Of a DNA stretch of 64,000 nucleotides, positions 1 through 64,000 are shown piece after piece. The stretch covers positions 17,546,001 to 17,610,000 of the forward strand of contig CM074518.1 in assembly GCA_037379345.1 (NCBI GenBank). The letters are read 5' to 3'. Within the stretch, counting starts at the first letter, position 1. Every line of letters starts with the position of its first letter. Origin of the DNA: Perna viridis. Taxonomy: Eukaryota. Both the position numbers and the translations under genes were made by a program. The notes under the pieces are model-generated. The model was not told the origin of the DNA and ran no database searches. It saw only the letters and a program-made list of their open reading frames with translations.

Positions 1-62
1 CAGTCTCTAAATTGCACATGAAAAGTCTCTAATTCACTTTCTTTTACCATTGGTCCATACTT

Positions 63-1326
63 TCATCTTCTGAATGGCATCACATTTCGTCTTCCGTGGT
101 AGATTGCGCCTTCCGTGATCATATTAAGATCGCTAATCACAGTTGACGTTCCTGGAGTTTGCCGTCCGTTGTCGGGCAAAGAAATGTTTGTTAAATTATC
201 GTTAACGTTGACCCCCAACGGGTACAGTTTGCTGGTGGGTCTCGTCGTGAATCCAGTTCTCGTTCGAACGACATTGTCTCCTCCAAAGTTGGGCTCCTCA
301 ACGATAGCTAGTGTCCATTTAGTTCTCAAGGAATCGTCGTGCACTTGCACAACATCACCTTTACGTATCGTGGTGATGTTTCTCCCAGCATTACGCTGGT
401 ATTCTCGAAGTGAAGTGAGGTAGTCGTACTTCCTTTTGTTCCAAAAATGTTTCAATAATTATGTCTTTTGCGAACTCACCTTTTAACGTTTCGTGGTTTA
501 AGTCCCTATATTGAGGTCTCTATCATCTTTGGGATATGGAATGGAAGAAATGCGTCTACCATACAACGATTTCGACGCAGTTAACGGGTCGTCTAGTGGG
601 TCCGATGGTACATACGTAAGCGGACGGCCGTTTAGGATGGTTTCCACTTCGGTAACTGTTGTTTAAACTTTTTCGAGGCTGATTAACGAGCGTCCGAAGA
701 TCTTTTTTATACAGTTCTTAGTTAATCCTACCATCCTCTCCCACTATCCTCCAAACCATTGGGCTCTTTTTGGGATGAATTTCCACACGGTTGCAAAGTT
801 ATTTAGTTTTCCTGAATTGCGGCAAATCCTTTCATTTGTTGCCATGCAGCCACAAACGTCGTAGCGTTGTCAGACATAATTGTTTTCGGCATTGACCTCC
901 TGCTGACAAATATGCGGAACGCCAACATAAATGATTCCTCGATCAGATCGGTAACTACCTTACCTCGAGATGCACTGCACGGTTACTAGCGTAATGTAAA
1001 AAAGCATATATAGACCTTTTTGATATCTCCGTCGGTTGATCTCACATTCAGTGCACCTGCAAAATCTACCCCTGTGACTGAAAAGGGGGATGATTCATCG
1101 AGTCTATTACATGGCAACGGTGGTGGATCTCCAGTTTTGTACGAGTGTCCAGTCACTTTTCTGCAAGTTACACACTTGTGTAGAATGTCGCTTCATAGTA
1201 CACCTTTAGTCATGCCGAGAGTATTTACGATATGGTTCAATAATCTACTCCCTAGTACGGATGCCACGAGCTCCAATCGTGGTATAATCTGTGTTTTCAG
1301 TGGGGCTACTCGGACAAACCGAACAA
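63..1326 (-). mobile_element. BEL/Pao LTR retrotransposon remnant, 3' pol part (peptidase A17/RNase H piece, integrase zinc finger and core, DUF5641), with stops, frameshifts and an internal deletion
   Basis: The minus-strand frames give VAPLKTQIIPRLELVASVLGSRL (~1240-1320), a CxxCRK...PPLP...PFSVTGVDFAG-like motif (~1050-1190), NGRPLTYV (~610-635) and HFWNKRKYDYLTSLREYQ...GDVVQVHDD...W.LAIVEE...RPTSKLYPL (63-455). All are typical Pao motifs. Confidence 0.9.
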
Positions 1327-2489
1327 ACTTTCTCTGTGCAAATAAGTATTGTAATGCAGAAAAGAAAGTTAAAACAAGCCTTTTATTACCCAGTCTTAAG
1401 TTTTGGGAAAACTCCATGATTTTCTATACTTTCATCCTCATATGCTATTTTTGGATATGAAAACCAATGATGAGATAAAAAACATCAAATAAATATTGTT
1501 TTCAGTGCGCAGAGTGTGAACAAAATCTGTGTCTTAATGTCTTTTCTCATTTTTGCCATGTATACAGCCTTTTTCATTATATGAATGCATGTAGTAGAAC
1601 ACAGGGCAGAATTATCCCCAATCTGGGGGAGCAGACAAGTATTAGATTTGATCTAGAATCAATATCCTATGTTCAATTGTAATAAATCTGGTATTTTTTT
1701 ATTCCATACAAATAGAGCTTTCCAAAAATCACAAGACATACACCAGTTAAGAAGTCCCCTTCAACTTAAGGATGCACTATACATTAAGGCGCAATGTTTC
1801 GTACACCAAGTTACCCCCGGTCAAATTTTGTAAAACTTAAAATTAAAAGTTGAAATTTGGTGGATATATTGTTTAAATGTAGTTAAGCATTTATACATAG
1901 ACAGATATAATATATGTAATGGTAAACAGGTGTAATTTAAAGGAAGAATAGTATCCGGAACGTTTCAGTCTCCTGTCGTATTAGATTCTCTCCTCAGCTT
2001 CAGATGGCTGATTATCAAAATACCTTATTTTGCACGAACTTTTGGAACTAAAATTGTGAGAGAACGAATCGAAAAGGGTCTTATTATTTTTACCCTTTTC
2101 CAACTACTCCAGGCATGCTTTTTCATCCTGTGGTAGTGTCTAAATGCCTGATATTTTATAAAACATAGTAATTGACTGTTAGTTTTGAAAAGGCACCTCT
2201 GATTTGTACTAAAACTCAATAATTTTTTTTTCAGTATGTTACTATGGCTACTGAATTTTATAACAATAATCACTAAATTACTTATAAATGACTTGCACCT
2301 CCACACATCAAGGATTTAAAAAATATGCACTTTTTTATGACAAAACACTAGAAATTTCTGTGCGGACTGCCTCGAAACAGCTTTTTTTCAACAAAATGAG
2401 ACCAAATATTCAGAAATAACCTAACTGTATTGTTTGGACAAAACGGCGTTCAGTATGAAGGGGGAGCACGTTGCCCCGAATAAGACACG

Positions 2490-3610
2490 TCTGAAACGGT
2501 ACGTTGATTGTTGACTGTTTGGATCAGTTGGATTCTCTAACTAGAAGAATCGTGTGACATTACGGTCTTCTTTGTCCAGTCTAACATTCAAAAAGGCTTT
2601 TGCGATGTCTGTTGATACACCGTACTTGTGCATCCTGAATTTCAAAATAATTTACGTTATATCGTTTAGTTTAGGAGGGACATCTTGCAGACATTCATTT
2701 AGGCTTGCGGAATTCGGAGTTTGTTTGCAGCTACAGTCATATACTATCCTAAAGGGCGTAGTTGTAGAGTCCTTTTTCACGGGGTGATGGAGAATATCGT
2801 GTAGCTTTGTAGATTGATCCTCGTTGTTTTCATCTATTCTTTCAATGATTCCACGGTTGAGCTGTTCTTGGACGATCTCTCCATACTTTTGTAACAATGT
2901 CGGTTCTTTACTTAAACGTTGGATTACGTTTTCTTTTCTTCGCAAAGCGATAATCTTGTTTGTGGGTAGTGCAGGGTGGTCTGACTTCCATGGAAGTTTA
3001 ACGACATATCTGTTCTTGACGTAGGTTATGCTAGTTTTCTCGTTCTGTTTTCTCATTTCCGATCTCGTTTTTGACTCCTAAGGATTCCAATTCCCAGAAC
3101 TTCTAAAGATTGCATTCTTCTTGATTGTGTGAAATCAATACATTGAAAACTGAGCTGTTTGTTGATTTTGTAGCGTCGGTAATAGGTCCTGATAGTAAAT
3201 AGCCTATTTTGGATTCAACTGCGGTAGGTCCGTTACCTCGTATGATTTCGTTTCCAACGATTTGCCAATAATAGTCGGCTCCAATTAAGAATTAATGTTG
3301 AGGATTCATCTGCTGATGCTGGGTGCGCTAATCTCAATCCTCTAAGGTGTTTCATGTTTACGACAGCAATTGGATGCAATTGTATGTGGACGGCAATTTC
3401 TGGAATGATCAATACGCTTATCGGAATTTTCCCGCCATCAATGGTTTGTAAGTCGACGTCGGCTTTCTTCAAGTGTCGGACTTATCTGCTCTGTTGTTCT
3501 AATCCCGCTAAATGTATCACTTTGGTTCCTGTGCTTTGAAAGTTAAGTTTACTTGCAAATTCCTCTATATGAACGATCATTGTGCACCCTCGTCTAGATG
3601 TTTGCGTCGG
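2490..3610 (-). mobile_element. BEL/Pao LTR retrotransposon remnant, protease/DUF1758 region and N-terminal RT
   Basis: Motifs are LDEGAQ (aspartic-protease-like, ~3580-3600), FWELESLG (~3080-3100), RYVVKLPWK...HHPVKKDSTTTPFRIVYDCS...SLNECL (ORF 2652-3056) and DIAKAFLNV (~2580-2610). The fragment is collinear with 63-1326 and separated from it by ~1.15 kb of unrelated AT-rich DNA. Confidence 0.9.
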
Positions 3611-6249
3611 CGGAATATGCTCACTGCAGCTACGGCGGTTTTCAATATATCAAGATATATAATGAATCTTTGGTTTGGCGACAAACTGATCGGGTAATGG
3701 GTGGTATAAAGGTACCTGAAAATCATCATGAAGTTGATGAGTGGGGTGCACGATTGAACCTCCCAGACCATGGGCTAATATATTTTCTATAAACCAATAG
3801 TATTTGAAATGATGTAAAAATGATATACATTAAAAACATTTCAGATGATTATTCATGTGAAAATTAGAATGGTTAAATTAAAAACATTAATTAAAAAAGG
3901 CCTCTTTCGAGGGGAGATAACTTGCGGCAAAAATATTTCAAAGGGGAAATGTTCTATTGGAATGCGTAGGAAAATTCATGTTTTTAACCTCCCACTATAT
4001 AGATAGGTCACTGTAGATAACATTATGACAATTTGTGGACATAAAGCTAAATTGAGACACATAAACAGGCAAATCTAACATTTTTTTCCTGTGAAAAGTA
4101 TGTATTTTTCAAAACCTTACATTATGGAGATCTTGGTCACGAAAATCTGTAGCCATGTAACATAATAAAAATAACATATCAATTTTCATAACAAATTTTC
4201 AGTGCCTTTCCAAAATTAATTGTCGAAAATCGAGTTTTCTATATTATCAGGCACATTAAAACTGCCAGAAAAAGTAAGCGGACATGGTATTATTGTAAAT
4301 ACAAATAAGCAGTGTACCTTTTGTGCTCATTTGTTCATGATTTTAATTTTTAAAATTTGTGCGAAATGGCATTCTTGAAAAACAGTCATTGGGTGCCGGG
4401 AAAAGAACCCAATCCGGCGAGGACCTGAATCTTTCCGGGTATCTCAAAGCATGAATTTTACACCTCTCAAGTATTGCATCTGTTGATGACGAATGCTCTA
4501 TTACCCACAATCAATATTTCCACCAAGGTTTACCTTTTATTTTTAAGTTTTACAAAATTAGACCGGGTCAACTTTGATTACGAAACAGTGCACCTAAATC
4601 CCATCTATATATTGCAACTTGATATTACAACAAAAAATGTTTGCAGTGACACCCCCCCCCCCCCACAATTTTCGTCGTGAAATATGAAAGAATATCAGTT
4701 AGGTGTTATTTATATAAAGTTATAAGAAATTTTATCTTCCAGTTTCTTAGAAGTTTGTGAAATATTGAGGATTCTTTGCAGATTCCATATAAAATGCAGT
4801 AAAACTTTTGGCCTTAAAATGGCCCAATTATCTCAAAAACAAGTTCGGTGACAAATGTTTTTTTTTATATTAAAATTCTAAAGTATGTTCATTCAATGCC
4901 ATCTTTGAGAAAAAAACTAGGAAAATTCATCTACTAGAAATATTAGGTATGATCTACCTTGCTAGCTCTTACCGCTGCTACAATAAACACAATACAATAT
5001 ATGGATTTTGTTCAATGCCATGCAATTGAAAAATATTAATTTTGCAAGAATACAATAAATGAAGTTCTTTTTGTACTATCTAATTAAAAAAACGTCATTA
5101 TTATGAAACATATCCGTTGTCACGTTTACTAAATTTCCATTCTACTGCTACAATATTGCAACTAAAATTGCGAAGCCTTGAGGTAATAAAACGCTGTTTT
5201 TATCAAAACTGGTATTCTACTAAACTGAAAATTTACATAGAAATCCAACGTAGTCCAAAATGAAAAATCTGTTCTTTTTCCAAGTCGACCTTATTCACAC
5301 TCTAAAGGATAATTGTACATTGATCAAGACATTATACACAATTACTCAGTGCTGAAATCGATTATGATATCGCCACTGTACATGTGAAGAGCCATACCAA
5401 CTTTTTCTTTTTCACAATTAACTGACAAAACATTTAAATAGTTACGCATTTTATGTGCTTGTAATTGTACATGTTTGAATGCCAAACAATGTTAATATAT
5501 TGCTGATAAAAAAAAACTTGCACTTACACGTAAAGATAATATTATAAACATTCTACAACTCATGTAACCAATGATTATATTTGATTTTATCTTTAATTTG
5601 CATCTATACTAATTGAAAGTGTCGACATTTAATAAAAAATTTATTGGCACTATTGTGTGGCATCAAGTATATATTTGTATGGGCCGAAGTGGCAATGCGC
5701 TAGAAATGTGAGCGCAGTAAAAAAAATCCTTGGTCATGAAAATATATCGAGCGTTTATCTTACTGCTTTTAAAGATAGTATCTATTTCCCACTTTAAAGC
5801 AATAACTAAGAATCACATGGGCGTAAAAACAAATTGTACATAATTTAAAGATAAAATTGAAAGATGATATTTTTCGGAATGAGATTTGAATATATAAATT
5901 ATTAGGCTTTTCATTTCACTTTTTCCTATTAAACTATTGGTTATTAAGTAAGCTTTATAAGTATCTACACAGACAAAATTGCAACATATGCTTTTCATAT
6001 GCTTTGAAAGCATCTAAGAAGCACATGACTATCATATGTTTAAGGCCACCAGGAAAATCATATAATTAATCATGGAAAGCAATCAAATAAAAATCATAGG
6101 GTGTTTGTATATTTTCAAAACGATTTCACATATGAAATGAGTATGGTCGTCATATGATTTTCGAAAACATGAGAACATGTACTTTTGAGGGTCTCCAGTC
6201 TTACAACAACACGTGTTACTCCCGTAGTAGTATTGATTCAATGTGGATC

Positions 6250-6800
6250 CTGAAAAATTCGGAAGAATTTTGGAGACCCTCAATTAAAGATTATTATCAG
6301 AATATAATAGCATTAAAACCTATGATTTTTCAACACTGTATACTTCTATTCCCCGTACTCAGTTGAAATCCTGACTTAAAAACATTATCCATCGTTGTTT
6401 CTCCAGAAAGATGGTACACCTACATACAAATATATAGTTCTTTGTAGAGATTCCTCATACATTGTAAAAATAATAATTCCAAATCATCTTCCAAATATAC
6501 AGAAGATGTTTTCAAAAATGCTGGAATTTTTTATCGACAGTGTATTTGTCCTGTGTGGAGGACGCGTTTTTCAACAAACGGTCGGCATTCCAATAGGAAC
6601 AAATTGTGCTCCTCTACTTGCTGACCTATTCCTTCACTCTTATGAGGCTGACTTTATAGCTGATCTGATCCGAAAGAAAGAATATCGTTTAGCTAGATCC
6701 TTTAATTTCAGTTTCCGCTATATAGATGACGTATTATCGTTAAACTATCCTAGTTTCGGGGATGTGATACATCGGATCTACCTTTAAGAACTTGAGATAG
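6250..6800 (+). mobile_element. Penelope-like (PLE-type) reverse transcriptase fragment
   Basis: ORF 6395-6787 contains FQQTVGIPIGTNCAPLLADLFL...FRYIDDVLSLN, the PLE-type RT motifs 4/5 with a YIDD catalytic signature. It is truncated. Confidence 0.85.
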
Positions 6801-6801
6801 G

Positions 6802-7208
6802 TTTCACCGAGGCTCGTTTTAAATGAAACGAACGATAGCACATTATTCATCAATCAAATGTCAAAAAAACGATGACAAAGTGAAGTAAATGGAAAAAATA
6901 ATAAAATAAAATAAAACACCATACAACAAAAAGTAATGTGGAACAGACACAAATGACACTTATTACGAAATTAGACTTGACGAAAATGAGGATATGTATT
7001 AGATACAATTCATCTTTAATGTCCACCGAATTAATGGTTGACAGAAAAATAAATCTGTCCTTCAATTCATATATTTTCTATCTCACAGGTGATACAACTA
7101 ACAATGATTAATACATACTTAAGATTTCATCGAGGCTCGTTTTAAATGAAACGAACGATAGCACATTATTCATCAATCAAATGTCAAAAAAACGATGACA
7201 AAGTGAAG
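6802..7208 (+). repeat. 84-bp direct repeat pair (6802-6885 and 7125-7208)
   Basis: Near-identical TTTCA(C/T)CGAGGCTCGTTTTAAATGAAACGAACGATAGC...GACAAAGTGAAG occurs twice, immediately after the PLE RT fragment. Confidence 0.9.
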
Positions 7209-7609
7209 AATTAGATTTTACTTCTTACCAGATTAACACTTACCGGATTTTACTTCCATAAAGACAGGTATCGCTGGTGGGGCTTACCCGTCGAAGCACC
7301 TGAAATATTTCTAGTTTTGTTGGGGTTTTAGGGGGGTGGGTGTTGGAGTTTATGATAAATGAATATCGTAAATCATGTCACTGTTCATAAAGCATACACT
7401 ATCCAACATATGGTTATATCGCATAACGTGGCTCAAAACAAGTAAATGTATCTTACGTATCTCCCTAGACCTCCCTCCTAAATACAAAAATTAAACAACA
7501 GAACAAAAATAACTATAAAATACAATTTTTACTTCTTTACAAAACAGGGGTTTTGCTTATCTAGTATAAGGTAGAGAAAATGTGTTATTTTGAGAAAAAC
7601 ACACTGATC

Positions 7610-7830
7610 CTAACAAGAAGAACTCAAAGATGATATTAAAATTTCCGGTCGGCAGTATTTCTGTCGGAATTGAAGGACAGGTATTCTAGCTGACAATCGG
7701 AATACCTCTGTGAGAACAAATTGTGCATTTGGGTATCAAAGATCACTTATATCTGATTTACTCGGATGAGCTTCCAATTAAAGAGACACCTTCCTTAGCT
7801 TCATACTTGGACCTTAATCAATATACATAT
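7610..7830 (+). mobile_element. Second, more degraded PLE-type RT fragment
   Basis: GGACAGGTATTC...ATCGGAATACCT...AACAAATTGTGC resembles 6560-6610 (G.VF...IGIP..TNCA), and SYLDL-like codons occur near 7800. Confidence 0.5.
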
Positions 7831-10800
7831 GATACATGACGTTTGGAGTGGCATCAGGTGCTATGAAAGAGTATGCATGTACTGTTGTGCCAGTGGTACC
7901 GATTGCATTTCAGGTGAGTAAAATCCGGTTAGATTTAAAGTCGGTGGATTTTCATTCAGACAGGACGTGAAATCTAATCTGTTCTCTTAGACATTTTAAA
8001 TTTAAGCTTACTATGATCATTTTGCCTTAAAGTACATGGCTTCTTAGTGTGAATAAACCTGTGGGAAACACACTTAGTTGCATTGACACAATCATACGAA
8101 TTAGAAATAATATACCGTATATACGATACCCACAACATTGAAGAGACTTTAAGGAGGAGCAATAGCATTTCACTTTTCCGCCTAGGAACTGAGATGGGCT
8201 TCCAATTTTTGAGTGTTTCTCATTAAAAAAAATCAAACCAGTAGTGGGCGGACAAAAAAGTATTGCTATTCTTCCGTCGAATGCAGAAAAAAAAACATCC
8301 CTATTTAAAGACGCGGTGGCTGCCATTTTTATTAGTAACTTTATGTTTTTCCATTGTTTTTATTGCCTGATATTTTCTATCTCAGGCTACTGATACTGAT
8401 ATTGAAAAGAAATATCGGCAATCATAAATGACAACGTTACGTTAAATCGATTCAGGCGTCGCCGATAAAAAAGAATAACGTAAGTTCTGAACGTCTCAAC
8501 AGAGCAGCACACATCGTACAAACAGGCTGACTGTAATATTTTCGGTTACTACTTCAAAACTGTTTTTTTTTCTGAATATGGTCGATTGAAACACAATGAC
8601 ACATGGTAAACCAACATTAGTTATTGCTTATCTCAAGTATGACACGCTCCCTAATTTTATTTACTCACAGTTTTCATGTACTAGAAAATGATACGTTGTT
8701 TCATTTGTATATACAAGACACAAAAACGATCTCTGAAATACGAAAGTACTTGTAAAACAGTGTTAGAAGAAAACGCATGACTTTGTCATTGACAGGAAAT
8801 CATATGGTAGTAACCGTAGTATAGCGACGACGCACTTACGATTTGAACTTTCATGTGTTTAATATAGTCAAGAGGATTAACGGATATGGTAAAACGTAAC
8901 AAATGCTCCAGCGTATAACCTAAATACAAAATTGTAAATAGTTTCAGAGATCATCAAAAGATCTTCAATAAGTATAAAAATACCTTTAAATAAGCTCTTG
9001 ACGGCCATGACAACACAGAGATAAAATCAACGGTAACTGAACGATGACATTTCTTCAAAATCAAACTAAAAAGTAATGTAATGACACAAAGACATATTAA
9101 AAACCGACACCTTAACCACACCCACACCCCTTTAATATATTAAAAAAGAACAGGAAAACATCAAACAAACGAACACACCATAAAATTCATTCGGTATTTC
9201 ATCCAATTCTCTCCGTGGATGACTTCAACATACACCATATAGACAAATTGAGATACTCACTTAAAGAACGCAGTTACTGAAAGCTATAGCTCAGAACATA
9301 CTAAAGAATGACAATACCACCAAAACTACTAGCATTAGAAATAATCGGTCACTACAATACCAGGGGACTGGCTTTAGATTACTAATTAGGCAAGATTCGA
9401 TGTAATGCAATACTCAAAAAATGACTTAGTTTTTACGTATAGGGATGCAATTAGGGGTCGAATATCTCTGTTAGTGAAAACAAGCTTAGGAGAATAGACA
9501 GTGATTTGAAAATTGTATCCTTTACCAACAAATCTATTAAAGACAGTCGATGAACACATTTGATTAGTTTTATTCTTTTTTATTTGCTTTATTCATTTTG
9601 AAATGCCTATATCAAACAAGGACCATTGCATGTGGTGGTTTTTCCAACTTTGCGGTTTTTGCCCAGAAATTGCCATTTGTTAACGAATCTTCCTATAGAT
9701 TGTTAATTATTCTAGATTTTATCAATGCGGTAATTTTGTTATTACCCTTCATTATAGACTATTTTTTCATGAAAAAAACTGGGTTGGCAATAACATATTT
9801 CTTAATTAAGAACCTGCAAGTTCTATTATATTTTTTCATCAAAATTTTGTAACGGTGAAAAAAATAAGTTAATGTTTTTAGTTTGGGATATCAATACCCC
9901 TGGTGCAAAAGTTTTATTGCGTTCATCATGATTCTTAATTACAAATACGAGCATGCACCTAATAAGTCTACGAAATCGGGCTCACATGAAAACAATTATA
10001 ATTCAAATGTCCGCTCCGAGCGAACATTTTCAAGTAGTAATCACTGACATTCTTGGGCCTTTTAGTGCTGCAAAACTAAGTGTTGCAATCTGTATTGGTG
10101 TCCATCTGCTATATGATCAAATATGTATGACCAAGAACTGTCGCCATTACGTTGATCAACATATTTACTAGTCAATTAAGAAAATCATTCCACATGCATC
10201 TTATTTATAAAAAATATTCTTGCGAGATTACTCTTAAAGACACGTAACTTTGTATAAGCTATCTAGCTTCTTTCCGAATCCTACCATGAGTTTGTATGTA
10301 AATGTATATACTGTATTTGCTTGTGCTTAAATACTTGAATAAATATTTTTAAACTAATACTTTGATCAGATATTTTATGTATCGACATGGAATATGCAAA
10401 ACTTTGCACTCTGATCGTTGAACAAATTACAAATTAAGTTCCGTTGTCAAGAGGAATCGACGATGACGACACGCGCCGTTTTTTTTCTTGGTACAGGGTC
10501 ATTGTCCAAGGTCATTACAGGATATATCAATATTGATAACTTCAATGTTCCCGTTCATTCAAGAGTCTACTTTTTACTTTGTTAGAAAGGATCGAAAAGT
10601 ATCGAGCAACTGTGGTGGAAACATTGAAATAAAGATGTTGAGATGGAAAGGAAAACAAACAAACGAAAAAGACTACAGTGTGCGGCATGTTGTTACGCAA
10701 GGGTCACACTGAAAACTCCTTCGACCCTGGGTTGGCTATTTTATATTTCTCAAAAAGATCTCATAAAGTAATGGTAAGTTTTGTCGTAATGTTGATGGGA

Positions 10801-12489
10801 ATTAATAAAAAAAAAAAAAAAGAAAAAAAAACAGGGTCCATGTCAAAAGGTTAAAACGATGATATTGTGGAGAGAAACGCCAAATGACTTGGATCCACCA
10901 CATTGTGTTGAGGTGAATTTGTTAATTTGTTTAGATGACGAGATCACCAGCTCGTTTTTTGTTCCCACATGAAGTAAATGAAACAATTAAATGTACGTCA
11001 TCTCAATGTAACCAAGGCGTTGACAAAGATCGGAGACATATCACTGGTAAACTTTAAAAAAAATCATTGTACATCTTCATAACTTTTAAGAAAGTTAGGT
11101 TCTCGTAAATAAAACCATGGTAAGATAATGGTCATACCGAACTTAATAAACGTTTCATTCATATATTAGGGTTTTTCATAATATTCATCAGGTCCATGAG
11201 ATAGCATCTTTAGCTTTATAAGTTTGGTCAGAAACTGATTTATCTTGATATATATTTCCTATAACTACATGAAATATAACAATACGAAACATTTGTAAAC
11301 AATCACATAAGACTGTATTATCTGTATATGTCTATATGTTTATTTGTTATTTTGTCTATATTAGGAGCACCAGATTATATTTTACCCAAAAATGAATTTT
11401 AAAAAAAAGATAACCTAGTGATTAAACTGCGTGACAATCATCCTCTTTTTTAATAACGTCTATTTTTTTTTCATTGTTCTTGGCATATTTTTGATAGGCA
11501 TTTACTCAAAGAACCCAATTTGTGATTTTTACAGTTTGAATTAAAAGGACATTTGAAGATGAAAAACATACTGCAATATCTTAACCCTCGTTTATGTTTG
11601 AAAAAAAAATGAAAAGATAATTCGAAGGATTTTTAAGTATTTTATATAGTTCTATCATAGCTAGTATACTCCAACATGTGAACTGTGAACACGAAAAGTA
11701 AAAATGGTTTTTAAGTGCACTAGAAGAAATCAAGCATAAAGAACGTATGTTAGATCGTAACAATTGCGTCTATTACACCCCATGGAAAAAAACTTTTCCA
11801 ATAAAGTTTGTATTAAACATTCACTGTAAGATAATATTATATTGACAAAAACACATGCTGGCATCAATTAACTGTTCTAGGATTTCTAATACAGTAACAT
11901 ATCCAGTCAGTTCAGCAACATATATATATTGTATTACATTTCTACCGGAGCCGTGGGGTATTCATTACATGGACTTGTCATTTGTTTAAATTCTTTGAGC
12001 CCATAAGCGAAAAATTGTTATTACTCGGCGACGGCGGCCTAAAATGTACTATGAGCGATTTTAATATTTCACACTAAAATACGTTGCTATTATCTGTAAG
12101 GCTAATTGATAGACTGAAAATATCAATTGCAAATTGCTAGAAGCTTCTAGCGAACCTATAGTCTTAACCGAACTTAAAAAAAAAAATGGACCATGGGAAC
12201 ATGTTTGGCTGTCGGAACAAACAGACAATCTGTGATAAATCTGATTTAGTATTCAGTGTGCTTAAGATGGGATTGGCCATTAAGAATCATGGTTGGCATA
12301 AAAAAGAACAATTTGATTTACGTGAAATCTAAGATATGATTTATTTTCAACGATCGGTCAGAAGTTATAGAAACAAATAAAAAATGAGAAAAATTAAATA
12401 AAACGCAGATGCTAAATAAGCTAAAACTAAACATCGCTGCAGTGTTTGATATATGATATGTAATATTTAGTAATATTAACCATTTTCAA

Positions 12490-12563
12490 GTTGACTGCTA
12501 CAGTTGACTGCTGCTACAGTTGACTGCTACATTTGACTGCTGCTACAGTTGACTGCTACAGTT
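12490..12563. repeat. Short minisatellite (AGTTGACTGCT[GCT]AC, 13/16-bp units, ~5 copies)
   Basis: Tandem units are directly visible. Confidence 0.9.
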
Positions 12564-13939
12564 GGTCCGAATATCTTTTTTACCCTATGATACTCTTCTT
12601 TTTATTTGGATATTAAAATGTCTGGTTGAGGCGATTAAAATTCAAATAAATAAGAGAAGGGTTGTAAGAGATACAATATGACTGTTTCAGACGAAAATGA
12701 CATTTATGTTTAACAGACAATGCAAGTTTTGCTCATAAAAGTAGTTTTTATTCACTATCCTTTGCTAATCCAGAATAAACTCGGTGTGTCACATCGACCT
12801 TCAAGAGAATTCTGTGTACGACTGATGTCATCGACAGAGTTTGTATGAAAATCGACTGCTTAAAGGAATATTTCTGAGCCAGGGAAAATGATGATGAAGA
12901 CATTCTTCTGGTTGCTACTCTTAGTATTTACACCAGAATAAAATGATGAAAAAAATGACAAATGTATTTTGTTTGACCGACAATTCCGTTTTTATTCAGG
13001 GGTACACATTTCCTAGACTTTGAAATTATATGTATTTTTATCTGATTAAGATTGAGAATAATAAAGCCGATGTTTTTTTTTGTTTTTTTTTATTTGTGTG
13101 TGTGTGTGTCTGTGTGTGTGTGTGGTCACAACTACTAACTGGTTATCTTTTTATATAATTTTGATCAGTGTAAATATATTTTCTGATCTCTTTGCGAATA
13201 TTATGTACATCAAAATAGCAAAGTATCCAAGCTCCACGCAACTGCTAACGTACGTTTCCTCTCTTACTAACCGATGCAGACAAGTCTGTCGCCTAAGTTT
13301 TTGCCTCCTAAGTTCCACTATTTCAAAGACAAACAAGAAAAAAAAGAACAAAAAGAAAAGAAAAGAACTAAAACAACCCTTTTCATCACAAAATATGCTT
13401 TTTGCGTTCTATTATTGGAGAATAACTTTTTATCGCGCAAGTTGGTTGATAAATGTGCATTTAAGTGAAAACTTTACATTTTGGCGAAACAAGAGAATAG
13501 TATAGCACAATTTATATCCCGGCAGTTTTTGTAGTTATTTTTAAAAATAATTTGTCATTTCTGAGTTTCAATAACCGTTATTGTCTTTTTTGAAGGGTAG
13601 TTCCCAACTGTTTATGTCGGGTAAGTTACTTTCTGTATGAAAGTTCGTATTCTTGAAAAAAAATTACCATCCAACGGACAGTCCTGTCCTTCAAAAATTT
13701 TAAAAGCTATCCTAGAGGAAGATAGGAATACTGGATATGCAGACTAGGTACTGCAATACCTTAAGGAAGCAATGATAACCTCAAAAGTATAGGAAACCTT
13801 TCAAGCAAATATAACAGTAACATAAATGTGATGAATTTATTTGACAAAAATCCAAGACGGACATGTAGTAATGACCATCGCCAATATCCACCAAGTAAGA
13901 TGCATGATGTCTCCATAGATGGTCTTCTTCCTTTCATAC

Positions 13940-14420
13940 AAAACCTCTTGGACTCCATCACATTAGAACTAAACTGTATTCTATAGCTCTCACTCTACTA
14001 CACTCCATTTACAAAACAAGTCTTGACATTACGGGAGATTAAACATCATCAAAAACGAATCTCTCCGTAAGGTCCTTTCTAATGGTCCCAAGTACCGTGA
14101 ACCATGCTCTATAAATTGGAAGTATAAATATAAAGTTCTTATGGGTACCGTGGAGGACAACGCAAGAAAATGAATAAAACGAGACATTGATTCTCAATTA
14201 GAGTGGGTAAAGGCTGTGAGGTTTTTATTTTGAAACGTATAAAAGTTTTAAGTAGGTCAATGAGCGCCAATGCTACATCAGTTTGCAAAGACCCCAATGT
14301 AGCAAAAACAATGTCTACTATACATTATAAATATGTTGTTGTTCCAGCAGAAAAAGCCCAAAACAACATTGTTTTTGTCTGCAAAACGTATTAAATTCAG
14401 CGTGTATTATCAGAGGTAGA
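13940..14420 (+). mobile_element. Degraded N-terminal part of a PLE-type retroelement ORF
   Basis: Across stops it reads LRKVLSNGPKYREP.SINWK and YVVVPAEKAQNNIVFVCK. The PADK-like motif lies upstream of the RT domain in this class. Confidence 0.7.
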
Positions 14421-15044
14421 AAATAAAAGCAGTAATAAGACTAAATTGATCACTTTTGAACGCAAATAAATTTTGGAGCCCACAGACTTTCTTTCTCTAC
14501 TAATGCCATGAAGTATCTATTGAAGACGAAGTTCTGCAACAATCATGTTCAGTATTCACTTCACTTTAACACTCGTTTATCAAGAAAGGACACAACAAAT
14601 AATAAAACAAATGCAAATTATTGTTTAGTGCCATCACAAACTGTCAAGAAAAAAGTGACTTCCATTATTCATAAATGTCATGGGAACGCGTAATGATAGT
14701 CAGATTAATGACGTCACTTTTTATGAATGTGTTTGCCAGACATCGGACAAATCAGGCATGACACTGATATACATTCTGATTTGAGAAAACACAGTCTAGG
14801 ACAATAACATGTATTCGATGGGGATCAATTAAAGCTAACCAGTCTCCGCGTCTGAGAACCTATTCCGTGTCTGTTTACTCGGACTGGGATAAATATTGCC
14901 GGGGAGTGAATCATCAAAAATATGACTTTGCACCAAAAAATGACTTTGCTTAAATTCCGTACAACCGAAGAAGTTTTATTTAAAGGCATTTGCTTAATAA
15001 AAAGCATAAATACCAACACTGAATCCATCTATCTAGAGGATTTT

Positions 15045-15345
15045 TTTCTTATGTCCCGCAACTAAAAGTTTGGCCATATAGTTTTACACATTGCCGTCCG
15101 TCCCGCAGGTTTTCACAAGATAACTCATAAGCTTTTGCACCAATTTAATTGAAACTGTGTGGGAATAGTGCTTGGATAGCCCCCTTTATTATTATTATTA
15201 TTATTATTATTATTTAAATTCTAATAATTCGTCTTCGGGTAACGGAATTTTTATTTCATAAAAAGGTTTTCCAGTATTCGCACAATAACGCAAAAACTCT
15301 TGCACCTATCAAAATGAAACTTATGGAAATCCCTATAGTTGTAAA
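15045..15345 (+). mobile_element. Putative non-autonomous Helentron/HINE-like repeat
   Basis: It starts after a T-run with TTATGTCCCGC, then has a GTCCGTCC microsatellite-like block and two degenerate internal repeats (CTTTTGCACC...GAAACT). This is the typical HINE/DINE-1 layout. Confidence 0.45.
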
Positions 15346-15942
15346 CTACCTTTAATTATTCCATTTTTTAAAACACTTGCAGCAATATGTGTGATACGTT
15401 ATTTTGTGATGATATTGATTAGAATCAGCATGGTGAAACCAACCCTATTTCGTAAGTATAAGACTTGTAAAAAAAGTTTTAATCTATAAGTAATTTACTT
15501 CGTGCATATGTATATGTTTACTTACAATATTGGCAGCAGCTCAGTGAAAAGTTACTTATCTTTGTTGTATTGCCTTGGAGTCAATTATTGCTATGCAATG
15601 TATGGGTATCATCTGTGCCTACCAATTCTACCATGAGTGTTCTGGCTAAATAATTGTGTTCATTTAGGAGTGTGGGGTATCATTTTTATTTTTTTTTTAT
15701 AATTGTCATCGTCAGTGCGTTCATTCGTAAATGTGTAGTATTATTCATTTATTCAATAAGTTGATAATAACTGTGGTATACAAATTTGTACCTAGTGAGG
15801 AGTGGTAATTGCAAGATGGTGGAAGCAACGCTGTGTCGAAGGCAGGTGTTTGTCTTAGACAGAAATTTTCATTAAGTGCCATTTTTCAATGAATATTAAA
15901 TTATCGTCAAGGACATCGGCAAAAATAAAATTAATAACCAAA

Positions 15943-16072
15943 NNNNNNNNNNNNNNNNNNNNNNNNNNNNNNNNNNNNNNNNNNNNNNNNNNNNNNNNNN
16001 NNNNNNNNNNNNNNNNNNNNNNNNNNNNNNNNNNNNNNNNNNNNNNNNNNNNNNNNNNNNNNNNNNNNNNNN
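15943..16072. other. Assembly gap (run of N)
   Basis: About 130 N characters. Confidence 1.
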
Positions 16073-17505
16073 ATTGAAAGACGTACATGCAAATGTAAGT
16101 ATTTGGCCTTAACTTGATACTTGGCCTTCATAAGAAACGGAAACGATCTACTTACACAGTGTAGCGAAAGTACAACTGCGTATAAAAACTAGAGGTAAGG
16201 TAAACAAGACATGACACAAAAAAACTAAATCACTTGTAACACGAATTTCCAAAAAAGCGGACCCCCCCCCCAAAAAAAAAAAAAAAAAAAAAAAACCAAA
16301 CAAACAAAAAAAAAAAAAAAAAAAAAAAGATCAAAAACGAGGGTGTCAACAAAAGCACATCCTGATTCACTAGCGGCATCCTAACATTGCAAATGAATAA
16401 AATCCAGTATAAGAGTCCAGCTATAAGACTGTAGCTTCCTGTCGATTTAAGGCAGAGTCACAAAGGGGTCCCACAAATAACAAAGGAGCAACTCCACGAT
16501 GTGCGATATCTTTTATACTAATATTACATCGGATACGACAAAATGCAGTAAATATTTCCGTAGAAAACGTCGTTAGAAGCTCACACAACCATGAAAACGA
16601 TTGAGAGTTCTATGTTTACCACAAGGATTGCTCTCGCTGTCCAGTATTTGTACTTTTTGTCGAGAAAAAAATGTTGAGGAAGTGGACACGACGATGGGAT
16701 CAGCAAACAAAACGGACCACGGCTGTTATACAGGAACATCAAAATATCTCTTGCAGGCATTCAAGACCGGCCGTTATGAATTTACCGGGAAATATTTCAA
16801 ACTAGTGGTCCTTTCTACTACCGAAATAAGCTTTTTTTTTAATTTAGGGAATTTCAACCTTTAAGAAGTGCCATTGTCTGGCATAGTGAATCTAATTTAA
16901 CCATTTAATAAGCAACGTATAAGGCACGTCTGCCATCGTTACATTTACCAAATGTTTTCTATAGCTCCTTGGGGTCCTGTTTCGACAGTTGATGAGATTG
17001 CACGGTGTGGGAGTAAGGTCAAACCTGTTAACGATCACAGTTTTATCACTTGTTAAAGATTATACGGATTTGCTGAATAACGGTCTAAAGCAAAGAGATA
17101 TTGATCCAAGAAAACAACAGAAAATAGTAATGAAATTAAAGAAATACTTTCTTATTTGATTTACTGATTAAATCATACTCAAGGATTCCATCTATATTAC
17201 CTAAGTGGCTAATTTTCTCCGAATAAAACAGTCAATATTTATCTTATGAGATGGAAATTATTTTCTGAGGAAATAGAATTGAATTGGGGATTCATTGGAC
17301 GTAAATCAAACAACTTATGACTTGTAAACAGACAGGCAAGAATAACACTTTAGTATCATGGTCCTAAAAGTACATGACTTGGTCGGGGGATATTGCTTTA
17401 AAGTGAGAAAAGATATGCCATCTACCAGAAAAAAATAACTTAAATGTAAAAGCTATTTCATATGTCTAGAGCTACATGAGATATCAATTAATATTGTGCT
17501 TTCGC

Positions 17506-18620
17506 ATCGGCGTAGCCGGAAATATAAGATATGTAAGCAGGGGGTCTTGGGGTAGGGGGGGGCATCAGCATAATTTTCAAATTCGAATACAATTTTTTTC
17601 ATTAAGGTAACAGCTTTGACCATCCATTTTATAACTTGTTCAGCTGAGCATAATTTTCAAATTCGAATAACATTTTTTCATTAAGGTGACAGCTTTGACT
17701 ATCCATTTTAAAACGTATTACCTGTTTAGCCAGCTTTGATTTTTTTCTTTTCTGCTCGTTTTTCTTTCTTTCTTTCTTCTTTTTCTTCTTTTCTCCTTTT
17801 TCGTTTTGTTTTTTGACCACCCTCTTTAATGGAACCGACATAACGAAAGCATAAAGAAACCTGTTCGACGGTAGAAACATCCGTAGTTTCATCTGCAACT
17901 ATGCTAAAACAATTTGGAGAAGTACAATCATAGACGATCTGCTGTGGTAACTGTTGGCCACAAATGTGAATTAACACATTTTGTATCTGGTTTGATAGAT
18001 ATCTAGCGTTTGGGGGTCTGCTTTGTAAATGGTCAGACAAAATCCTATCATGTTCTGCCCTAAATTTGATAAGAGCAATGAAATTACTTTTACTCTTCGG
18101 TTTGACCACGTAGGGGAATGTTCTGCTTTCCAAACAAACAAATAGTCTTCAAAATACTTTTCAATATAGCCCTGTTTACCTTCAGCAATTTTCTTAAAAT
18201 TTTTACTCATTTCAATTCACTTGTCTCGACCAGGTTGGCCCAAGTGTCGTTTTATCACAGTTGTCAAATTTGCCCAATCATTTACAGGGGTTCTCACAGA
18301 AGCATTATCAGAACTATTGAATAAAACGCAATACAAACAATGCATTGCATTTTCTAACTCGGAACATCTTAATCGAGCCATGTTCGATTAAAACCCCTTT
18401 TCACTCCCCGAATTCTGTAAGAGGAAATACAAACGAAGCGGGAACAATCCATTTATTTTTCAGTAGAAAGAACTTGTGTTTGTTGTCAACCTTTTCCTTT
18501 TATGATGCAATATCAAAGTTTTGTGGCTGCAATGATTTGGCCGTAGCGTATGGTCTACACATTCAGTGCTACTTTGATCAGGACGAGCAGACATATCTGG
18601 CTCCGACAAAACTTGAGGTT
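17506..18620 (-). mobile_element. hAT-superfamily transposase remnant (DUF4371, ZMYM1/THAP12-like)
   Basis: ORF 17726-18133 contains SNFIALIKFRAEHD..L.DHL...P.NARYLSNQIQN.LI...FSIVADETTDVSTVEQVSLCFRYV. A hAT-like terminus CATCGGCGTAGCC followed by a G-rich tract lies at ~17505-17565. Confidence 0.85.
17570..17709. repeat. Tandem duplication of a ~60-bp core (period ~79 bp)
   Basis: CATAATTTTCAAATTCGAATA..ATTTTTTCATTAAGGT.ACAGCTTTGAC.ATCCATTTT occurs twice. Confidence 0.85.
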
Positions 18621-20969
18621 CTATAAACCCTTGTTTCTTTGTAGCTGTGGAAGCAGTTTTTTTTTGCTGTTTTAAAAAGTATTATGATAATTTACTTTGA
18701 CCTTTGCTCAAAGTATGTTCTGGTGAAGAGGGATGAATTATCTTCACTGAGGGTGATAATGTTTTAATTTCGAGTCGTCAATTAAAGCGTGTTTATCCCA
18801 GACGCAACGTAAACGGTGTGCTTTTAGGTTTTATGAAGTTCAAGATCAACACACGGACGCTTGTTTTAGGTTACAGACCACCAATTCAACCAATGAGCAT
18901 TTGGAACGTACGCAAAAATAGTCCTACGCAGAAATTACCCCTGTTCCTCATAGTGCTGTGAAAAAGTTCTTATCTCATTTAAAAAATTTAAACAGTTTCT
19001 GAAAGGAAAAACATTTCTGTACATTTTATAGGTGCATTTTGCTTCTTGTGATGTGAAGCCTAATCTCCATAATGATTTCTAAATGTACCTCTATCTTGCG
19101 AAAACACTGGGATTTCCCATGCTATTTATAGACACTTCACTTCCGGTGACCAGTACTGCACTGCAAGTATGCTAACCCCACATGCCATTCTGAGGATTGT
19201 GAGCTGACATATGTAGAATCGTGCTGATATATAGTCCTCTGCAGGTAAAAGTTAAGGTAAAGTCCAGAGAAGCCATTGAATATTGTGAAATTAGCATAGA
19301 CGCCTATGGGAAGTGGAATTAGTGGTTTCTAGCCTTTATTGAACTAATCTTGAATAGAACTCGATCTTGAACCTATAGAACTTAGACACCACAGTTACAT
19401 TTAAATGATCGAGTGTTTAATAGGGATTAGTATCAATTCCAGATGTGATTGTTACAAGCAAATTAATGTAAAGGTAAAGCCAAGGTTGTGAAAAAAAAAT
19501 TTAAATTGACAAAATAATTTATAAGCACAAACTTACACTGCTTTAATGGTGCTACGCCACTGATTCGTGACTACTAGTGAGTGTGTTCAAAACGTGTGAC
19601 TCGTGCAAATTGCAATTAAAGTGTTTTTGTATATCGTTTATTTTTGGCATGAAATACGATGAACTTAAGAAGCACCTGATTTAGTTTATAAAAGTCAATG
19701 AAGAAAGTTGAGCCGGATTTCCAAAAAATTATTTTCTCAGTCACACAGTCGAAGAAATTGTCACCCACGATTATTAACTGAAAGTGTGTGTGTACCTCTA
19801 TACAGTTTGGGAGCCTTCACCTGTAGGTTATTAACATGTTTTTTACATGTAAAACCCTTAATTTAAATTGGGTTATCAACCTTTCGAGTGCTCCGACTGT
19901 TATCACATCTTCAAAATTTCAGCAAAATCATTTAAGCGATTTAAGGAGAGTTGTGCTTACAAAAAATGTAGTTAGACGAACCGGTAGACAGACAGACAGG
20001 CTTGTTTGCCGGTGGAATACAATTAGCCCTGTGTAATAAGCGCGTGATTTCGTGTGTCACTCGAGTGTGCCACGATCTCTACACTATACTATAAATCTAC
20101 CCTGAGCTCACATTAAGCTAGGCGTTTTAAAAGTATCGATACTGTATTGTAGGATAAAGCTGGTTGACCAGTCTGAAAAGTATACGTACCAATAAGCAAA
20201 TGGTTCGATGCATACATTTAATAGAAATTAAGAAATAAAATATATAACCATTTGATTTTCGAAAGAGTGGACTATGGATTCATTTTGTTTTTAATTGTTC
20301 CAAATTCTGAGGGAAGAAGAAACATCTATATCCCCTCTACCGGAAAAATAAATGGTTTCTGCCTAACATAAATGAAATCTAACATATCTTTAAAATAGCA
20401 TGTCAAGTGTCCATTCCAATCCACTGCGGTCTGGAGCTGGAAAAAAACACTTCATTCATATATTTGTATTATAAGAAAATCCGTCCCATTCATATATTGT
20501 TCAAAGCAAAATGCATACCCATTCATGTATTTAACCATATTTGAATTAAGAGAATACGCTAATTTAAGATTAATTGGTGATAATACAGTATAGGAAAGTT
20601 TGTCTTAGCTATAAATTATACATTTAAATTGTAGAAATATGACAACGTGGAATAGTACAGCTAAAAAGTTACAACCAATTCACATAGGAAAGAAAAAAAC
20701 TTATGACCCAATCATTTATTTCAGCTCTGGAAAAACAGACCCATTCCAGTGGCAAATCTGTATATATTGGTATATAGAAGTTACCCCCCTCCCCCGTGTT
20801 CCAACCCCACACAAGGTTTCCCAACCCAGAGTAAAAAAAAAACATTGATGGACAACCCCATATTCACGAATTTTATATACATTAAAATGAAATTAAATAA
20901 ATGAACAACCAAACAAAATTTAATTTTTATGGTAATGAGTTTCCATTTGAGAATAATTTTCACGGGGTC

Positions 20970-21470
20970 AACTGTGACGTAAAGCTGATGACGTAAAAAG
21001 TCAAGAAGTAAACAGACGCTCGTCACGTTCTGGAGATCAACGCACCCATTGATTCCCGAAATCAAGGAAAGTTTTAATCTATAAACAGTGTAAGTAATAA
21101 TAATTCCCGTTTCTTTGTGAGAAAAAAGCCTGCACTCTGCAGAGGTTGTTGTATATACCCTTCGACTGAAGCTAAGAAACACAAAAATGTTGACGGATAG
21201 GCTGATCAGCTGATTCAAAAGAAAAAAAGACAGCTGATTGCGATGAATGATGACATCATGTTTGTCTCGTGCTAATTTGCGTTTTCTTTCTTCAAAACCA
21301 CGTGTTGGTGTGTTTACAAAATAGTTTTGAAATAGAAACAACCAAAATGGCAATAAACTAACTTCAAACATCTTCAGTATTGACCAATTCAAATAGTTGA
21401 GACATTTTTTTTGCCTCACTATCGCAAGGATACAACCAAGCCAATTAAAAATTAGCCTCCGAAGACGTCA
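20970..21470 (+). promoter_or_regulatory. Putative promoter of the bHLH gene (CRE-like sites, E-box, YY1-like, CCAAT)
   Basis: Motifs are TGACGTAA x2 (~20975, ~20989), ATGACATCAT (~21250), CACGTG (21299-21304), CAAAATGGC (~21343), CCAAT (~21441) and GACGTCA (~21464). All lie within 620 bp of the ATG. Confidence 0.45.
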
Positions 21471-21584
21471 TTGCAAAGAATTACACATGCTTAGTTATAG
21501 AATAAGTCTATAGACGCTTAAAATTATTTCAACAGACTTGTAGCCACTTATAAACCATTCCTGTAAGTGCCGATTTTGAATGCT

Positions 21585-21740
21585 ATGACCGACAGTTCAC
21601 GCTCTGGTTCCGTGGTTGGATCCTGTCAGTCCACAGCAGACGACAGAACAACTTGGGTTCTTGTTCAAGATAGCAACGGGGAAACAAGATTAATAACACA
21701 GGAAGAGCTTAACAAAAGCCAGCATACATTACTGCATAAG
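21585..21740 (+). CDS. bHLH gene exon 1 (coding part)
   Basis: MTDSSRSGSVVG...WVLVQDSNGETRLITQEEL...LLHK, donor AAG|gtaact. Confidence 0.7.
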
Positions 21741-24700
21741 GTAACTAAAGCCCTAAAGGGAGTTTAGACCATATTCCGTGATGATTTGCAGTTTTATTAC
21801 AGGGGCCATATAGGTACATTGTCATTGAAGCTTAAGGCTTGTTAAAGTTTAAATGCCTATAAAATGCCCATAAACACTTGTGAGGTATTTGTTGAAAACA
21901 AGCTAGACAGCAAGCTTTCAAGACACGAATGCATGAAATTTGGCAAAATTTAAAAAACAAAACAGAGATTTAATGGAAAATGCCACCAGTTTTGGGAGAC
22001 TTGACAGGCCTGAGATAATGCTGGAAACTGCATGCCTATAACAAAAAGTTCTTTCCTAACCAAGTGTATCCACCCTTCTATTTTATATTTTGAAAAACTT
22101 TTCCTATGTGTTGTGAAGTTGGTTTACAGAAAAACTGGTATGGAAGTAAATACAGTAAAGTAAAAAAAAATAGTCTCTTTTTAAAATTCAGCCTAAAATA
22201 GTAAAATACATGTTAAAATTTTAGCACTAGTGTTCCAGTAGATGTTACCTTACCTCTACAGCAAAGTTCAACAGTGGACTTTCTCCAGCCATCTGAAAGT
22301 CATCCTGATATGAACAATAACCATTTACCAAGTATGGCTCAGTCAGGCCTGGTTAGTTCAACTGTAGTCTCAACAGATAATGAGATAGAGACATTGAGAT
22401 CTCATCACCATGATGTCTCTAATGACAGTCTAGCAGCTGCCTCAGCAGTCAGTTACAAAAATGGAAGTACAATTGAACTGGTAATGGATGAAGATTTGGA
22501 CTCCTCATTGACAAATGAAGGCAGTTTACTTGAACATATATCAAGACAGATTGCTATACAGCAGCCTTACCTTAATCCTGATAATAGGTATTTATAAGTT
22601 TCAAGATATATTGTCTGATGCTGTAAGTACGGTTCTGCCTGAAAATCAGGCAGGGATGATTAATCATATCTTGAGATAATCAATTAAACTGTATAAATAC
22701 ATTTGTCAGGTCCTAAAAACAGCTCTTCTTATGTTCATGTCCTTGTATCTGCTACTTATCATGAAATATTTTTTGACTGTTTAATAGTATAAAAAGTCTG
22801 GCGGGAAGTTTTCCTGTACTTTTTCTGTTGTATAACATAACCAAAATCTAAGTGTTTATAACTCCTATTGGCAACTTCATGTGCACTTTTATTTTTAAAT
22901 ACAGTTTCCAGGAGGCCTAATGAAAGATTTCTTGTCAAACAATATTTCGGATCTCCTATATATCTTGAAATATTTTTTGACTGGTTATAGTGTAAAAATG
23001 CAGGCGGGAAATTTTCTGGTACTTTTTCTGTTGTAAAACCTGACCAAATTTCAAGTTTTTAAAATATCTCAAGAGGACTACTTTTATTTGCATTTATATT
23101 TTCTAATACAGTTTCTATGAGGCCTACAGAAGGATTTGCAATAAAAAATATTTGGGATTAAGGCAGAGCTGTACTTACCGTAAATACAAAAACATTTGTC
23201 ACATTAAAGATTTTTTTCAGATTCAGGGCCTACAAGCCTCTCAGTGGATGTATCCTTGATATTTAAATATGATATGAAGCTTTCTCATTCAAAAACATTT
23301 TCTGCTCAATTTAAGGAGGTAGACCTAGGGTAAGGGACACAATCCTTATAAATCATTGGAATGTTTGTATTCAGCATTTTACACCAATGTCATGTAAGCA
23401 TCAAAGTAACTTAGATTGATTTCATTCTGTGTCAAATGAAAGCTTGATAGCCTTTGGTGAAATTGAATAAGATACAAACATATTACTGACTACATGAGTT
23501 ATGTCCCTTACACTAGGTCTACCTCCTTAACTTATACATAACCACAGCTAGGCACTTGTCTCAGAAAAAAAATCCCTAATGTTATAGATTTAGGGATTAG
23601 TTTGTTCAGAGACAAGTGCCTGTTACTTAAACCTTGTAACATGTCTTATTTTTTCCTGCAGTGGGAAGCCCCTAACCTACCATATAGAAGAGATACCTAT
23701 AGAAAATGTTCCAGTTGAGGCACTAGGTGTGAGTGGCTCACTAGATGACAGTTATACACTAGTACCTACAGTGTTTAGTCAACCTCATCATACATGGTTT
23801 GTAGAAGTTTCTTTAAATTTCAATCACAATACAATTTAAGAACTATAAACATTGATTTTAGTCTGATGCTCAAGATATTTTTTTTAATTTTCAGCAATAA
23901 ATTCTGTCTTTTTAAAAAAAAATTTCTGATAATTAGCTTTAGTACAATTACCTCTGTTGAATTAGGCACTGACCATTTCATTAGCGATTTGTGGGGGGGA
24001 GGGATGGGATTAGATGTTTTTGAAAAAAAAAATCAATAATGTTGGGTAGTGGTGTTCTGATGATTGGTTTAAGTCGCAAATCAGTTGGTTTAGGTCAGCG
24101 ATGTCGATAATCGATTGGAAAGTTGCTCAATCGATTGCTGTCGCAAATTTCCGGATTTCCGTTAGTTCCACTCCCAATCCGTAACCGCGTTTAAAATTAG
24201 TAAAAACATGGCTGACGACAACAACAACGTGGTTGTTGTGGATGAAAATGAGAAAGATAATAACGATATTGAAGTTTCGATGGAAACTGATCCAGATTTA
24301 GAAAAAAATATCTTTGCATACCGGCCTCATCTGTATCTAGTGGAAGGTTGTTTAGCTTAGCTGGGCAGGTTGTAAGCAAAAAGAGAGCAAGAATGCACTC
24401 ATCAAATGTAGACATGCTAATTTTTCTGAGGAAAAACATGGAGAGATGTTGGAAGTGAAAGGAAATTTTGCAGAAGAGTGATAACATTCTAGTCATTCTA
24501 TATGTTTATGTTAATTAATTTTATTTTGTTTATTGTCATGCTAAAGAGAAAATGACATTTATGAGGGTTGTTATTAAACATATTAACAGTATTATGTATT
24601 ACTTGCAAACATGTATTGACTATTGACTACCAACTGCAATACTGCATAAGTGGTGTTACAACAACCAGGAACTGACTATTCTTCTGGCTTGTTCACTCAA

Positions 24701-27700
24701 ATTTTAAGTGTTCATTGTGTCGTCCGTCAGTCTGTTTGTCCTACATTTGTATCCACAACTCCTCCTAACCTACTGAATTGAATTTGATGAAACTTTCAGA
24801 GAATCCCCATGATGTCATTGGGCACCTCCTATTTTAGAATTTCATCTGACCAATTTTTTTGGTTTCCAATAGCAAAACATGGACATTGCCATTCATTGTG
24901 ATAGGGAGTAACAGTATGCCATCCACAACTCCTCCTAAACTACTGAATGGAATTTGATGAAACTTTTAGAGAATCTTCATTTTATAATGCTGTTGTTCAC
25001 TTCCTATTTTAGATTTTGATCTGACTAACAGTTGGGGTTACCCATACCAAAACATGGACTTTGCCATTCATTGTGATAGGGGATACCAGTATGTCATCCG
25101 CAATTACTTCTAAACCACTGAATGGAATTTAATGAAACTTTCAGGGAATCTTTATTACATAATTCCATAGTGCACCTGCGAATTAAATTTTGATCTTGCC
25201 AACTTTTGGGCGAAGTGCCACTGATGAATCTGGTGACTTTCTCCAGAAGTCAAAACAAGTGTTAAGGTGTTCATATTTTTTTTTGCAATGATCTTTATCA
25301 ACCTCTGTATTTACTTAGTGTATTTGGGTAACTTGGTAAATTTAAAATGTAAAACAGTGCTCCAAGACATATCCAATAGGCAATAGCTTTACAATCTGTT
25401 TCATACAGTTACCTTTATAGACTTAAGTATGTAGTTTCGTTTTTTTTATACAAAAAAGGCCAAGCCGTAAAGAGGCCTATTGGACATGTTTCATCCTCTG
25501 TGTTAATGACCCATGCAGTGCATTCAGGACTCATCAGTTAGAAATGCACCATTAACTAGAGTCAACCAAATAAAAGAAGTGTAACAGAGTTGGTAGTAAC
25601 ATGCAACCAAACAGGGCATGCAAAAAAACTTTATAAAGACACAGTAGTTTTTTTTTTATTTTTAAGTGCATTCTGCATTAAAACTGAGATTTAATCAAAT
25701 TTTGCTACAGTCTTCTTTAAGTAAATACTTCTATGTGCATGTTAAAATTATATTTTTGGGGGTTTATTGAAATTTGAAAGACAGTTTAAAAACTACTGTG
25801 ACTTTAAACAAAAGAAATACACAATAACAGCCAGCAAATGTGTACAAACCTAGTTTTTTATTATGACTAACAATTTAACTGATAGAGAGAGATAATCGGT
25901 CGATTGAGGCCAACCAATAGTAATAGATAATCGGTTGGTGTTTTCAACCGATTGCACAACACTAATGTTGGGGAAAATTAATGATTCTATATATTCTATA
26001 TATATGCTGAAATGATATTAAAATGGTGTGCTAGTGTGAAAAGACATCAAAATCCAGGACCCCCCTCCCCCTCAGGAAAATGTCGGTGCTTTATATCCTT
26101 TTTGAAAATTTAGGTGTAAAAGAATTTTTTATCTTCAGACAGCACTCAAAATACCAAATCTGATGTATTGTAGTTTGGAAACAGGTTAAAAATGAACTGC
26201 TTTGTAAAACATTTATTTAGACTTTTTTTTAGCATACATAAAGCTTACTACATCCAACATTTTCAAATGAGCATGTTACTGCTTGGCAATTATTAGTTAA
26301 TCAATCAAATACTCAGTGACTCATCATACATCAGGTTTAATGTACTTCACTGACACACCTTTTTTCAGGTACCAGAATCCCCAACAGTCTGTGGATCAAA
26401 GGTCATCAACACATAGCAGGATGTATGAGCCAGTCACAGTTTACACACCATCTAACCCAAAAAGACCGGTAGGTTGTGATCCCTTATGAATATGTTTGTG
26501 ACTTTTGTATCTTGAACTTAGTTTTGGAAAGAAATATTGTCTTCCATTTTAAAAAAACATTGTCTTTATTGTGCTTGTCTCATGAAAACTAGAAATTTTG
26601 CTCTGCTATTGGTCTGAGACAGAAATTTCATTAAATTATCATATGTATGTTACAGGTAAACACATTTACAATAATTTGGTAAGTGTAGACAATCAAATAC
26701 TGTTACACTAATTTTTGTAATGTAAAAACTAGTATTTGCTTATTTTTTCTAAATTTTATTTCTGTCTAATGATTATATCTACACTGGAAGACATCTAGTT
26801 CTTGCAACTATTTAAGTTTTCAAATTTCTTATATTAAGATACTTATAATTGTGGAATCATAAATTTGCTACATTAAAATACCCAGATTAGAGATAACATG
26901 TATGGTAGTTCATTAGTAGGGTAACTACGTTTTTAGAATAAACTAGAGGATGCCCACGACATCACGGTCAATTGAGCAAAGTGTAGACACAGAACTTAAA
27001 TGATGGGTACAAAAAAATGAGTAATCATTGGAAAGGATCTATGGCCATCTATCGTACATCAATGATGTGCAGTTTTGTTCAAATTGCTGTAGTGGTTTAA
27101 GAGGAGTTGACTTTTAAAAGTTGATATGGCCCCTGTAGGAAAAAAAACAAACTCCATGAAAATACACTTGCAATAAACAATCTGACTGCTCCAGACATGC
27201 GTTGCGTCAATGACGTATTTTTGGAGCAATCAATCAATTAAAGATTAGCATTCTCTACCTGCAACCCTGGTGCTATTAGCTGGTTATCTTGAGGCTTCGT
27301 CCAAGTTTTCATGCCATGGCCAGTGGGCAGCAAGAGAGCTTGATTTTATTTTATCAAGAATTCTTTCTTTTCTGTACGCTATAGTAGGCCTTCTTGGCTT
27401 GGTTTGAGGGTGTTAACTTTTTTCATTGTTGAAGAACCTCATACAACATCAAGATGCAGAAGAAGCATTAAAGCCCTGGTCCTTGATATCGGTTATTTTC
27501 AATGTACCCTGTGAGTAACCACCATTTCAAATGTATATACAAATATGTGATCAACCCCCAATGGGGGATTTGCTCGTAATTTTTAATGGATGAATTGGCC
27601 AGAAAAGTCAAAGGGGACTTCCTAGCATTTTGTCCTAGTATTCTATAAAATTTCCTGTTATATATCAATATGGAGTTTACACATGAAAAAGGGGAGGGAT

Positions 27701-30700
27701 CCGGACTTTGGCCTTGTCTTTGGGTGCAGGTGTTTAAACACATTAAAGAGGGAAGGTTTACCCTTGGACTTCATGTGCAGGTGTTTTTATTACACATAAA
27801 TTGGAAAGGTTTACCCACGGGCTACGGGTGCAGGTGTTTTTACACATAAAAAGGGGAAAAGTTTACTTTGAAATATTCTTAATATGTGAAAATGTCATTA
27901 CCTGTTTGTTTGTGATTGATGATCCAGTAGTATTTTTTGGAGGGGTGGGGTGGGAGGGAAAGGTGAGCTAGGTTGAACACCCTTTAATTTTTTGAAAGTT
28001 CTGCTCCACCCAATTAAAAGGTGCATAACATAATCTTAAATTTTAAATAATTCAATATTTTACTCAAAACAATGGGTATGGGGTTTACCAGTCATGCCAG
28101 TTACACATAAAAAGGGGGAAGGGTCCAGAATTCGGGTGCAGATGTTTACATATAGGAGGAGGGGGGGGGGGGTTATTTCAACACGTTCTATGCCTTTCCA
28201 TGTCTGGACAGTTTTGCACCTCAGCAAAATGGTGGATGTTGTTTAATTAAGCAAAATAATGATAATACAATACTTGTGTAACACATGTATATATGATCAG
28301 TGCAGTACTTCGATTGAGCATGCTTGAAGGTTTACTACACCACACGGAACAATGACGGTCTCTGAATTCGGATATTTTCCCCAAAATTCGTGTTTTCCAT
28401 AAAAGAAAAGATTGTTTGAAAGACAAATTTAGGAACTACACAACACTACATTTATACCTCATATCACAAATATATTTGACCTTGTATGGTTTTAGAGGAG
28501 TTGCGGCTCAAAGAAATCGGTCTCTCCCTTAAGTAGTATAGAAGATTTAGTAGAAGCTATTACTCAGTTTCATTCAATGACAATCCAGTTTTTTTGTAGT
28601 ATAGTTACTGATTTAATAAGTCAAAAATTTTAATAAATATGCTGTTTGAACATATAATATGCAAATGGAAAAAAAGAATTAAACACTTATTGTACATCTT
28701 AGCTATTTCATTTAAACATTAACAGTACCTACAGATATTACCAACTTCAACTATGTAGGATGATTGTCAATGAGACAGTCATCCACCAAATGCCAAGTAA
28801 CAAACATTTAAACCAAATTATGTTTATTTTGTTTTTTATTTCACTTAAATAGACCTTGACAAGTTTCAAAAATAAATCCGACAATTTTGTAGCATGTACA
28901 GTACATCACACCAACCAATTCTCAAATGCAGAGTATTCTACAGCCAATTGGAACACATGAATCTGGTCGTTATCTGTACACACCCCATCCAAAGACTGGA
29001 AGAGTTTACATTCCTGATGCAGTGTCACCTCAAGTCTACGTATCACAGCCTCTCCAGACAAATACAACACAAACAGTTAACCTTACCAGCACACCTAATA
29101 ATAAAAGTGTACAGAAAACTGAATCCAAGGTATAACATCTGTAATTTTACGTGTCCTTCACATAGTTCTTGATCCTATTCCCTGCATTTTTCAAAGAACA
29201 AATCTACTGTAAAAGTATTTTTATTTGTGGGTACCAATGTTCGTGATTTAAGGGAAAATGATCAGTTCCTCAATTCTTGAATTCTTGGATTTGACAACTC
29301 TACCTTACAAACAAATGAAAAATGAAAAATTTTGTTTTCATTGGAAACTAAATTTTTGTGGTTTACCAAACCCATTTAATTGACAAATTTGTCTGCAATG
29401 CTGGAAAAATGATCATTTAAGCAAATCTATTTTTGCAGAAGATTTAAAACAGAAAAATATATAATAAATCCGTTGAGGAATTAAGACTCACGTTTTCATT
29501 TCCCCAATGAGTAAAAATTGTGAAAAGTCTAAGTTCTTGTGAACGAAAACTCAAGTCACATTGCTTAGCTTCTATGGTAAACAGAAAGTGGTAAAACCAA
29601 GAGTTCACTGAATGTCACTTTTACAACAACTGTTACATAGGGAAATACGGAAAATGCCGAGAATACATATTGTCACTATTAGCATTAGCCCCAAAAGCTA
29701 TTTAGGACTGAAAAACAATTGATTTGCTGTTTGATTATACAAATATGGGCTGACAGGATGTCAACTGCTCGATATGGTTTCTATGTCACTTGAATGGTAC
29801 CAGATTTTAACTCCTGAGTCTAGTGATCTATCTGAACTACCATTTATTCACAGAGATATTGTTTGTTGAATTCTTAATTTTGTGGATCCATACCACCCAC
29901 AAAACTACAAAAATAGGTACCCCACAAATAAAAATGAAACCACAGTAAATAAAAGTGAAAAATAGTTTATTTATTAATCAATAATTTACACTTGATTTAG
30001 AACACTAAGAAAGAGTAATCAAGGGAACCAAGGTTATAGCAGTAAACAAAAGAATGTAATCCAGGGACAAAGACCAGACATGGAAAACAGACATATACAA
30101 CTAAGAACATAAAGTAACTAAAATCATACATACAAAGTAACAAAAGCAATTGAGCAACTCCGACTCCACTAAAAACTAGGAGCATGGACCAAGTGCACCG
30201 GTAGGATAAGCGTCCTAAGAAAACAGTAAAATTTATTAGTAATCAGCAGTTCCTTTTCACAAAATAGCTCAAGTGAAAAATTAGTCATAAGTTTTGATGT
30301 CATAATATATCAGAGTATTGACATCATAACTTGGTACTAATTTAACAATTATAAGTTTTTGTAAAATTGACTACAGACTATTGAAAAGTACCTGTCCTGT
30401 TAAAAACTAGTTTCATACTTAGTTTAGAAATTTTGTTGTATAATGTAGTTTTGTTAGTTTAATAACAAGAATTCATTGAAATAAAAAGAAATATATTGGT
30501 ATTCAGTCTCACTCTTTTAATATCATTGTCAGTAGCACCTAACTTCATAGCTGGTAGCATATACTATTATTATTAAGCATACTAAAAATCAGCAATATAA
30601 TTCCAGTCTCCACAAACTATATCAGCATGTACCTCTGAGAAGAGTAAAACAGATGATAAAGAAAATATGTCACCTGATAGTTCTAAAGAGGAAATAGATT

Positions 30701-32448
30701 TAGATTTTCCTCCTATGTTTATAACAGCTGGTGGTGAAGAAAGCCGAGAACAACATAACCTCAAAGAAAGGAAAAGAAGGTCAGTATTTGAATTTTTTTT
30801 AGCATATCCATATTTGTATTTTGCAATAAAAATGTTTCTTCATATTGTGTTTTTTTTTCTTTCTTCCATTAACTGTCATTTTAAGTGTCAGGCAGTGGGA
30901 TAAACATGGTATGAAAAAAATCCACCAATTTGAAAGAAATAATTTTACTATTTGCACTATAATAATCAAGAAAAATGACAAGATTTTACGTATCATTTTC
31001 AAATGGCAAAAATTGAGTTATAATTTTAATGAAATGCATTGATATTGAACATTTCTAGGGCAGATAACTGACAAAAACTCATTTCTTTAACATTCTTCAG
31101 AAAAATTTCTGAGGAAATCCATTGATGCAGAAATTGAAAAGTGGTCTTTTCAAATTAAGAAAGCTTCCTTGAGTGAAATTAAATAATCAGATTGGTGGGT
31201 TTTTGACGGACATGTTTCTGATTTTTCACTTTTTGCCTGATTCTTACAAAAGCTTACACTTAATGAAGTTTACATCCACTAGCAAATAAAGAACAATATA
31301 ACGAGAATGGGTGAATATATGAAAGAGACAACAACCCCAATGGGGTGAAAATATCAGCCCAAGGCCACTCATTGGTCTTCAAGGAATGAGGAAATCCTCA
31401 CACCACAGGGCAGGCTGCAGCTGGCCCCAAAACATCATTATACACAAGTAACAAAAGTAAACTAAAGATGAAAATGGGAGAAGACTTACAGAGGCCAGAA
31501 ATTCCTGAATATTTCTTCAATGAGGGAATCTGATTTAGGATTTGTCCTACACTCATCAATACACAGGGTCACAGAAGCTATGGCTACCTGGAAGGCATGT
31601 TATTCAGTCTTCATTATATAATCTAACAATTTGAGTTCATGAATGTATTAATTTTCATTGAGAGCATGTAAAACCTATTTGCTTTACATATAATTTTAAA
31701 AATTGTCATACAAATGTGTTGATTAAAGGCAATTACAGTTAAGGATTCCTTTTCATTCTAGAGCCAGAATAAAAGATGCCTGTGAAGTTATGAGGAAGCT
31801 AGTACCAGGAATGTCAGATAAAACAGATAAAGCCACAGTGTTTGAATTTGCTGCCAGATATATACACTTTCTGAAGGGATTTACTGGAAACAAGCATGAC
31901 AAGGTTCAATATTTTATTTTGATTTACAAAAGTGTAGGAAAAGAGAAATTATTTCCACTGCATTTGTTATTGTCCTTTGAACAAGCTAGAATCTGCAGAA
32001 AAATATACATGTACCAATGTCAGACCTTTGGACTTCAGAATTCTATTGAAATACTAGTCCACTCTAAAGTTTCTTTCAAATTATTCAGTTTTCAGAATTT
32101 TCTTTTATACTGCAAAAAAAGTTTTCACTAACAACTTCATATTCTCAACAATGTGCACATTATGGTGTATCTCGGTCAGTCTGCACACGGTAAAATAACT
32201 CAATTCTTTGTTACGAGAGGTTTAAATGGTAGTTTGGTAGAATCTAAGTCTTGACAAAAGATGCCCACTTTAGTTTTCATTTTCCTAATAATTTCAATTC
32301 AAAGTTGTGTGCCAAAAATGGTGATAGGTTTATTATGTGCTTGAGCTCAGCTCTTTATTATAGGGAGTAATGACACACATGTACATGTATTCAATAAATG
32401 TCTTTTTCTTCCTTTTAGGATTTTCTGTTGAAGTACAGCCCATATTGA
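21585..32448 (+). CDS. C-terminal bHLH transcription factor, group B (TCFL5/SOHLH-like); 8 exons, 432 aa
   Basis: Exons 21585-21740, 22262-22587, 23662-23796, 26369-26468, 28893-29129, 30607-30779, 31762-31903 and 32419-32448 join through GT-AG introns into one open frame (1299 nt). The C-terminus is SREQHNLKERKRRARIKDACEVMRKLVPGMSDKTDKATVFEFAARYIHFLKGFTGNKHDKDFLLKYSPY*. Confidence 0.85.
22262..22587 (+). CDS. bHLH gene exon 2
   Basis: Acceptor ccttacctctacag|CAA is the in-frame phase-0 option; QSSTVDFLQPSES...YLNPDN; donor AG|gtattt. Confidence 0.7.
22623..23178. mobile_element. MITE-like element with ~22-bp TIRs and an internal ~200-bp tandem duplication
   Basis: The left end GTAAGTACGGTTCTGCCT matches the reverse complement of the right end AGGCAGAGCTGTACTTAC. 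Internal repeats lie at ~22763-22950 and ~22966-23150. Related sequence occurs in inverted orientation at ~40430-40645. Confidence 0.7.
23311..23530. mobile_element. TTAA-flanked MITE with ~30-bp TIRs (Kolobok-like termini)
   Basis: TTAA|GGAGGTAGACCTAGGGTAAGGGACA ... TGTCCCTTACACTAGGTCTACCTCC|TTAA. Purine (GG) ends with a TTAA TSD fit Kolobok rather than piggyBac. Confidence 0.85.
23550..23621. repeat. 72-bp imperfect palindrome (hairpin or mini-MITE)
   Basis: AGGCACTTGTCTC...AATCCCTAA loop TTAGGGATT...GAGACAAGTGCCT. Confidence 0.85.
23662..23796 (+). CDS. bHLH gene exon 3
   Basis: ttttcctgcag|T GGG AAG; GKPLTYHIEEIPIENVPVEALGV...PHHT; TG|gtttgt. Confidence 0.75.
24047..25964 (+). mobile_element. 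Non-autonomous hAT element with 8-bp TSD that retains only the C-terminal dimerisation domain
   Basis: TSD ATGTTGGG lies at 24039-24046 and 25965-25972, with termini TAGTGGTGT / ACAACACTA. The plus frame at ~24300-24440 reads YLCIPASSVSSGRLFSLAGQVVSKKRARMHSSNVDMLIFL. Confidence 0.9.
24700..25215 (+). mobile_element. HINE/Helentron-like repeat with ~170-bp internal tandem units, nested in the hAT element
   Basis: A GTCGTCCGTCAGTCTGTTTGTCC block is followed by three units starting ATCC(A/G)CAA.T.CT.CTAA..ACTGAAT.GAATTT.ATGAAACTTT (~24751, ~24921, ~25096). Confidence 0.65.
26369..26468 (+). CDS. bHLH gene exon 4
   Basis: ttttttcag|G TAC CAG; YQNPQQSVDQRSSTHSRMYEPVTVYTPSNPKRP; CCG|gtaggt. Confidence 0.75.
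26941..28530 (-). mobile_element. Composite HINE-like repeat with degenerate ~55-bp tandem units
   Basis: It has an AACTAGAGG...-type end, a repeated GGTTT.AGAGGAGTTG motif (27095, 28488) and tandem GTGCAGGTGTTT..ACACAT.AAA..GGA units at 27675-28150. Confidence 0.4.
28893..29129 (+). CDS. bHLH gene exon 5
   Basis: ttttgtag|CAT GTA; HVQYITPTNSQMQSILQPIGTHESGRYLYTPHPKTGRVYIPDAV...TESK; AAG|gtataa. Confidence 0.7.
29205..29947. mobile_element. TA-flanked MITE (TACTGT...ACAGTA; Tc1/mariner-like)
   Basis: TACTGT....ATTTTTATTTGTGGGTACC pairs with GGTACCCCACAAATAAAAAT....ACAGTA. Confidence 0.7.
30607..30779 (+). CDS. bHLH gene exon 6 (basic region)
   Basis: ttccag|TCT; ...EESREQHNLKERKR; AG|gtcagt. 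Confidence 0.9.
31762..31903 (+). CDS. bHLH gene exon 7 (helix-loop-helix)
   Basis: ttctag|A GCC AGA; ARIKDACEVMRKLVPGMSDKTDKATVFEFAARYIHFLKGFTGNKHDK; AAG|gttcaa. Confidence 0.9.
32419..32448 (+). CDS. bHLH gene last coding exon
   Basis: tttttcttccttttag|GAT TTT CTG TTG AAG TAC AGC CCA TAT TGA. Confidence 0.8.
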   Translation, partial: DFLLKYSPY

Positions 32449-32857
32449 GAACTGATTTTGTGCAGGTCACACCTATGATCATTCAAAGATGAACTTTGAC
32501 TTGAACTAACATGAACTCTGGAGTCACGGTTGTCATGTTAGGAGATAGCCACAATTATTAAACATTTCACATGTGCGAAGGATTACACAATGAAATAGAT
32601 TGATGATGAAATAATAAGATGTAATATTTGTATAAAATTAGCAAGTGTTGATTATCAACAGCTTTTTTTAAAGTGGCTGTAATTGATTCTTCTTATGTTC
32701 TCTCTCTCATACTACTTGTGCTCTTAAAGTGATTATTGACAACAAATTTTTAATAGAAAATTAACATGATGGTTGCTTTTTAATGGCAAAGAGAATGTTG
32801 TATTGTTAATTTTATATTTTCAATGTTTTATTTTGTAAAAAAAAAAAAAAAATGAGA

Positions 32858-32863
32858 AATAAA
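32858..32863 (+). terminator. Candidate polyadenylation signal for the bHLH gene
   Basis: AATAAA lies ~410 nt after the stop and is followed by a T/GT-rich tract. Confidence 0.5.
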
Positions 32864-33766
32864 GATTTACTTTGCTTATATAAAAAAAAACTTGAGAGAT
32901 TGTTTATTCATTTGTGATGGTGAAATCGGGAAACTATTAAAGCAACATTCATAACTCTAAAGCCTTCGGAAAAAAACAACAACACATAAGCCTGAAGAAC
33001 CATATGTTTTAAGAACCAAAAAGATTGCTACATGTTGCCATATGTCCCCAACCACACACATACACAAAAAAAAAATATAGCACAAAATTCCAACAACTCT
33101 AGTTAAATTTGTGGAATAAAAATTGGGGTATAATATGATCCAACTGCATACTGCGAATAATCCTGCAAAATCTGTGTAGCAGTCTCCATGCAGTTACAAC
33201 CACAAAGTATTCCAATAATGTAGCAGGTACATATTCAAGTAAGTCTCCTTAATATTTGTCAAAACAAAATGGCAGCATAATATATGAATCAACTTCATAT
33301 GGTGACCAACAATCCAACAAAATTTGAACAAATTTGTTGACGGTTTCCAAGGAGTAGCATCTACAAGTTAAGAGTGATGGACAGGTAAACCCCCATTTGG
33401 GCGGGGAAAAAAAAAAGAAATAAGCAACCTAGACATAACAAAAACTAGTAGCATAGAAACTCAAACATGCTTTTATAAAGCAAACAAAAAAATTGGAAGG
33501 CAACACACAATATAAAGAGAAATTTCACTGAAAAAGCGGGAAAAAGTTTGGTCTAATCAATCAAGGTTTACTTCAAATACATGTATTAGATGTATTTTTT
33601 TCTCCCAAACAAATCTGCGCAATTAAAACAACACAAATATATAAAAGACTTATTTTAATAACACGTGGGTCTTCAAAACCATCCAGTCAATGTAACTCAT
33701 GATAATGAATGTGAAAATTGCACCACTGATAACGTTTTTCATGAAAATTATAATTTCCTTTTAATG

Positions 33767-33841
33767 TCATGTTATATTTGCAGATATGTGATCTATTTTC
33801 CTGAAATAATTGTCCAATCTTCCACTCAGGTTGTCATATAA
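33767..33841 (-). CDS. NUP160: NUP160 last coding exon
   Basis: ttttttgcag|LYDNLSGRLDNYFRKIDHISANIT*. Confidence 0.85.
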   Translation of the reverse strand, partial: LYDNLSGRLDNYFRKIDHISANIT

Positions 33842-36800
33842 CTGCAAAAAAGATTAAAGAAACCATTTGCGACATGTAACTTTCAAGTAGTTAGCATTAC
33901 CAGTAAGATGCATGTAAGACAACTTCAAAAGTATCCTTAATTTTTGTTTATATTGATAAGTCTCTGTTGAATAAAATCAAATGTTGGAAAATTTAATATT
34001 TAAATTAGAAAGTAAGTACGTGAAATGCAAAACATTATTTCCACATAAAAATAAGCATCTGATCTTCAGGTGTGATGGACAAAAAATTAAAACAAAGTAT
34101 AATGTAATGGAAAATTGTCTAGGGATATTGTAAGTCCAAATGTCGTAATTCAAATTTAGCAGTACAGTGCACCATTAAATTTAATGTGTACACAATCATG
34201 ATAAATTTACATATCAAACATCATTTTACTTTTTTATCCAAAAGGGTTTAATATCAAGGGAGGTAAGGGTGACTGATTATAGCACTACAAGTCACTGACC
34301 AATTAATATCAGTATTGACATGAAAAAAAATATACCTTTCATACAATGGTAGTATGTATTTATTCTTTAGAGAGAAAAACTATATTCAAACACACATAAC
34401 TCCTACCTCACATGCTCGACCATTTCTGCAGTCTTTTAATCCATGAAGTAGTTGGTCTATGTAAGTATATGGTAACCACGATGTTTGAGCTCTGTGACTT
34501 ACACAACCCTAATAATAAGATTTTAATAATCATTTTACTGTTTCTAAAAAAGATGATTAGTATATGAATATATTTTGTAGGATTGATATTTGTTTCATAT
34601 ATATTTGATTTCAAATAATTGATAACTACATTATAATCCAAAATGTTCCTGTCAAATCTATAACTTTCAATACATGCACCAAAAAAGGCCTTGAGCTGAT
34701 ATTTTTACTTCCCAGTGGGGTTGCTGTCTCTTTGACATATTCACCATATCCATTCTTGCTACATAACAAAAAAGGAATAAGACAAATTCAACAAAAGAAT
34801 GGTGTCCCATTTCTTTCACTCCAACTTGTCAGAGAGATTCATCATGGCAATTTTTGGTGAAAAATTCATCCAAATCCATTGGTTAATGAAGTTGCAAGAG
34901 CTCTTACAAAACAAATATCAATTTCCATGGTGATACTTACAAAAATTAGACTTCATTGTTGATTTTCAAAATGTCCAAAAGAGTCATGGTAGAATGTCAT
35001 CCAAATTCAAAGGAAAATACGTTTGAACTTGTTTTAATCAGTAACTGAGTGAAATACCCTGTTTTTGAAGGTTTTACAAATTGTTGACAAGAATTTTAGG
35101 TACATCATGCCGTACCAACAAAAAATATTGGTACAGTGCCAGCTGTACAGGCCAAACTTGCAGCTACGTCCCTGCATCTATTTCTAAAAAAGTATTTCAG
35201 ACACGATCTGATTAAAATCAGCTGTTATGATGCAGTACACTGCCATACTCTCTCTCATATGGGTGAAAAAACGTAATTCAATTTTTCCTGAATACTGACC
35301 TGGTATCTGACATGCATAAAACAATTACCAATAGTAACACAAGCACTGACCTTTAAACCAAATGTAGGTGATTCTTGGCCTGTGAATGAGGCCATCACTG
35401 CATCTATATATTCCATTGTTAATATCACACCATCTTCCAACAAATCAAAATCTATGTAAATTTTCAGTAGTTCACTCATGTTCAATTTCTAAAAAGGAGA
35501 AAAAAATAGTGTAACATGTATCATGGAATGTCAACTTTTAAGTGCTGAAAAATATGCACATTAAGCATGACTGTAAAATATACAATTAGCCTATATAACT
35601 GCTACAAAATACGTTTTTTTGGTTCTTTACATTTAATTACAAGTACCACAAAAATTTGGTGTGTACTTTGAAGACAAAAAATTCTGAGAAATTCCATATC
35701 TTTGATTCTAACATGGCGTGACATGTTACCTTTGTAAACAAATAGCATATAACTGTGCTCGCACTTGAATGGGTCACATTTCATTGTATTCATCAATTTT
35801 AATTGTTCATCCATTATGAAAGCCACCAAACCAAAAATTATTTCATGAAAATTGCCTTAATTCTATTACTATTGAAGTGTTCTACATAACAACACACAGA
35901 AATAAAATATTTTGGTCAAACTGTTAGGCTTTTCTATCTACACTCCCCTGTAAAAGCAGGTGTAAAATGTGTTGTCTGGAAAAGTAAAAAATTGCATATG
36001 GCTTCACAACCAACACCACTGTTGAAAGTTGATTTAATTTTAAATCAATTGCATTTAAATTATAAAATAACTGACTATAGAGAGAAGCCAAATCAACAAG
36101 GGAACCCATTGGTATTAAACAAAATGCCACTTATATGATGAATATAAAATGACATCATCATTTTGAATCACGCTAACAAATTACCAGTGGTACAATCCAC
36201 ATTAATGTCATTCACTAACAACTAAGCATGTTTCAGAGGACCGTAATTTGTTAATTATGTTTGAGTAACCTTAGCGTCCTAATGCGGCATTTCCACCATA
36301 ATTCAAATGACCTATACTTACGTAACGATACAATTCCAATGCATGTTTATTTGTAAAATTTATAAATGCAGTTCAAATTTTATATTTCATTATAAATGTT
36401 ACTTTTTATCTTAATTATATGCATGAATTTAAAATGTCATATATTAATTTTCTATTTTTTATAACTAATTGGAATACTAATTGGAATACTAATTTAAAAC
36501 AAATATTTGACTTACCTAAGAAGTCCCTCACCGATGAAACTGATACAATAGAAAGGTTAGAAAAGAAATAACTGCAGGATGCCAGGCTATAACTGCAGGA
36601 TGCCAGGCAATAACTGCAGGATGCCAGGCTATAACTGCAGGATCCCAGGCTATAACTGCAGGATGCCAGGCTTTATCTTATTTTAATAAGGGTGGGCACT
36701 ATATTTGTCATTATTTTTCACAGAGTGAACCAGAAATTATTTCCAAATTGGTGTTTGCAAGAACTTTATTATTATCTTTTTTCATTTTAAGTTTCATAAT

Positions 36801-39800
36801 GACAGGAATCAAGTGTACCTTATAAGAATTGACAAGCCATGTGGGTAGTGGGAATCCATGTGATAACAGTTTGACGGCCACACATCTGTGATACTGTGAT
36901 GGTTTCTCCTCATATCTCTCTAAATATCCCTGTAAAAGACTCCATCCCAAGTCTGCTGCACTGCATTATTAAAGTGGAATACAAACATTAACATATTATA
37001 CAACCAACAATAAACTCTATTATCTGGATTAACCGACAATTCAATTTCAATTAAAAAATGTTTTCTAATCCCCTGTCCTAAAGTAAAAAAACATATGTGG
37101 TGGCTGTTTTGTTTTTGTTTTGTATTTTATGTACAATTACTAGATCATCACTGGAGTGCCTGTTTTTCACAATTTTGTTAATGTTGAGTTAGAGTGAGTG
37201 AAATGCATTAAGTCCTATACTTATGTTGAACTATGAAATGGCATTTCAGAAACCAACAGACGACCTGTCAAAACATCCAAAGAGTCACCTTAGACAAGTG
37301 TAAATAACAAGGGTACATCAAACGTTAAAATGATCTTACCTAGAATTCTGAGGTATGTTAGTAAGAGTGAGATTGTTATCCTGTAACCAATCATATGATG
37401 ATGTATCTGTGGCAGTATACATATTAGATCTGGCCAAGTTTACACATCTGAGAGAAACAAAAAATAAACAATTCATTTTGTTTTCACATCTCACTTCAGA
37501 CGGCAGACGAGGAGTCCTGGAAAACCAGAATTCCAATAGTGAATACAAATTTCCCATTATACTAATTTCGTTCTTGAATGCAGTTATCTCCCTTGATCAT
37601 TTCTACTAGTAAAAGGAAGGTATAACAAATGCAAATAACCATTAGAAAATTTTATAAAAAAAAAAAGATTTTATAACAGTTTAAAGTTTTGATGAAACAA
37701 CAAACAAAGTCATTGTTTGAATATTTGACAGGGCCTCAGAAAGTGAGGCTTCTGATGACAAAAATGTTAATATCTATCATGATGGTGATGCTAAAATAGA
37801 TTCTAGAAATTATAAATGATAATAGCAATGATGAAGATGATATATTTGAAGGATTTTTGCCTAAATTAGATTTTAGAATCTTTGAAAATGCCCAACAGAA
37901 CTTTGTTAGATCTACACAATCTTGCCTAAAAAAAAATGAAAACAAGACAAGAATTCGGAGTCCTTCCAAAGTCACTTTTTAGCAAATTTTGTCAATATGT
38001 AATATAGTCAAGGTCATTAGTGAAAGGGTTAAGAACACAATAACAACCTTGTATAACAAATTAATTCTCATAATATAGGAAAACATTAAAGACAAAAAAA
38101 AAATAAATGATGAAAGTGAAATTATAAAAAAATTTCAAATACATGCACTTAGTTTTTTTTTAGTTCTGATAATTAGCTTGATAACAATATGTAACATCTC
38201 ATCTTTTCTTTAAAAACACAACTTTTCTTTTAAGTGTAGTGCAAATAACACATACGAAAATATGGATGTTATCTTAAAAGTTCCTGACACAGATTAACTT
38301 GTAAAGTGTCTACCAAATGATAACTCAGCACTGTGTCAGTCTTTGGTTTAAGTTCATAAGTTGACCAAAAAGAATAATTATTTAAGTTACCTAAAAGTTA
38401 AGCTTTCCATCACAGTATTTAGTTTGATTTTGAACAGCTGACATATGAGGATAGCCCTATCATACAATCCAACATTAACTAACTGTCCCACTATCTCATC
38501 TGCTCCTGATGTAGGACCTGACAAGATAAAGTTATAAATAGTCAAATGATTTTAAGTCAGCATTAGTTTTCTATACCATCTCTCATATAGTATAATTCCT
38601 AAAAAATTCAGTGGATTATAATTTCCTGGCAGTATGCAAAACTATATATACATATCATGTCCTGACTACCTACAAAATTTCACGAAATTTTGTACAGTAG
38701 TTTAAAAGGAATTGTATTTACAAAGGTATGATGGATAGACAGACAGATGGACTGGACAAAACCAATATGTCTCTCCATCAAAGTCGAGGAGACATAATTT
38801 CACAATATCACAGCAGTGAAGAGGATATCTGTAAAATCGGAATTGAATAAGCAGTAAAATATAGATTAACTACAGTTAACTCCAGAATTAAAAACGAGGA
38901 AATCTAGCAAATAGTGGTAAGAAATCATCACTGACTGTAACAATATCAGATGTGTAACTATACCTGGTGTAAAAGACAGTTCTGACTCTTTGTCAATCAG
39001 TCTCAGTCTGGCATCAACCAACATATACTCCTTCTCAATATCTGCTAATTCTACAATCTCTAATTTCTTTGACACTGAATAATGAATAAAAATGAGACCA
39101 GAAATACAAAAGGAAATCCAGAATAACATTTTTGTTTACTCATATTAACAATACTTCTTAATACAAAACTTAAGAAGGTATTACGGGCATTATTCATAGC
39201 AATTTTAAGTTTTTTGGCAAAAATGTTAATCAAATTTTCTCACTTTAGAAAACTACTAATAAGTAATTCAAAATATTCAAAAATGGAACAACTTTTCCAA
39301 ACAATATGAAACCATCTTTTAATAATGAAGTATTTAATATGGAAAACATATTATTACCATATCATTTATATTTATAAATTCATTTGTTACTTTTAAACAT
39401 GTTTCCATGGCGTTCCTAAACAAATGTTGCAATTTTTTGTGTGACGGTTGTTGACAAAAACTAAAAAGATGTATTCTTAACCGCAGTAAATGTCTTATTA
39501 CTAGTTCTATGAAAAATGTAAAAAAAATGTACAGTTTTTATGCATATCATGTTTCAGAGAGTTAAATAAACCCTAGTAAGTACATGTAAGACTTCAAATG
39601 ATAGAAACACAACTGTATTAATGATTACTTACTATGCTCTTCCTTTTCGTCACCATCATGCCATCGTTTAGGAGAATAACCTAACATATCCTCCTGATAT
39701 ACCTACAAAGAGACAAAGTTTGTTGAGGAAGTAGTAGCCATTAAGTACAATTCTGTGTAAGAATCAGGCAATGGGTGGCACATCATAATTTTCAATTTGG

Positions 39801-42800
39801 TCTTTTTTGCCTTAAATATATTCAATACATCCAGTTAAACAACTGAACGGCTATTTAAATTTATCCTGAAGCATCTGTAACATATATATTTTTTGACTGC
39901 TTATATAAGGTTTGTTTGTTTGTTTGTTGGGGTTTAACGTCCGAGCAGCAATATTTCAGCTATATTCAGATGATGAACATGAAATTAATGATAAAATGAA
40001 CATGAAATGATGATGAAAAAGGGATGGGACACAAGGACAATGGGGTCGACAAATTTTGATTGCCACTGGAAATAGGGAGAGGTGGGTAGGGTCGGGCAAT
40101 TTAGCCTCCTGTGGCGGAGCCCTATGGTTCCTACTCCGGGAGAATACCACAGTAGGGTTCTTTAACGTGCGAGGAACAAGGCATCTTTCCCAACGTAGTG
40201 CACCACTATGGTTTGCGGTCAGGTTTTCTGTATTATAGTCGACAACCCCAGCATGTAACACGCCAGGGGTACCCCATTCAACCACCTGGGCACACATCCC
40301 AGTTGCTCTGTGGGCAGAGCACTCTAGCCCCTGGCTAGGGTTCTGAGCACTATTTAGTCGCCTTTTACGACAAGCTTAGCGCTGCTATTCTTTTAACAGC
40401 CTGACCTGCACAGGGCGCTTATATAAGGAAAAAGTGCAGGAAAATTTCCCCGCCATTTTTCATTTCAACTAAATTTGACCTATCAATATCTTGAAAAGGC
40501 AAATGTTACAAACACTTTGACAGTAATTTCTTGAGGTTATGAGGTATAAATACTTGATAAATGCAATAAAATCTCTGTGTATTTTTTCTTCACGTGCCAC
40601 ACCTTATACACATTTTGCCTGATTCTTAGACGGAGAAGTACTTAAAATCTATTTTGCTTTTGATTTCAGGTTGATGTTCCCATCTAAATTTATGCTGTTG
40701 TTTTTTTGTCTCAGGACATATGTCACTTTGAACATAGTTTTTCTTGGCTTCACATGAACATGGTGGTTGCACAAGGGTTAAAATTCAACTTTTCAGAGCA
40801 CACTGCAAAAAATTCAAACAAATATTCATGTAAAGGGTTACTAAGTTATCTTTTCATTTGAATATCTGTTTGACCATGTCCATCAGCTTCGTGGAATTAA
40901 AAAAAAAAACACTTTACATCATGTTGGTAAAACATTTATGAAATAAACTAAAATAAGTGAACAATAAAAGCAATTTTAAAAACTTTTCTTTGATAAGATT
41001 GTGTGCATTTATCCAATTTGTTAAGTTTTTAATCAACTTGTTAAAATCATTAGGTTAAAATATTTTTTTTTAACAGATACCGTTCTCTGTTCTTGTATTT
41101 GCAGTATGGAGAAGCCAAATTTAATATGGATGAAAAAGATGATTTCATAACTTTTTAAAAATTTTTCTTCTTTTTTGTACTAATGGAATAAACATTTAGA
41201 GACCTTAAGTGGAAATTTGGAAGAAGAATGTTTGAATGAAAAAAAAAGATAATATAAGACCAAACCTCAAATGACTGAAGTGAATTATTGTAGTGAAAAA
41301 AGATACTTAAGCACTTTAATTAACTAATTCCAATCAAATTAAGTAATCTGCTGAGTACCTTCTCCAAAAAAAAAAAAAAAAAATTTAAAACATGAAGCCA
41401 TTTCTTCTGAACCACATCCTGAGACAATTGAAGAGTGATTTAAGTACCTTCAATCAGGAAACCAGGCAATTAGGTATGTTTTACCATCTACATGTACAAA
41501 ATCAAAAGAAGATAAATATCAGAAAACAATCATTATTATTTTAATCCCTGAACCCAAACTAACCTTAGGTTTAGGTGACTGTACAGGTTTAACAATCCAA
41601 GCATAGTCAGGCTTGACAAGACGTAATGCATTAATGGCAGCTAAATAGCACTGGGACTGTCTCTCCAAACCTCGTTTACCTGGACATTCTCTACTTAACC
41701 TCATTCCATGCTCGTACATTACACTGCCAGCTAAAAAAAGAGTAAGACTTGTCACATTTAAATAAAAGAATTAACATCTGAAAAAAGTCAATACAGTAAT
41801 GATAATGAAGACATGTAAATTCCCATTCTTTTAACAGACATGATTTTACGAGGTCTACAAAGTGGAAATCAGTGAAATTGGAAGTAAATATACAGTAAAA
41901 AAGAATTGTAAGGGTAAAATCCAGATTTGAAATAGCAGAATTCTCCTAAAAAGCAGAAAAAAAATCATGTCTGCTTTAAATACATGTCCACATACCAGAA
42001 ATTTTTTGTACTCGCATAACCTTTGATTTGGCTACCAAAATCAGCATGTTCACTTGTACTATAATCTATGAAGTCTGTTGAAGAAATCTTGAATCTCAGT
42101 AATTTGAAGTTTCATCAATCAAACCAAGTACATTTAACTAACAATAATTTCAATACCTGTATAAGGGTATATAACCCAGATTACAAGTCATATGTTATGA
42201 ATATCATGCATACCCTTCCTCCAATTACTTTTGTTGACATGGAAAGCATATAAAAGATCATAGTAATTTTGTGTTGTAAGATCTACTGATCTGGCCCTGC
42301 TCTCTAAGATGGAGACAACATCATCCTCTAGATCAACATAGGGAAAGGAAACAATCGACTGGAGATCTCCTCTCTCACTCAAAGTCACAAGCAACTGACG
42401 TAAACAATCCTTCCTCCTAGAAAATTTAAAACTTTCATGTCAAATCAACAGTAAAATTTGCTGTTAAGATGATTTTACAGTGATAGAACTTACATGGAGT
42501 GGGTATACAATTTTTGGAGCAGCAAAATCTTAAAAGATATAAGTAATTTTTAGTATGTAGTTAATCAGAGTGCAAAATAAACATTGCATAAGGTAAAAAA
42601 ATAATTTGTAATTGTACACATATATCAATAACTCCTCTGATTTTTAAGCTTAAATGATTTTGACCATATTACAATATTACATGTACCAATTTTAACTGCT
42701 TTAAATCAGGCTATACCTATCTATGAGATGAGTAATAGCATCTGAGAATAGAACTTGAAACCCTACCTTGATGGGTCAGGATTATCAACCATAGCCTTGT

Positions 42801-45800
42801 ATGCCTCCTCATTATGTTCTAATTCTAATTCATACTTAAATACTTTGGACCACAGTGTAGCCTACAACAGACAAGTCATATTTAATTACTTTGGACCTAA
42901 GTGGAGCCTACAACAGACAAGTCATACTTAAATACCTTGGACCACAGTGTAGCCTATAACAGACAAGTCATACTTAAATACTTTGGACCACAGTGTTGCC
43001 TACAACAGACAAGTCATACTTAAATACCTTGGACCACAGTGCTGCCTACAACAGACAAGTCATACTTAAATACCTTGGACCACAGTGTTGCCTACAACAG
43101 ACAAGTCATACTTAAATACTTTGGACCACAGTGTAGCCTACAACAGACAAGTCAAATTTAATTACTTTGGACCTAAGTGGAGCCTACAACAGACAAGTCA
43201 TACTTAAATACCTTGGACCACAGTGTAGACTACAATAGACAATTCATACTTAAATACCTTGGACCACAGTGTTGCGTACAACAGACAAGACATACTTAAA
43301 TACCATAGACCACAGTGGAGCCTACAACAGACAAGTCATACTTAAATACCTTGGATCACAGTGTAGACTACAATAGACAATTCATACTTAAATACCTTGG
43401 ACCACAGTGAAGCCTACAACAGACAATTCATAATTAAATACCTTGGACCACAGTGTTGCGTACAACAGACAAGACATACTTAAATACCATAGACCACAGT
43501 GGAGCCTACAACAGACAAGTCATACTTAAATACTTTGAACCACAGTGTAATCAAAAACAGACAGTTCACACTTAAATACTTTGGACCAGAGTGTAGCCTA
43601 CAACAGACAATTTATACTTAAATACCTTGGACCACAGTGTAGACTACAATAGACAATTCATACTTAAATACCTTGGACCACAGTGAAGCCACAGGGTAGT
43701 GATATGCGTCTAGTGCAGTAGTGATCGAACGTCTCTAGATCGCTACTGACGCTGGCTAGTCTACTTGTAGACGAAAAGGGGAGCAGCGTAAGCAGAAGCC
43801 TTCCTCTGCCAGTACATAGCCTCTACACTACCAAGACTCCTTCAATTTGCCTCCCCGAGGTAACACACGGTAACTTGGGTCTAGTACTCAAGGCTAACAT
43901 GAAGGGGATCTCGGAGTAACAAGGACCCTAGAAGTGCAGAGTGCAGGCCCACCGGCACGTGGAACATGCCCTGGCTCTCACCAACCTTGCCCCACCTATG
44001 GGTTAAATAGATTGCTGCCTTGTGATGGACTGTTGAGTCAAAGGCTACGGGAGACAACCCAGACAGAAAACGATGGTCAGACTGGGATCAAACCTTTGGA
44101 AGGGAACCTGTCTAGGAGAGGAAATTCTGATATAAAACCCGGCTCGAAAGGAGTCGTCACCCATGGTAGGGAACCTATCTAGGAGAGCAAACTCTGATAC
44201 AAAAGCATGTGAGGGACTTGCTGACCACCACATTAAAATAAAGCTGAAGCTAGAGGGCCAACCCCCCACTAGTGGATACAAATGGTTACAGAAACGATTA
44301 CAGTAAAAGTCATTCCTCGGACTCGTCAACGACTAGAGAAAGAGGACCAAACCAAACATTGAGGACAGCAAATGACGCGAAAGCTGATGAAGTTGTTCTC
44401 ACCAAAACAACCAACAACCATAGGCACTTGGATTGTTAGAACAATGTATCAAAGTGGCAAAAGCTTGCAAATTGCGAACGAAATGGATAGATACAATATC
44501 GAAATTCTAGGACTCAGCAAAGTAAGATGGAATACAGCTGGAATGACAACACTATCTTCAGGTCATACGGTCATATTCTCAGGAAATCCAAATGAAGACG
44601 ACATACATGACAAAGGCATGGGATTCATGCTTACAAAGAAAGCCAAGAAATCGCTTTTGGAGTGGAATCCAATATCTGCAAGAGTGATATCAGCTAGATT
44701 TGACACTCGATTCCAGAAAACAACATTTATACAGGTGTATGCACCAACAAACACCGCAGACGAAGATGATAAAAATGACTTCTACAACCTATTACAATCA
44801 GATGTTGATGCCGTTCCTAAAAGAGACATCTTTATCATCTTAGGAGATCTGAATGCCAAAGTAGGTGATGACAGAGGAGGTAGAGAAAGGGAGATAGGAC
44901 CACATCGAATAGGGCAAATGAATGAGAACGGAGAGATGTTTGCTGACTTTTGCGCTATAAACAGTCTAGTAATTGGCGGTACTTGGTTTCCACATAAATC
45001 TTGTCATAAAACCACCTGGATTTCACCATCTGGAGACACTGAAAACCAAACAGACCACATAACAATAAGCCGTCGATGGAGATTTTCATTACAAGATGTA
45101 CGAACAAAACGTGGAACAGACGCAGCATCAGATCACCACCTTGTAATTGGAAAAATTAAACTCAAGCTTTTAACAACAAAGAAAAGAGAGACTACAAACA
45201 GGAAGTTTAATGTTGAGAAGTTTAAAGATCAGAAAGTGAAAGAAAACTTCCAAATTACACTCAGGAACAGATTTAGTACTTTATTAGATCTTGACAACGA
45301 AGAAATGAACAATGATATTGATGACATCTGGAACTCAACAAAGACAGCCATTCTGGAAGCATGCGAAGAAACAGTTGGTTTCATTCAAGTGAAAAGAAAG
45401 AAATGGATGTCAGATCAAACATGGGATACAATATCTGAAAGAAGGGAAATAAAAGAAAAGTTGACGAGTGCCAAAACCAGACAGCAAAAGAAAAACCTGC
45501 AAGACCTTTACAGCGCAAAAGACAGAGAAGTGAAGAAAAGCTGTAAAAGAGATAAAAGAAACCATGCTGAAAAGTTAGCAGTAGAAGCTGAAAACGCCTG
45601 CTTAAAAGGAGACATCAAAACATTGTATAACATCACAAGACAACTCAGTGGAAAGATCTCTCAAAATGAAAATTTACCAGTCAAAGATAAAAACAACAAT
45701 ACCCTCACAAAGCTAGAAGATCAGCTTGACAGATGGAAAGAACACTTTAGTGAGGTATTGAACAGACCACCACCAACAAATCCACCAATACTTGAAGAAG

Positions 45801-48800
45801 GTCCAACACTTAACATAGAGACTGACAAAATTACCGAAAATGAAGTAAGAAAAGCCCTAAAACATCTTAAGAATGGGAAAGCAGCGGGAATCGATGGCAT
45901 ACCACCAGAAGCCCTCAAGTCCATGAATGACACTACCATTCAATATCTTCTTGGGCTATTAAACCAGATATGGGAAAAAGAAAAAATTCCAAAAGACTGG
46001 CAAAAGGGACTCTTGGTAAAACTACCTAAAAAGGGGGACAAATCCAATTGCAACAACTGGAGGGGAATAACTCTTTAGTCCATTCCTAGTAAAATCTTAT
46101 GCAGTATAATCTTACAAAGAATGAAAGAAGAGACTGATAGCAAGCTGAGAGATGAACAAGCTGGATTTAGACAAGAACTATCATGTGTCGACCAGATTGC
46201 TACACTCAGAATAATTATTGAGCAAACGATCGAATGGCAGTCATCCCTATATCTAAACTTTATTGACTTCCAGAAAGCATTTGACAGCATAGATCATCAG
46301 GTCTTGTGGAACATTCTAGGACACTATGGGATTCCACCTAAGATTATTTCCATGATTAAGTTACTGTATGAAGAATTCTCTTGTCAGGTCATACATGCTG
46401 GTACATTGACAGATCCTTTCCCTGTAACAACTGGCGTAAGGCAAGGATGCATTCTCTCTCCCCTTCTCTTTCTCATAGTCATCGATTGTATAGCAACAAC
46501 AGCTTACAACGACCCTCATGGTATACAATGGACACTAACATCTCGTCCAGAAGACCTCGAATTTGCAGACGACATATGCACACTATCGCATCGTCTTCAA
46601 GATTCCCAACACCAGGTCAACCATCTCGAAGAAACAGCTAAAAGAACAGGATTGTATATCCCACAACAGACAATTCATACTTAAATACCTTGGACCACAG
46701 TGTTGCCTACAACAGACAATTCATAATTAAATACCTTGGACCACAGTGTTGCGTACAACAGACAAGTCATACTTAAATACCTTGGACCACAGTGCTGCCT
46801 ACAACAGACAAGTCATACTTAAATACCTTGGACCACAGTGTTGCCTACAACAGACAAGTCATACTTAAATACCTTGGACCACAGTGTTGCCTACAACAGA
46901 CAATTCATAATTAAATACCTTGGACCACAGTGTTGCCTACAACAGACAATTCATAATTAAATACCTTGGACCACAGTGCTGCCTACAACAGACAAGTCAT
47001 ACTTAAATACCTTGGACCACAGTGTTGCCTACAACAGACAAGTCATACTTAAATACTTTGGACCACAGTGTAGCCTACAACAGACAAGTCAAATTTAATT
47101 ACTTTGGACCTAAGTGGAGCCTACAACAGACAAGTCATACTTAAATACCTTGGACCACAGTGTTGCCTACAACAGACAATTCATAATTAAATACCTTGGA
47201 CCACAGTGTTGCGTACAACAGACAATTCATACTTAAATACCTTGGACCACAGTGCTGCCTACAACAGACAAGTCATACTTAAATACCTTGGACCACAGTG
47301 CTGCCTACTACAGACAAGTCATACTTAAATACCTTGGACCATAGTGTAATCTACAACAGACAAGTCATACTTAAATACTTTGGACCACATTGTAATCTAA
47401 AACAGACAGTTCACATTTAAATACTTTGGACCGCAGTGTAGCCTACAACAGACAATAAATACATCAGTCATACTGTGTAAAGGTCATCTCAAATTCTACA
47501 ACTGCAAATATAGCAGTACACTTTGAAGCTTCCAAGGAAATTTATTATTGTGGACAATTTAATACCATTAAGCTGGAAATTATCACAAGGTTTTGGGAAT
47601 CACAAAAATAAAAGCTCACCAAATTTGAGTCAAGATATTTACATGTAATGTCAATTTCACTGAATCTCAAGATGGAAAAAAAATACTGAAAATTTAACAC
47701 CTCTATTTATAGAGCAAATCATGAAATTTGGCACCCGTGAAAATTACCTGCTATACAGTAGTAAATATATAAACCAGATTAAAGTAAATTAGTATGTCTT
47801 GAAAAGCACCAGCATTTCTCTGACTACAAAATTCCAGGGCAAATCAATAATAATATTTTGCCAAATAAAATCTTATTTACCAGAGATAGAAGCACTAGCC
47901 TGATAGACTGCCAAATAAAAACAGTTAGCATTGTGAAGGACTGGTTAGTATCAAGAAAAATGTAAAAATCTAGATAGAACAAGAATAAAAGTGAGAAAAA
48001 AATGAAGAGTTTGCAACAAATTTTCTTACCATATGAACCTTTTAATTCAAAAATACTATTTTTTTTTTCTATAGAAAATATAGATAGGGAGATTAACCTA
48101 CCACATCTGGGTCATCATCATCAGCAATACTAATGGCTGTTTTAGCAAAAGATACCACAACATCTGGTGCTCCAAACTCCTCAAATTGTTTCAAAACCTG
48201 AAATAAATGAAATATATCCAACTGCTATCAATATGTAAAATATAAAAGAGCTGATACAATTGAGGAATTAAATGATGACTTGTTTTGAAACATGGAAAGT
48301 GCTCTATATCAATGTGACAATAATTTCTTTTCACATGCAACTATTAGCTTGAAGCTAAGGGCCTTCATTTGAGTCACCTCTGTATCAATTGTGAATTTTC
48401 TTTAATGCATATAACAGCACATGATAAGCCTGCCCCTTTTATTAATGTTTCAATTCCAGTAACTCTGAAACTTAGAACTGAATAAAAATGAAACTGAACT
48501 GAAAGTTATGTGTACAAATTATGAAATTGTTTTAAAATCAAGTAACACAACATAAAACTTACCTTCAGATAGAAGAGTACTTCTAACTTTCGCACCTCCT
48601 CCTCATCACTCTGTAGGATAGTTTGATGGAGGAAAGGTTCATGTGCTACACCCTCTCTTGCCTCTGTGAAACATTTTGCAGCTTTCTGAGGCTCACTGAA
48701 ACATAATATAACAGTGGATGCATAAGAGTACAAAATGTTTCTACTCAATTCCTTTGTATCACATTAAATTTGATGTGAATAACGTTTTCAATGTTGTTAG

Positions 48801-51800
48801 AATGCTTTTAACCAACCTGTTTTTGCAAACAAGTTATTTTCACTAGCAAACAAGATATAATTGTGAATATATCCCCACAAATAAGTCTCTTTGTATCGGA
48901 ATACATGTTAAAGAGATTGTTGGTCCCAAAAATAAATAGTAATGAAATCTAATTCATATCCTGAAATACGAATTAGCTGGTTTCAGTGTATTCAATTTAA
49001 AACAAAACAAAGATTTCTTATCACTTTATGATCTTTTTATATAATGTATAAGTATTAAGCCCCATGCAATATAAATTCCTTTGAACAGTCCTTTACAATA
49101 AAAAAATCTATGACATTACATCTCATTCGATCATTGTGGACACACTGAGGATCTGTCAATCTCTTTATTCAAGGATAAAAATTAGCAGTCGCCCAGTAGC
49201 CCATGGCTACTAGATTTTGAGCTGGGCTACCTAACTTTTGGGTAAAATTTAGTTGATCGTAGAGAAAATATTAAACAAAAATTTGGTCTGGGCTACCAGC
49301 TTGTATTTCTAGTTTTTACCCCTGTTATAATCAACATATTGAATTATTTTAAGATAAAATACATGTACATATCAATTGAATTAAGTCTCAAAATCAGAGA
49401 TCAATGGAAATCAATAAAGACCTGGTACAAAAAACCATCAAAATCCCTAAAGTGTTTTGAATTATTCTACAATATGTGAATGTGGTAGGAGGAATACAAT
49501 ATACCATTATATATGTACATGAAGATTATTTACAGACAGAGGTAAAAAGAACTCACTCAAAATGTAAATAAGCCATGCCCAGCATGAATCTATGTGATGC
49601 TGCATTCATTTCACACCAGATACTCAGCTGGTTAACATACTGTTGTAAGGGTAAGTACTGACATGTCTTCATAAGAAACTCTGGGAATGTAAAACTCTCA
49701 TTCATTGGCCATCTGATGGTGTTGCTAAGGAAACAACTCTACAGTTTATGAAAATCTTTTATTCAAAATAGAACTCCACCAATTGTATGTTTTTTTTGCA
49801 TTGTATCTGAATGCACTTAATTATATTACTGTGAAAGCATTATTGTTTGTGGATTTTGTGGGTTTGATAAAACATGAAATTTGGTTCTCAACGAAAAGGA
49901 AATTTTCCATTCATTTGTATGATGGAGTGTCAAATTCACTAATTCAATAATCCACGAACTAATCATTAAAATCGGTACCCATGGATAAAAGTACTTTCAC
50001 AGTAAATGATCTTAGAAGAAGTACCATAACTTACAGAGAACAGAGCACTAGAAATGTTGTAATCATTTAACCATTTAGAAGACAGCTTACAAAACATATG
50101 GACAGATAGACTGATGTCTACCCAGTAAGTTTGCAAATAATACGTTTTGAGCATAAGTGTCGAATAGCGAGTAGTATAAGTTACTTCATGAAACTGAGTT
50201 GGCCACTACTGATTGAATCACCATTACCCAGTGAAATTCCTTATGTAGCTAGCCAGACAATTGGCAAGGAGATTTAAGCATTCTATCAAACACAGATTTA
50301 ACTAACTGGAAAATGATAAAGAGTTAAAATCTCCTCATCAATTGTTTAGTGAACTATATAACTTAAATAATGGTCTTTCAATCAAGGGAACACCAACTCT
50401 ATTTCCTGAAGTTAAGTCTATTAATGTAAACCCTGTAGTTAAGTAATAAACATCAACTCAACTTCCTGAAGTCAAGTGTATTAACATCAACTCTACTTCC
50501 TGAGGTAATGTGTGTAAACATTAACTCTATTTCCTGAAGTTAACAGTGGTACTGACTTTAATTTGTTTCTAATCATAGCACCATCAAAGGATACAATAAC
50601 TGAGCTGTAAACTTTGCCAATCCCAATACACCAGTTGTCCATGTACCAGTGTTCTCATCGTCAATTGATCCTGTCTTTGACAATTCAGTTCTAGCTCTTG
50701 TACCACCAACATCCATCAGAAACAGCTCAGTAATGGTCACATTTTGACTCGCTGAAATAATATACTGTAAATCAACGAATATGGCCCATTTAGTGAAAAA
50801 TGAATAGCAAAATCCTAGTAATTTAGAAATACTACGCTGAAATATTTTAATTAGGTAAACAAACAGAAAAAGAACAAAACATAACACAAATAATGTGTGG
50901 ACATAACATAAACCTTACACGGCTATTCTTATGTCAAGCAAAGACTGAAAATCTATTTTTAACCCAAGCCACAAACTTACATAAATCATAGTTATATACA
51001 GTAGAAGAATGAATCAAATTTAACATGATTAATAGCTATACACAAAGTTAATATACCTCAGTAACAATCCTAGAACAATGTTTCATTTATTTCTTTTTTC
51101 TTTATCAAGAACTTAACCAATACAATATTACCATTATCTCCCACACTACCTCAGTACTGATATTAGTGACAGATGCTCTCTAGTCGGTACCTCAGTACTG
51201 ATATTAGTGACAGGTGTTTTCTAGTCGGTACCTCAGTACTGATATTAGTGACAGGTATTTTCTAGTCGGTACCTCAGTCCTGATATTAGTGACAGGTGTT
51301 TTCTAGTGGCTACATCAGTACTGATATTAGTGACAGGTATTTTCTAGTCGCTACCTCAGTACTGATATTAGTGACAGGTGTTTTCTAGTGGCTACATCAG
51401 TACTGATATTAGTGACAGGTGTTTTCTAGTCAGTACCTCAGTCCTGATATTAGTGACAGGTGTTTTCTAGTGGCTACCTCAGTCCTGATATTAGTGACAG
51501 GTGTTTTCTAGTGGCTACATCAGTACTGATATTAGTGACAGGTATTTTCTAGTCGCTACCTCAGTACTGATATTAGTGACAGGTATTTTCTAGTCGCTAC
51601 CTCAGTCCTGATATTAGTGACAGGTGTTTTCTAGTCGGTACCTCAGCACTGATATTAGTGACAGGTGTTTTCTAGTGGCTACATCAGTACTGATATTAGT
51701 GACAGGTGTTTTCTAGTCGGTACCTCAGTACTGATATTAGTGACAGGTGTTTTCTAGTGGCTACATCAGTACTGATATTAGTGACAGGTGTTTTCTAGTC

Positions 51801-54800
51801 GGTACCTCAGCACTGATATTAGTGACAGGTGTTTTCTAGTGGCTACATCAGTACTGATATTAGTGACAGGTATTTTCTAGTCGCTACCTCAGTACTGATA
51901 TTAGTGACAGGTGTTTTCTAGTGGCTACCTCAGTCCTGATATTAGTGACAGGTGTTTTCTAGTCGGTACCTCAGCACTGATATTAGTGACAGGTATTTTC
52001 TAGTCGCTACCTCAGTACTGATATTAGTGACAGGTGTTTTCTAGTAGCTACCTCAGTCCTGATATTAGTGACAGATGTTTTCTAGTGGCTACATCAGTAC
52101 TGATATTATTGACAGGTGTTTTCTAGTGGCTACCTCAGTACTGATATTAGTGACAGGTGTTTTCTAGTGGCTACATCAGTACTGATATTATTGACAGGTG
52201 TTTTCTAGTGGCTACCTCAGTACTGATATTAGTGACAGGTGTTTTCTAGTGGCTACATCAGTACTGATATTATTGACAGGTGTTTTCTAGTGGCTACCTC
52301 AGTACTGATATTAGTGACAGGTGTTTTCTAGTGGCTACCTCAGTACTGATATTAGTGACAGGTGTTTTCTAGTGGCTACATCAGTACTGATATTATTGAC
52401 AGGTGTTTTCTAGTGGCTACCTCAGTACTGATATTAGTGACAGGTGTTTTCTAGTGGCTACCTCAGTACTGATATTAGTGACAGGTGTTTTCTAGTGGCT
52501 ACATCAGTACTGATATTATTGACAGGTGTTTTCTAGTGGCTACCTCAGTACTGATATTAGTGACAGGTGTTTTCTAGTGGCTACATCAGTACTGATATTA
52601 TTGACAGGTGTTTTCTAGTGGCTACCTCAGTACTGATATTAGTGACAGGTGTTTTCTATTAGCTACCTCAGTCCTGATATTATTGACAGGTGTTTTCTGT
52701 CAACTATCTCAGTACTGATATTATTGACAGGTGTTTTCTAATGGCTACCTCAGTACTGATATTAGTGACAGGTGTTTTCTAGTGGCTACCTCAGTACTGA
52801 TATTAGTGACAGGTGTTTAGTAGTAGCTATGTTGATTCAGGTGAGGAATTTTTGCCTGAGTATAGTTCAAGATAGCGAAAAAATGCAATAAAAAGCAACA
52901 ATGCAAGAAGATAAGAAGCAGAATTTGGTACTTACCTCCCTTCTGTGTTCCAATATACCCTTGTCCTAACTCTAAGGATGCTAACTGTCTCATGTTGAAT
53001 TCCCTGAAATTCATAGAGTTTCATCCTGTTAGGTAATGAGTTCAATAGAAGTTTAAATGATAAACTAGCTTTTAAAAGGTCAAAATTTACTGAAACATGC
53101 TGCCTCAAAGTGTCCAGTTTAGTGTACAATAGATGACAATATTGTACCAGTCTTGATCTACCGATAAACCGAACTAGATGAGGCCCTTATCGGGCAAGTA
53201 AGGCTCTCGAAATTCAAACAGCCCATGACGACCTTTTTATCAAACTTCAGCAGACAAAATGTTTCATGACCCAAGGGAATGAAACTAACAGAAGTCCGGT
53301 AGTTCTGTGCCACCCTAATTTTGGAGAGGACTCCTTAAAAAAATTTCATGGAAGTCGTATGGACTATCTAAATTTTGCCTTATTTTTCATAAGATCTAAG
53401 AACAGAACCGTCATTACCGTCTGTGGACTACCTATTTTACATCTGAAGTAGTCCTGTTGACCTCCGAACAAATGAAGTTAAAGTCAAACACTGGTGTCCG
53501 TCATTTACATGCTCAGATCAAGAATACACTTACTGGTAAAAAAAAAAAAAAACATTTTTGTAGATATTTAAAGATAAATATTGGAATTTGTGTTATTTCA
53601 TCATATACTATGCTGTAACAAAATATCTGAACAAGAGAACAGATTATCGTATACACACTAGTACACCTAGATGTAGAAGAATCTTACAATGAGCTGGTAT
53701 AGGTGGAGCTTGCCACAAAGAATCTTACACTGAGCTGGTATAGGTGGAGCTTGCCACAAAGAATCTTACATTGAGCTGGTATAGGTGGAGCTTGCCACAA
53801 AGAATCTTACATTGGGCTGGTATAGGTGGAGCTAGCCACTAAGAATCTTTCATTGAGCTGGTATAGGTGGAGCTTGCCACAAAGAATCTTACATTGAGCT
53901 GGTATAGGTGGAGCTTGCCACAGTTTCTGTTGTCCATTTCAGTGTTATATAAGACTGTACCATTGTACATGACTGGGGAATAAACTCATGAACAATCTCA
54001 TCTGCTGTTCCTTGATTTATCCCAATCTGAAAGAGAAGGGTAAATGTATATTCTGAAAGCCATTCCAAGTTAATTTCTTGGTTCTACAGCTATTTGTCAT
54101 GAACATTAGGAAGGGAGGGAAGCATTTATAAAACTTTTTCTTGTTCTGAAAAAGTGATGAGAGTGTGCTCTTTTAAATTTGTTCATAACCAGTAACCAGA
54201 GATGTTGCGACATGCACTAAACAAATGCATGTACCTCTGCACCAAATGTTAGACTCACTATTAGAGATCTGCCATTAGGAACTTTATGTTCTAGCTTGAC
54301 AGATTTTTTCAGTCCATGGTTTAGTGTTTGACACTGTGTAAATATGATTATAAAATAAATGACCTAAATAATAAATCCAGTTATAATTATGTTTCTTGTC
54401 AAGCTATATATATAATTACTTAAAAGTCAGTCATTCAGTCATTTCACCCACATCTGTATATTTTACTACATGTTCAATGGTTGATTTGCCTTACAAAGGT
54501 TAGAAAATGGCAAGATTCATCTACAATAAACTAACCCAGACCTTTCATTAAGAGGCAATACCAGGTACTTTTACTCTTCTAGACTACTGAAAGGTACCTC
54601 CAGAATTTTAAAGTTTCATAGATATTTATTAAGCAAAATGATGCAAAGTACCTCCTACAAAACCAAAGGTACCTGCACTGCAAAATAAAATAATGAAATC
54701 CCTGCTAACCTTATCTAAACATAATGAAATCCCTGCTAACCTTATCTAAACATAATGAAATCCCTGCTAACCTTATCTAAAATAATGAAACCCCTGCTAA

Positions 54801-57800
54801 CCTTATCTTGCAGTCTGAGAGCAGCCAACAACAATATCACAACATCCCTGACTACCCTCAGTCTGGTATCAGCTATCTGCTGTAATGTCTTTGACACAAT
54901 TTCTACTCCTGCAGCACTTGATAATAACCTCTCACACAAGAAATTCTGGTTTGCATTCACATCTGGAAATTAATAATAAAGATTAAATGTTGTACATTAG
55001 AGAAATAATATGTTGAAAGTAAGAAAAAAAACCAACAAATTTTCTCCCTGTAAATTTAATAGTAACTATAATGTACAATGAACAAAACCAATCTATGTGT
55101 TCATGTGTCATAATTTCAGGATAAAATGTTTAATCACTTCTAATAAGCAGAAGAACACCATATTAACCACATATAAACTGTACATACATATAGAAAATTC
55201 CTGATCATATTAATATTGTCAATTTTGATATGCAGTACACATGTTTGAAGGGGTAACCTTTCATCAACAGCATTAGAATTCAATATATAGGACAATATAA
55301 ATCAATCAGTAATTGTATACAATAAGTACTCAAAACCAAAAAACTAATGAAATATAAAGCAAAATCCATCACAGGGAGGTTGAACCATGCATAATTCAAG
55401 GAATGAAGCTTCAGTGTCTTAGGGATTTTGAAATTTGTGACAATAACCTAAGCATATTATGGATTTATTGCCCACATAGTAAATTACAGGTAATATGTAT
55501 GACAATCAGCAAAGGACTGGTGTATTTCTCATAGATACTTGTATGTTTAGGATACAGCTAATTCACATGATCCTTCAAGAAGTGTCCCCATGAAATTCCT
55601 TAACTTCTAAATGGCAATTAAAGTATACACCATTTTGTACAATCTTTTCATTTTTGTTCCATTTTCATCAATTCTAATATATTTATTCCACTTTCATCAA
55701 ATCTTAACAATGCTGACACCACCCATTTTTTTATACCTGAGTCATCCATCATGTATTCTTGGTCCTGTCTGGTCTGGACATCAAGAGTCTGAAGCAGCTC
55801 CCTGAAAGCTGGTTGAAGATGAGAGACAGTCTGTAACAATGCACCTAGAGAATCTGCTGCTGTGGAACAGTCAATCAAACTGAAATACATGTAACAAACT
55901 ACATGTAGAAGGAATTCAGTTATAAAACTTATGCTATGAAAACCTCCTTAACAAGAACAACTACATGTACATACCTAAAGTGTAAGATAACAATGTTACA
56001 GCACAGACATGATTTGTTAGACATACTGATTGTGGCAGGGCTCTAATTACATGTATGTAAAGACAAGTGTTGACTCAGTTCAATGATAATACAAAGAAAA
56101 TCCCTTTATCAGAATTAAATAAAGCCAAAACAAGAAGCAAAGATTTTCAAAGTGAGTGAATAGTTATAAATGTTAAGAGTCAAATGTTTAAAAAAACAAA
56201 ACAAAAACAAAAGTAGGTACCCACTTAGACAAGGTCAGTCAAATGAAAAATGTAGACATTCAAAAACATTAAAACAATTTCTTTTATACAAACCAATACA
56301 AAATTGTGTACAAGTTAAATACTGAGGTTTCTGAACAAATATTCATAATTATATAACAGTAACTTCTGGATTTTCAGTAATCATAATCAGTGCTAAATAA
56401 AGATACATGTACCTAGTGTTAAAGAAAAGTTCGTCAACAATCTGCTCTGCCAAGTTTCTAACATCTTCTTTGAGGGAAATCTGATATTCAAATTGTGATG
56501 TAATGTCTTCAGTTAACTTTCCCTCTATCAACTGCAGGCACATGGATAAGGTACCAATATCATTCTTCAGTGTCATGTCTAAGAAAACAATAATTAGATA
56601 AATGAAGCACTAATGAAGCAGAACTCATTCTGTACCAATGACCATACTTATCTGAATGACTTATTCAATACATGTAAGGTGTAAAACACTCATATTGATT
56701 TAAATCTGACTTCCTTGTGTTGTGTGAATCACCATTAACTTCTGGCATAAATATACATGTATATACATGTACTAACAATGAATACCAAGACTTACCACAT
56801 ATTTTGAAGAAAATATAAGGTTTCTTCATTAGTGGTTGTGTCATCAGTGTTTGATTTCTGACATATATATAAATGTAAATGGTTGGTTTAGACAATTTTT
56901 TAAATTTCCCAAGGTTTAGCTTTGACAGTATTCTTACTTACTCTTAAGTTTAGTTTAGATAGATTTCTAGTTAATTTGAATTAGACAAGTTTTCCTATTT
57001 GGAAGGTTTCTTCGCACCAAAATCCCACCAAAACACCAATCAACCCAAACAGGATAAGATTGTATAACATCAATTTTTTCCTATTTTTTTCTCTAACTTT
57101 TGTTACAATAATCTAAAGGGAAAAATAAGCCAACAATTTTCCTTGTTGGTGTCACTTCTCCAATTTGTCTTTGACAGGGAGAAGTTTGTGTAGTAGATTA
57201 CATAGTTTGTTGTTTGTTGTGGTTTAACGTCCGAGCAGCAATATTTCAGCTATATTCAGACGATGAACATGAAATTGATGATAAAATGAACAAGGGATGG
57301 GACACAAGGACAATGGGGTCGACAAATTTGATTGCCACTGGAAATAGGGAGAGGTGGGTAGGGTCGGGCAATTTAGCCTCATGTGGCGGAGCCCTATGGT
57401 TCCTACTCCGCAAGAATACCACAGTAGGGTTCTTTAACGTGCGAGGAACGTGGCATCTTTCCCAACATGGTGCACCACTATGGTTTGCGGTCAGGTTTTC
57501 CGTATTATGGCCTGACAACCCCAGCATGTAACACGCCAGGGGTACCCGATTCAACCACCTGGGGCACACATCCAAGTTGCTCTATGGGCAAAGCGCCCTA
57601 GCCCCCGGCTAGGGTTCTAAGCACTATTTAGTCGCCTTTTACAACAAGCTTAGCGCTGCTGCAGGCCTATCCTTTTAACACCCGGACCTGCACGGGGCAG
57701 TACATTACATAGAGAAAAATATCAATATTGTTATTTTTCAAACAAAATTTAGTAAAACTTGTCATCAATGTCTAGATTATGCTATAAATAACCCTCAATC

Positions 57801-60800
57801 TGAAGTCCTACCATGCATATCATTATCATCTTGGTCCAGTGTCCAGTGTCCACTACCAAGAAACAAATCTTCTATTCTGTCACATGGTCTAATGTAGCTT
57901 ATACTACCCTATAAAGAATAAAGGCATGTCTTAAATGATTGGCATTAGGACATACACAAATACACAAAAAAACTAACTGTATAAAATTTTATTTCCAACA
58001 ATAGAATTTAACAAAATAGAAGCTGTAAAGAGCTTGAATTGCTCACCTGGCTTCATAAGGAACATTCTATTTTTGTAAAAGCTTCCTTGTTTTTTCTTGG
58101 ATATAAATCCTAACCCTCACATCTAAGGAAAAATCATATCAATTTTCACAAAATTCAGCCCAGTAGTTTCTGAGGAGAAATTTTTTTTATGTAAAAACAT
58201 TAAAAAAAAAAAAAAAATGTTGAAGAAGGGCAGTAACTCCAACATGGATAAACATGTTTACATGGAAAATTGACCACAGATAGATCTCATCATACTAAAC
58301 ATTTTTACACAATGTCAGAATATGGCTAAACCTAATGGTTTTGGTGATTAACTTCTGTCTGACCCCTATGTTCTATTTTCAGTAATGGTGGCCATGTTTT
58401 TCAATGGATCAAAAATCCCCACAACAGTTCTATGCAGAATACCCTGAGAAACATTCATACCAAGTTTGGTTATAGTTGATCTGGTAGTGTCAGCAGAAAA
58501 TTTTTGAAAGAAATAACTTAATAAATAGCAAAAAATGTTGAAAAGGGCAATAACTTCAACAGTTTAACAGAAAAATTTGATCATAGCCTGTCAGACTTAG
58601 GAGATATATGTGAAAAACTTCCGTCCCTATCTTCAAATTTTAGTAACAGTGGCCATGTTTTTTGATGTATCAAAAATCCAAACGCTAATTTAAACAGGAC
58701 ATTCTAAGGAATAATCATTCCAAATTTCATTGAATTCTATTCAATAGTTTCAGAGGAGAAGTTAGGATGACAGACCTGAAGTGATGGACAATGATGACGG
58801 TAGTAATGGACACCAAGTAATGGCAATTAATGGCAATAGCTCACATGGTGTATGTCAGAGAACAAAAATACTGTCAGTTATTAAGGAACAGTATTTATAA
58901 AAATCAGAGGTGATTCATGCATGTAAAAACCCATTTTTATTTCAAATTTACAAACATTTCAGACCACATATCATGTCTTAGGTTGGAATTTCAAGATAAA
59001 AAATATACAGATTGTATATGAAATTGGTGTTAAGCAAGTTATCATTATTGACTTAGTGAGAGATGAAAGTATGGTTTTCTTAAAAATACAGATTTGAATA
59101 CAGAAGGGACTATCATTACGTAAAAATATAGCACATGTAAAAAAATATTGTTTATTAAATGGGTTTTTCTACACCAAGGATCATCTTTACCATAGGCAGT
59201 GTCTGAATATATATGGACTGATACTTAATATAGATAATCCATTCACAATAATCAGAATTTCATACATCCAAAGTTATGACCTTAATATTTAAGTAAGCAT
59301 ATAAAGTTCAATATATTTTTTTTTACCTTTTTAATGACACATATCATTCCAGTAACTGCATCAGCAAAGAGTCCCATCATCCTTGAACCGACCTATGAAT
59401 AGAAATTACAAGCATCTATAAGACCTTGTCTCCATAATTACTTCATAATTAGATAAGCATCAATTATTTTTGTTGTTAAGAAACTTGACTTCCTACAGGA
59501 ATATTGAAGTAAAAACATTGACATTAGGTGAAATTGAGAGAGTTCAAAAGATACACTGACCTAATCTAAATATCAATACATTGGAGTCCAGCATCTTAAA
59601 ATGAGTGCTACACATAGAAATAACAATACATCATACCAAATATTAAAAAAAAATCCATCTATTGATTTCAGAAGAGTTGCCTCCATGATGTCTTGTATTG
59701 TTGGAACATGCTGAAGTCCCATAACTCCAATAAAACTTACCAAATCAAAAGCACATCTGCACTTCATAGAAATACACCACACCAAATACCATAAGAATCT
59801 GACAAGCAGATTCAGAGAAATTGTATCCTCAAAACCTTACAAACTTATGGCTACTATTACCATATCCCTTCCTCTGGGGTCAAAAATATATACTATCCTT
59901 GACAATAGGCATATCTAGTAACACAGTTTAGTCAAGCACTTACTTGTAAGTAGGAACGAAAAACAGCCAAGAATAAAATCTTTATTTTTTAAATTTTTCT
60001 GCATAATTTGGTAAAAAAGGGTGACAACAATCCTTTAAATCAGCTCCATAAAAGTGAATGCAAAATAGATATGATTGTTAGGTTTGGTAATCGCTCTTTT
60101 ATATTTTGATCCAAATGAAAATTGATTATGTTCTTGGAATATCTATCAACAAAGACCCCTGAGAAGTAAATAAATTATTTACCTCCTGATACTGTACACA
60201 ACATGAGTAGAATTTAGACCACTGATCTAACTGTAATTGGTAATAATCTTCCTCTGCTAACTCATTGGCTGAGGCTGCTGTACGAATCTAGAAAATAAAC
60301 AGTGTCATTTATAACCACAATACATAGTTTGTTCTCTTCTTACGACAATGTACAGGAAAAAATTACAGCATTAATGGAACATTAAGTGATAACCTGCCAC
60401 ATAATGGTGAGAAAAGGGAGATGGCGAAATGTTCAAAATGGCGTAACTTGAAAACTACATTTAGGATTTTGCAGAAAATTGAACTTGACCTGTATTTTAA
60501 CAACCATGCAAAGTTAAAAAAAAATAGTTGATCTGATCCCAAGTTGTCATCTGGAAACTGTTGGGGGATGGATGGATAGATGGGACTCGCAACTTTCAGG
60601 AGGGTATCCCATGATACCTGATCACTTTGTGTGCCGGGTTATAAAAAGGACAATTAATGATAATCTCTTTCAAAAATAAGCATTAGGCAATAATGCTTTG
60701 GCACAGGTTTATTATTATTTGTGATGCAGCTCTAGAGATATATAATTCACTTCTAAAATAAATAAGTTTGAAGACCTATTTTCAGCATTAATTTTTTTGA

Positions 60801-63755
60801 ATCAAACAAATTTCTAGAAAATGTTTGTAATATTTCTAAATAATATAAAAATAGAATAGCCTTAATCTATTAGAAAATATTACATAAATACATCTGTAAT
60901 AGGGGAAAATAAGAACCACAACTCACCGCATCCTCTACAGCTAGTGTTACTTCTTCTTTTAAGGAATTAACCTGACCTAAATTGTCAAACATGGAAATGT
61001 TGTCCATTGACCTTTTACAAACCTGAAAAACAGACGCACATTAAATTGAGAGTACCAAGTGCCCTACCAGAACCTACCTAAAGCATCCTGGTAATGGGTG
61101 TGAAATTTTCTAATACTAGATAATACTAATACTATTTTTAGTTTTACGAATCAGCTGACTCTAATTATTTGCAATTTGGAAAAAAAATAAAATGACTCAT
61201 TTCGTTTTTTTTTATAATTTTTTCCAACCGACTCGGTCCTTTGCTGTTTCAAAAAAAATAAAAGGTTAAAGGTTATTGACTATATCTTTAATAGTCTTAA
61301 TCTTTATTGCACTTGAAAGACATAACAGTTTTTATGGTAAAAACCATGTTGTTTACTGTTTTGAATACTTTGAAGCGAAGAGATCTGAACAGTAAGCACA
61401 GGAAAGATGCATTCATGGTCTGCATCGTTGTGTATAATCCTGGTCTTAAAACAATTAAAAACAAATTTAGAAAGGTCCAAACTGATTCTACGATAGGCCA
61501 GACTATATCTGACGAATTAGATCCGGACCTACTAATAGAAAAAATATATGGAAATAGTGCTTACATTCATGGACAGGGCCACAGTACGTTAGTTCCTCCA
61601 CAGAAGTAGCAACTAACTTGCCTGTGGGAGTGATGAGTGAAATGGGGTATAAATACCTATACATTTATTGCTTGACAAATAATAAAAAGAATGTTCAACT
61701 CTATTTCTGTTTAATATTTAGGAAAAAGTGGGAAAAAAGAAGGCAGGTCCTAGAACCTTGTGGGCAGAATATCAACACATTATTTTAAAATGGTTGAAAC
61801 AATGTCAGACAGAAAGAAAACAACACAATTTCCAATGCACAAACACAAATTCAACCTATTTTGTCTTAAAACCATATTAAATACGTTCAGAAAAGTATTA
61901 TCTTTAACAAACAAAAAAAAAATCTTAAAAAATAAAAAAAAAATTCCAAAATGTCTCTCTCTCTTTTTTTTTTTTTATTTCATCCTCCTACTCATGACTT
62001 TGGTGAAATAATTTTGTAAAACTAAAAATTAAAAAACAATGGCCTTATCTCATTCAAACCCATCAAGACAGTTCAGTTACGGGGAGAAAACAATAGATAG
62101 GGACAGACAGAAAGCTGAATTCTGTAACCTCCACTTAAGAGAAAGGTGTAAAATAAGTTAAAACCCTTGAATATATACGTACATTTAAAGCCTTTTGTAT
62201 GTCTTGTAAATTGAACCTTCCAGGTTGAAAGATATGTTGTATGTAGACTTCTCTAGGATCCTTGTGAGCAGGAACTAATAATTCATCACCCTCTGGTGTT
62301 TCTAAAATTATATCTGTCCAACCAATACCCTTCAGGTCCCTGAAGATAAATTTTCAGACATTTTGTAAACCTTATGTACATGTTTGATCTAAAATTTGAA
62401 TATTAATTTTAAGTACCACATACATTTAACTTTAAATTTATTTGCTTACAGTGACACACTAGAGGTACACTGTCAAGCAGACATATAAAAAACCAACAAT
62501 TCATAAAGGCAGGATGTCTGAAATTTCTATTAAACCAAAAAATATGAAGATATCTAAATTTAGACATGCCTTTGGTGAGCTGAAAAAAAAACCTGAGAAG
62601 ATTTGGAAAAGAGCTGAAACAGGGGAATTAGTCTGGCAAAAACATCATTTTCAAGCTGCTCATACAAAATCCAGCACGTGTTGATTTTTTGTTTCTGAAT
62701 CTAGCTTTAAAGCAGAAGAAAATCATGCCTGCTAAGACTACAACTGGTGAAGGCAGAACAACATTAATAAATCAGTACCTCAGTCTAGCGATGCTTTCCC
62801 CAGATTTATCTGTACATAGTACCATAAGTTGTTCATCTGTAGAACAGTAGTCTATCAAATCATCCTGGAAAGAAGCAAAACAACAAATGTAAAAAAGTCA
62901 ATCAAGTGAATCGAGTAAAAGTTTCCGTTATAACAGTGAAAATACTTTTATGCAAGAATAAATATATTTAATGTGCATACTGTTAAAATATGATAATCTC
63001 ATTTGATAATTGGTTTTTACATGTGAGGTTTCATGAGTAGATCAAACACATCTTCGAGCTTTTTATACAGGCCACACCTTCAATAAATGGACTATTTTTA
63101 TTACAGTAATTTGCATATTTGCTATGACTATGTAAAATGTTGCATTGTACAATAGGAGAAACATATGAAATGTTATTTTTAGAAATGAATGTTTCATTTT
63201 TGATGTTTCATCAGCTTGTAAAAGCTTTGACAAGTCACACATTTTGGACATGATAGAGAACTTTATAGAAAATGTGCTGGGGTCAACACTTTTACACCAT
63301 GATGAAACATCCAAAATGAAACATTCAATTATTAACACAGGTAATAATTTTTTTGTGAGTTAAGGATTTAAGATGCAGCAGGGTTCACCTGTAATAAAGA
63401 GGTCAATACTACAATCTAAAGAGGTCTTATTAATAGATATGGAAAGGATGGCTTCAAGTCGAAGAGGGAGGAACGAACATGTAGTTTCACCACAATCCAA
63501 CTCTAAGATTGGGTATATGATGTCACTTGTAATTTTTCATCATTGCTGAAAAACAATTGTCAGTTCACTTCTTTCTTTGCATTCAATCTAGAAGAAAAGC
63601 GCAAGCACAAGAAAAAAATATCCATTCCTTCCTTTCATCGATTTTTACATAGGATGTTACTTTAACAACAATTGTATTACCTCACTTCCATGAACAGTAG
63701 CTGCATGATAAATTTGTAGTCTTCCTCCAGCCATGTGTGGTTCTAAGTATACATA
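33767..63755 (-). CDS. NUP160: Nuclear pore complex protein Nup160, 27 exons; 5' part outside the window
   Basis: The exons join in one frame (3234 nt). Diagnostic segments that I recognise from vertebrate NUP160 are DPREVYIQHIFQPGRF, WSKFYSCCVQYQE, LWP...FPEFLMKTCQYLPLQQY...WC....HRFMLG, DCLRQLLVTLSER...FPYVDL...ILESRARSVDL..NYYDLLYAFH...RKAGSVMYEHGMRL, CYLAAINALRLVKPDYAWIVKP, SPKRWHDG, LPTWLVNSYK and WLPYTYIDQLL. Confidence 0.95.
34407..34508 (-). CDS. NUP160: NUP160 exon
   Basis: GCVSHRAQTSWLPYTYIDQLLHGLKDCRNGRACE. Confidence 0.9.
35351..35488 (-). CDS. NUP160: NUP160 exon
   Basis: KLNMSELLKIYIDFDLLEDGVILTMEYIDAV...FGLK. Confidence 0.9.
36569..36672. repeat. 21-bp minisatellite (ATAACTGCAGGATGCCAGGCT x5), intronic
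   Basis: Tandem copies are directly visible. Confidence 0.95.
36819..36960 (-). CDS. NUP160: NUP160 exon
   Basis: AADLGWSLLQGYLERY...GFPLPTWLVNSYK. Confidence 0.95.
37340..37447 (-). CDS. NUP160: NUP160 exon
   Basis: CVNLARSNMYTATDTSSYDWLQDNNLTLTNIPQNS. Confidence 0.9.
38391..38517 (-). CDS. NUP160: NUP160 exon
   Basis: PTSGADEIVGQLVNVGLYDRAILICQLFKIKLNTVMESLTF. Confidence 0.9.
38964..39074 (-). CDS. NUP160: NUP160 exon
   Basis: SKKLEIVELADIEKEYMLVDARLRLIDKESELSFTP. Confidence 0.9.
39633..39702 (-). CDS. NUP160: NUP160 exon
   Basis: VYQEDMLGYSPKRWHDGDEKEEH. Confidence 0.9.
39911..40416 (-). mobile_element. ~500-bp non-autonomous retroposon (SINE-like), copy 1
   Basis: A 12-bp TSD GCTTATATAAGG lies at 39899-39910 and 40417-40428. 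The minus-strand 3' end is GCTGAAATATTGCTGCTCGGACGTTAAACCCC(AAAC)n. It is highly similar to 57206-57698. Confidence 0.9.
41564..41730 (-). CDS. NUP160: NUP160 exon
   Basis: GSVMYEHGMRLSRE...CYLAAINALRLVKPDYAWIVKPVQSPKPK. Confidence 0.95.
42214..42416 (-). CDS. NUP160: NUP160 exon
   Basis: RKDCLRQLLVTLSERG...NYYDLLYAFHVNKSNWRK. Confidence 0.95.
42767..42861 (-). CDS. NUP160: NUP160 exon (its acceptor is the unit of the 46-bp array)
   Basis: ATLWSKVFKYELELEHNEEAYKAMVDNPDPS. Confidence 0.9.
42832..43690. repeat. 46-bp minisatellite, left block (~18 units), containing the NUP160 3' splice site
   Basis: The unit is CTTAAATAC(C/T)TTGGACCACAGTGT(A/T)GCCTACAACAGACAAGTCATA. Confidence 0.97.
43691..46662 (+). 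mobile_element. RTE-clade non-LTR retrotransposon (APE endonuclease + RT); 5' UTR present, 3'-truncated, inactive
   Basis: ORF 44372-46078 has APE motifs (TIGTW.VRT, ILGLS.VRW, IQVYAPT, LGDLNAKVG, SDHHLV). It continues in the same frame past one TAG into RT (QAGFR, NFIDFQKAFDS, GVRQGCILSPLLF, FADD) and stops abruptly at ...KRTGLYI. Confidence 0.93.
43704..43907 (+). ncRNA. Degenerate HDV-like (CPEB3/delta-family) ribozyme fold in the LINE 5' UTR
   Basis: P2 CTCCTTCA/TGAAGGGG; P3 GCC/GGT; L3 TCCCCGA; P1.1 GG; P4 CTTGGGT/ACTCAAG; J4/2 GCTAA. P1 pairing is mismatched in this copy. Confidence 0.6.
46663..47456. repeat. 46-bp minisatellite, right block (~17 units)
   Basis: The same unit resumes directly after the truncated LINE. 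Confidence 0.97.
47471..47760. mobile_element. TA-flanked MITE-like element (TACTGT...ACAGTA)
   Basis: The termini TACTGTGTAAAGGT / ACCTGCTATACAGTA are imperfectly complementary. Confidence 0.45.
48102..48197 (-). CDS. NUP160: NUP160 exon
   Basis: VLKQFEEFGAPDVVVSFAKTAISIADDDDPDV. Confidence 0.9.
48563..48695 (-). CDS. NUP160: NUP160 exon
   Basis: EPQKAAKCFTEAREGVAHEPFL...LFYLK. Confidence 0.9.
49557..49712 (-). CDS. NUP160: NUP160 exon
   Basis: WPMNESFTFPEFLMKTCQYLPLQQYVNQLSIWCEMNAASHRFMLGMAYLHF. Confidence 0.9.
49827..50004. mobile_element. TA-flanked MITE of the same family as 29205-29947
   Basis: TACTGTGAAAG...CTTTCACAGTA TIR. Confidence 0.7.
50392..50545. repeat. Degenerate minisatellite (CAACTCTA.TTCCTGAAGT.AA.TG, ~4 units)
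   Basis: Repeated cores are visible at ~50393, 50454, 50488 and 50523. Confidence 0.7.
50595..50751 (-). CDS. NUP160: NUP160 exon (followed by a U12-type donor)
   Basis: SQNVTITELFLMDVGG...LAKFTAQL; donor TT|gtatccttt. Confidence 0.85.
51147..52818. repeat. 41-bp minisatellite, ~40 copies, intronic
   Basis: The unit is CCTCAGTACTGATATTAGTGACAGGTGTTTTCTAGTGGCTA. Confidence 0.97.
52936..53003 (-). CDS. NUP160: NUP160 exon
   Basis: EFNMRQLASLELGQGYIGTQKG. Confidence 0.9.
53677..53922. repeat. 41-bp minisatellite x6 containing a NUP160 5' splice site
   Basis: The unit (minus strand) is TGTGGCAAGCTCCACCTATACCAGCTCAAT|gtaagattctt. Confidence 0.97.
53893..54026 (-). CDS. NUP160: NUP160 exon
   Basis: IGINQGTADEIVHEFIPQSCTMVQSYITLKWTTETVASSTYTSS. 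Confidence 0.9.
54689..54808. repeat. 30/31-bp minisatellite x4 containing a NUP160 5' splice site
   Basis: The unit (minus strand) is GATAAG|gttagcaggg(a/g)tttcattat. Confidence 0.95.
54802..54962 (-). CDS. NUP160: NUP160 exon
   Basis: VNANQNFLCERLLSSAAGVEIVSKTLQQIADTRLRVVRDVVILLLAALRLQDK. Confidence 0.9.
55737..55879 (-). CDS. NUP160: NUP160 exon
   Basis: LIDCSTAADSLGALLQ...QEYMMDDS. Confidence 0.85.
56413..56578 (-). CDS. NUP160: NUP160 exon
   Basis: MTLKNDIGTLSMCLQLIEGKL...AEQIVDELFFNT. Confidence 0.85.
57206..57698 (-). mobile_element. ~500-bp non-autonomous retroposon (SINE-like), copy 2
   Basis: A 14-bp TSD AGTA(G/C)ATTACATAG lies at 57192-57205 and 57699-57712. It has the same 5' end, body and AAC-rich tail as copy 1. 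Confidence 0.9.
57812..57908 (-). CDS. NUP160: NUP160 exon
   Basis: GSISYIRPCDRIEDLFLGSGHWTLDQDDNDMH. Confidence 0.85.
58010..58850 (-). mobile_element. HINE/Helentron-like repeat with internal tandem units
   Basis: It has GCTCACCTGG ... GGCAATAGCTCACATGG subterminal motifs. Repeated AAAAATGTTGAA.AAGGGCA.TAACT.CAAC (58215, 58532) and GTGGCCATGTTTTT...ATCAAAAATCC (58388, 58649) occur inside. Confidence 0.55.
59327..59392 (-). CDS. NUP160: NUP160 exon
   Basis: VGSRMMGLFADAVTGMICVIKK. Confidence 0.85.
60183..60287 (-). CDS. NUP160: NUP160 exon
   Basis: IRTAASANELAEEDYYQLQLDQWSKFYSCCVQYQE. Confidence 0.9.
60927..61022 (-). CDS. NUP160: NUP160 exon
   Basis: VCKRSMDNISMFDNLGQVNSLKEEVTLAVEDA. 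Confidence 0.9.
62183..62339 (-). CDS. NUP160: NUP160 exon
   Basis: DLKGIGWTDII...KDPREVYIQHIFQPGRFNLQDIQKALN. Confidence 0.9.
62779..62864 (-). CDS. NUP160: NUP160 exon
   Basis: DDLIDYCSTDEQLMVLCTDKSGESIARL. Confidence 0.8.
63681..63755 (-). CDS. NUP160: NUP160 exon
   Basis: YVYLEPHMAGGRLQIYHAATVHGSE; cag|...|gtaata. Confidence 0.7.
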
Positions 63756-64000
63756 CTGATAATAGAAATACATGTATAAATGTTCAGTTTTATATTTTAT
63801 CATTCTCTTTTGAGAGACACTTTTTTGTAAGAGAAGTTGACCCAAAAATGCAGTTGTAGAAATCTTCAACAGAAAAAGTTCATCTGTATTTTTCTTCACC
63901 CCCCTTTTTTTAGATGCAACTTTAAATACATGCAAGTGATTTTACTCCTGTGTTCCATAAACATACTGCACTTATTGACATAACTATTTTAATAATAAGC

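What the first reader, a model, noticed from the sequence alone, without database searches (positions are those of the whole stretch)
53677..54808. Two more NUP160 exon ends carry tandem copies of their own 5' splice site, so three junction-seeded arrays occur in one gene
Seen: exon 53893-54026 is followed by five extra copies of its last 30 nt plus gtaagattctt. Four keep GTAAG, and one (~53849) is mutated to GAAAG. Using any distal donor reads ATG TAA, an immediate premature stop. Exon 54802-54962 is followed by three extra GATAAG|gttagc donors. Counting the 46-bp acceptor array, three of the six tandem arrays I listed in this gene straddle a splice junction, although junctions are a tiny fraction of the 30 kb. 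Inference: either a mutational process is targeted to junctions (for example splicing-, R-loop- or nucleosome-edge-linked slippage), or junction-spanning duplications are simply the only exon-touching ones tolerated. A genome-wide bias of this kind would be a notable, little-described phenomenon.
Basis: partly seen in the sequence, partly recalled or inferred. Interest (0 to 1): 0.72.

Follow-up and report, generated by a model that had tools for sequence, protein, structure and literature searches.

The report
Splice-donor minisatellites in mussel NUP160
Two exon ends of a mussel nuclear-pore gene have been copied head-to-tail into the next intron, a repeat type already known from lancelet and human genes; the assembled transcripts use only the first splice signal, and in three sampled gene families such repeats are about three times commoner than chance at exon ends but not at exon starts, which likely reflects a mutation bias filtered by splicing.

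Summary
In NUP160 (Pfam) a 41-bp unit (30 exon + 11 intron bases, 6 copies) and a 31-bp unit (4 copies) repeat two 5' splice sites. Transcript-like contigs from two studies use the first donor of each; rare distal use is untested. The 31-bp unit includes the end of a 168-bp MITE whose 6-bp target duplication contains the donor. This is a known kind: lancelet 'mirage' minisatellites and the human F7 intron-7 VNTR. I ran the enrichment test on 1,449 homology-predicted introns in dynein, myosin and ABCC genes: 40 of 245 arrays straddle a donor and 10 an acceptor, against 11.2 expected for each. The donor excess repeats in a held-out set and in each family; a stricter detector gives 1.9-2.6-fold. 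Tolerance alone therefore does not explain donors, and there is no excess at acceptors. NUP160 is not exceptional against this background (P=0.06). The scan noted this kind on other genomes before, once with the same donor-only excess. The cause is inferred, not shown.

The parts
54802..54962 (-). NUP160 coding exon (161 nt); its last 6 nt start the 31-bp unit
   Evidence: PF23345 profile 106-151, E 6.7e-08; exact block in contigs of X2 and X3
54686..54808 (-). 31-bp array, 4 copies (first unit 30 nt): 6 exon + 5 intron bases + 19-20 bases of MITE end; extra donors at +30 (in frame, open), +61, +92
54537..54704 (.). 168-bp dispersed non-coding element (MITE-like) with imperfect terminal inverted repeats, inserted 5 nt behind the donor
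   Evidence: 40 of 40 scored genome matches at 88-100% identity, 457 candidates; ends read
54705..54710 (-). Left copy of the 6-bp target duplication GGTTAG (donor positions -1 to +5 of the last array unit)
   Evidence: the other full copy held also shows a 6-bp duplication (2 of 2)
54531..54536 (-). Right copy of the 6-bp target duplication; leaves a further donor-like site behind the element
53893..54026 (-). NUP160 coding exon (134 nt), ends in phase 2; its last 30 nt start the 41-bp unit
   Evidence: PF23345 profile 156-192, contiguous with the upstream exon; block 53892-54026 in X2 and X3
53677..53922 (-). 41-bp array, 6 copies: 30 exon + 11 intron bases; five extra donors, four with GT, all behind an in-frame TAA
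52936..53003 (-). Next NUP160 exon (68 nt); keeps the frame when joined to the first donor at 53893
   Evidence: 18 exons from 62864 to 41564 give 762 residues without a stop; this exon is not among the contig pieces shown
42830..43690 (-). 46-bp acceptor array, downstream block (about 19 copies): 14 intron + 32 exon bases; the real acceptor is the last copy (42861)
   Evidence: PF23354 profile contiguous across the intron; no RNA laid here
46663..47455 (-). 46-bp acceptor array, upstream block (about 17 copies of the same unit)
43691..46662 (+). 3-kb insert between the two 46-bp blocks with endonuclease- and reverse-transcriptase-like reading frames (non-LTR retroelement, incomplete)
   Evidence: 571-aa and 194-aa open stretches; family label recalled from motifs, no library scan
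42767..42861 (-). NUP160 exon whose first 32 nt end the 46-bp unit
   Evidence: PF23354 profile 129-159, E 9.8e-10

Best explanation
These are minisatellites whose first unit spans a NUP160 exon end, the assembled mRNA uses the first donor of each, and the extra copies are likely neutral by-products of short tandem duplications that are inferred to start in exon sequence several times more often than in intron sequence. Shown: unit anatomy; use of the first donor in transcript-like contigs; a 2- to 3.6-fold excess of donor-straddling arrays and none at acceptors in three gene families; no excess of arrays that abut a junction without crossing it; no sign that the copied GT is kept or removed preferentially. 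Inferred: (1) a 20-200-bp tandem duplication arises by slippage or break repair with one breakpoint in the exon and then expands by unequal exchange; (2) this happens at both exon ends; (3) the spliceosome prefers the upstream of two identical sites, so at donors the real site wins and copies persist, while at acceptors the decoy tends to win and most such duplications are purged, which cancels the excess there. For the 31-bp array the order is inferred from the unit: the MITE inserted first, then the exon/MITE junction was duplicated.
For: Donor 41 vs 11.2 expected, acceptor 11 vs 11.2 among 245 arrays and 1,449 introns; 40 and 10 after removing two false calls. First set 21 vs 6.0, held-out set 20 vs 5.2; dynein 23 vs 6.4, myosin 10 vs 2.4, ABCC 8 vs 2.4; confident junctions only 35 vs 9.3 (before curation). 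Bootstrap over regions: donor 2.6-4.8-fold, acceptor 0.5-1.6-fold. With a GC factor of 1.28 and 8 nt of microhomology allowed, 40 vs 17.1 (P 3e-07). Non-crossing arrays within 25 nt: 10 after donors, 6 before acceptors, 8.2 expected. The excess sits in units with 5-45 exon bases (35 vs 7.6); units with 46 or more are at 4 vs 3.6, as expected if long exon copies are harmful. Units with under 14 intron bases: 11 donors, 0 acceptors, 2.4 expected. GT varied in 11 of 78 positions vs 55 of 316 for constrained exon G/T (P 0.61); period divisible by 3 in 14 of 40. First donors used in X2 and X3. Upstream-site preference shown for human F7 (PMC1557585).
Against: Symmetric origin is not shown: acceptors at one-fold fit equally well with donor-specific mutation and neutral acceptors, and 0 vs 2.4 is weak. 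Acceptor units with 40 or more intron bases are 2 vs 4.2, while those with 14-39 are 8 vs 4.6; small numbers either way. The 46-bp array and a 71-copy dynein array show that acceptor arrays with only 14-20 intron bases can persist. A strict detector gives a smaller donor excess: 9 vs 4.7 at 95% identity (P 0.05) and 18 vs 7.0 at 90%. Junctions come from my own spliced aligner, not from RNA; 1 of the 4 donor calls inspected in detail was false, and the rest were not inspected one by one. Only three families were sampled. The 41-bp unit has no flanking microhomology, so slippage is not shown for it. The 20-36-nt breakpoint cluster seen in the first set did not repeat (2 of 10 long units).
Confidence: 0.5

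Rival explanations
1. Donor-specific mutagenesis: a process tied to transcription or spliceosome assembly at the 5' splice site (paused polymerase, R-loop, nick) creates duplications starting in the last 45 bases of the exon, and acceptors are simply neutral.
For: Acceptors sit at almost exactly one-fold (10 vs 11.2); donor vs acceptor P 2e-05; excess concentrated at 20-45 exon bases (24 vs 3.8); holds for genes on both strands (23 and 17); the five human cases listed in PMC1557585 are all donors.
Against: No feature linking arrays to transcription was tested or found; intron length and exon length of seeded donors are ordinary, donor score only slightly higher. No acceptor array has under 14 intron bases, which hints at purging. 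Lancelet mirages occur at both boundaries (PMC3087553).
Confidence: 0.25
2. Longer survival or easier detection: arrays anchored on an exon arise at the normal rate but stay recognisable longer because the first unit is conserved and shielded from deletions.
For: The strict detector, which favours young duplications, gives only 1.9-fold; excess is larger for arrays of 3.5 or more copies (24 vs 4.6).
Against: TRF arrays of 95-100% identity still show 9 vs 2.2 (8 after curation), like older classes; non-crossing neighbours of junctions gain nothing; anchoring should help acceptors too. The strict detector also cuts old arrays into pieces that miss the first unit.
Confidence: 0.12
3. Tolerance only, or chance: duplications fall uniformly and junction-spanning ones are merely the exon-touching ones that survive.
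For: Fits acceptors (10 vs 11.2). NUP160 was picked post hoc and is within the background range (P 0.057).
Against: Donors 40 vs 11.2 (P 8e-13), repeated in held-out data and three families; repeat-masked null 40 vs 12.2.
Confidence: 0.05
4. The copies are kept for a function: spare donors, extra U1 sites, or a poison-exon switch that tunes NUP160 through nonsense-mediated decay.
For: Use of the second donor would shift the frame or meet a stop in 35 of 40 sampled arrays; four of five 41-bp copies keep GT; human CBS and 6-16 use some distal copies (PMC1557585).
Against: GT in copies decays like other positions; no frame bias; only first donors seen in contigs, though contigs drop rare forms.
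Confidence: 0.05
5. Assembly artefact.
For: No contig spans either array whole; X18 may be the assembly's own sample.
Against: Copies differ by point changes; an X18 contig covers 54752-55339 without a difference, which includes two donors.
Confidence: 0.03

Closest known systems
Human F7 intron-7 37-bp VNTR, with CBS IVS13, 6-16, LMNB2 and PDGF as listed in PMC1557585 (abstract, Introduction, Discussion read)
   Same: First unit spans the exon/intron boundary; donor repeated 4-8 times; most upstream donor used.
   Different: F7 unit has 4 exon bases, against 30 and 6 here; polymorphism and silence of the copies are proven for F7, not here; that paper reports no genome-wide count in the sections read.
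Lancelet 'mirage' minisatellites (Adh3, globins BflGb6 and BflGb9, PGBD5; passages of PMC3087553 and PMC3902484)
   Same: Units of 10-160 bp across 5' or 3' exon boundaries, several per gene, normal splicing; the authors call the mechanism unclear.
   Different: Here in a mussel, with a measured donor excess and no acceptor excess; one unit includes a transposon end. The original Adh3 paper was not held.
Internal tandem repeats at exon-intron boundaries in human segmental duplications (PMC2812944; Results part 1 of 2 read)
   Same: Minisatellites of about 30 bp, about 4 copies, at exon-intron boundaries.
   Different: That study concerns young paralogs and changes of gene structure; NUP160 here keeps its structure.
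Intron gain by tandem duplication (Rogers model, as cited in PMC3087553)
   Same: Duplicated splice signals are the raw material.
   Different: No new intron: the arrays lie at the edge of ordinary introns and the Pfam profile is contiguous across the first donor.

Membership tests
Junction-spanning minisatellite (mirage / F7-type VNTR) | Head-to-tail unit of about 10-160 bp whose terminal copy crosses an exon/intron boundary | tested here: met
   41-bp and 31-bp units; exon ends fixed by Pfam and contigs
Junction-spanning minisatellite (mirage / F7-type VNTR) | Splice signal repeated in most copies | tested here: met
   4 of 5 and 3 of 3 extra donors keep GT
Junction-spanning minisatellite (mirage / F7-type VNTR) | Main mRNA uses the authentic site | tested here: met
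   Contigs of X2 and X3 (two studies; RNA is the tool's guess, but they join exons) end the exons at 54802 and 53892/3
Junction-spanning minisatellite (mirage / F7-type VNTR) | Distal copies silent or rarely used | not testable with these tools
   All 24 listed runs are contigs, which drop rare forms; most joints were not shown
Junction-spanning minisatellite (mirage / F7-type VNTR) | Copy number varies between alleles | tested here: inconclusive
   No contig shown spans an array; a 94-base skip at 54684-54779 has short sides and repeat-level depth
New intron by tandem duplication | The repeats form a whole intron with both a new donor and a new acceptor | tested here: not met
   Introns are 775 and 889 nt with acceptors outside the arrays
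MITE (54537-54704) | Short, non-coding, many dispersed copies | tested here: met
   168 bp; 40 scored matches on many contigs, 457 candidates
MITE (54537-54704) | Terminal inverted repeats and a target duplication of fixed length | tested here: met
   Imperfect inverted ends starting CAG; 6-bp duplication in 2 of 2 full copies held; small sample
MITE (54537-54704) | Autonomous partner and superfamily (hAT is a recalled guess) | not tested
   No transposase search was made

The most novel reading that the evidence does not exclude
Animal genomes such as this mussel's have a mutational process coupled to the 5' splice site that copies the last 5-45 bases of an exon into the intron at about three times the background rate, leaving about 3% of all donors with decoy copies. 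It would link spliceosome assembly or polymerase pausing to heritable duplication and would explain lancelet mirages and the human donor VNTRs.
Probability: 0.25. Interest if true: 0.8.

Novelty: new member of a known kind. Interest (0 to 1): 0.47.

Why it matters
The arrays themselves are ordinary members of a described kind. The count is the useful part: PMC3087553 calls the origin of these repeats unclear, and the sample here shows a repeated donor-only excess (40 of 1,449 introns) that tolerance alone cannot give. That turns an anecdote into a question with a clear test (rare variants at donors versus acceptors). It also offers dozens of natural reporters for how identical splice sites compete, and a source of false exon ends in gene annotation.

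Tried and rejected
A homolog search with one NUP160 exon found none, so identity rests on Pfam. No run is on record as RNA and none is kept as raw reads: no evidence on rare donor use. A 20-36-nt breakpoint cluster (9 of 10 long units in the first set) did not repeat (2 of 10 in the second). GC content explains a factor of 1.28 only. Transposon ends as a general cause: a dispersed repeat lies within 40 nt of 1 of 40 donor arrays against 36 of 195 interior arrays; this screen sees only families present twice in 2 Mb. Frame bias and GT conservation: none. The microhomology estimate on TRF edges was too noisy to use; two-copy interior duplications show a median overhang of 5-6 nt under a tolerant detector. 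The 41-copy array at 51146-52829 and the 34-bp array at 50432-50540 do not cross a junction. Kinesin loci were located but not used. Rows dropped: 2 of 76 aligned regions with fewer than two introns, 5 wholly exonic arrays, arrays outside aligned spans, one false donor and one false acceptor call. A planned second alignment of each dynein region with another reference was not run. Two papers were not held. No supplements were read.
Full report
What is there. The window is G000:C8:17546001-17610000 of a 723-Mb genome. ABCC homolog hits are led by Mytilus proteins and earlier scan notes call the genome a mussel. A minus-strand gene runs from at least 62864 to 35351; 9 of 11 exons scanned hit NUP160 Pfam models. 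Eighteen exons from 62864 to 41564 join into 762 residues without a stop, and five more give 209; the link between these two sets was not resolved. The 41-bp unit is 30 exon plus 11 intron bases with no flanking microhomology. Its five extra donors all lie behind an in-frame TAA; the one at +41 has lost GT. The 31-bp array has extra donors at +30, +61 and +92; the first is in frame and open.

Which donor is used. Two long contigs from runs of two studies (X2, 4,347 nt, depth 34; X3, 4,205 nt, depth 41) carry blocks 56413-56578, 55737-55879, 54802-54962 and 53892-54026 in unbroken order. Both exons therefore end at the first donor; the extra base at 53892 fits the G that starts the next exon. 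The Pfam profile is contiguous across the same joint. The tool only guesses that these runs are RNA, contigs drop rare forms, and most joints were not shown, so minor distal use stays open. The 46-bp acceptor array was not covered by reads.

A transposon inside the 31-bp unit. Bases 54537-54704 match a dispersed family (40 scored matches at 88-100%, 457 candidates). The element has imperfect inverted ends and is flanked by GGTTAG on both sides; the one other full copy held also has a 6-bp duplication. The target is the donor itself (-1 to +5). The array unit is 6 exon bases, 5 intron bases and 19-20 bases of the element's end, so the duplication is inferred to postdate the insertion. This is not the general rule: 1 of 40 donor arrays elsewhere has a detectable dispersed repeat beside it.

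The enrichment test. I located dynein, myosin and ABCC genes by Pfam, took 197 stretches of 10 kb, and placed introns with a spliced protein-to-DNA aligner written here, using proteins. Its splice weights are my own rough values. Of 76 regions, 74 had two or more introns: 1,449 introns, 1.18 Mb. TRF arrays (period 10-200, at least 1.9 copies, at least 75% matches) inside aligned spans numbered 250; 5 wholly exonic ones were set aside. The null collapses each array to one unit and places it uniformly on positions that touch an intron of the same region; a straddle needs 5 bases on each side. Result: donors 41, acceptors 11, 11.2 expected for each. Of six arrays whose exonic part neared the period, four were viewed in detail; one donor and one acceptor call were false, leaving 40 and 10. 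The first set gave 21 vs 6.0, the set fetched afterwards 20 vs 5.2; each family shows the excess alone. Against it: a TRF-free detector gave 12 vs 4.7 with 7 acceptors, and in a refined form 9 vs 4.7 at 95% and 18 vs 7.0 at 90% identity. The fold is therefore 2 to 3.6, depending on method. At the sample rate a 25-intron gene expects 0.86 junction arrays, so NUP160 with three is not exceptional (P 0.057).

Clues to mechanism. Arrays beside a junction that do not cross it are at the expected level in four distance bins, so the excess needs exon bases in the unit. It is strongest for 20-45 exon bases (24 vs 3.8), present for 5-19 (11 vs 3.8) and absent for 46 or more (4 vs 3.6); these bins were chosen after seeing the data. 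It appears in all three identity classes. Copied GT decays like constrained exon bases and periods show no frame bias, which argues against function. No acceptor array has fewer than 14 intron bases, against 11 donor arrays. In human F7 the most upstream of identical donors is chosen (PMC1557585). By inference, upstream-first choice spares donor duplications and harms acceptor duplications, because there the upstream copy is the decoy and holds the native branch point. My best reading (0.5) is raised duplication at both exon ends with purging at acceptors; donor-specific mutagenesis (0.25) fits the counts as well and cannot be separated with one genome.

What is known. Minisatellites whose first unit spans a donor are described for human F7, CBS, 6-16, LMNB2 and PDGF (PMC1557585; abstract, Introduction and Discussion read). 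Lancelet 'mirages' cover both boundary types and their origin is called unclear (PMC3087553, passages; PMC3902484, passages). PMC2812944 (Results part 1 of 2) treats similar repeats in human paralogs. PMC10078293 (passages) maps repeats that alter splicing; the passages seen hold no junction-straddle count. Nine searches found no genome-scale test and no mussel case; the library lacks most subscription journals, and the Adh3 paper and a recalled 2009 paper on internal gene duplication were not held, so a published count may exist. Earlier notes of this scan report the same kind in other genomes, one with a donor-only excess in a probable annelid; these are unchecked leads.

Verdict. Observation confirmed; interpretation partly supported. 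A new member of a known kind, with a repeated donor-specific excess in a three-family sample whose cause is not shown. Interest 0.47.

Noticed in passing
window 50594-49713, minus strand: NUP160 intron with a minor-spliceosome (U12-type) donor GTATCCTTT and a branch-point-like TTCCTTAGC before the acceptor; the joined frame is open. The U12 label is recalled from the consensus.
   Followed up: partly
window 43691-46662: Incomplete non-LTR retroelement splits the 46-bp acceptor array into two blocks 3 kb apart; TGTGG stands on both sides and may be a target duplication.
   Followed up: partly
window 51146-52829: 41-copy, 41-bp intronic array starting about 105 nt behind a donor; it does not cross a junction.
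   Followed up: partly
window 57210-57698, with a similar stretch near 39900-40400: Very high-copy element of about 490 bp with loose ends at both borders in all four runs laid; similarity of the second stretch seen only in translations.
   Followed up: no
L046:5386-8441 (G000:C4, dynein gene): 43-bp acceptor array of 71 copies at 99% identity, 23 exon + 20 intron bases.
   Followed up: no
G000:C4:34535790-34551840: Six successive matches to the same part of the ABC_membrane profile about 3 kb apart in one ABCC gene, possibly mutually exclusive exons.
   Followed up: no
G000, several contigs (e.g. C3:1606041, C5:49279133, C7:44884921, C8:47141806): The same kinesin-like fragments (profile 59-90 and about 134-216) recur at eight or more places, many near contig ends, as if carried by a mobile or subtelomeric block.
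   Followed up: no
ABCC gene in G000:C7:1960001-1990000 (50-bp array) and myosin genes at C13 and C15: Some donor arrays start at an exon-internal stretch that resembles the donor region over 7-13 bases, as expected for microhomology-driven duplication.
   Followed up: partly
window 1-33000: Further short arrays (12489-12564, 17567-17714, 20453-20532, 24751-25163, 27722-27866); genes there were not annotated, so their relation to junctions is unknown.
   Followed up: no

Follow-up and report, generated by a model that had tools for sequence, protein, structure and literature searches.

A pseudoknotted head common to LP-SINEs, a LINE and viral contigs: a candidate exoribonuclease-resistant RNA

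SINEs of one Perna viridis family begin with a compact fold that recurs in the heads of other SINEs, at the 5′ end of a complete LINE and in viral contigs, and covariation across these families supports a real pseudoknot under RNA-level selection. The class of SINE is known; the RNA module in its head appears to be real, structured and undescribed. Two copies of the element lie in the window, by which we mean the whole stretch of DNA that was analysed (64,000 nucleotides; positions 17,546,001 to 17,610,000 of contig CM074518.1, assembly GCA_037379345.1). As to function, we lean, with somewhat less than even confidence, towards a block to 5′-3′ exoribonucleases, similar to that of the xrRNAs, which would fix or protect the 5′ end of the transcript.

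Copies in the window and the LP-SINE family

Copy 2, an LP-SINE-type element of 493 bp (57206..57698, minus strand), is bounded by 14-bp target-site duplications (TSDs), the 5′ copy at 57699..57712 and the 3′ copy, with one mismatch, at 57192..57205. Reading on the same strand, its body includes the motif GCACGTTAAAGAACCC (57427..57442), which, on comparison by eye with Lottia_Nin and Lsa_Nin (supplement 4 of PMC4758252), matches the final part of the Nin-type body domain of SINEs, followed by a LINE-related tail (57221..57256) that aligns with the 3′ end of a LINE at L281 (0/2000 shuffles) and by a (CAAA)n-type terminal repeat (57206..57220). Copy 1 (39911..40416, minus strand) lies between exact 12-bp TSDs (40417-40428 and 39899-39910); the two copies are 89% identical, and the element is about 490 bp long. 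An earlier, sequence-only reading had held that both TSD-flanked copies share a start base and that the TSDs and an (AAAC)n tail mark a LINE-mobilised, SINE-like element. Both copies do begin at the same G, end in (CAAA)n and carry TSDs of 12 and 14 bp, and the tail match to the L281 LINE supports mobilisation. The same reading placed both copies sense to NUP160. For copy 2 this holds, given propeller exons mapped at 60174-60278 and 62156-62353 on the minus strand, at least 2.5 kb upstream of it, but the orientation is uninformative in a family of thousands.

Other repeats also occupy the window: minisatellites with 41-bp and 46-bp units (51024-~53000, 42700-43800 and 46500-47600, the 46-bp unit occurring in two blocks), a pair of inverted segments of about 480 bp each that are 66% identical (1783-2258 and 4142-4599), and MITE-type inverted-repeat pairs at 23308-23533, 63178-63335 and 39741-40645, the last of which surrounds SINE copy 1.

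Across the 723-Mb genome, a 30-nt head pattern has 5,904 exact matches, a lower bound for the family, and its reversed control has 0. Exact TSDs of at least 7 nt flank 23 of the 30 top loci, where the TSD usually abuts nucleotide +1 directly. This base is G in 102 of 131 distinct heads (from loci chosen by head queries), whereas the sequence is random at the four positions upstream. Dense SINE nests were seen at L027, L030, L010 and L270, with some copies inserted in others—at L030, one copy with its TSD lies inside another—and a tandem array of ~56-bp units containing the SINE tail motif lies at G000:C13:7999344-7999819.

LP-SINEs, for ‘LINE promoter’, are a described class of mollusc SINEs in which the opening ~70 bp derive from Nimb and RTE LINE 5′ ends; the ~70-bp head is present in Nimb-17_LMi, I-3_DR and RTE-9_CPB (Matetovici 2016, PMC4758252). 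We assign the present element to this class: it too is a mollusc SINE with a LINE-derived head of ~70 bp, variable TSDs (at the top loci and at both window copies), a tandem-repeat end and a tail held in common with a LINE 3′ end, that of L281. Homology to the Nimb-17/I-3/RTE-9 head was judged from the scallop ‘Nimb-17 homology’ rows, by eye, and from the L281 LINE head; again by eye, scallop LP-SINE heads (PMC4758252, fig. S2) agree with the present head in their C-rich start, in the linker and in the TCGTAAGAGGCGACTAA core. A Nin-type motif, as in copy 2, has its counterpart in the oyster Sgl_LP, which carries a partial Nin domain (PMC4758252). In the abstract, section 10 and part 1 of supplement 4 of that paper, neither a pseudoknot nor viral copies are mentioned.

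By its features the element falls outside the tRNA- and 5S-derived SINEs (SINE2/SINE3), which are recognised by A and B boxes or a tRNA- or 5S-like head: ARAGORN found no tRNA in the element, the window copy had no Rfam match at E<=10, and no B box occurred within one mismatch in the first 260 nt when the consensus A- and B-box patterns were scored. The claim that convincing A and B boxes are lacking therefore stands for the B box and for any tRNA, and needs amending for one A-box-like match with one mismatch at element nt ~142 (57547-57557, minus strand), which is not accompanied by a B box. This stretch could be what is left of a tRNA head that stood behind the LINE-derived one, comparable to the scallop MESC SINEs.

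A complete autonomous LINE (L250/L281) starts with this head, in keeping with the proposal that the SINE borrowed its head from a LINE. Its ORF2 encodes an endonuclease (APE), reverse transcriptase and RNase H, its ORF1 has a weak zinc knuckle, and it sits in animal-like DNA within a bivalve-symbiont scaffold. A young 6.07-kb LINE of the P. viridis genome, with a 1247-aa ORF2, belongs to the same clade as L281 (RT segment 71% identical) but bears another head, in which a loose descriptor fits an HDV-like topology beginning at the first base (L272). Since LINEs of one clade differ in their heads, heads have apparently been exchanged between related LINEs, and the present one looks like an exchangeable 5′-end module. 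The SINE tail is less similar to this young LINE (49/2000 shuffles) than to L281. The young family is represented at L267:2053-8129 and 14 other loci (L266-L280) by copies ~99% identical, many with ORF2 intact, and the HDV-like topology of its first ~60 nt has a C-rich P1 5′ strand. In this genome the partner LINE that moves the SINE was not found with three exclusion patterns, which gave only mutated or truncated SINE copies (19, 1 and 43 matches, of which 19, 1 and 30 loci were inspected), nor with a LINE protein search in which 150 of 5315 candidates were scored.

The head fold and its covariation

The conserved structured head comprises nt 1-79 of the element (57620..57698 in copy 2; this and the parts that follow are on the minus strand) and is common to other SINEs, a LINE and viruses. 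Its first stem, P1 (CCCG/CGGG, 57681..57696), encloses one unpaired U and the 7-nt 5′ strand of P2 (57685-57691). An A-rich linker, L3 (57668..57680), leads to the P2 3′ strand, GGCCTGC (57661..57667), which pairs with the P1 loop and closes the pseudoknot. Downstream, a stem with an internal loop, P3 (57620..57657), encloses a sequence-invariant hairpin (57631-57645) with the loop UAARAGG, then UAA. The 5′ part of L3 varies in length and tolerates long insertions (L133), while its last six nucleotides are conserved and AGAAUA stays adjacent to P2; P3 differs between families in sequence and register, and in some viral copies it is weak. Two changes are private to copy 2: GGATA for the family's GAATA in the linker (hence AGGATA rather than AGAATA) and TTG for the family's TCG in the core.

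These parts had largely been anticipated: the CCCG/CGGG stem, the 7-bp GCAGGTC/GGCCTGC pairing and the downstream stem with its internal loop are all present in copy 2. Extended to copy 1, the description fails, as 8 nt are missing there, including the GGCCTGC strand, and P1 is altered at three positions, so that only copy 2 can form the pseudoknot. A further hairpin read as GCTCTG/CAGAGC is absent from copy 2, where the sequence is GCTTTG...TAGAGC, and the structured head, proposed to span the first ~140 nt, shrinks to nt 1-79 when compared across species, both later hairpins being family-specific.

Covariation within this genome is thin: 63 fetched heads have one common P2, with an A-U to G-C change only in an older subfamily. 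Support for the fold comes from other families. We compared 21 rows aligned by sequence only (one representative per family, two copies from this genome and six viral copies), retaining L196, L081, L250 and L230 even though they were truncated or misaligned. P2 was paired in 82.5% of cells, against 60.6% in shuffles (0/500); all 7 of its pairs showed double-sided changes, a result reached by 10/500 shuffles; and its covariation score was 0.573, against 0.220 when shuffled (0/500) and at most 0.186 in slid controls. P1 varied little, with 89% of cells paired and double-sided change in 2 of 4 pairs. A positional rule blind to pairing, applied to 19 of 20 chosen families (family M, L230, was left out because its anchor failed), produced 93 Watson-Crick pairs where the null maximum was 77 (0/100000 permutations). 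The H-type pseudoknot that had been proposed, with a covariation check as its test, is thus supported as a real structure under RNA-level selection. Nested folding gave z = -1.1 for head nt 1-139 and values from -1.94 to +0.40 over all heads, none of them significant; as only nested structures were folded, these scores neither support nor oppose the pseudoknot.

The terminal hairpin showed no variation and no covariation in this alignment. The set had been gathered by the core motif, that is, by this hairpin, so its conservation is partly selected; looser patterns recovered no true hairpin variants from the viral collection. The loop UAARAGG has the layout U-n-n-R-A plus two bases, which we take to be that of a T-loop, and the hairpin may be T-loop-like.

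Where the element begins is tied to P1. In several families the 5′ boundary lies one base ahead of the 5-bp P1 register, and the offset is identical in four other family patterns, one of which has a long L3 insertion. The base at +1 is a purine in every retroposon family examined. At the host locus L103:1370-1520, two divergent heads stand in tandem, 74 nt apart, each keeping P2.

Occurrence in viral contigs and prokaryotic records

Six scans of viral contigs found the full fold in 7 contigs, 6 of them distinct (L081 and L083 are near-identical). An RdRP is encoded in three of these: L082/L209 has RdRP_3 and a nodavirus-type capsid, L084 has RdRP_3, and L207 has RdRP_4. L081 and L083 encode a Peptidase_A21 capsid, and L320 encodes an S-domain coat protein beside a long ORF without a Pfam match. 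In these five the fold is on the coding strand, with P1 starting 6, 11, 24, 74 and 101 nt past the last stop codon, and lies 30-122 nt from the contig end. In the 3′ UTR of L320 the fold occurs twice in tandem; the two copies have diverged, P2 is kept in both, and the contig breaks off within the second. The remaining contig, L206, is a 212-kb DNA virus contig in which the fold, with a perfect P2, occurs between two ORFs (2979-3062), ~130 nt upstream of one of more than 950 aa that has no Pfam match. Further viral matches, at L208, L212, L313, L315 and L319, lacked the pseudoknot and were set aside as chance. A readthrough signal was also considered and rejected, the fold lying 6-11 nt past the stop codon in two viruses but 24-101 nt past it in three others.

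The core motif matched at least 120 metagenome loci, mostly SINE-like copies from a few animal families. We reject an occurrence in prokaryotes: 43 matches in prokaryotic contigs are close to the number expected by chance (estimated at ~50), the 5 with the full motif all lie in eukaryote-looking DNA (microsatellites, GC shift, SINE tail, LINE), and of the other 38 a strict descriptor accepted 3, which is its chance rate. The eukaryote-like DNA in prokaryotic genome records (L224, L230, L233, L248 and L250, with SINEs, microsatellites and a whole LINE) is contamination or the product of chimeric contigs.

The viral copies bear on whether the head needs to be an RNA at all. Since three contigs carry an RdRP, the copies in them have no DNA phase, and these occurrences, together with the double-sided changes in P2, require that the fold act as RNA, beyond any DNA promoter. 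That the head is a DNA-level internal Pol II promoter and nothing else, its fold incidental, would account for the purine start and for the 5′-terminal place of the head in LINEs and SINEs. A promoter role has been proposed for the LP head by analogy with the Pr77 promoter/ribozyme, promoter activity itself being a proposal (PMC4758252, section 10), and Pr77 is a precedent for promoter and RNA role together (PMC3383444). Nevertheless, double-sided changes in every P2 pair and RdRP-bearing contigs demand selection on the RNA, which makes a promoter-only role highly improbable; a promoter may overlap the fold.

Possible functions of the head

Expression was assessed from three raw RNA-seq runs of one study with the same species label, assuming the usual stranded protocol. 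Depth in the element's sense was ~2-4 times that of the antisense. Within the final 25 nt at the 5′ end, sense depth fell by 25%, 47% and 33% and antisense depth by 16%, 15% and 11%. Such a taper fits a discrete RNA starting at the head, and also stalling of reverse transcriptase; none of the three runs showed a pile-up of read starts at the head. Hundreds of reads per run extend from +1 into unrelated flank, from which we conclude that embedded, uncut copies are common. Separately, the tail (57212-57265) had about twice the depth of the body, and at 57263 many reads depart from the element; this tail is also present in short 5′-truncated copies or in other families.

Self-cleavage, by an undescribed class of ribozyme cutting just 5′ of +1, is in our judgement unlikely. 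HDV-like ribozymes lie at the 5′ ends of R1, R2 and R4 as well as RTE, Ingi and LOA LINEs (PMC5786205), and those of LINEs, among them Pr77/L1TcRz, are like the present head in being short modules at the exact 5′ terminus that are common to otherwise unrelated LINEs and to non-autonomous partners. This LINE precedent, as seen in R2, RTE and ingi/L1Tc, is joined by the exactness of the boundary, with the TSD usually abutting it; by the position of all conserved structure 3′ of that boundary; by the invariant core; and by the sister LINE, which has its HDV-like topology in the same place. Linear RNA viruses, too, can carry ribozymes in their UTRs, in exceptional cases in the 3′ UTR (PMC13725137). 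Against these points, cutting would cost a linear viral genome its 3′ end, the tandem heads of L103 and L320 would sever each other, viruses do not conserve the base next to which the cut would fall, and in run X21 ~520 reads pass from +1 into unrelated flank, above the antisense depth of ~280, so that by a rough bound many sense RNAs cross the site uncut.

The head also departs from the known ribozymes in structure. It differs from LINE HDV-like ribozymes in having no nested double pseudoknot from +1, and the loose descriptor found no P1 at +1 in the SINE head from which the nested P1/P2/P3/P1.1/P4 arrangement could be built. The CUGANGA and GAAA motifs of the hammerhead core are both absent from L002. 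Rfam gave no match when the window, the whole element and the head of L272 were searched; for the window copy this holds at E<=10 and covers the hammerhead and the family models of twister, twister sister, pistol and hatchet, whose divergent variants could escape, and none of 12 matches at E<=5 across 5 viral and 3 host loci fell on the motif. The observation that the fold is unlike hammerhead and HDV is therefore borne out, and for twister it agrees with the Rfam result. Of the suggestion that the head is a LINE-borrowed module acting through self-cleavage or an internal Pol II promoter, the borrowing survives, self-cleavage is weakened, and the promoter as sole role is contradicted by the viral copies and the covariation.

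With the xrRNAs the fold has in common a pseudoknot-dependent structure in viral 3′ UTRs. In class 3 xrRNAs (Solemoviridae/Tombusviridae and ST9a), a pseudoknot occurs together with a T-loop; like the present fold, these RNAs are compact and placed early in the viral 3′ UTR (PMC12397905). In contrast to the descriptions of classes 1-3, the present fold has a simple H-type pseudoknot on its 5′ side and then, as a separate domain, a stem-loop, without a three-way junction; it also lacks the coremin sequence (PMC10520033) and any Rfam match to these classes. The xrRNA passages of PMC12397905 and PMC10520033 report no xrRNA in a retroposon. Neither the fold nor its viral copies were found in Rfam or, judged from listings, in the literature, a scope that leaves out Repbase, Dfam and most subscription papers.

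If the fold is an exoribonuclease roadblock, it would stop XRN1/XRN2 at nt +1 as they trim read-through or uncapped retroposon transcripts; alternatively, it would protect a transcript that already begins at +1. Docking of the invariant hairpin on the pseudoknot would brace the 5′ end, and the protected full-length RNA would be a stable template that an I/Nimb-type LINE protein could copy by target-primed reverse transcription. In viruses, the same fold would leave a non-coding 3′ subgenomic RNA. We favour this roadblock reading because one function fits retroposon 5′ ends, viral 3′-UTR starts and tandem copies alike. It gains support from a 5′ boundary that tracks P1 and not the invariant core, and from the tandem copies at L320 and L103, each of which keeps P2. 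Tandem copies are typical of flavivirus xrRNAs. The reading is weakened by a topology unlike classes 1-3, with the ring-forming tertiary contact putative; by the invariance of the hairpin, which shows no covariation and could equally be a protein-binding site; by the lack of a read-start pile-up, with a taper that could be reverse-transcriptase stalling; and by the small number of viral sequences, 6 distinct ones. The purine at +1, unconserved in viral copies, fits transcription initiation better than a nuclease stop.

This last point leads to another explanation, in which the fold is a protein-binding element for translation or RNP assembly—3′-CITE-like in viruses, initiation- or ribosome-binding in LINEs and SINEs—and the 5′ end is set separately by initiation at a purine. 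It would explain why the sequence of hairpin and linker is invariant and why a purine stands at +1 in all retroposon families examined, and it suits both the ~130 nt between the fold and the long ORF in L206 and the position near the 3′-UTR start in small RdRP_3 viruses. Tombusvirid 3′ CITEs lie near the 3′-UTR start. Yet a protein-binding element leaves unexplained a boundary locked to P1 despite L3 changes of tens of nucleotides; SINEs are non-coding; and 3′ CITEs are described as plant-virus-specific (PMC12397905). We regard it as improbable, though as the main rival. The roadblock reading can be carried further, to a new class of exoribonuclease-resistant RNA that has moved among RNA viruses, a DNA virus and animal LINEs and SINEs and gives retroposons precise, protected 5′ ends by nuclease trimming without a Pol III promoter or ribozyme, which would make it a cellular xrRNA spread over the genome in thousands of copies; this wider proposal is possible, though on balance we doubt it.

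The head bears on how 5′ ends are defined in LINEs and SINEs without tRNA heads, for which the 2016 paper proposed a promoter. If it blocks Xrn1, it would represent an additional class of xrRNA, extending these RNAs from viruses to host retroposons, as well as a third way for retroposons to obtain their 5′ ends, and it would mean that host introns and UTRs contain thousands of potential decay roadblocks. If instead it cleaves, it would be a new ribozyme class. Either way, retroposons and viruses have in common a structured RNA family for which Rfam has no model.
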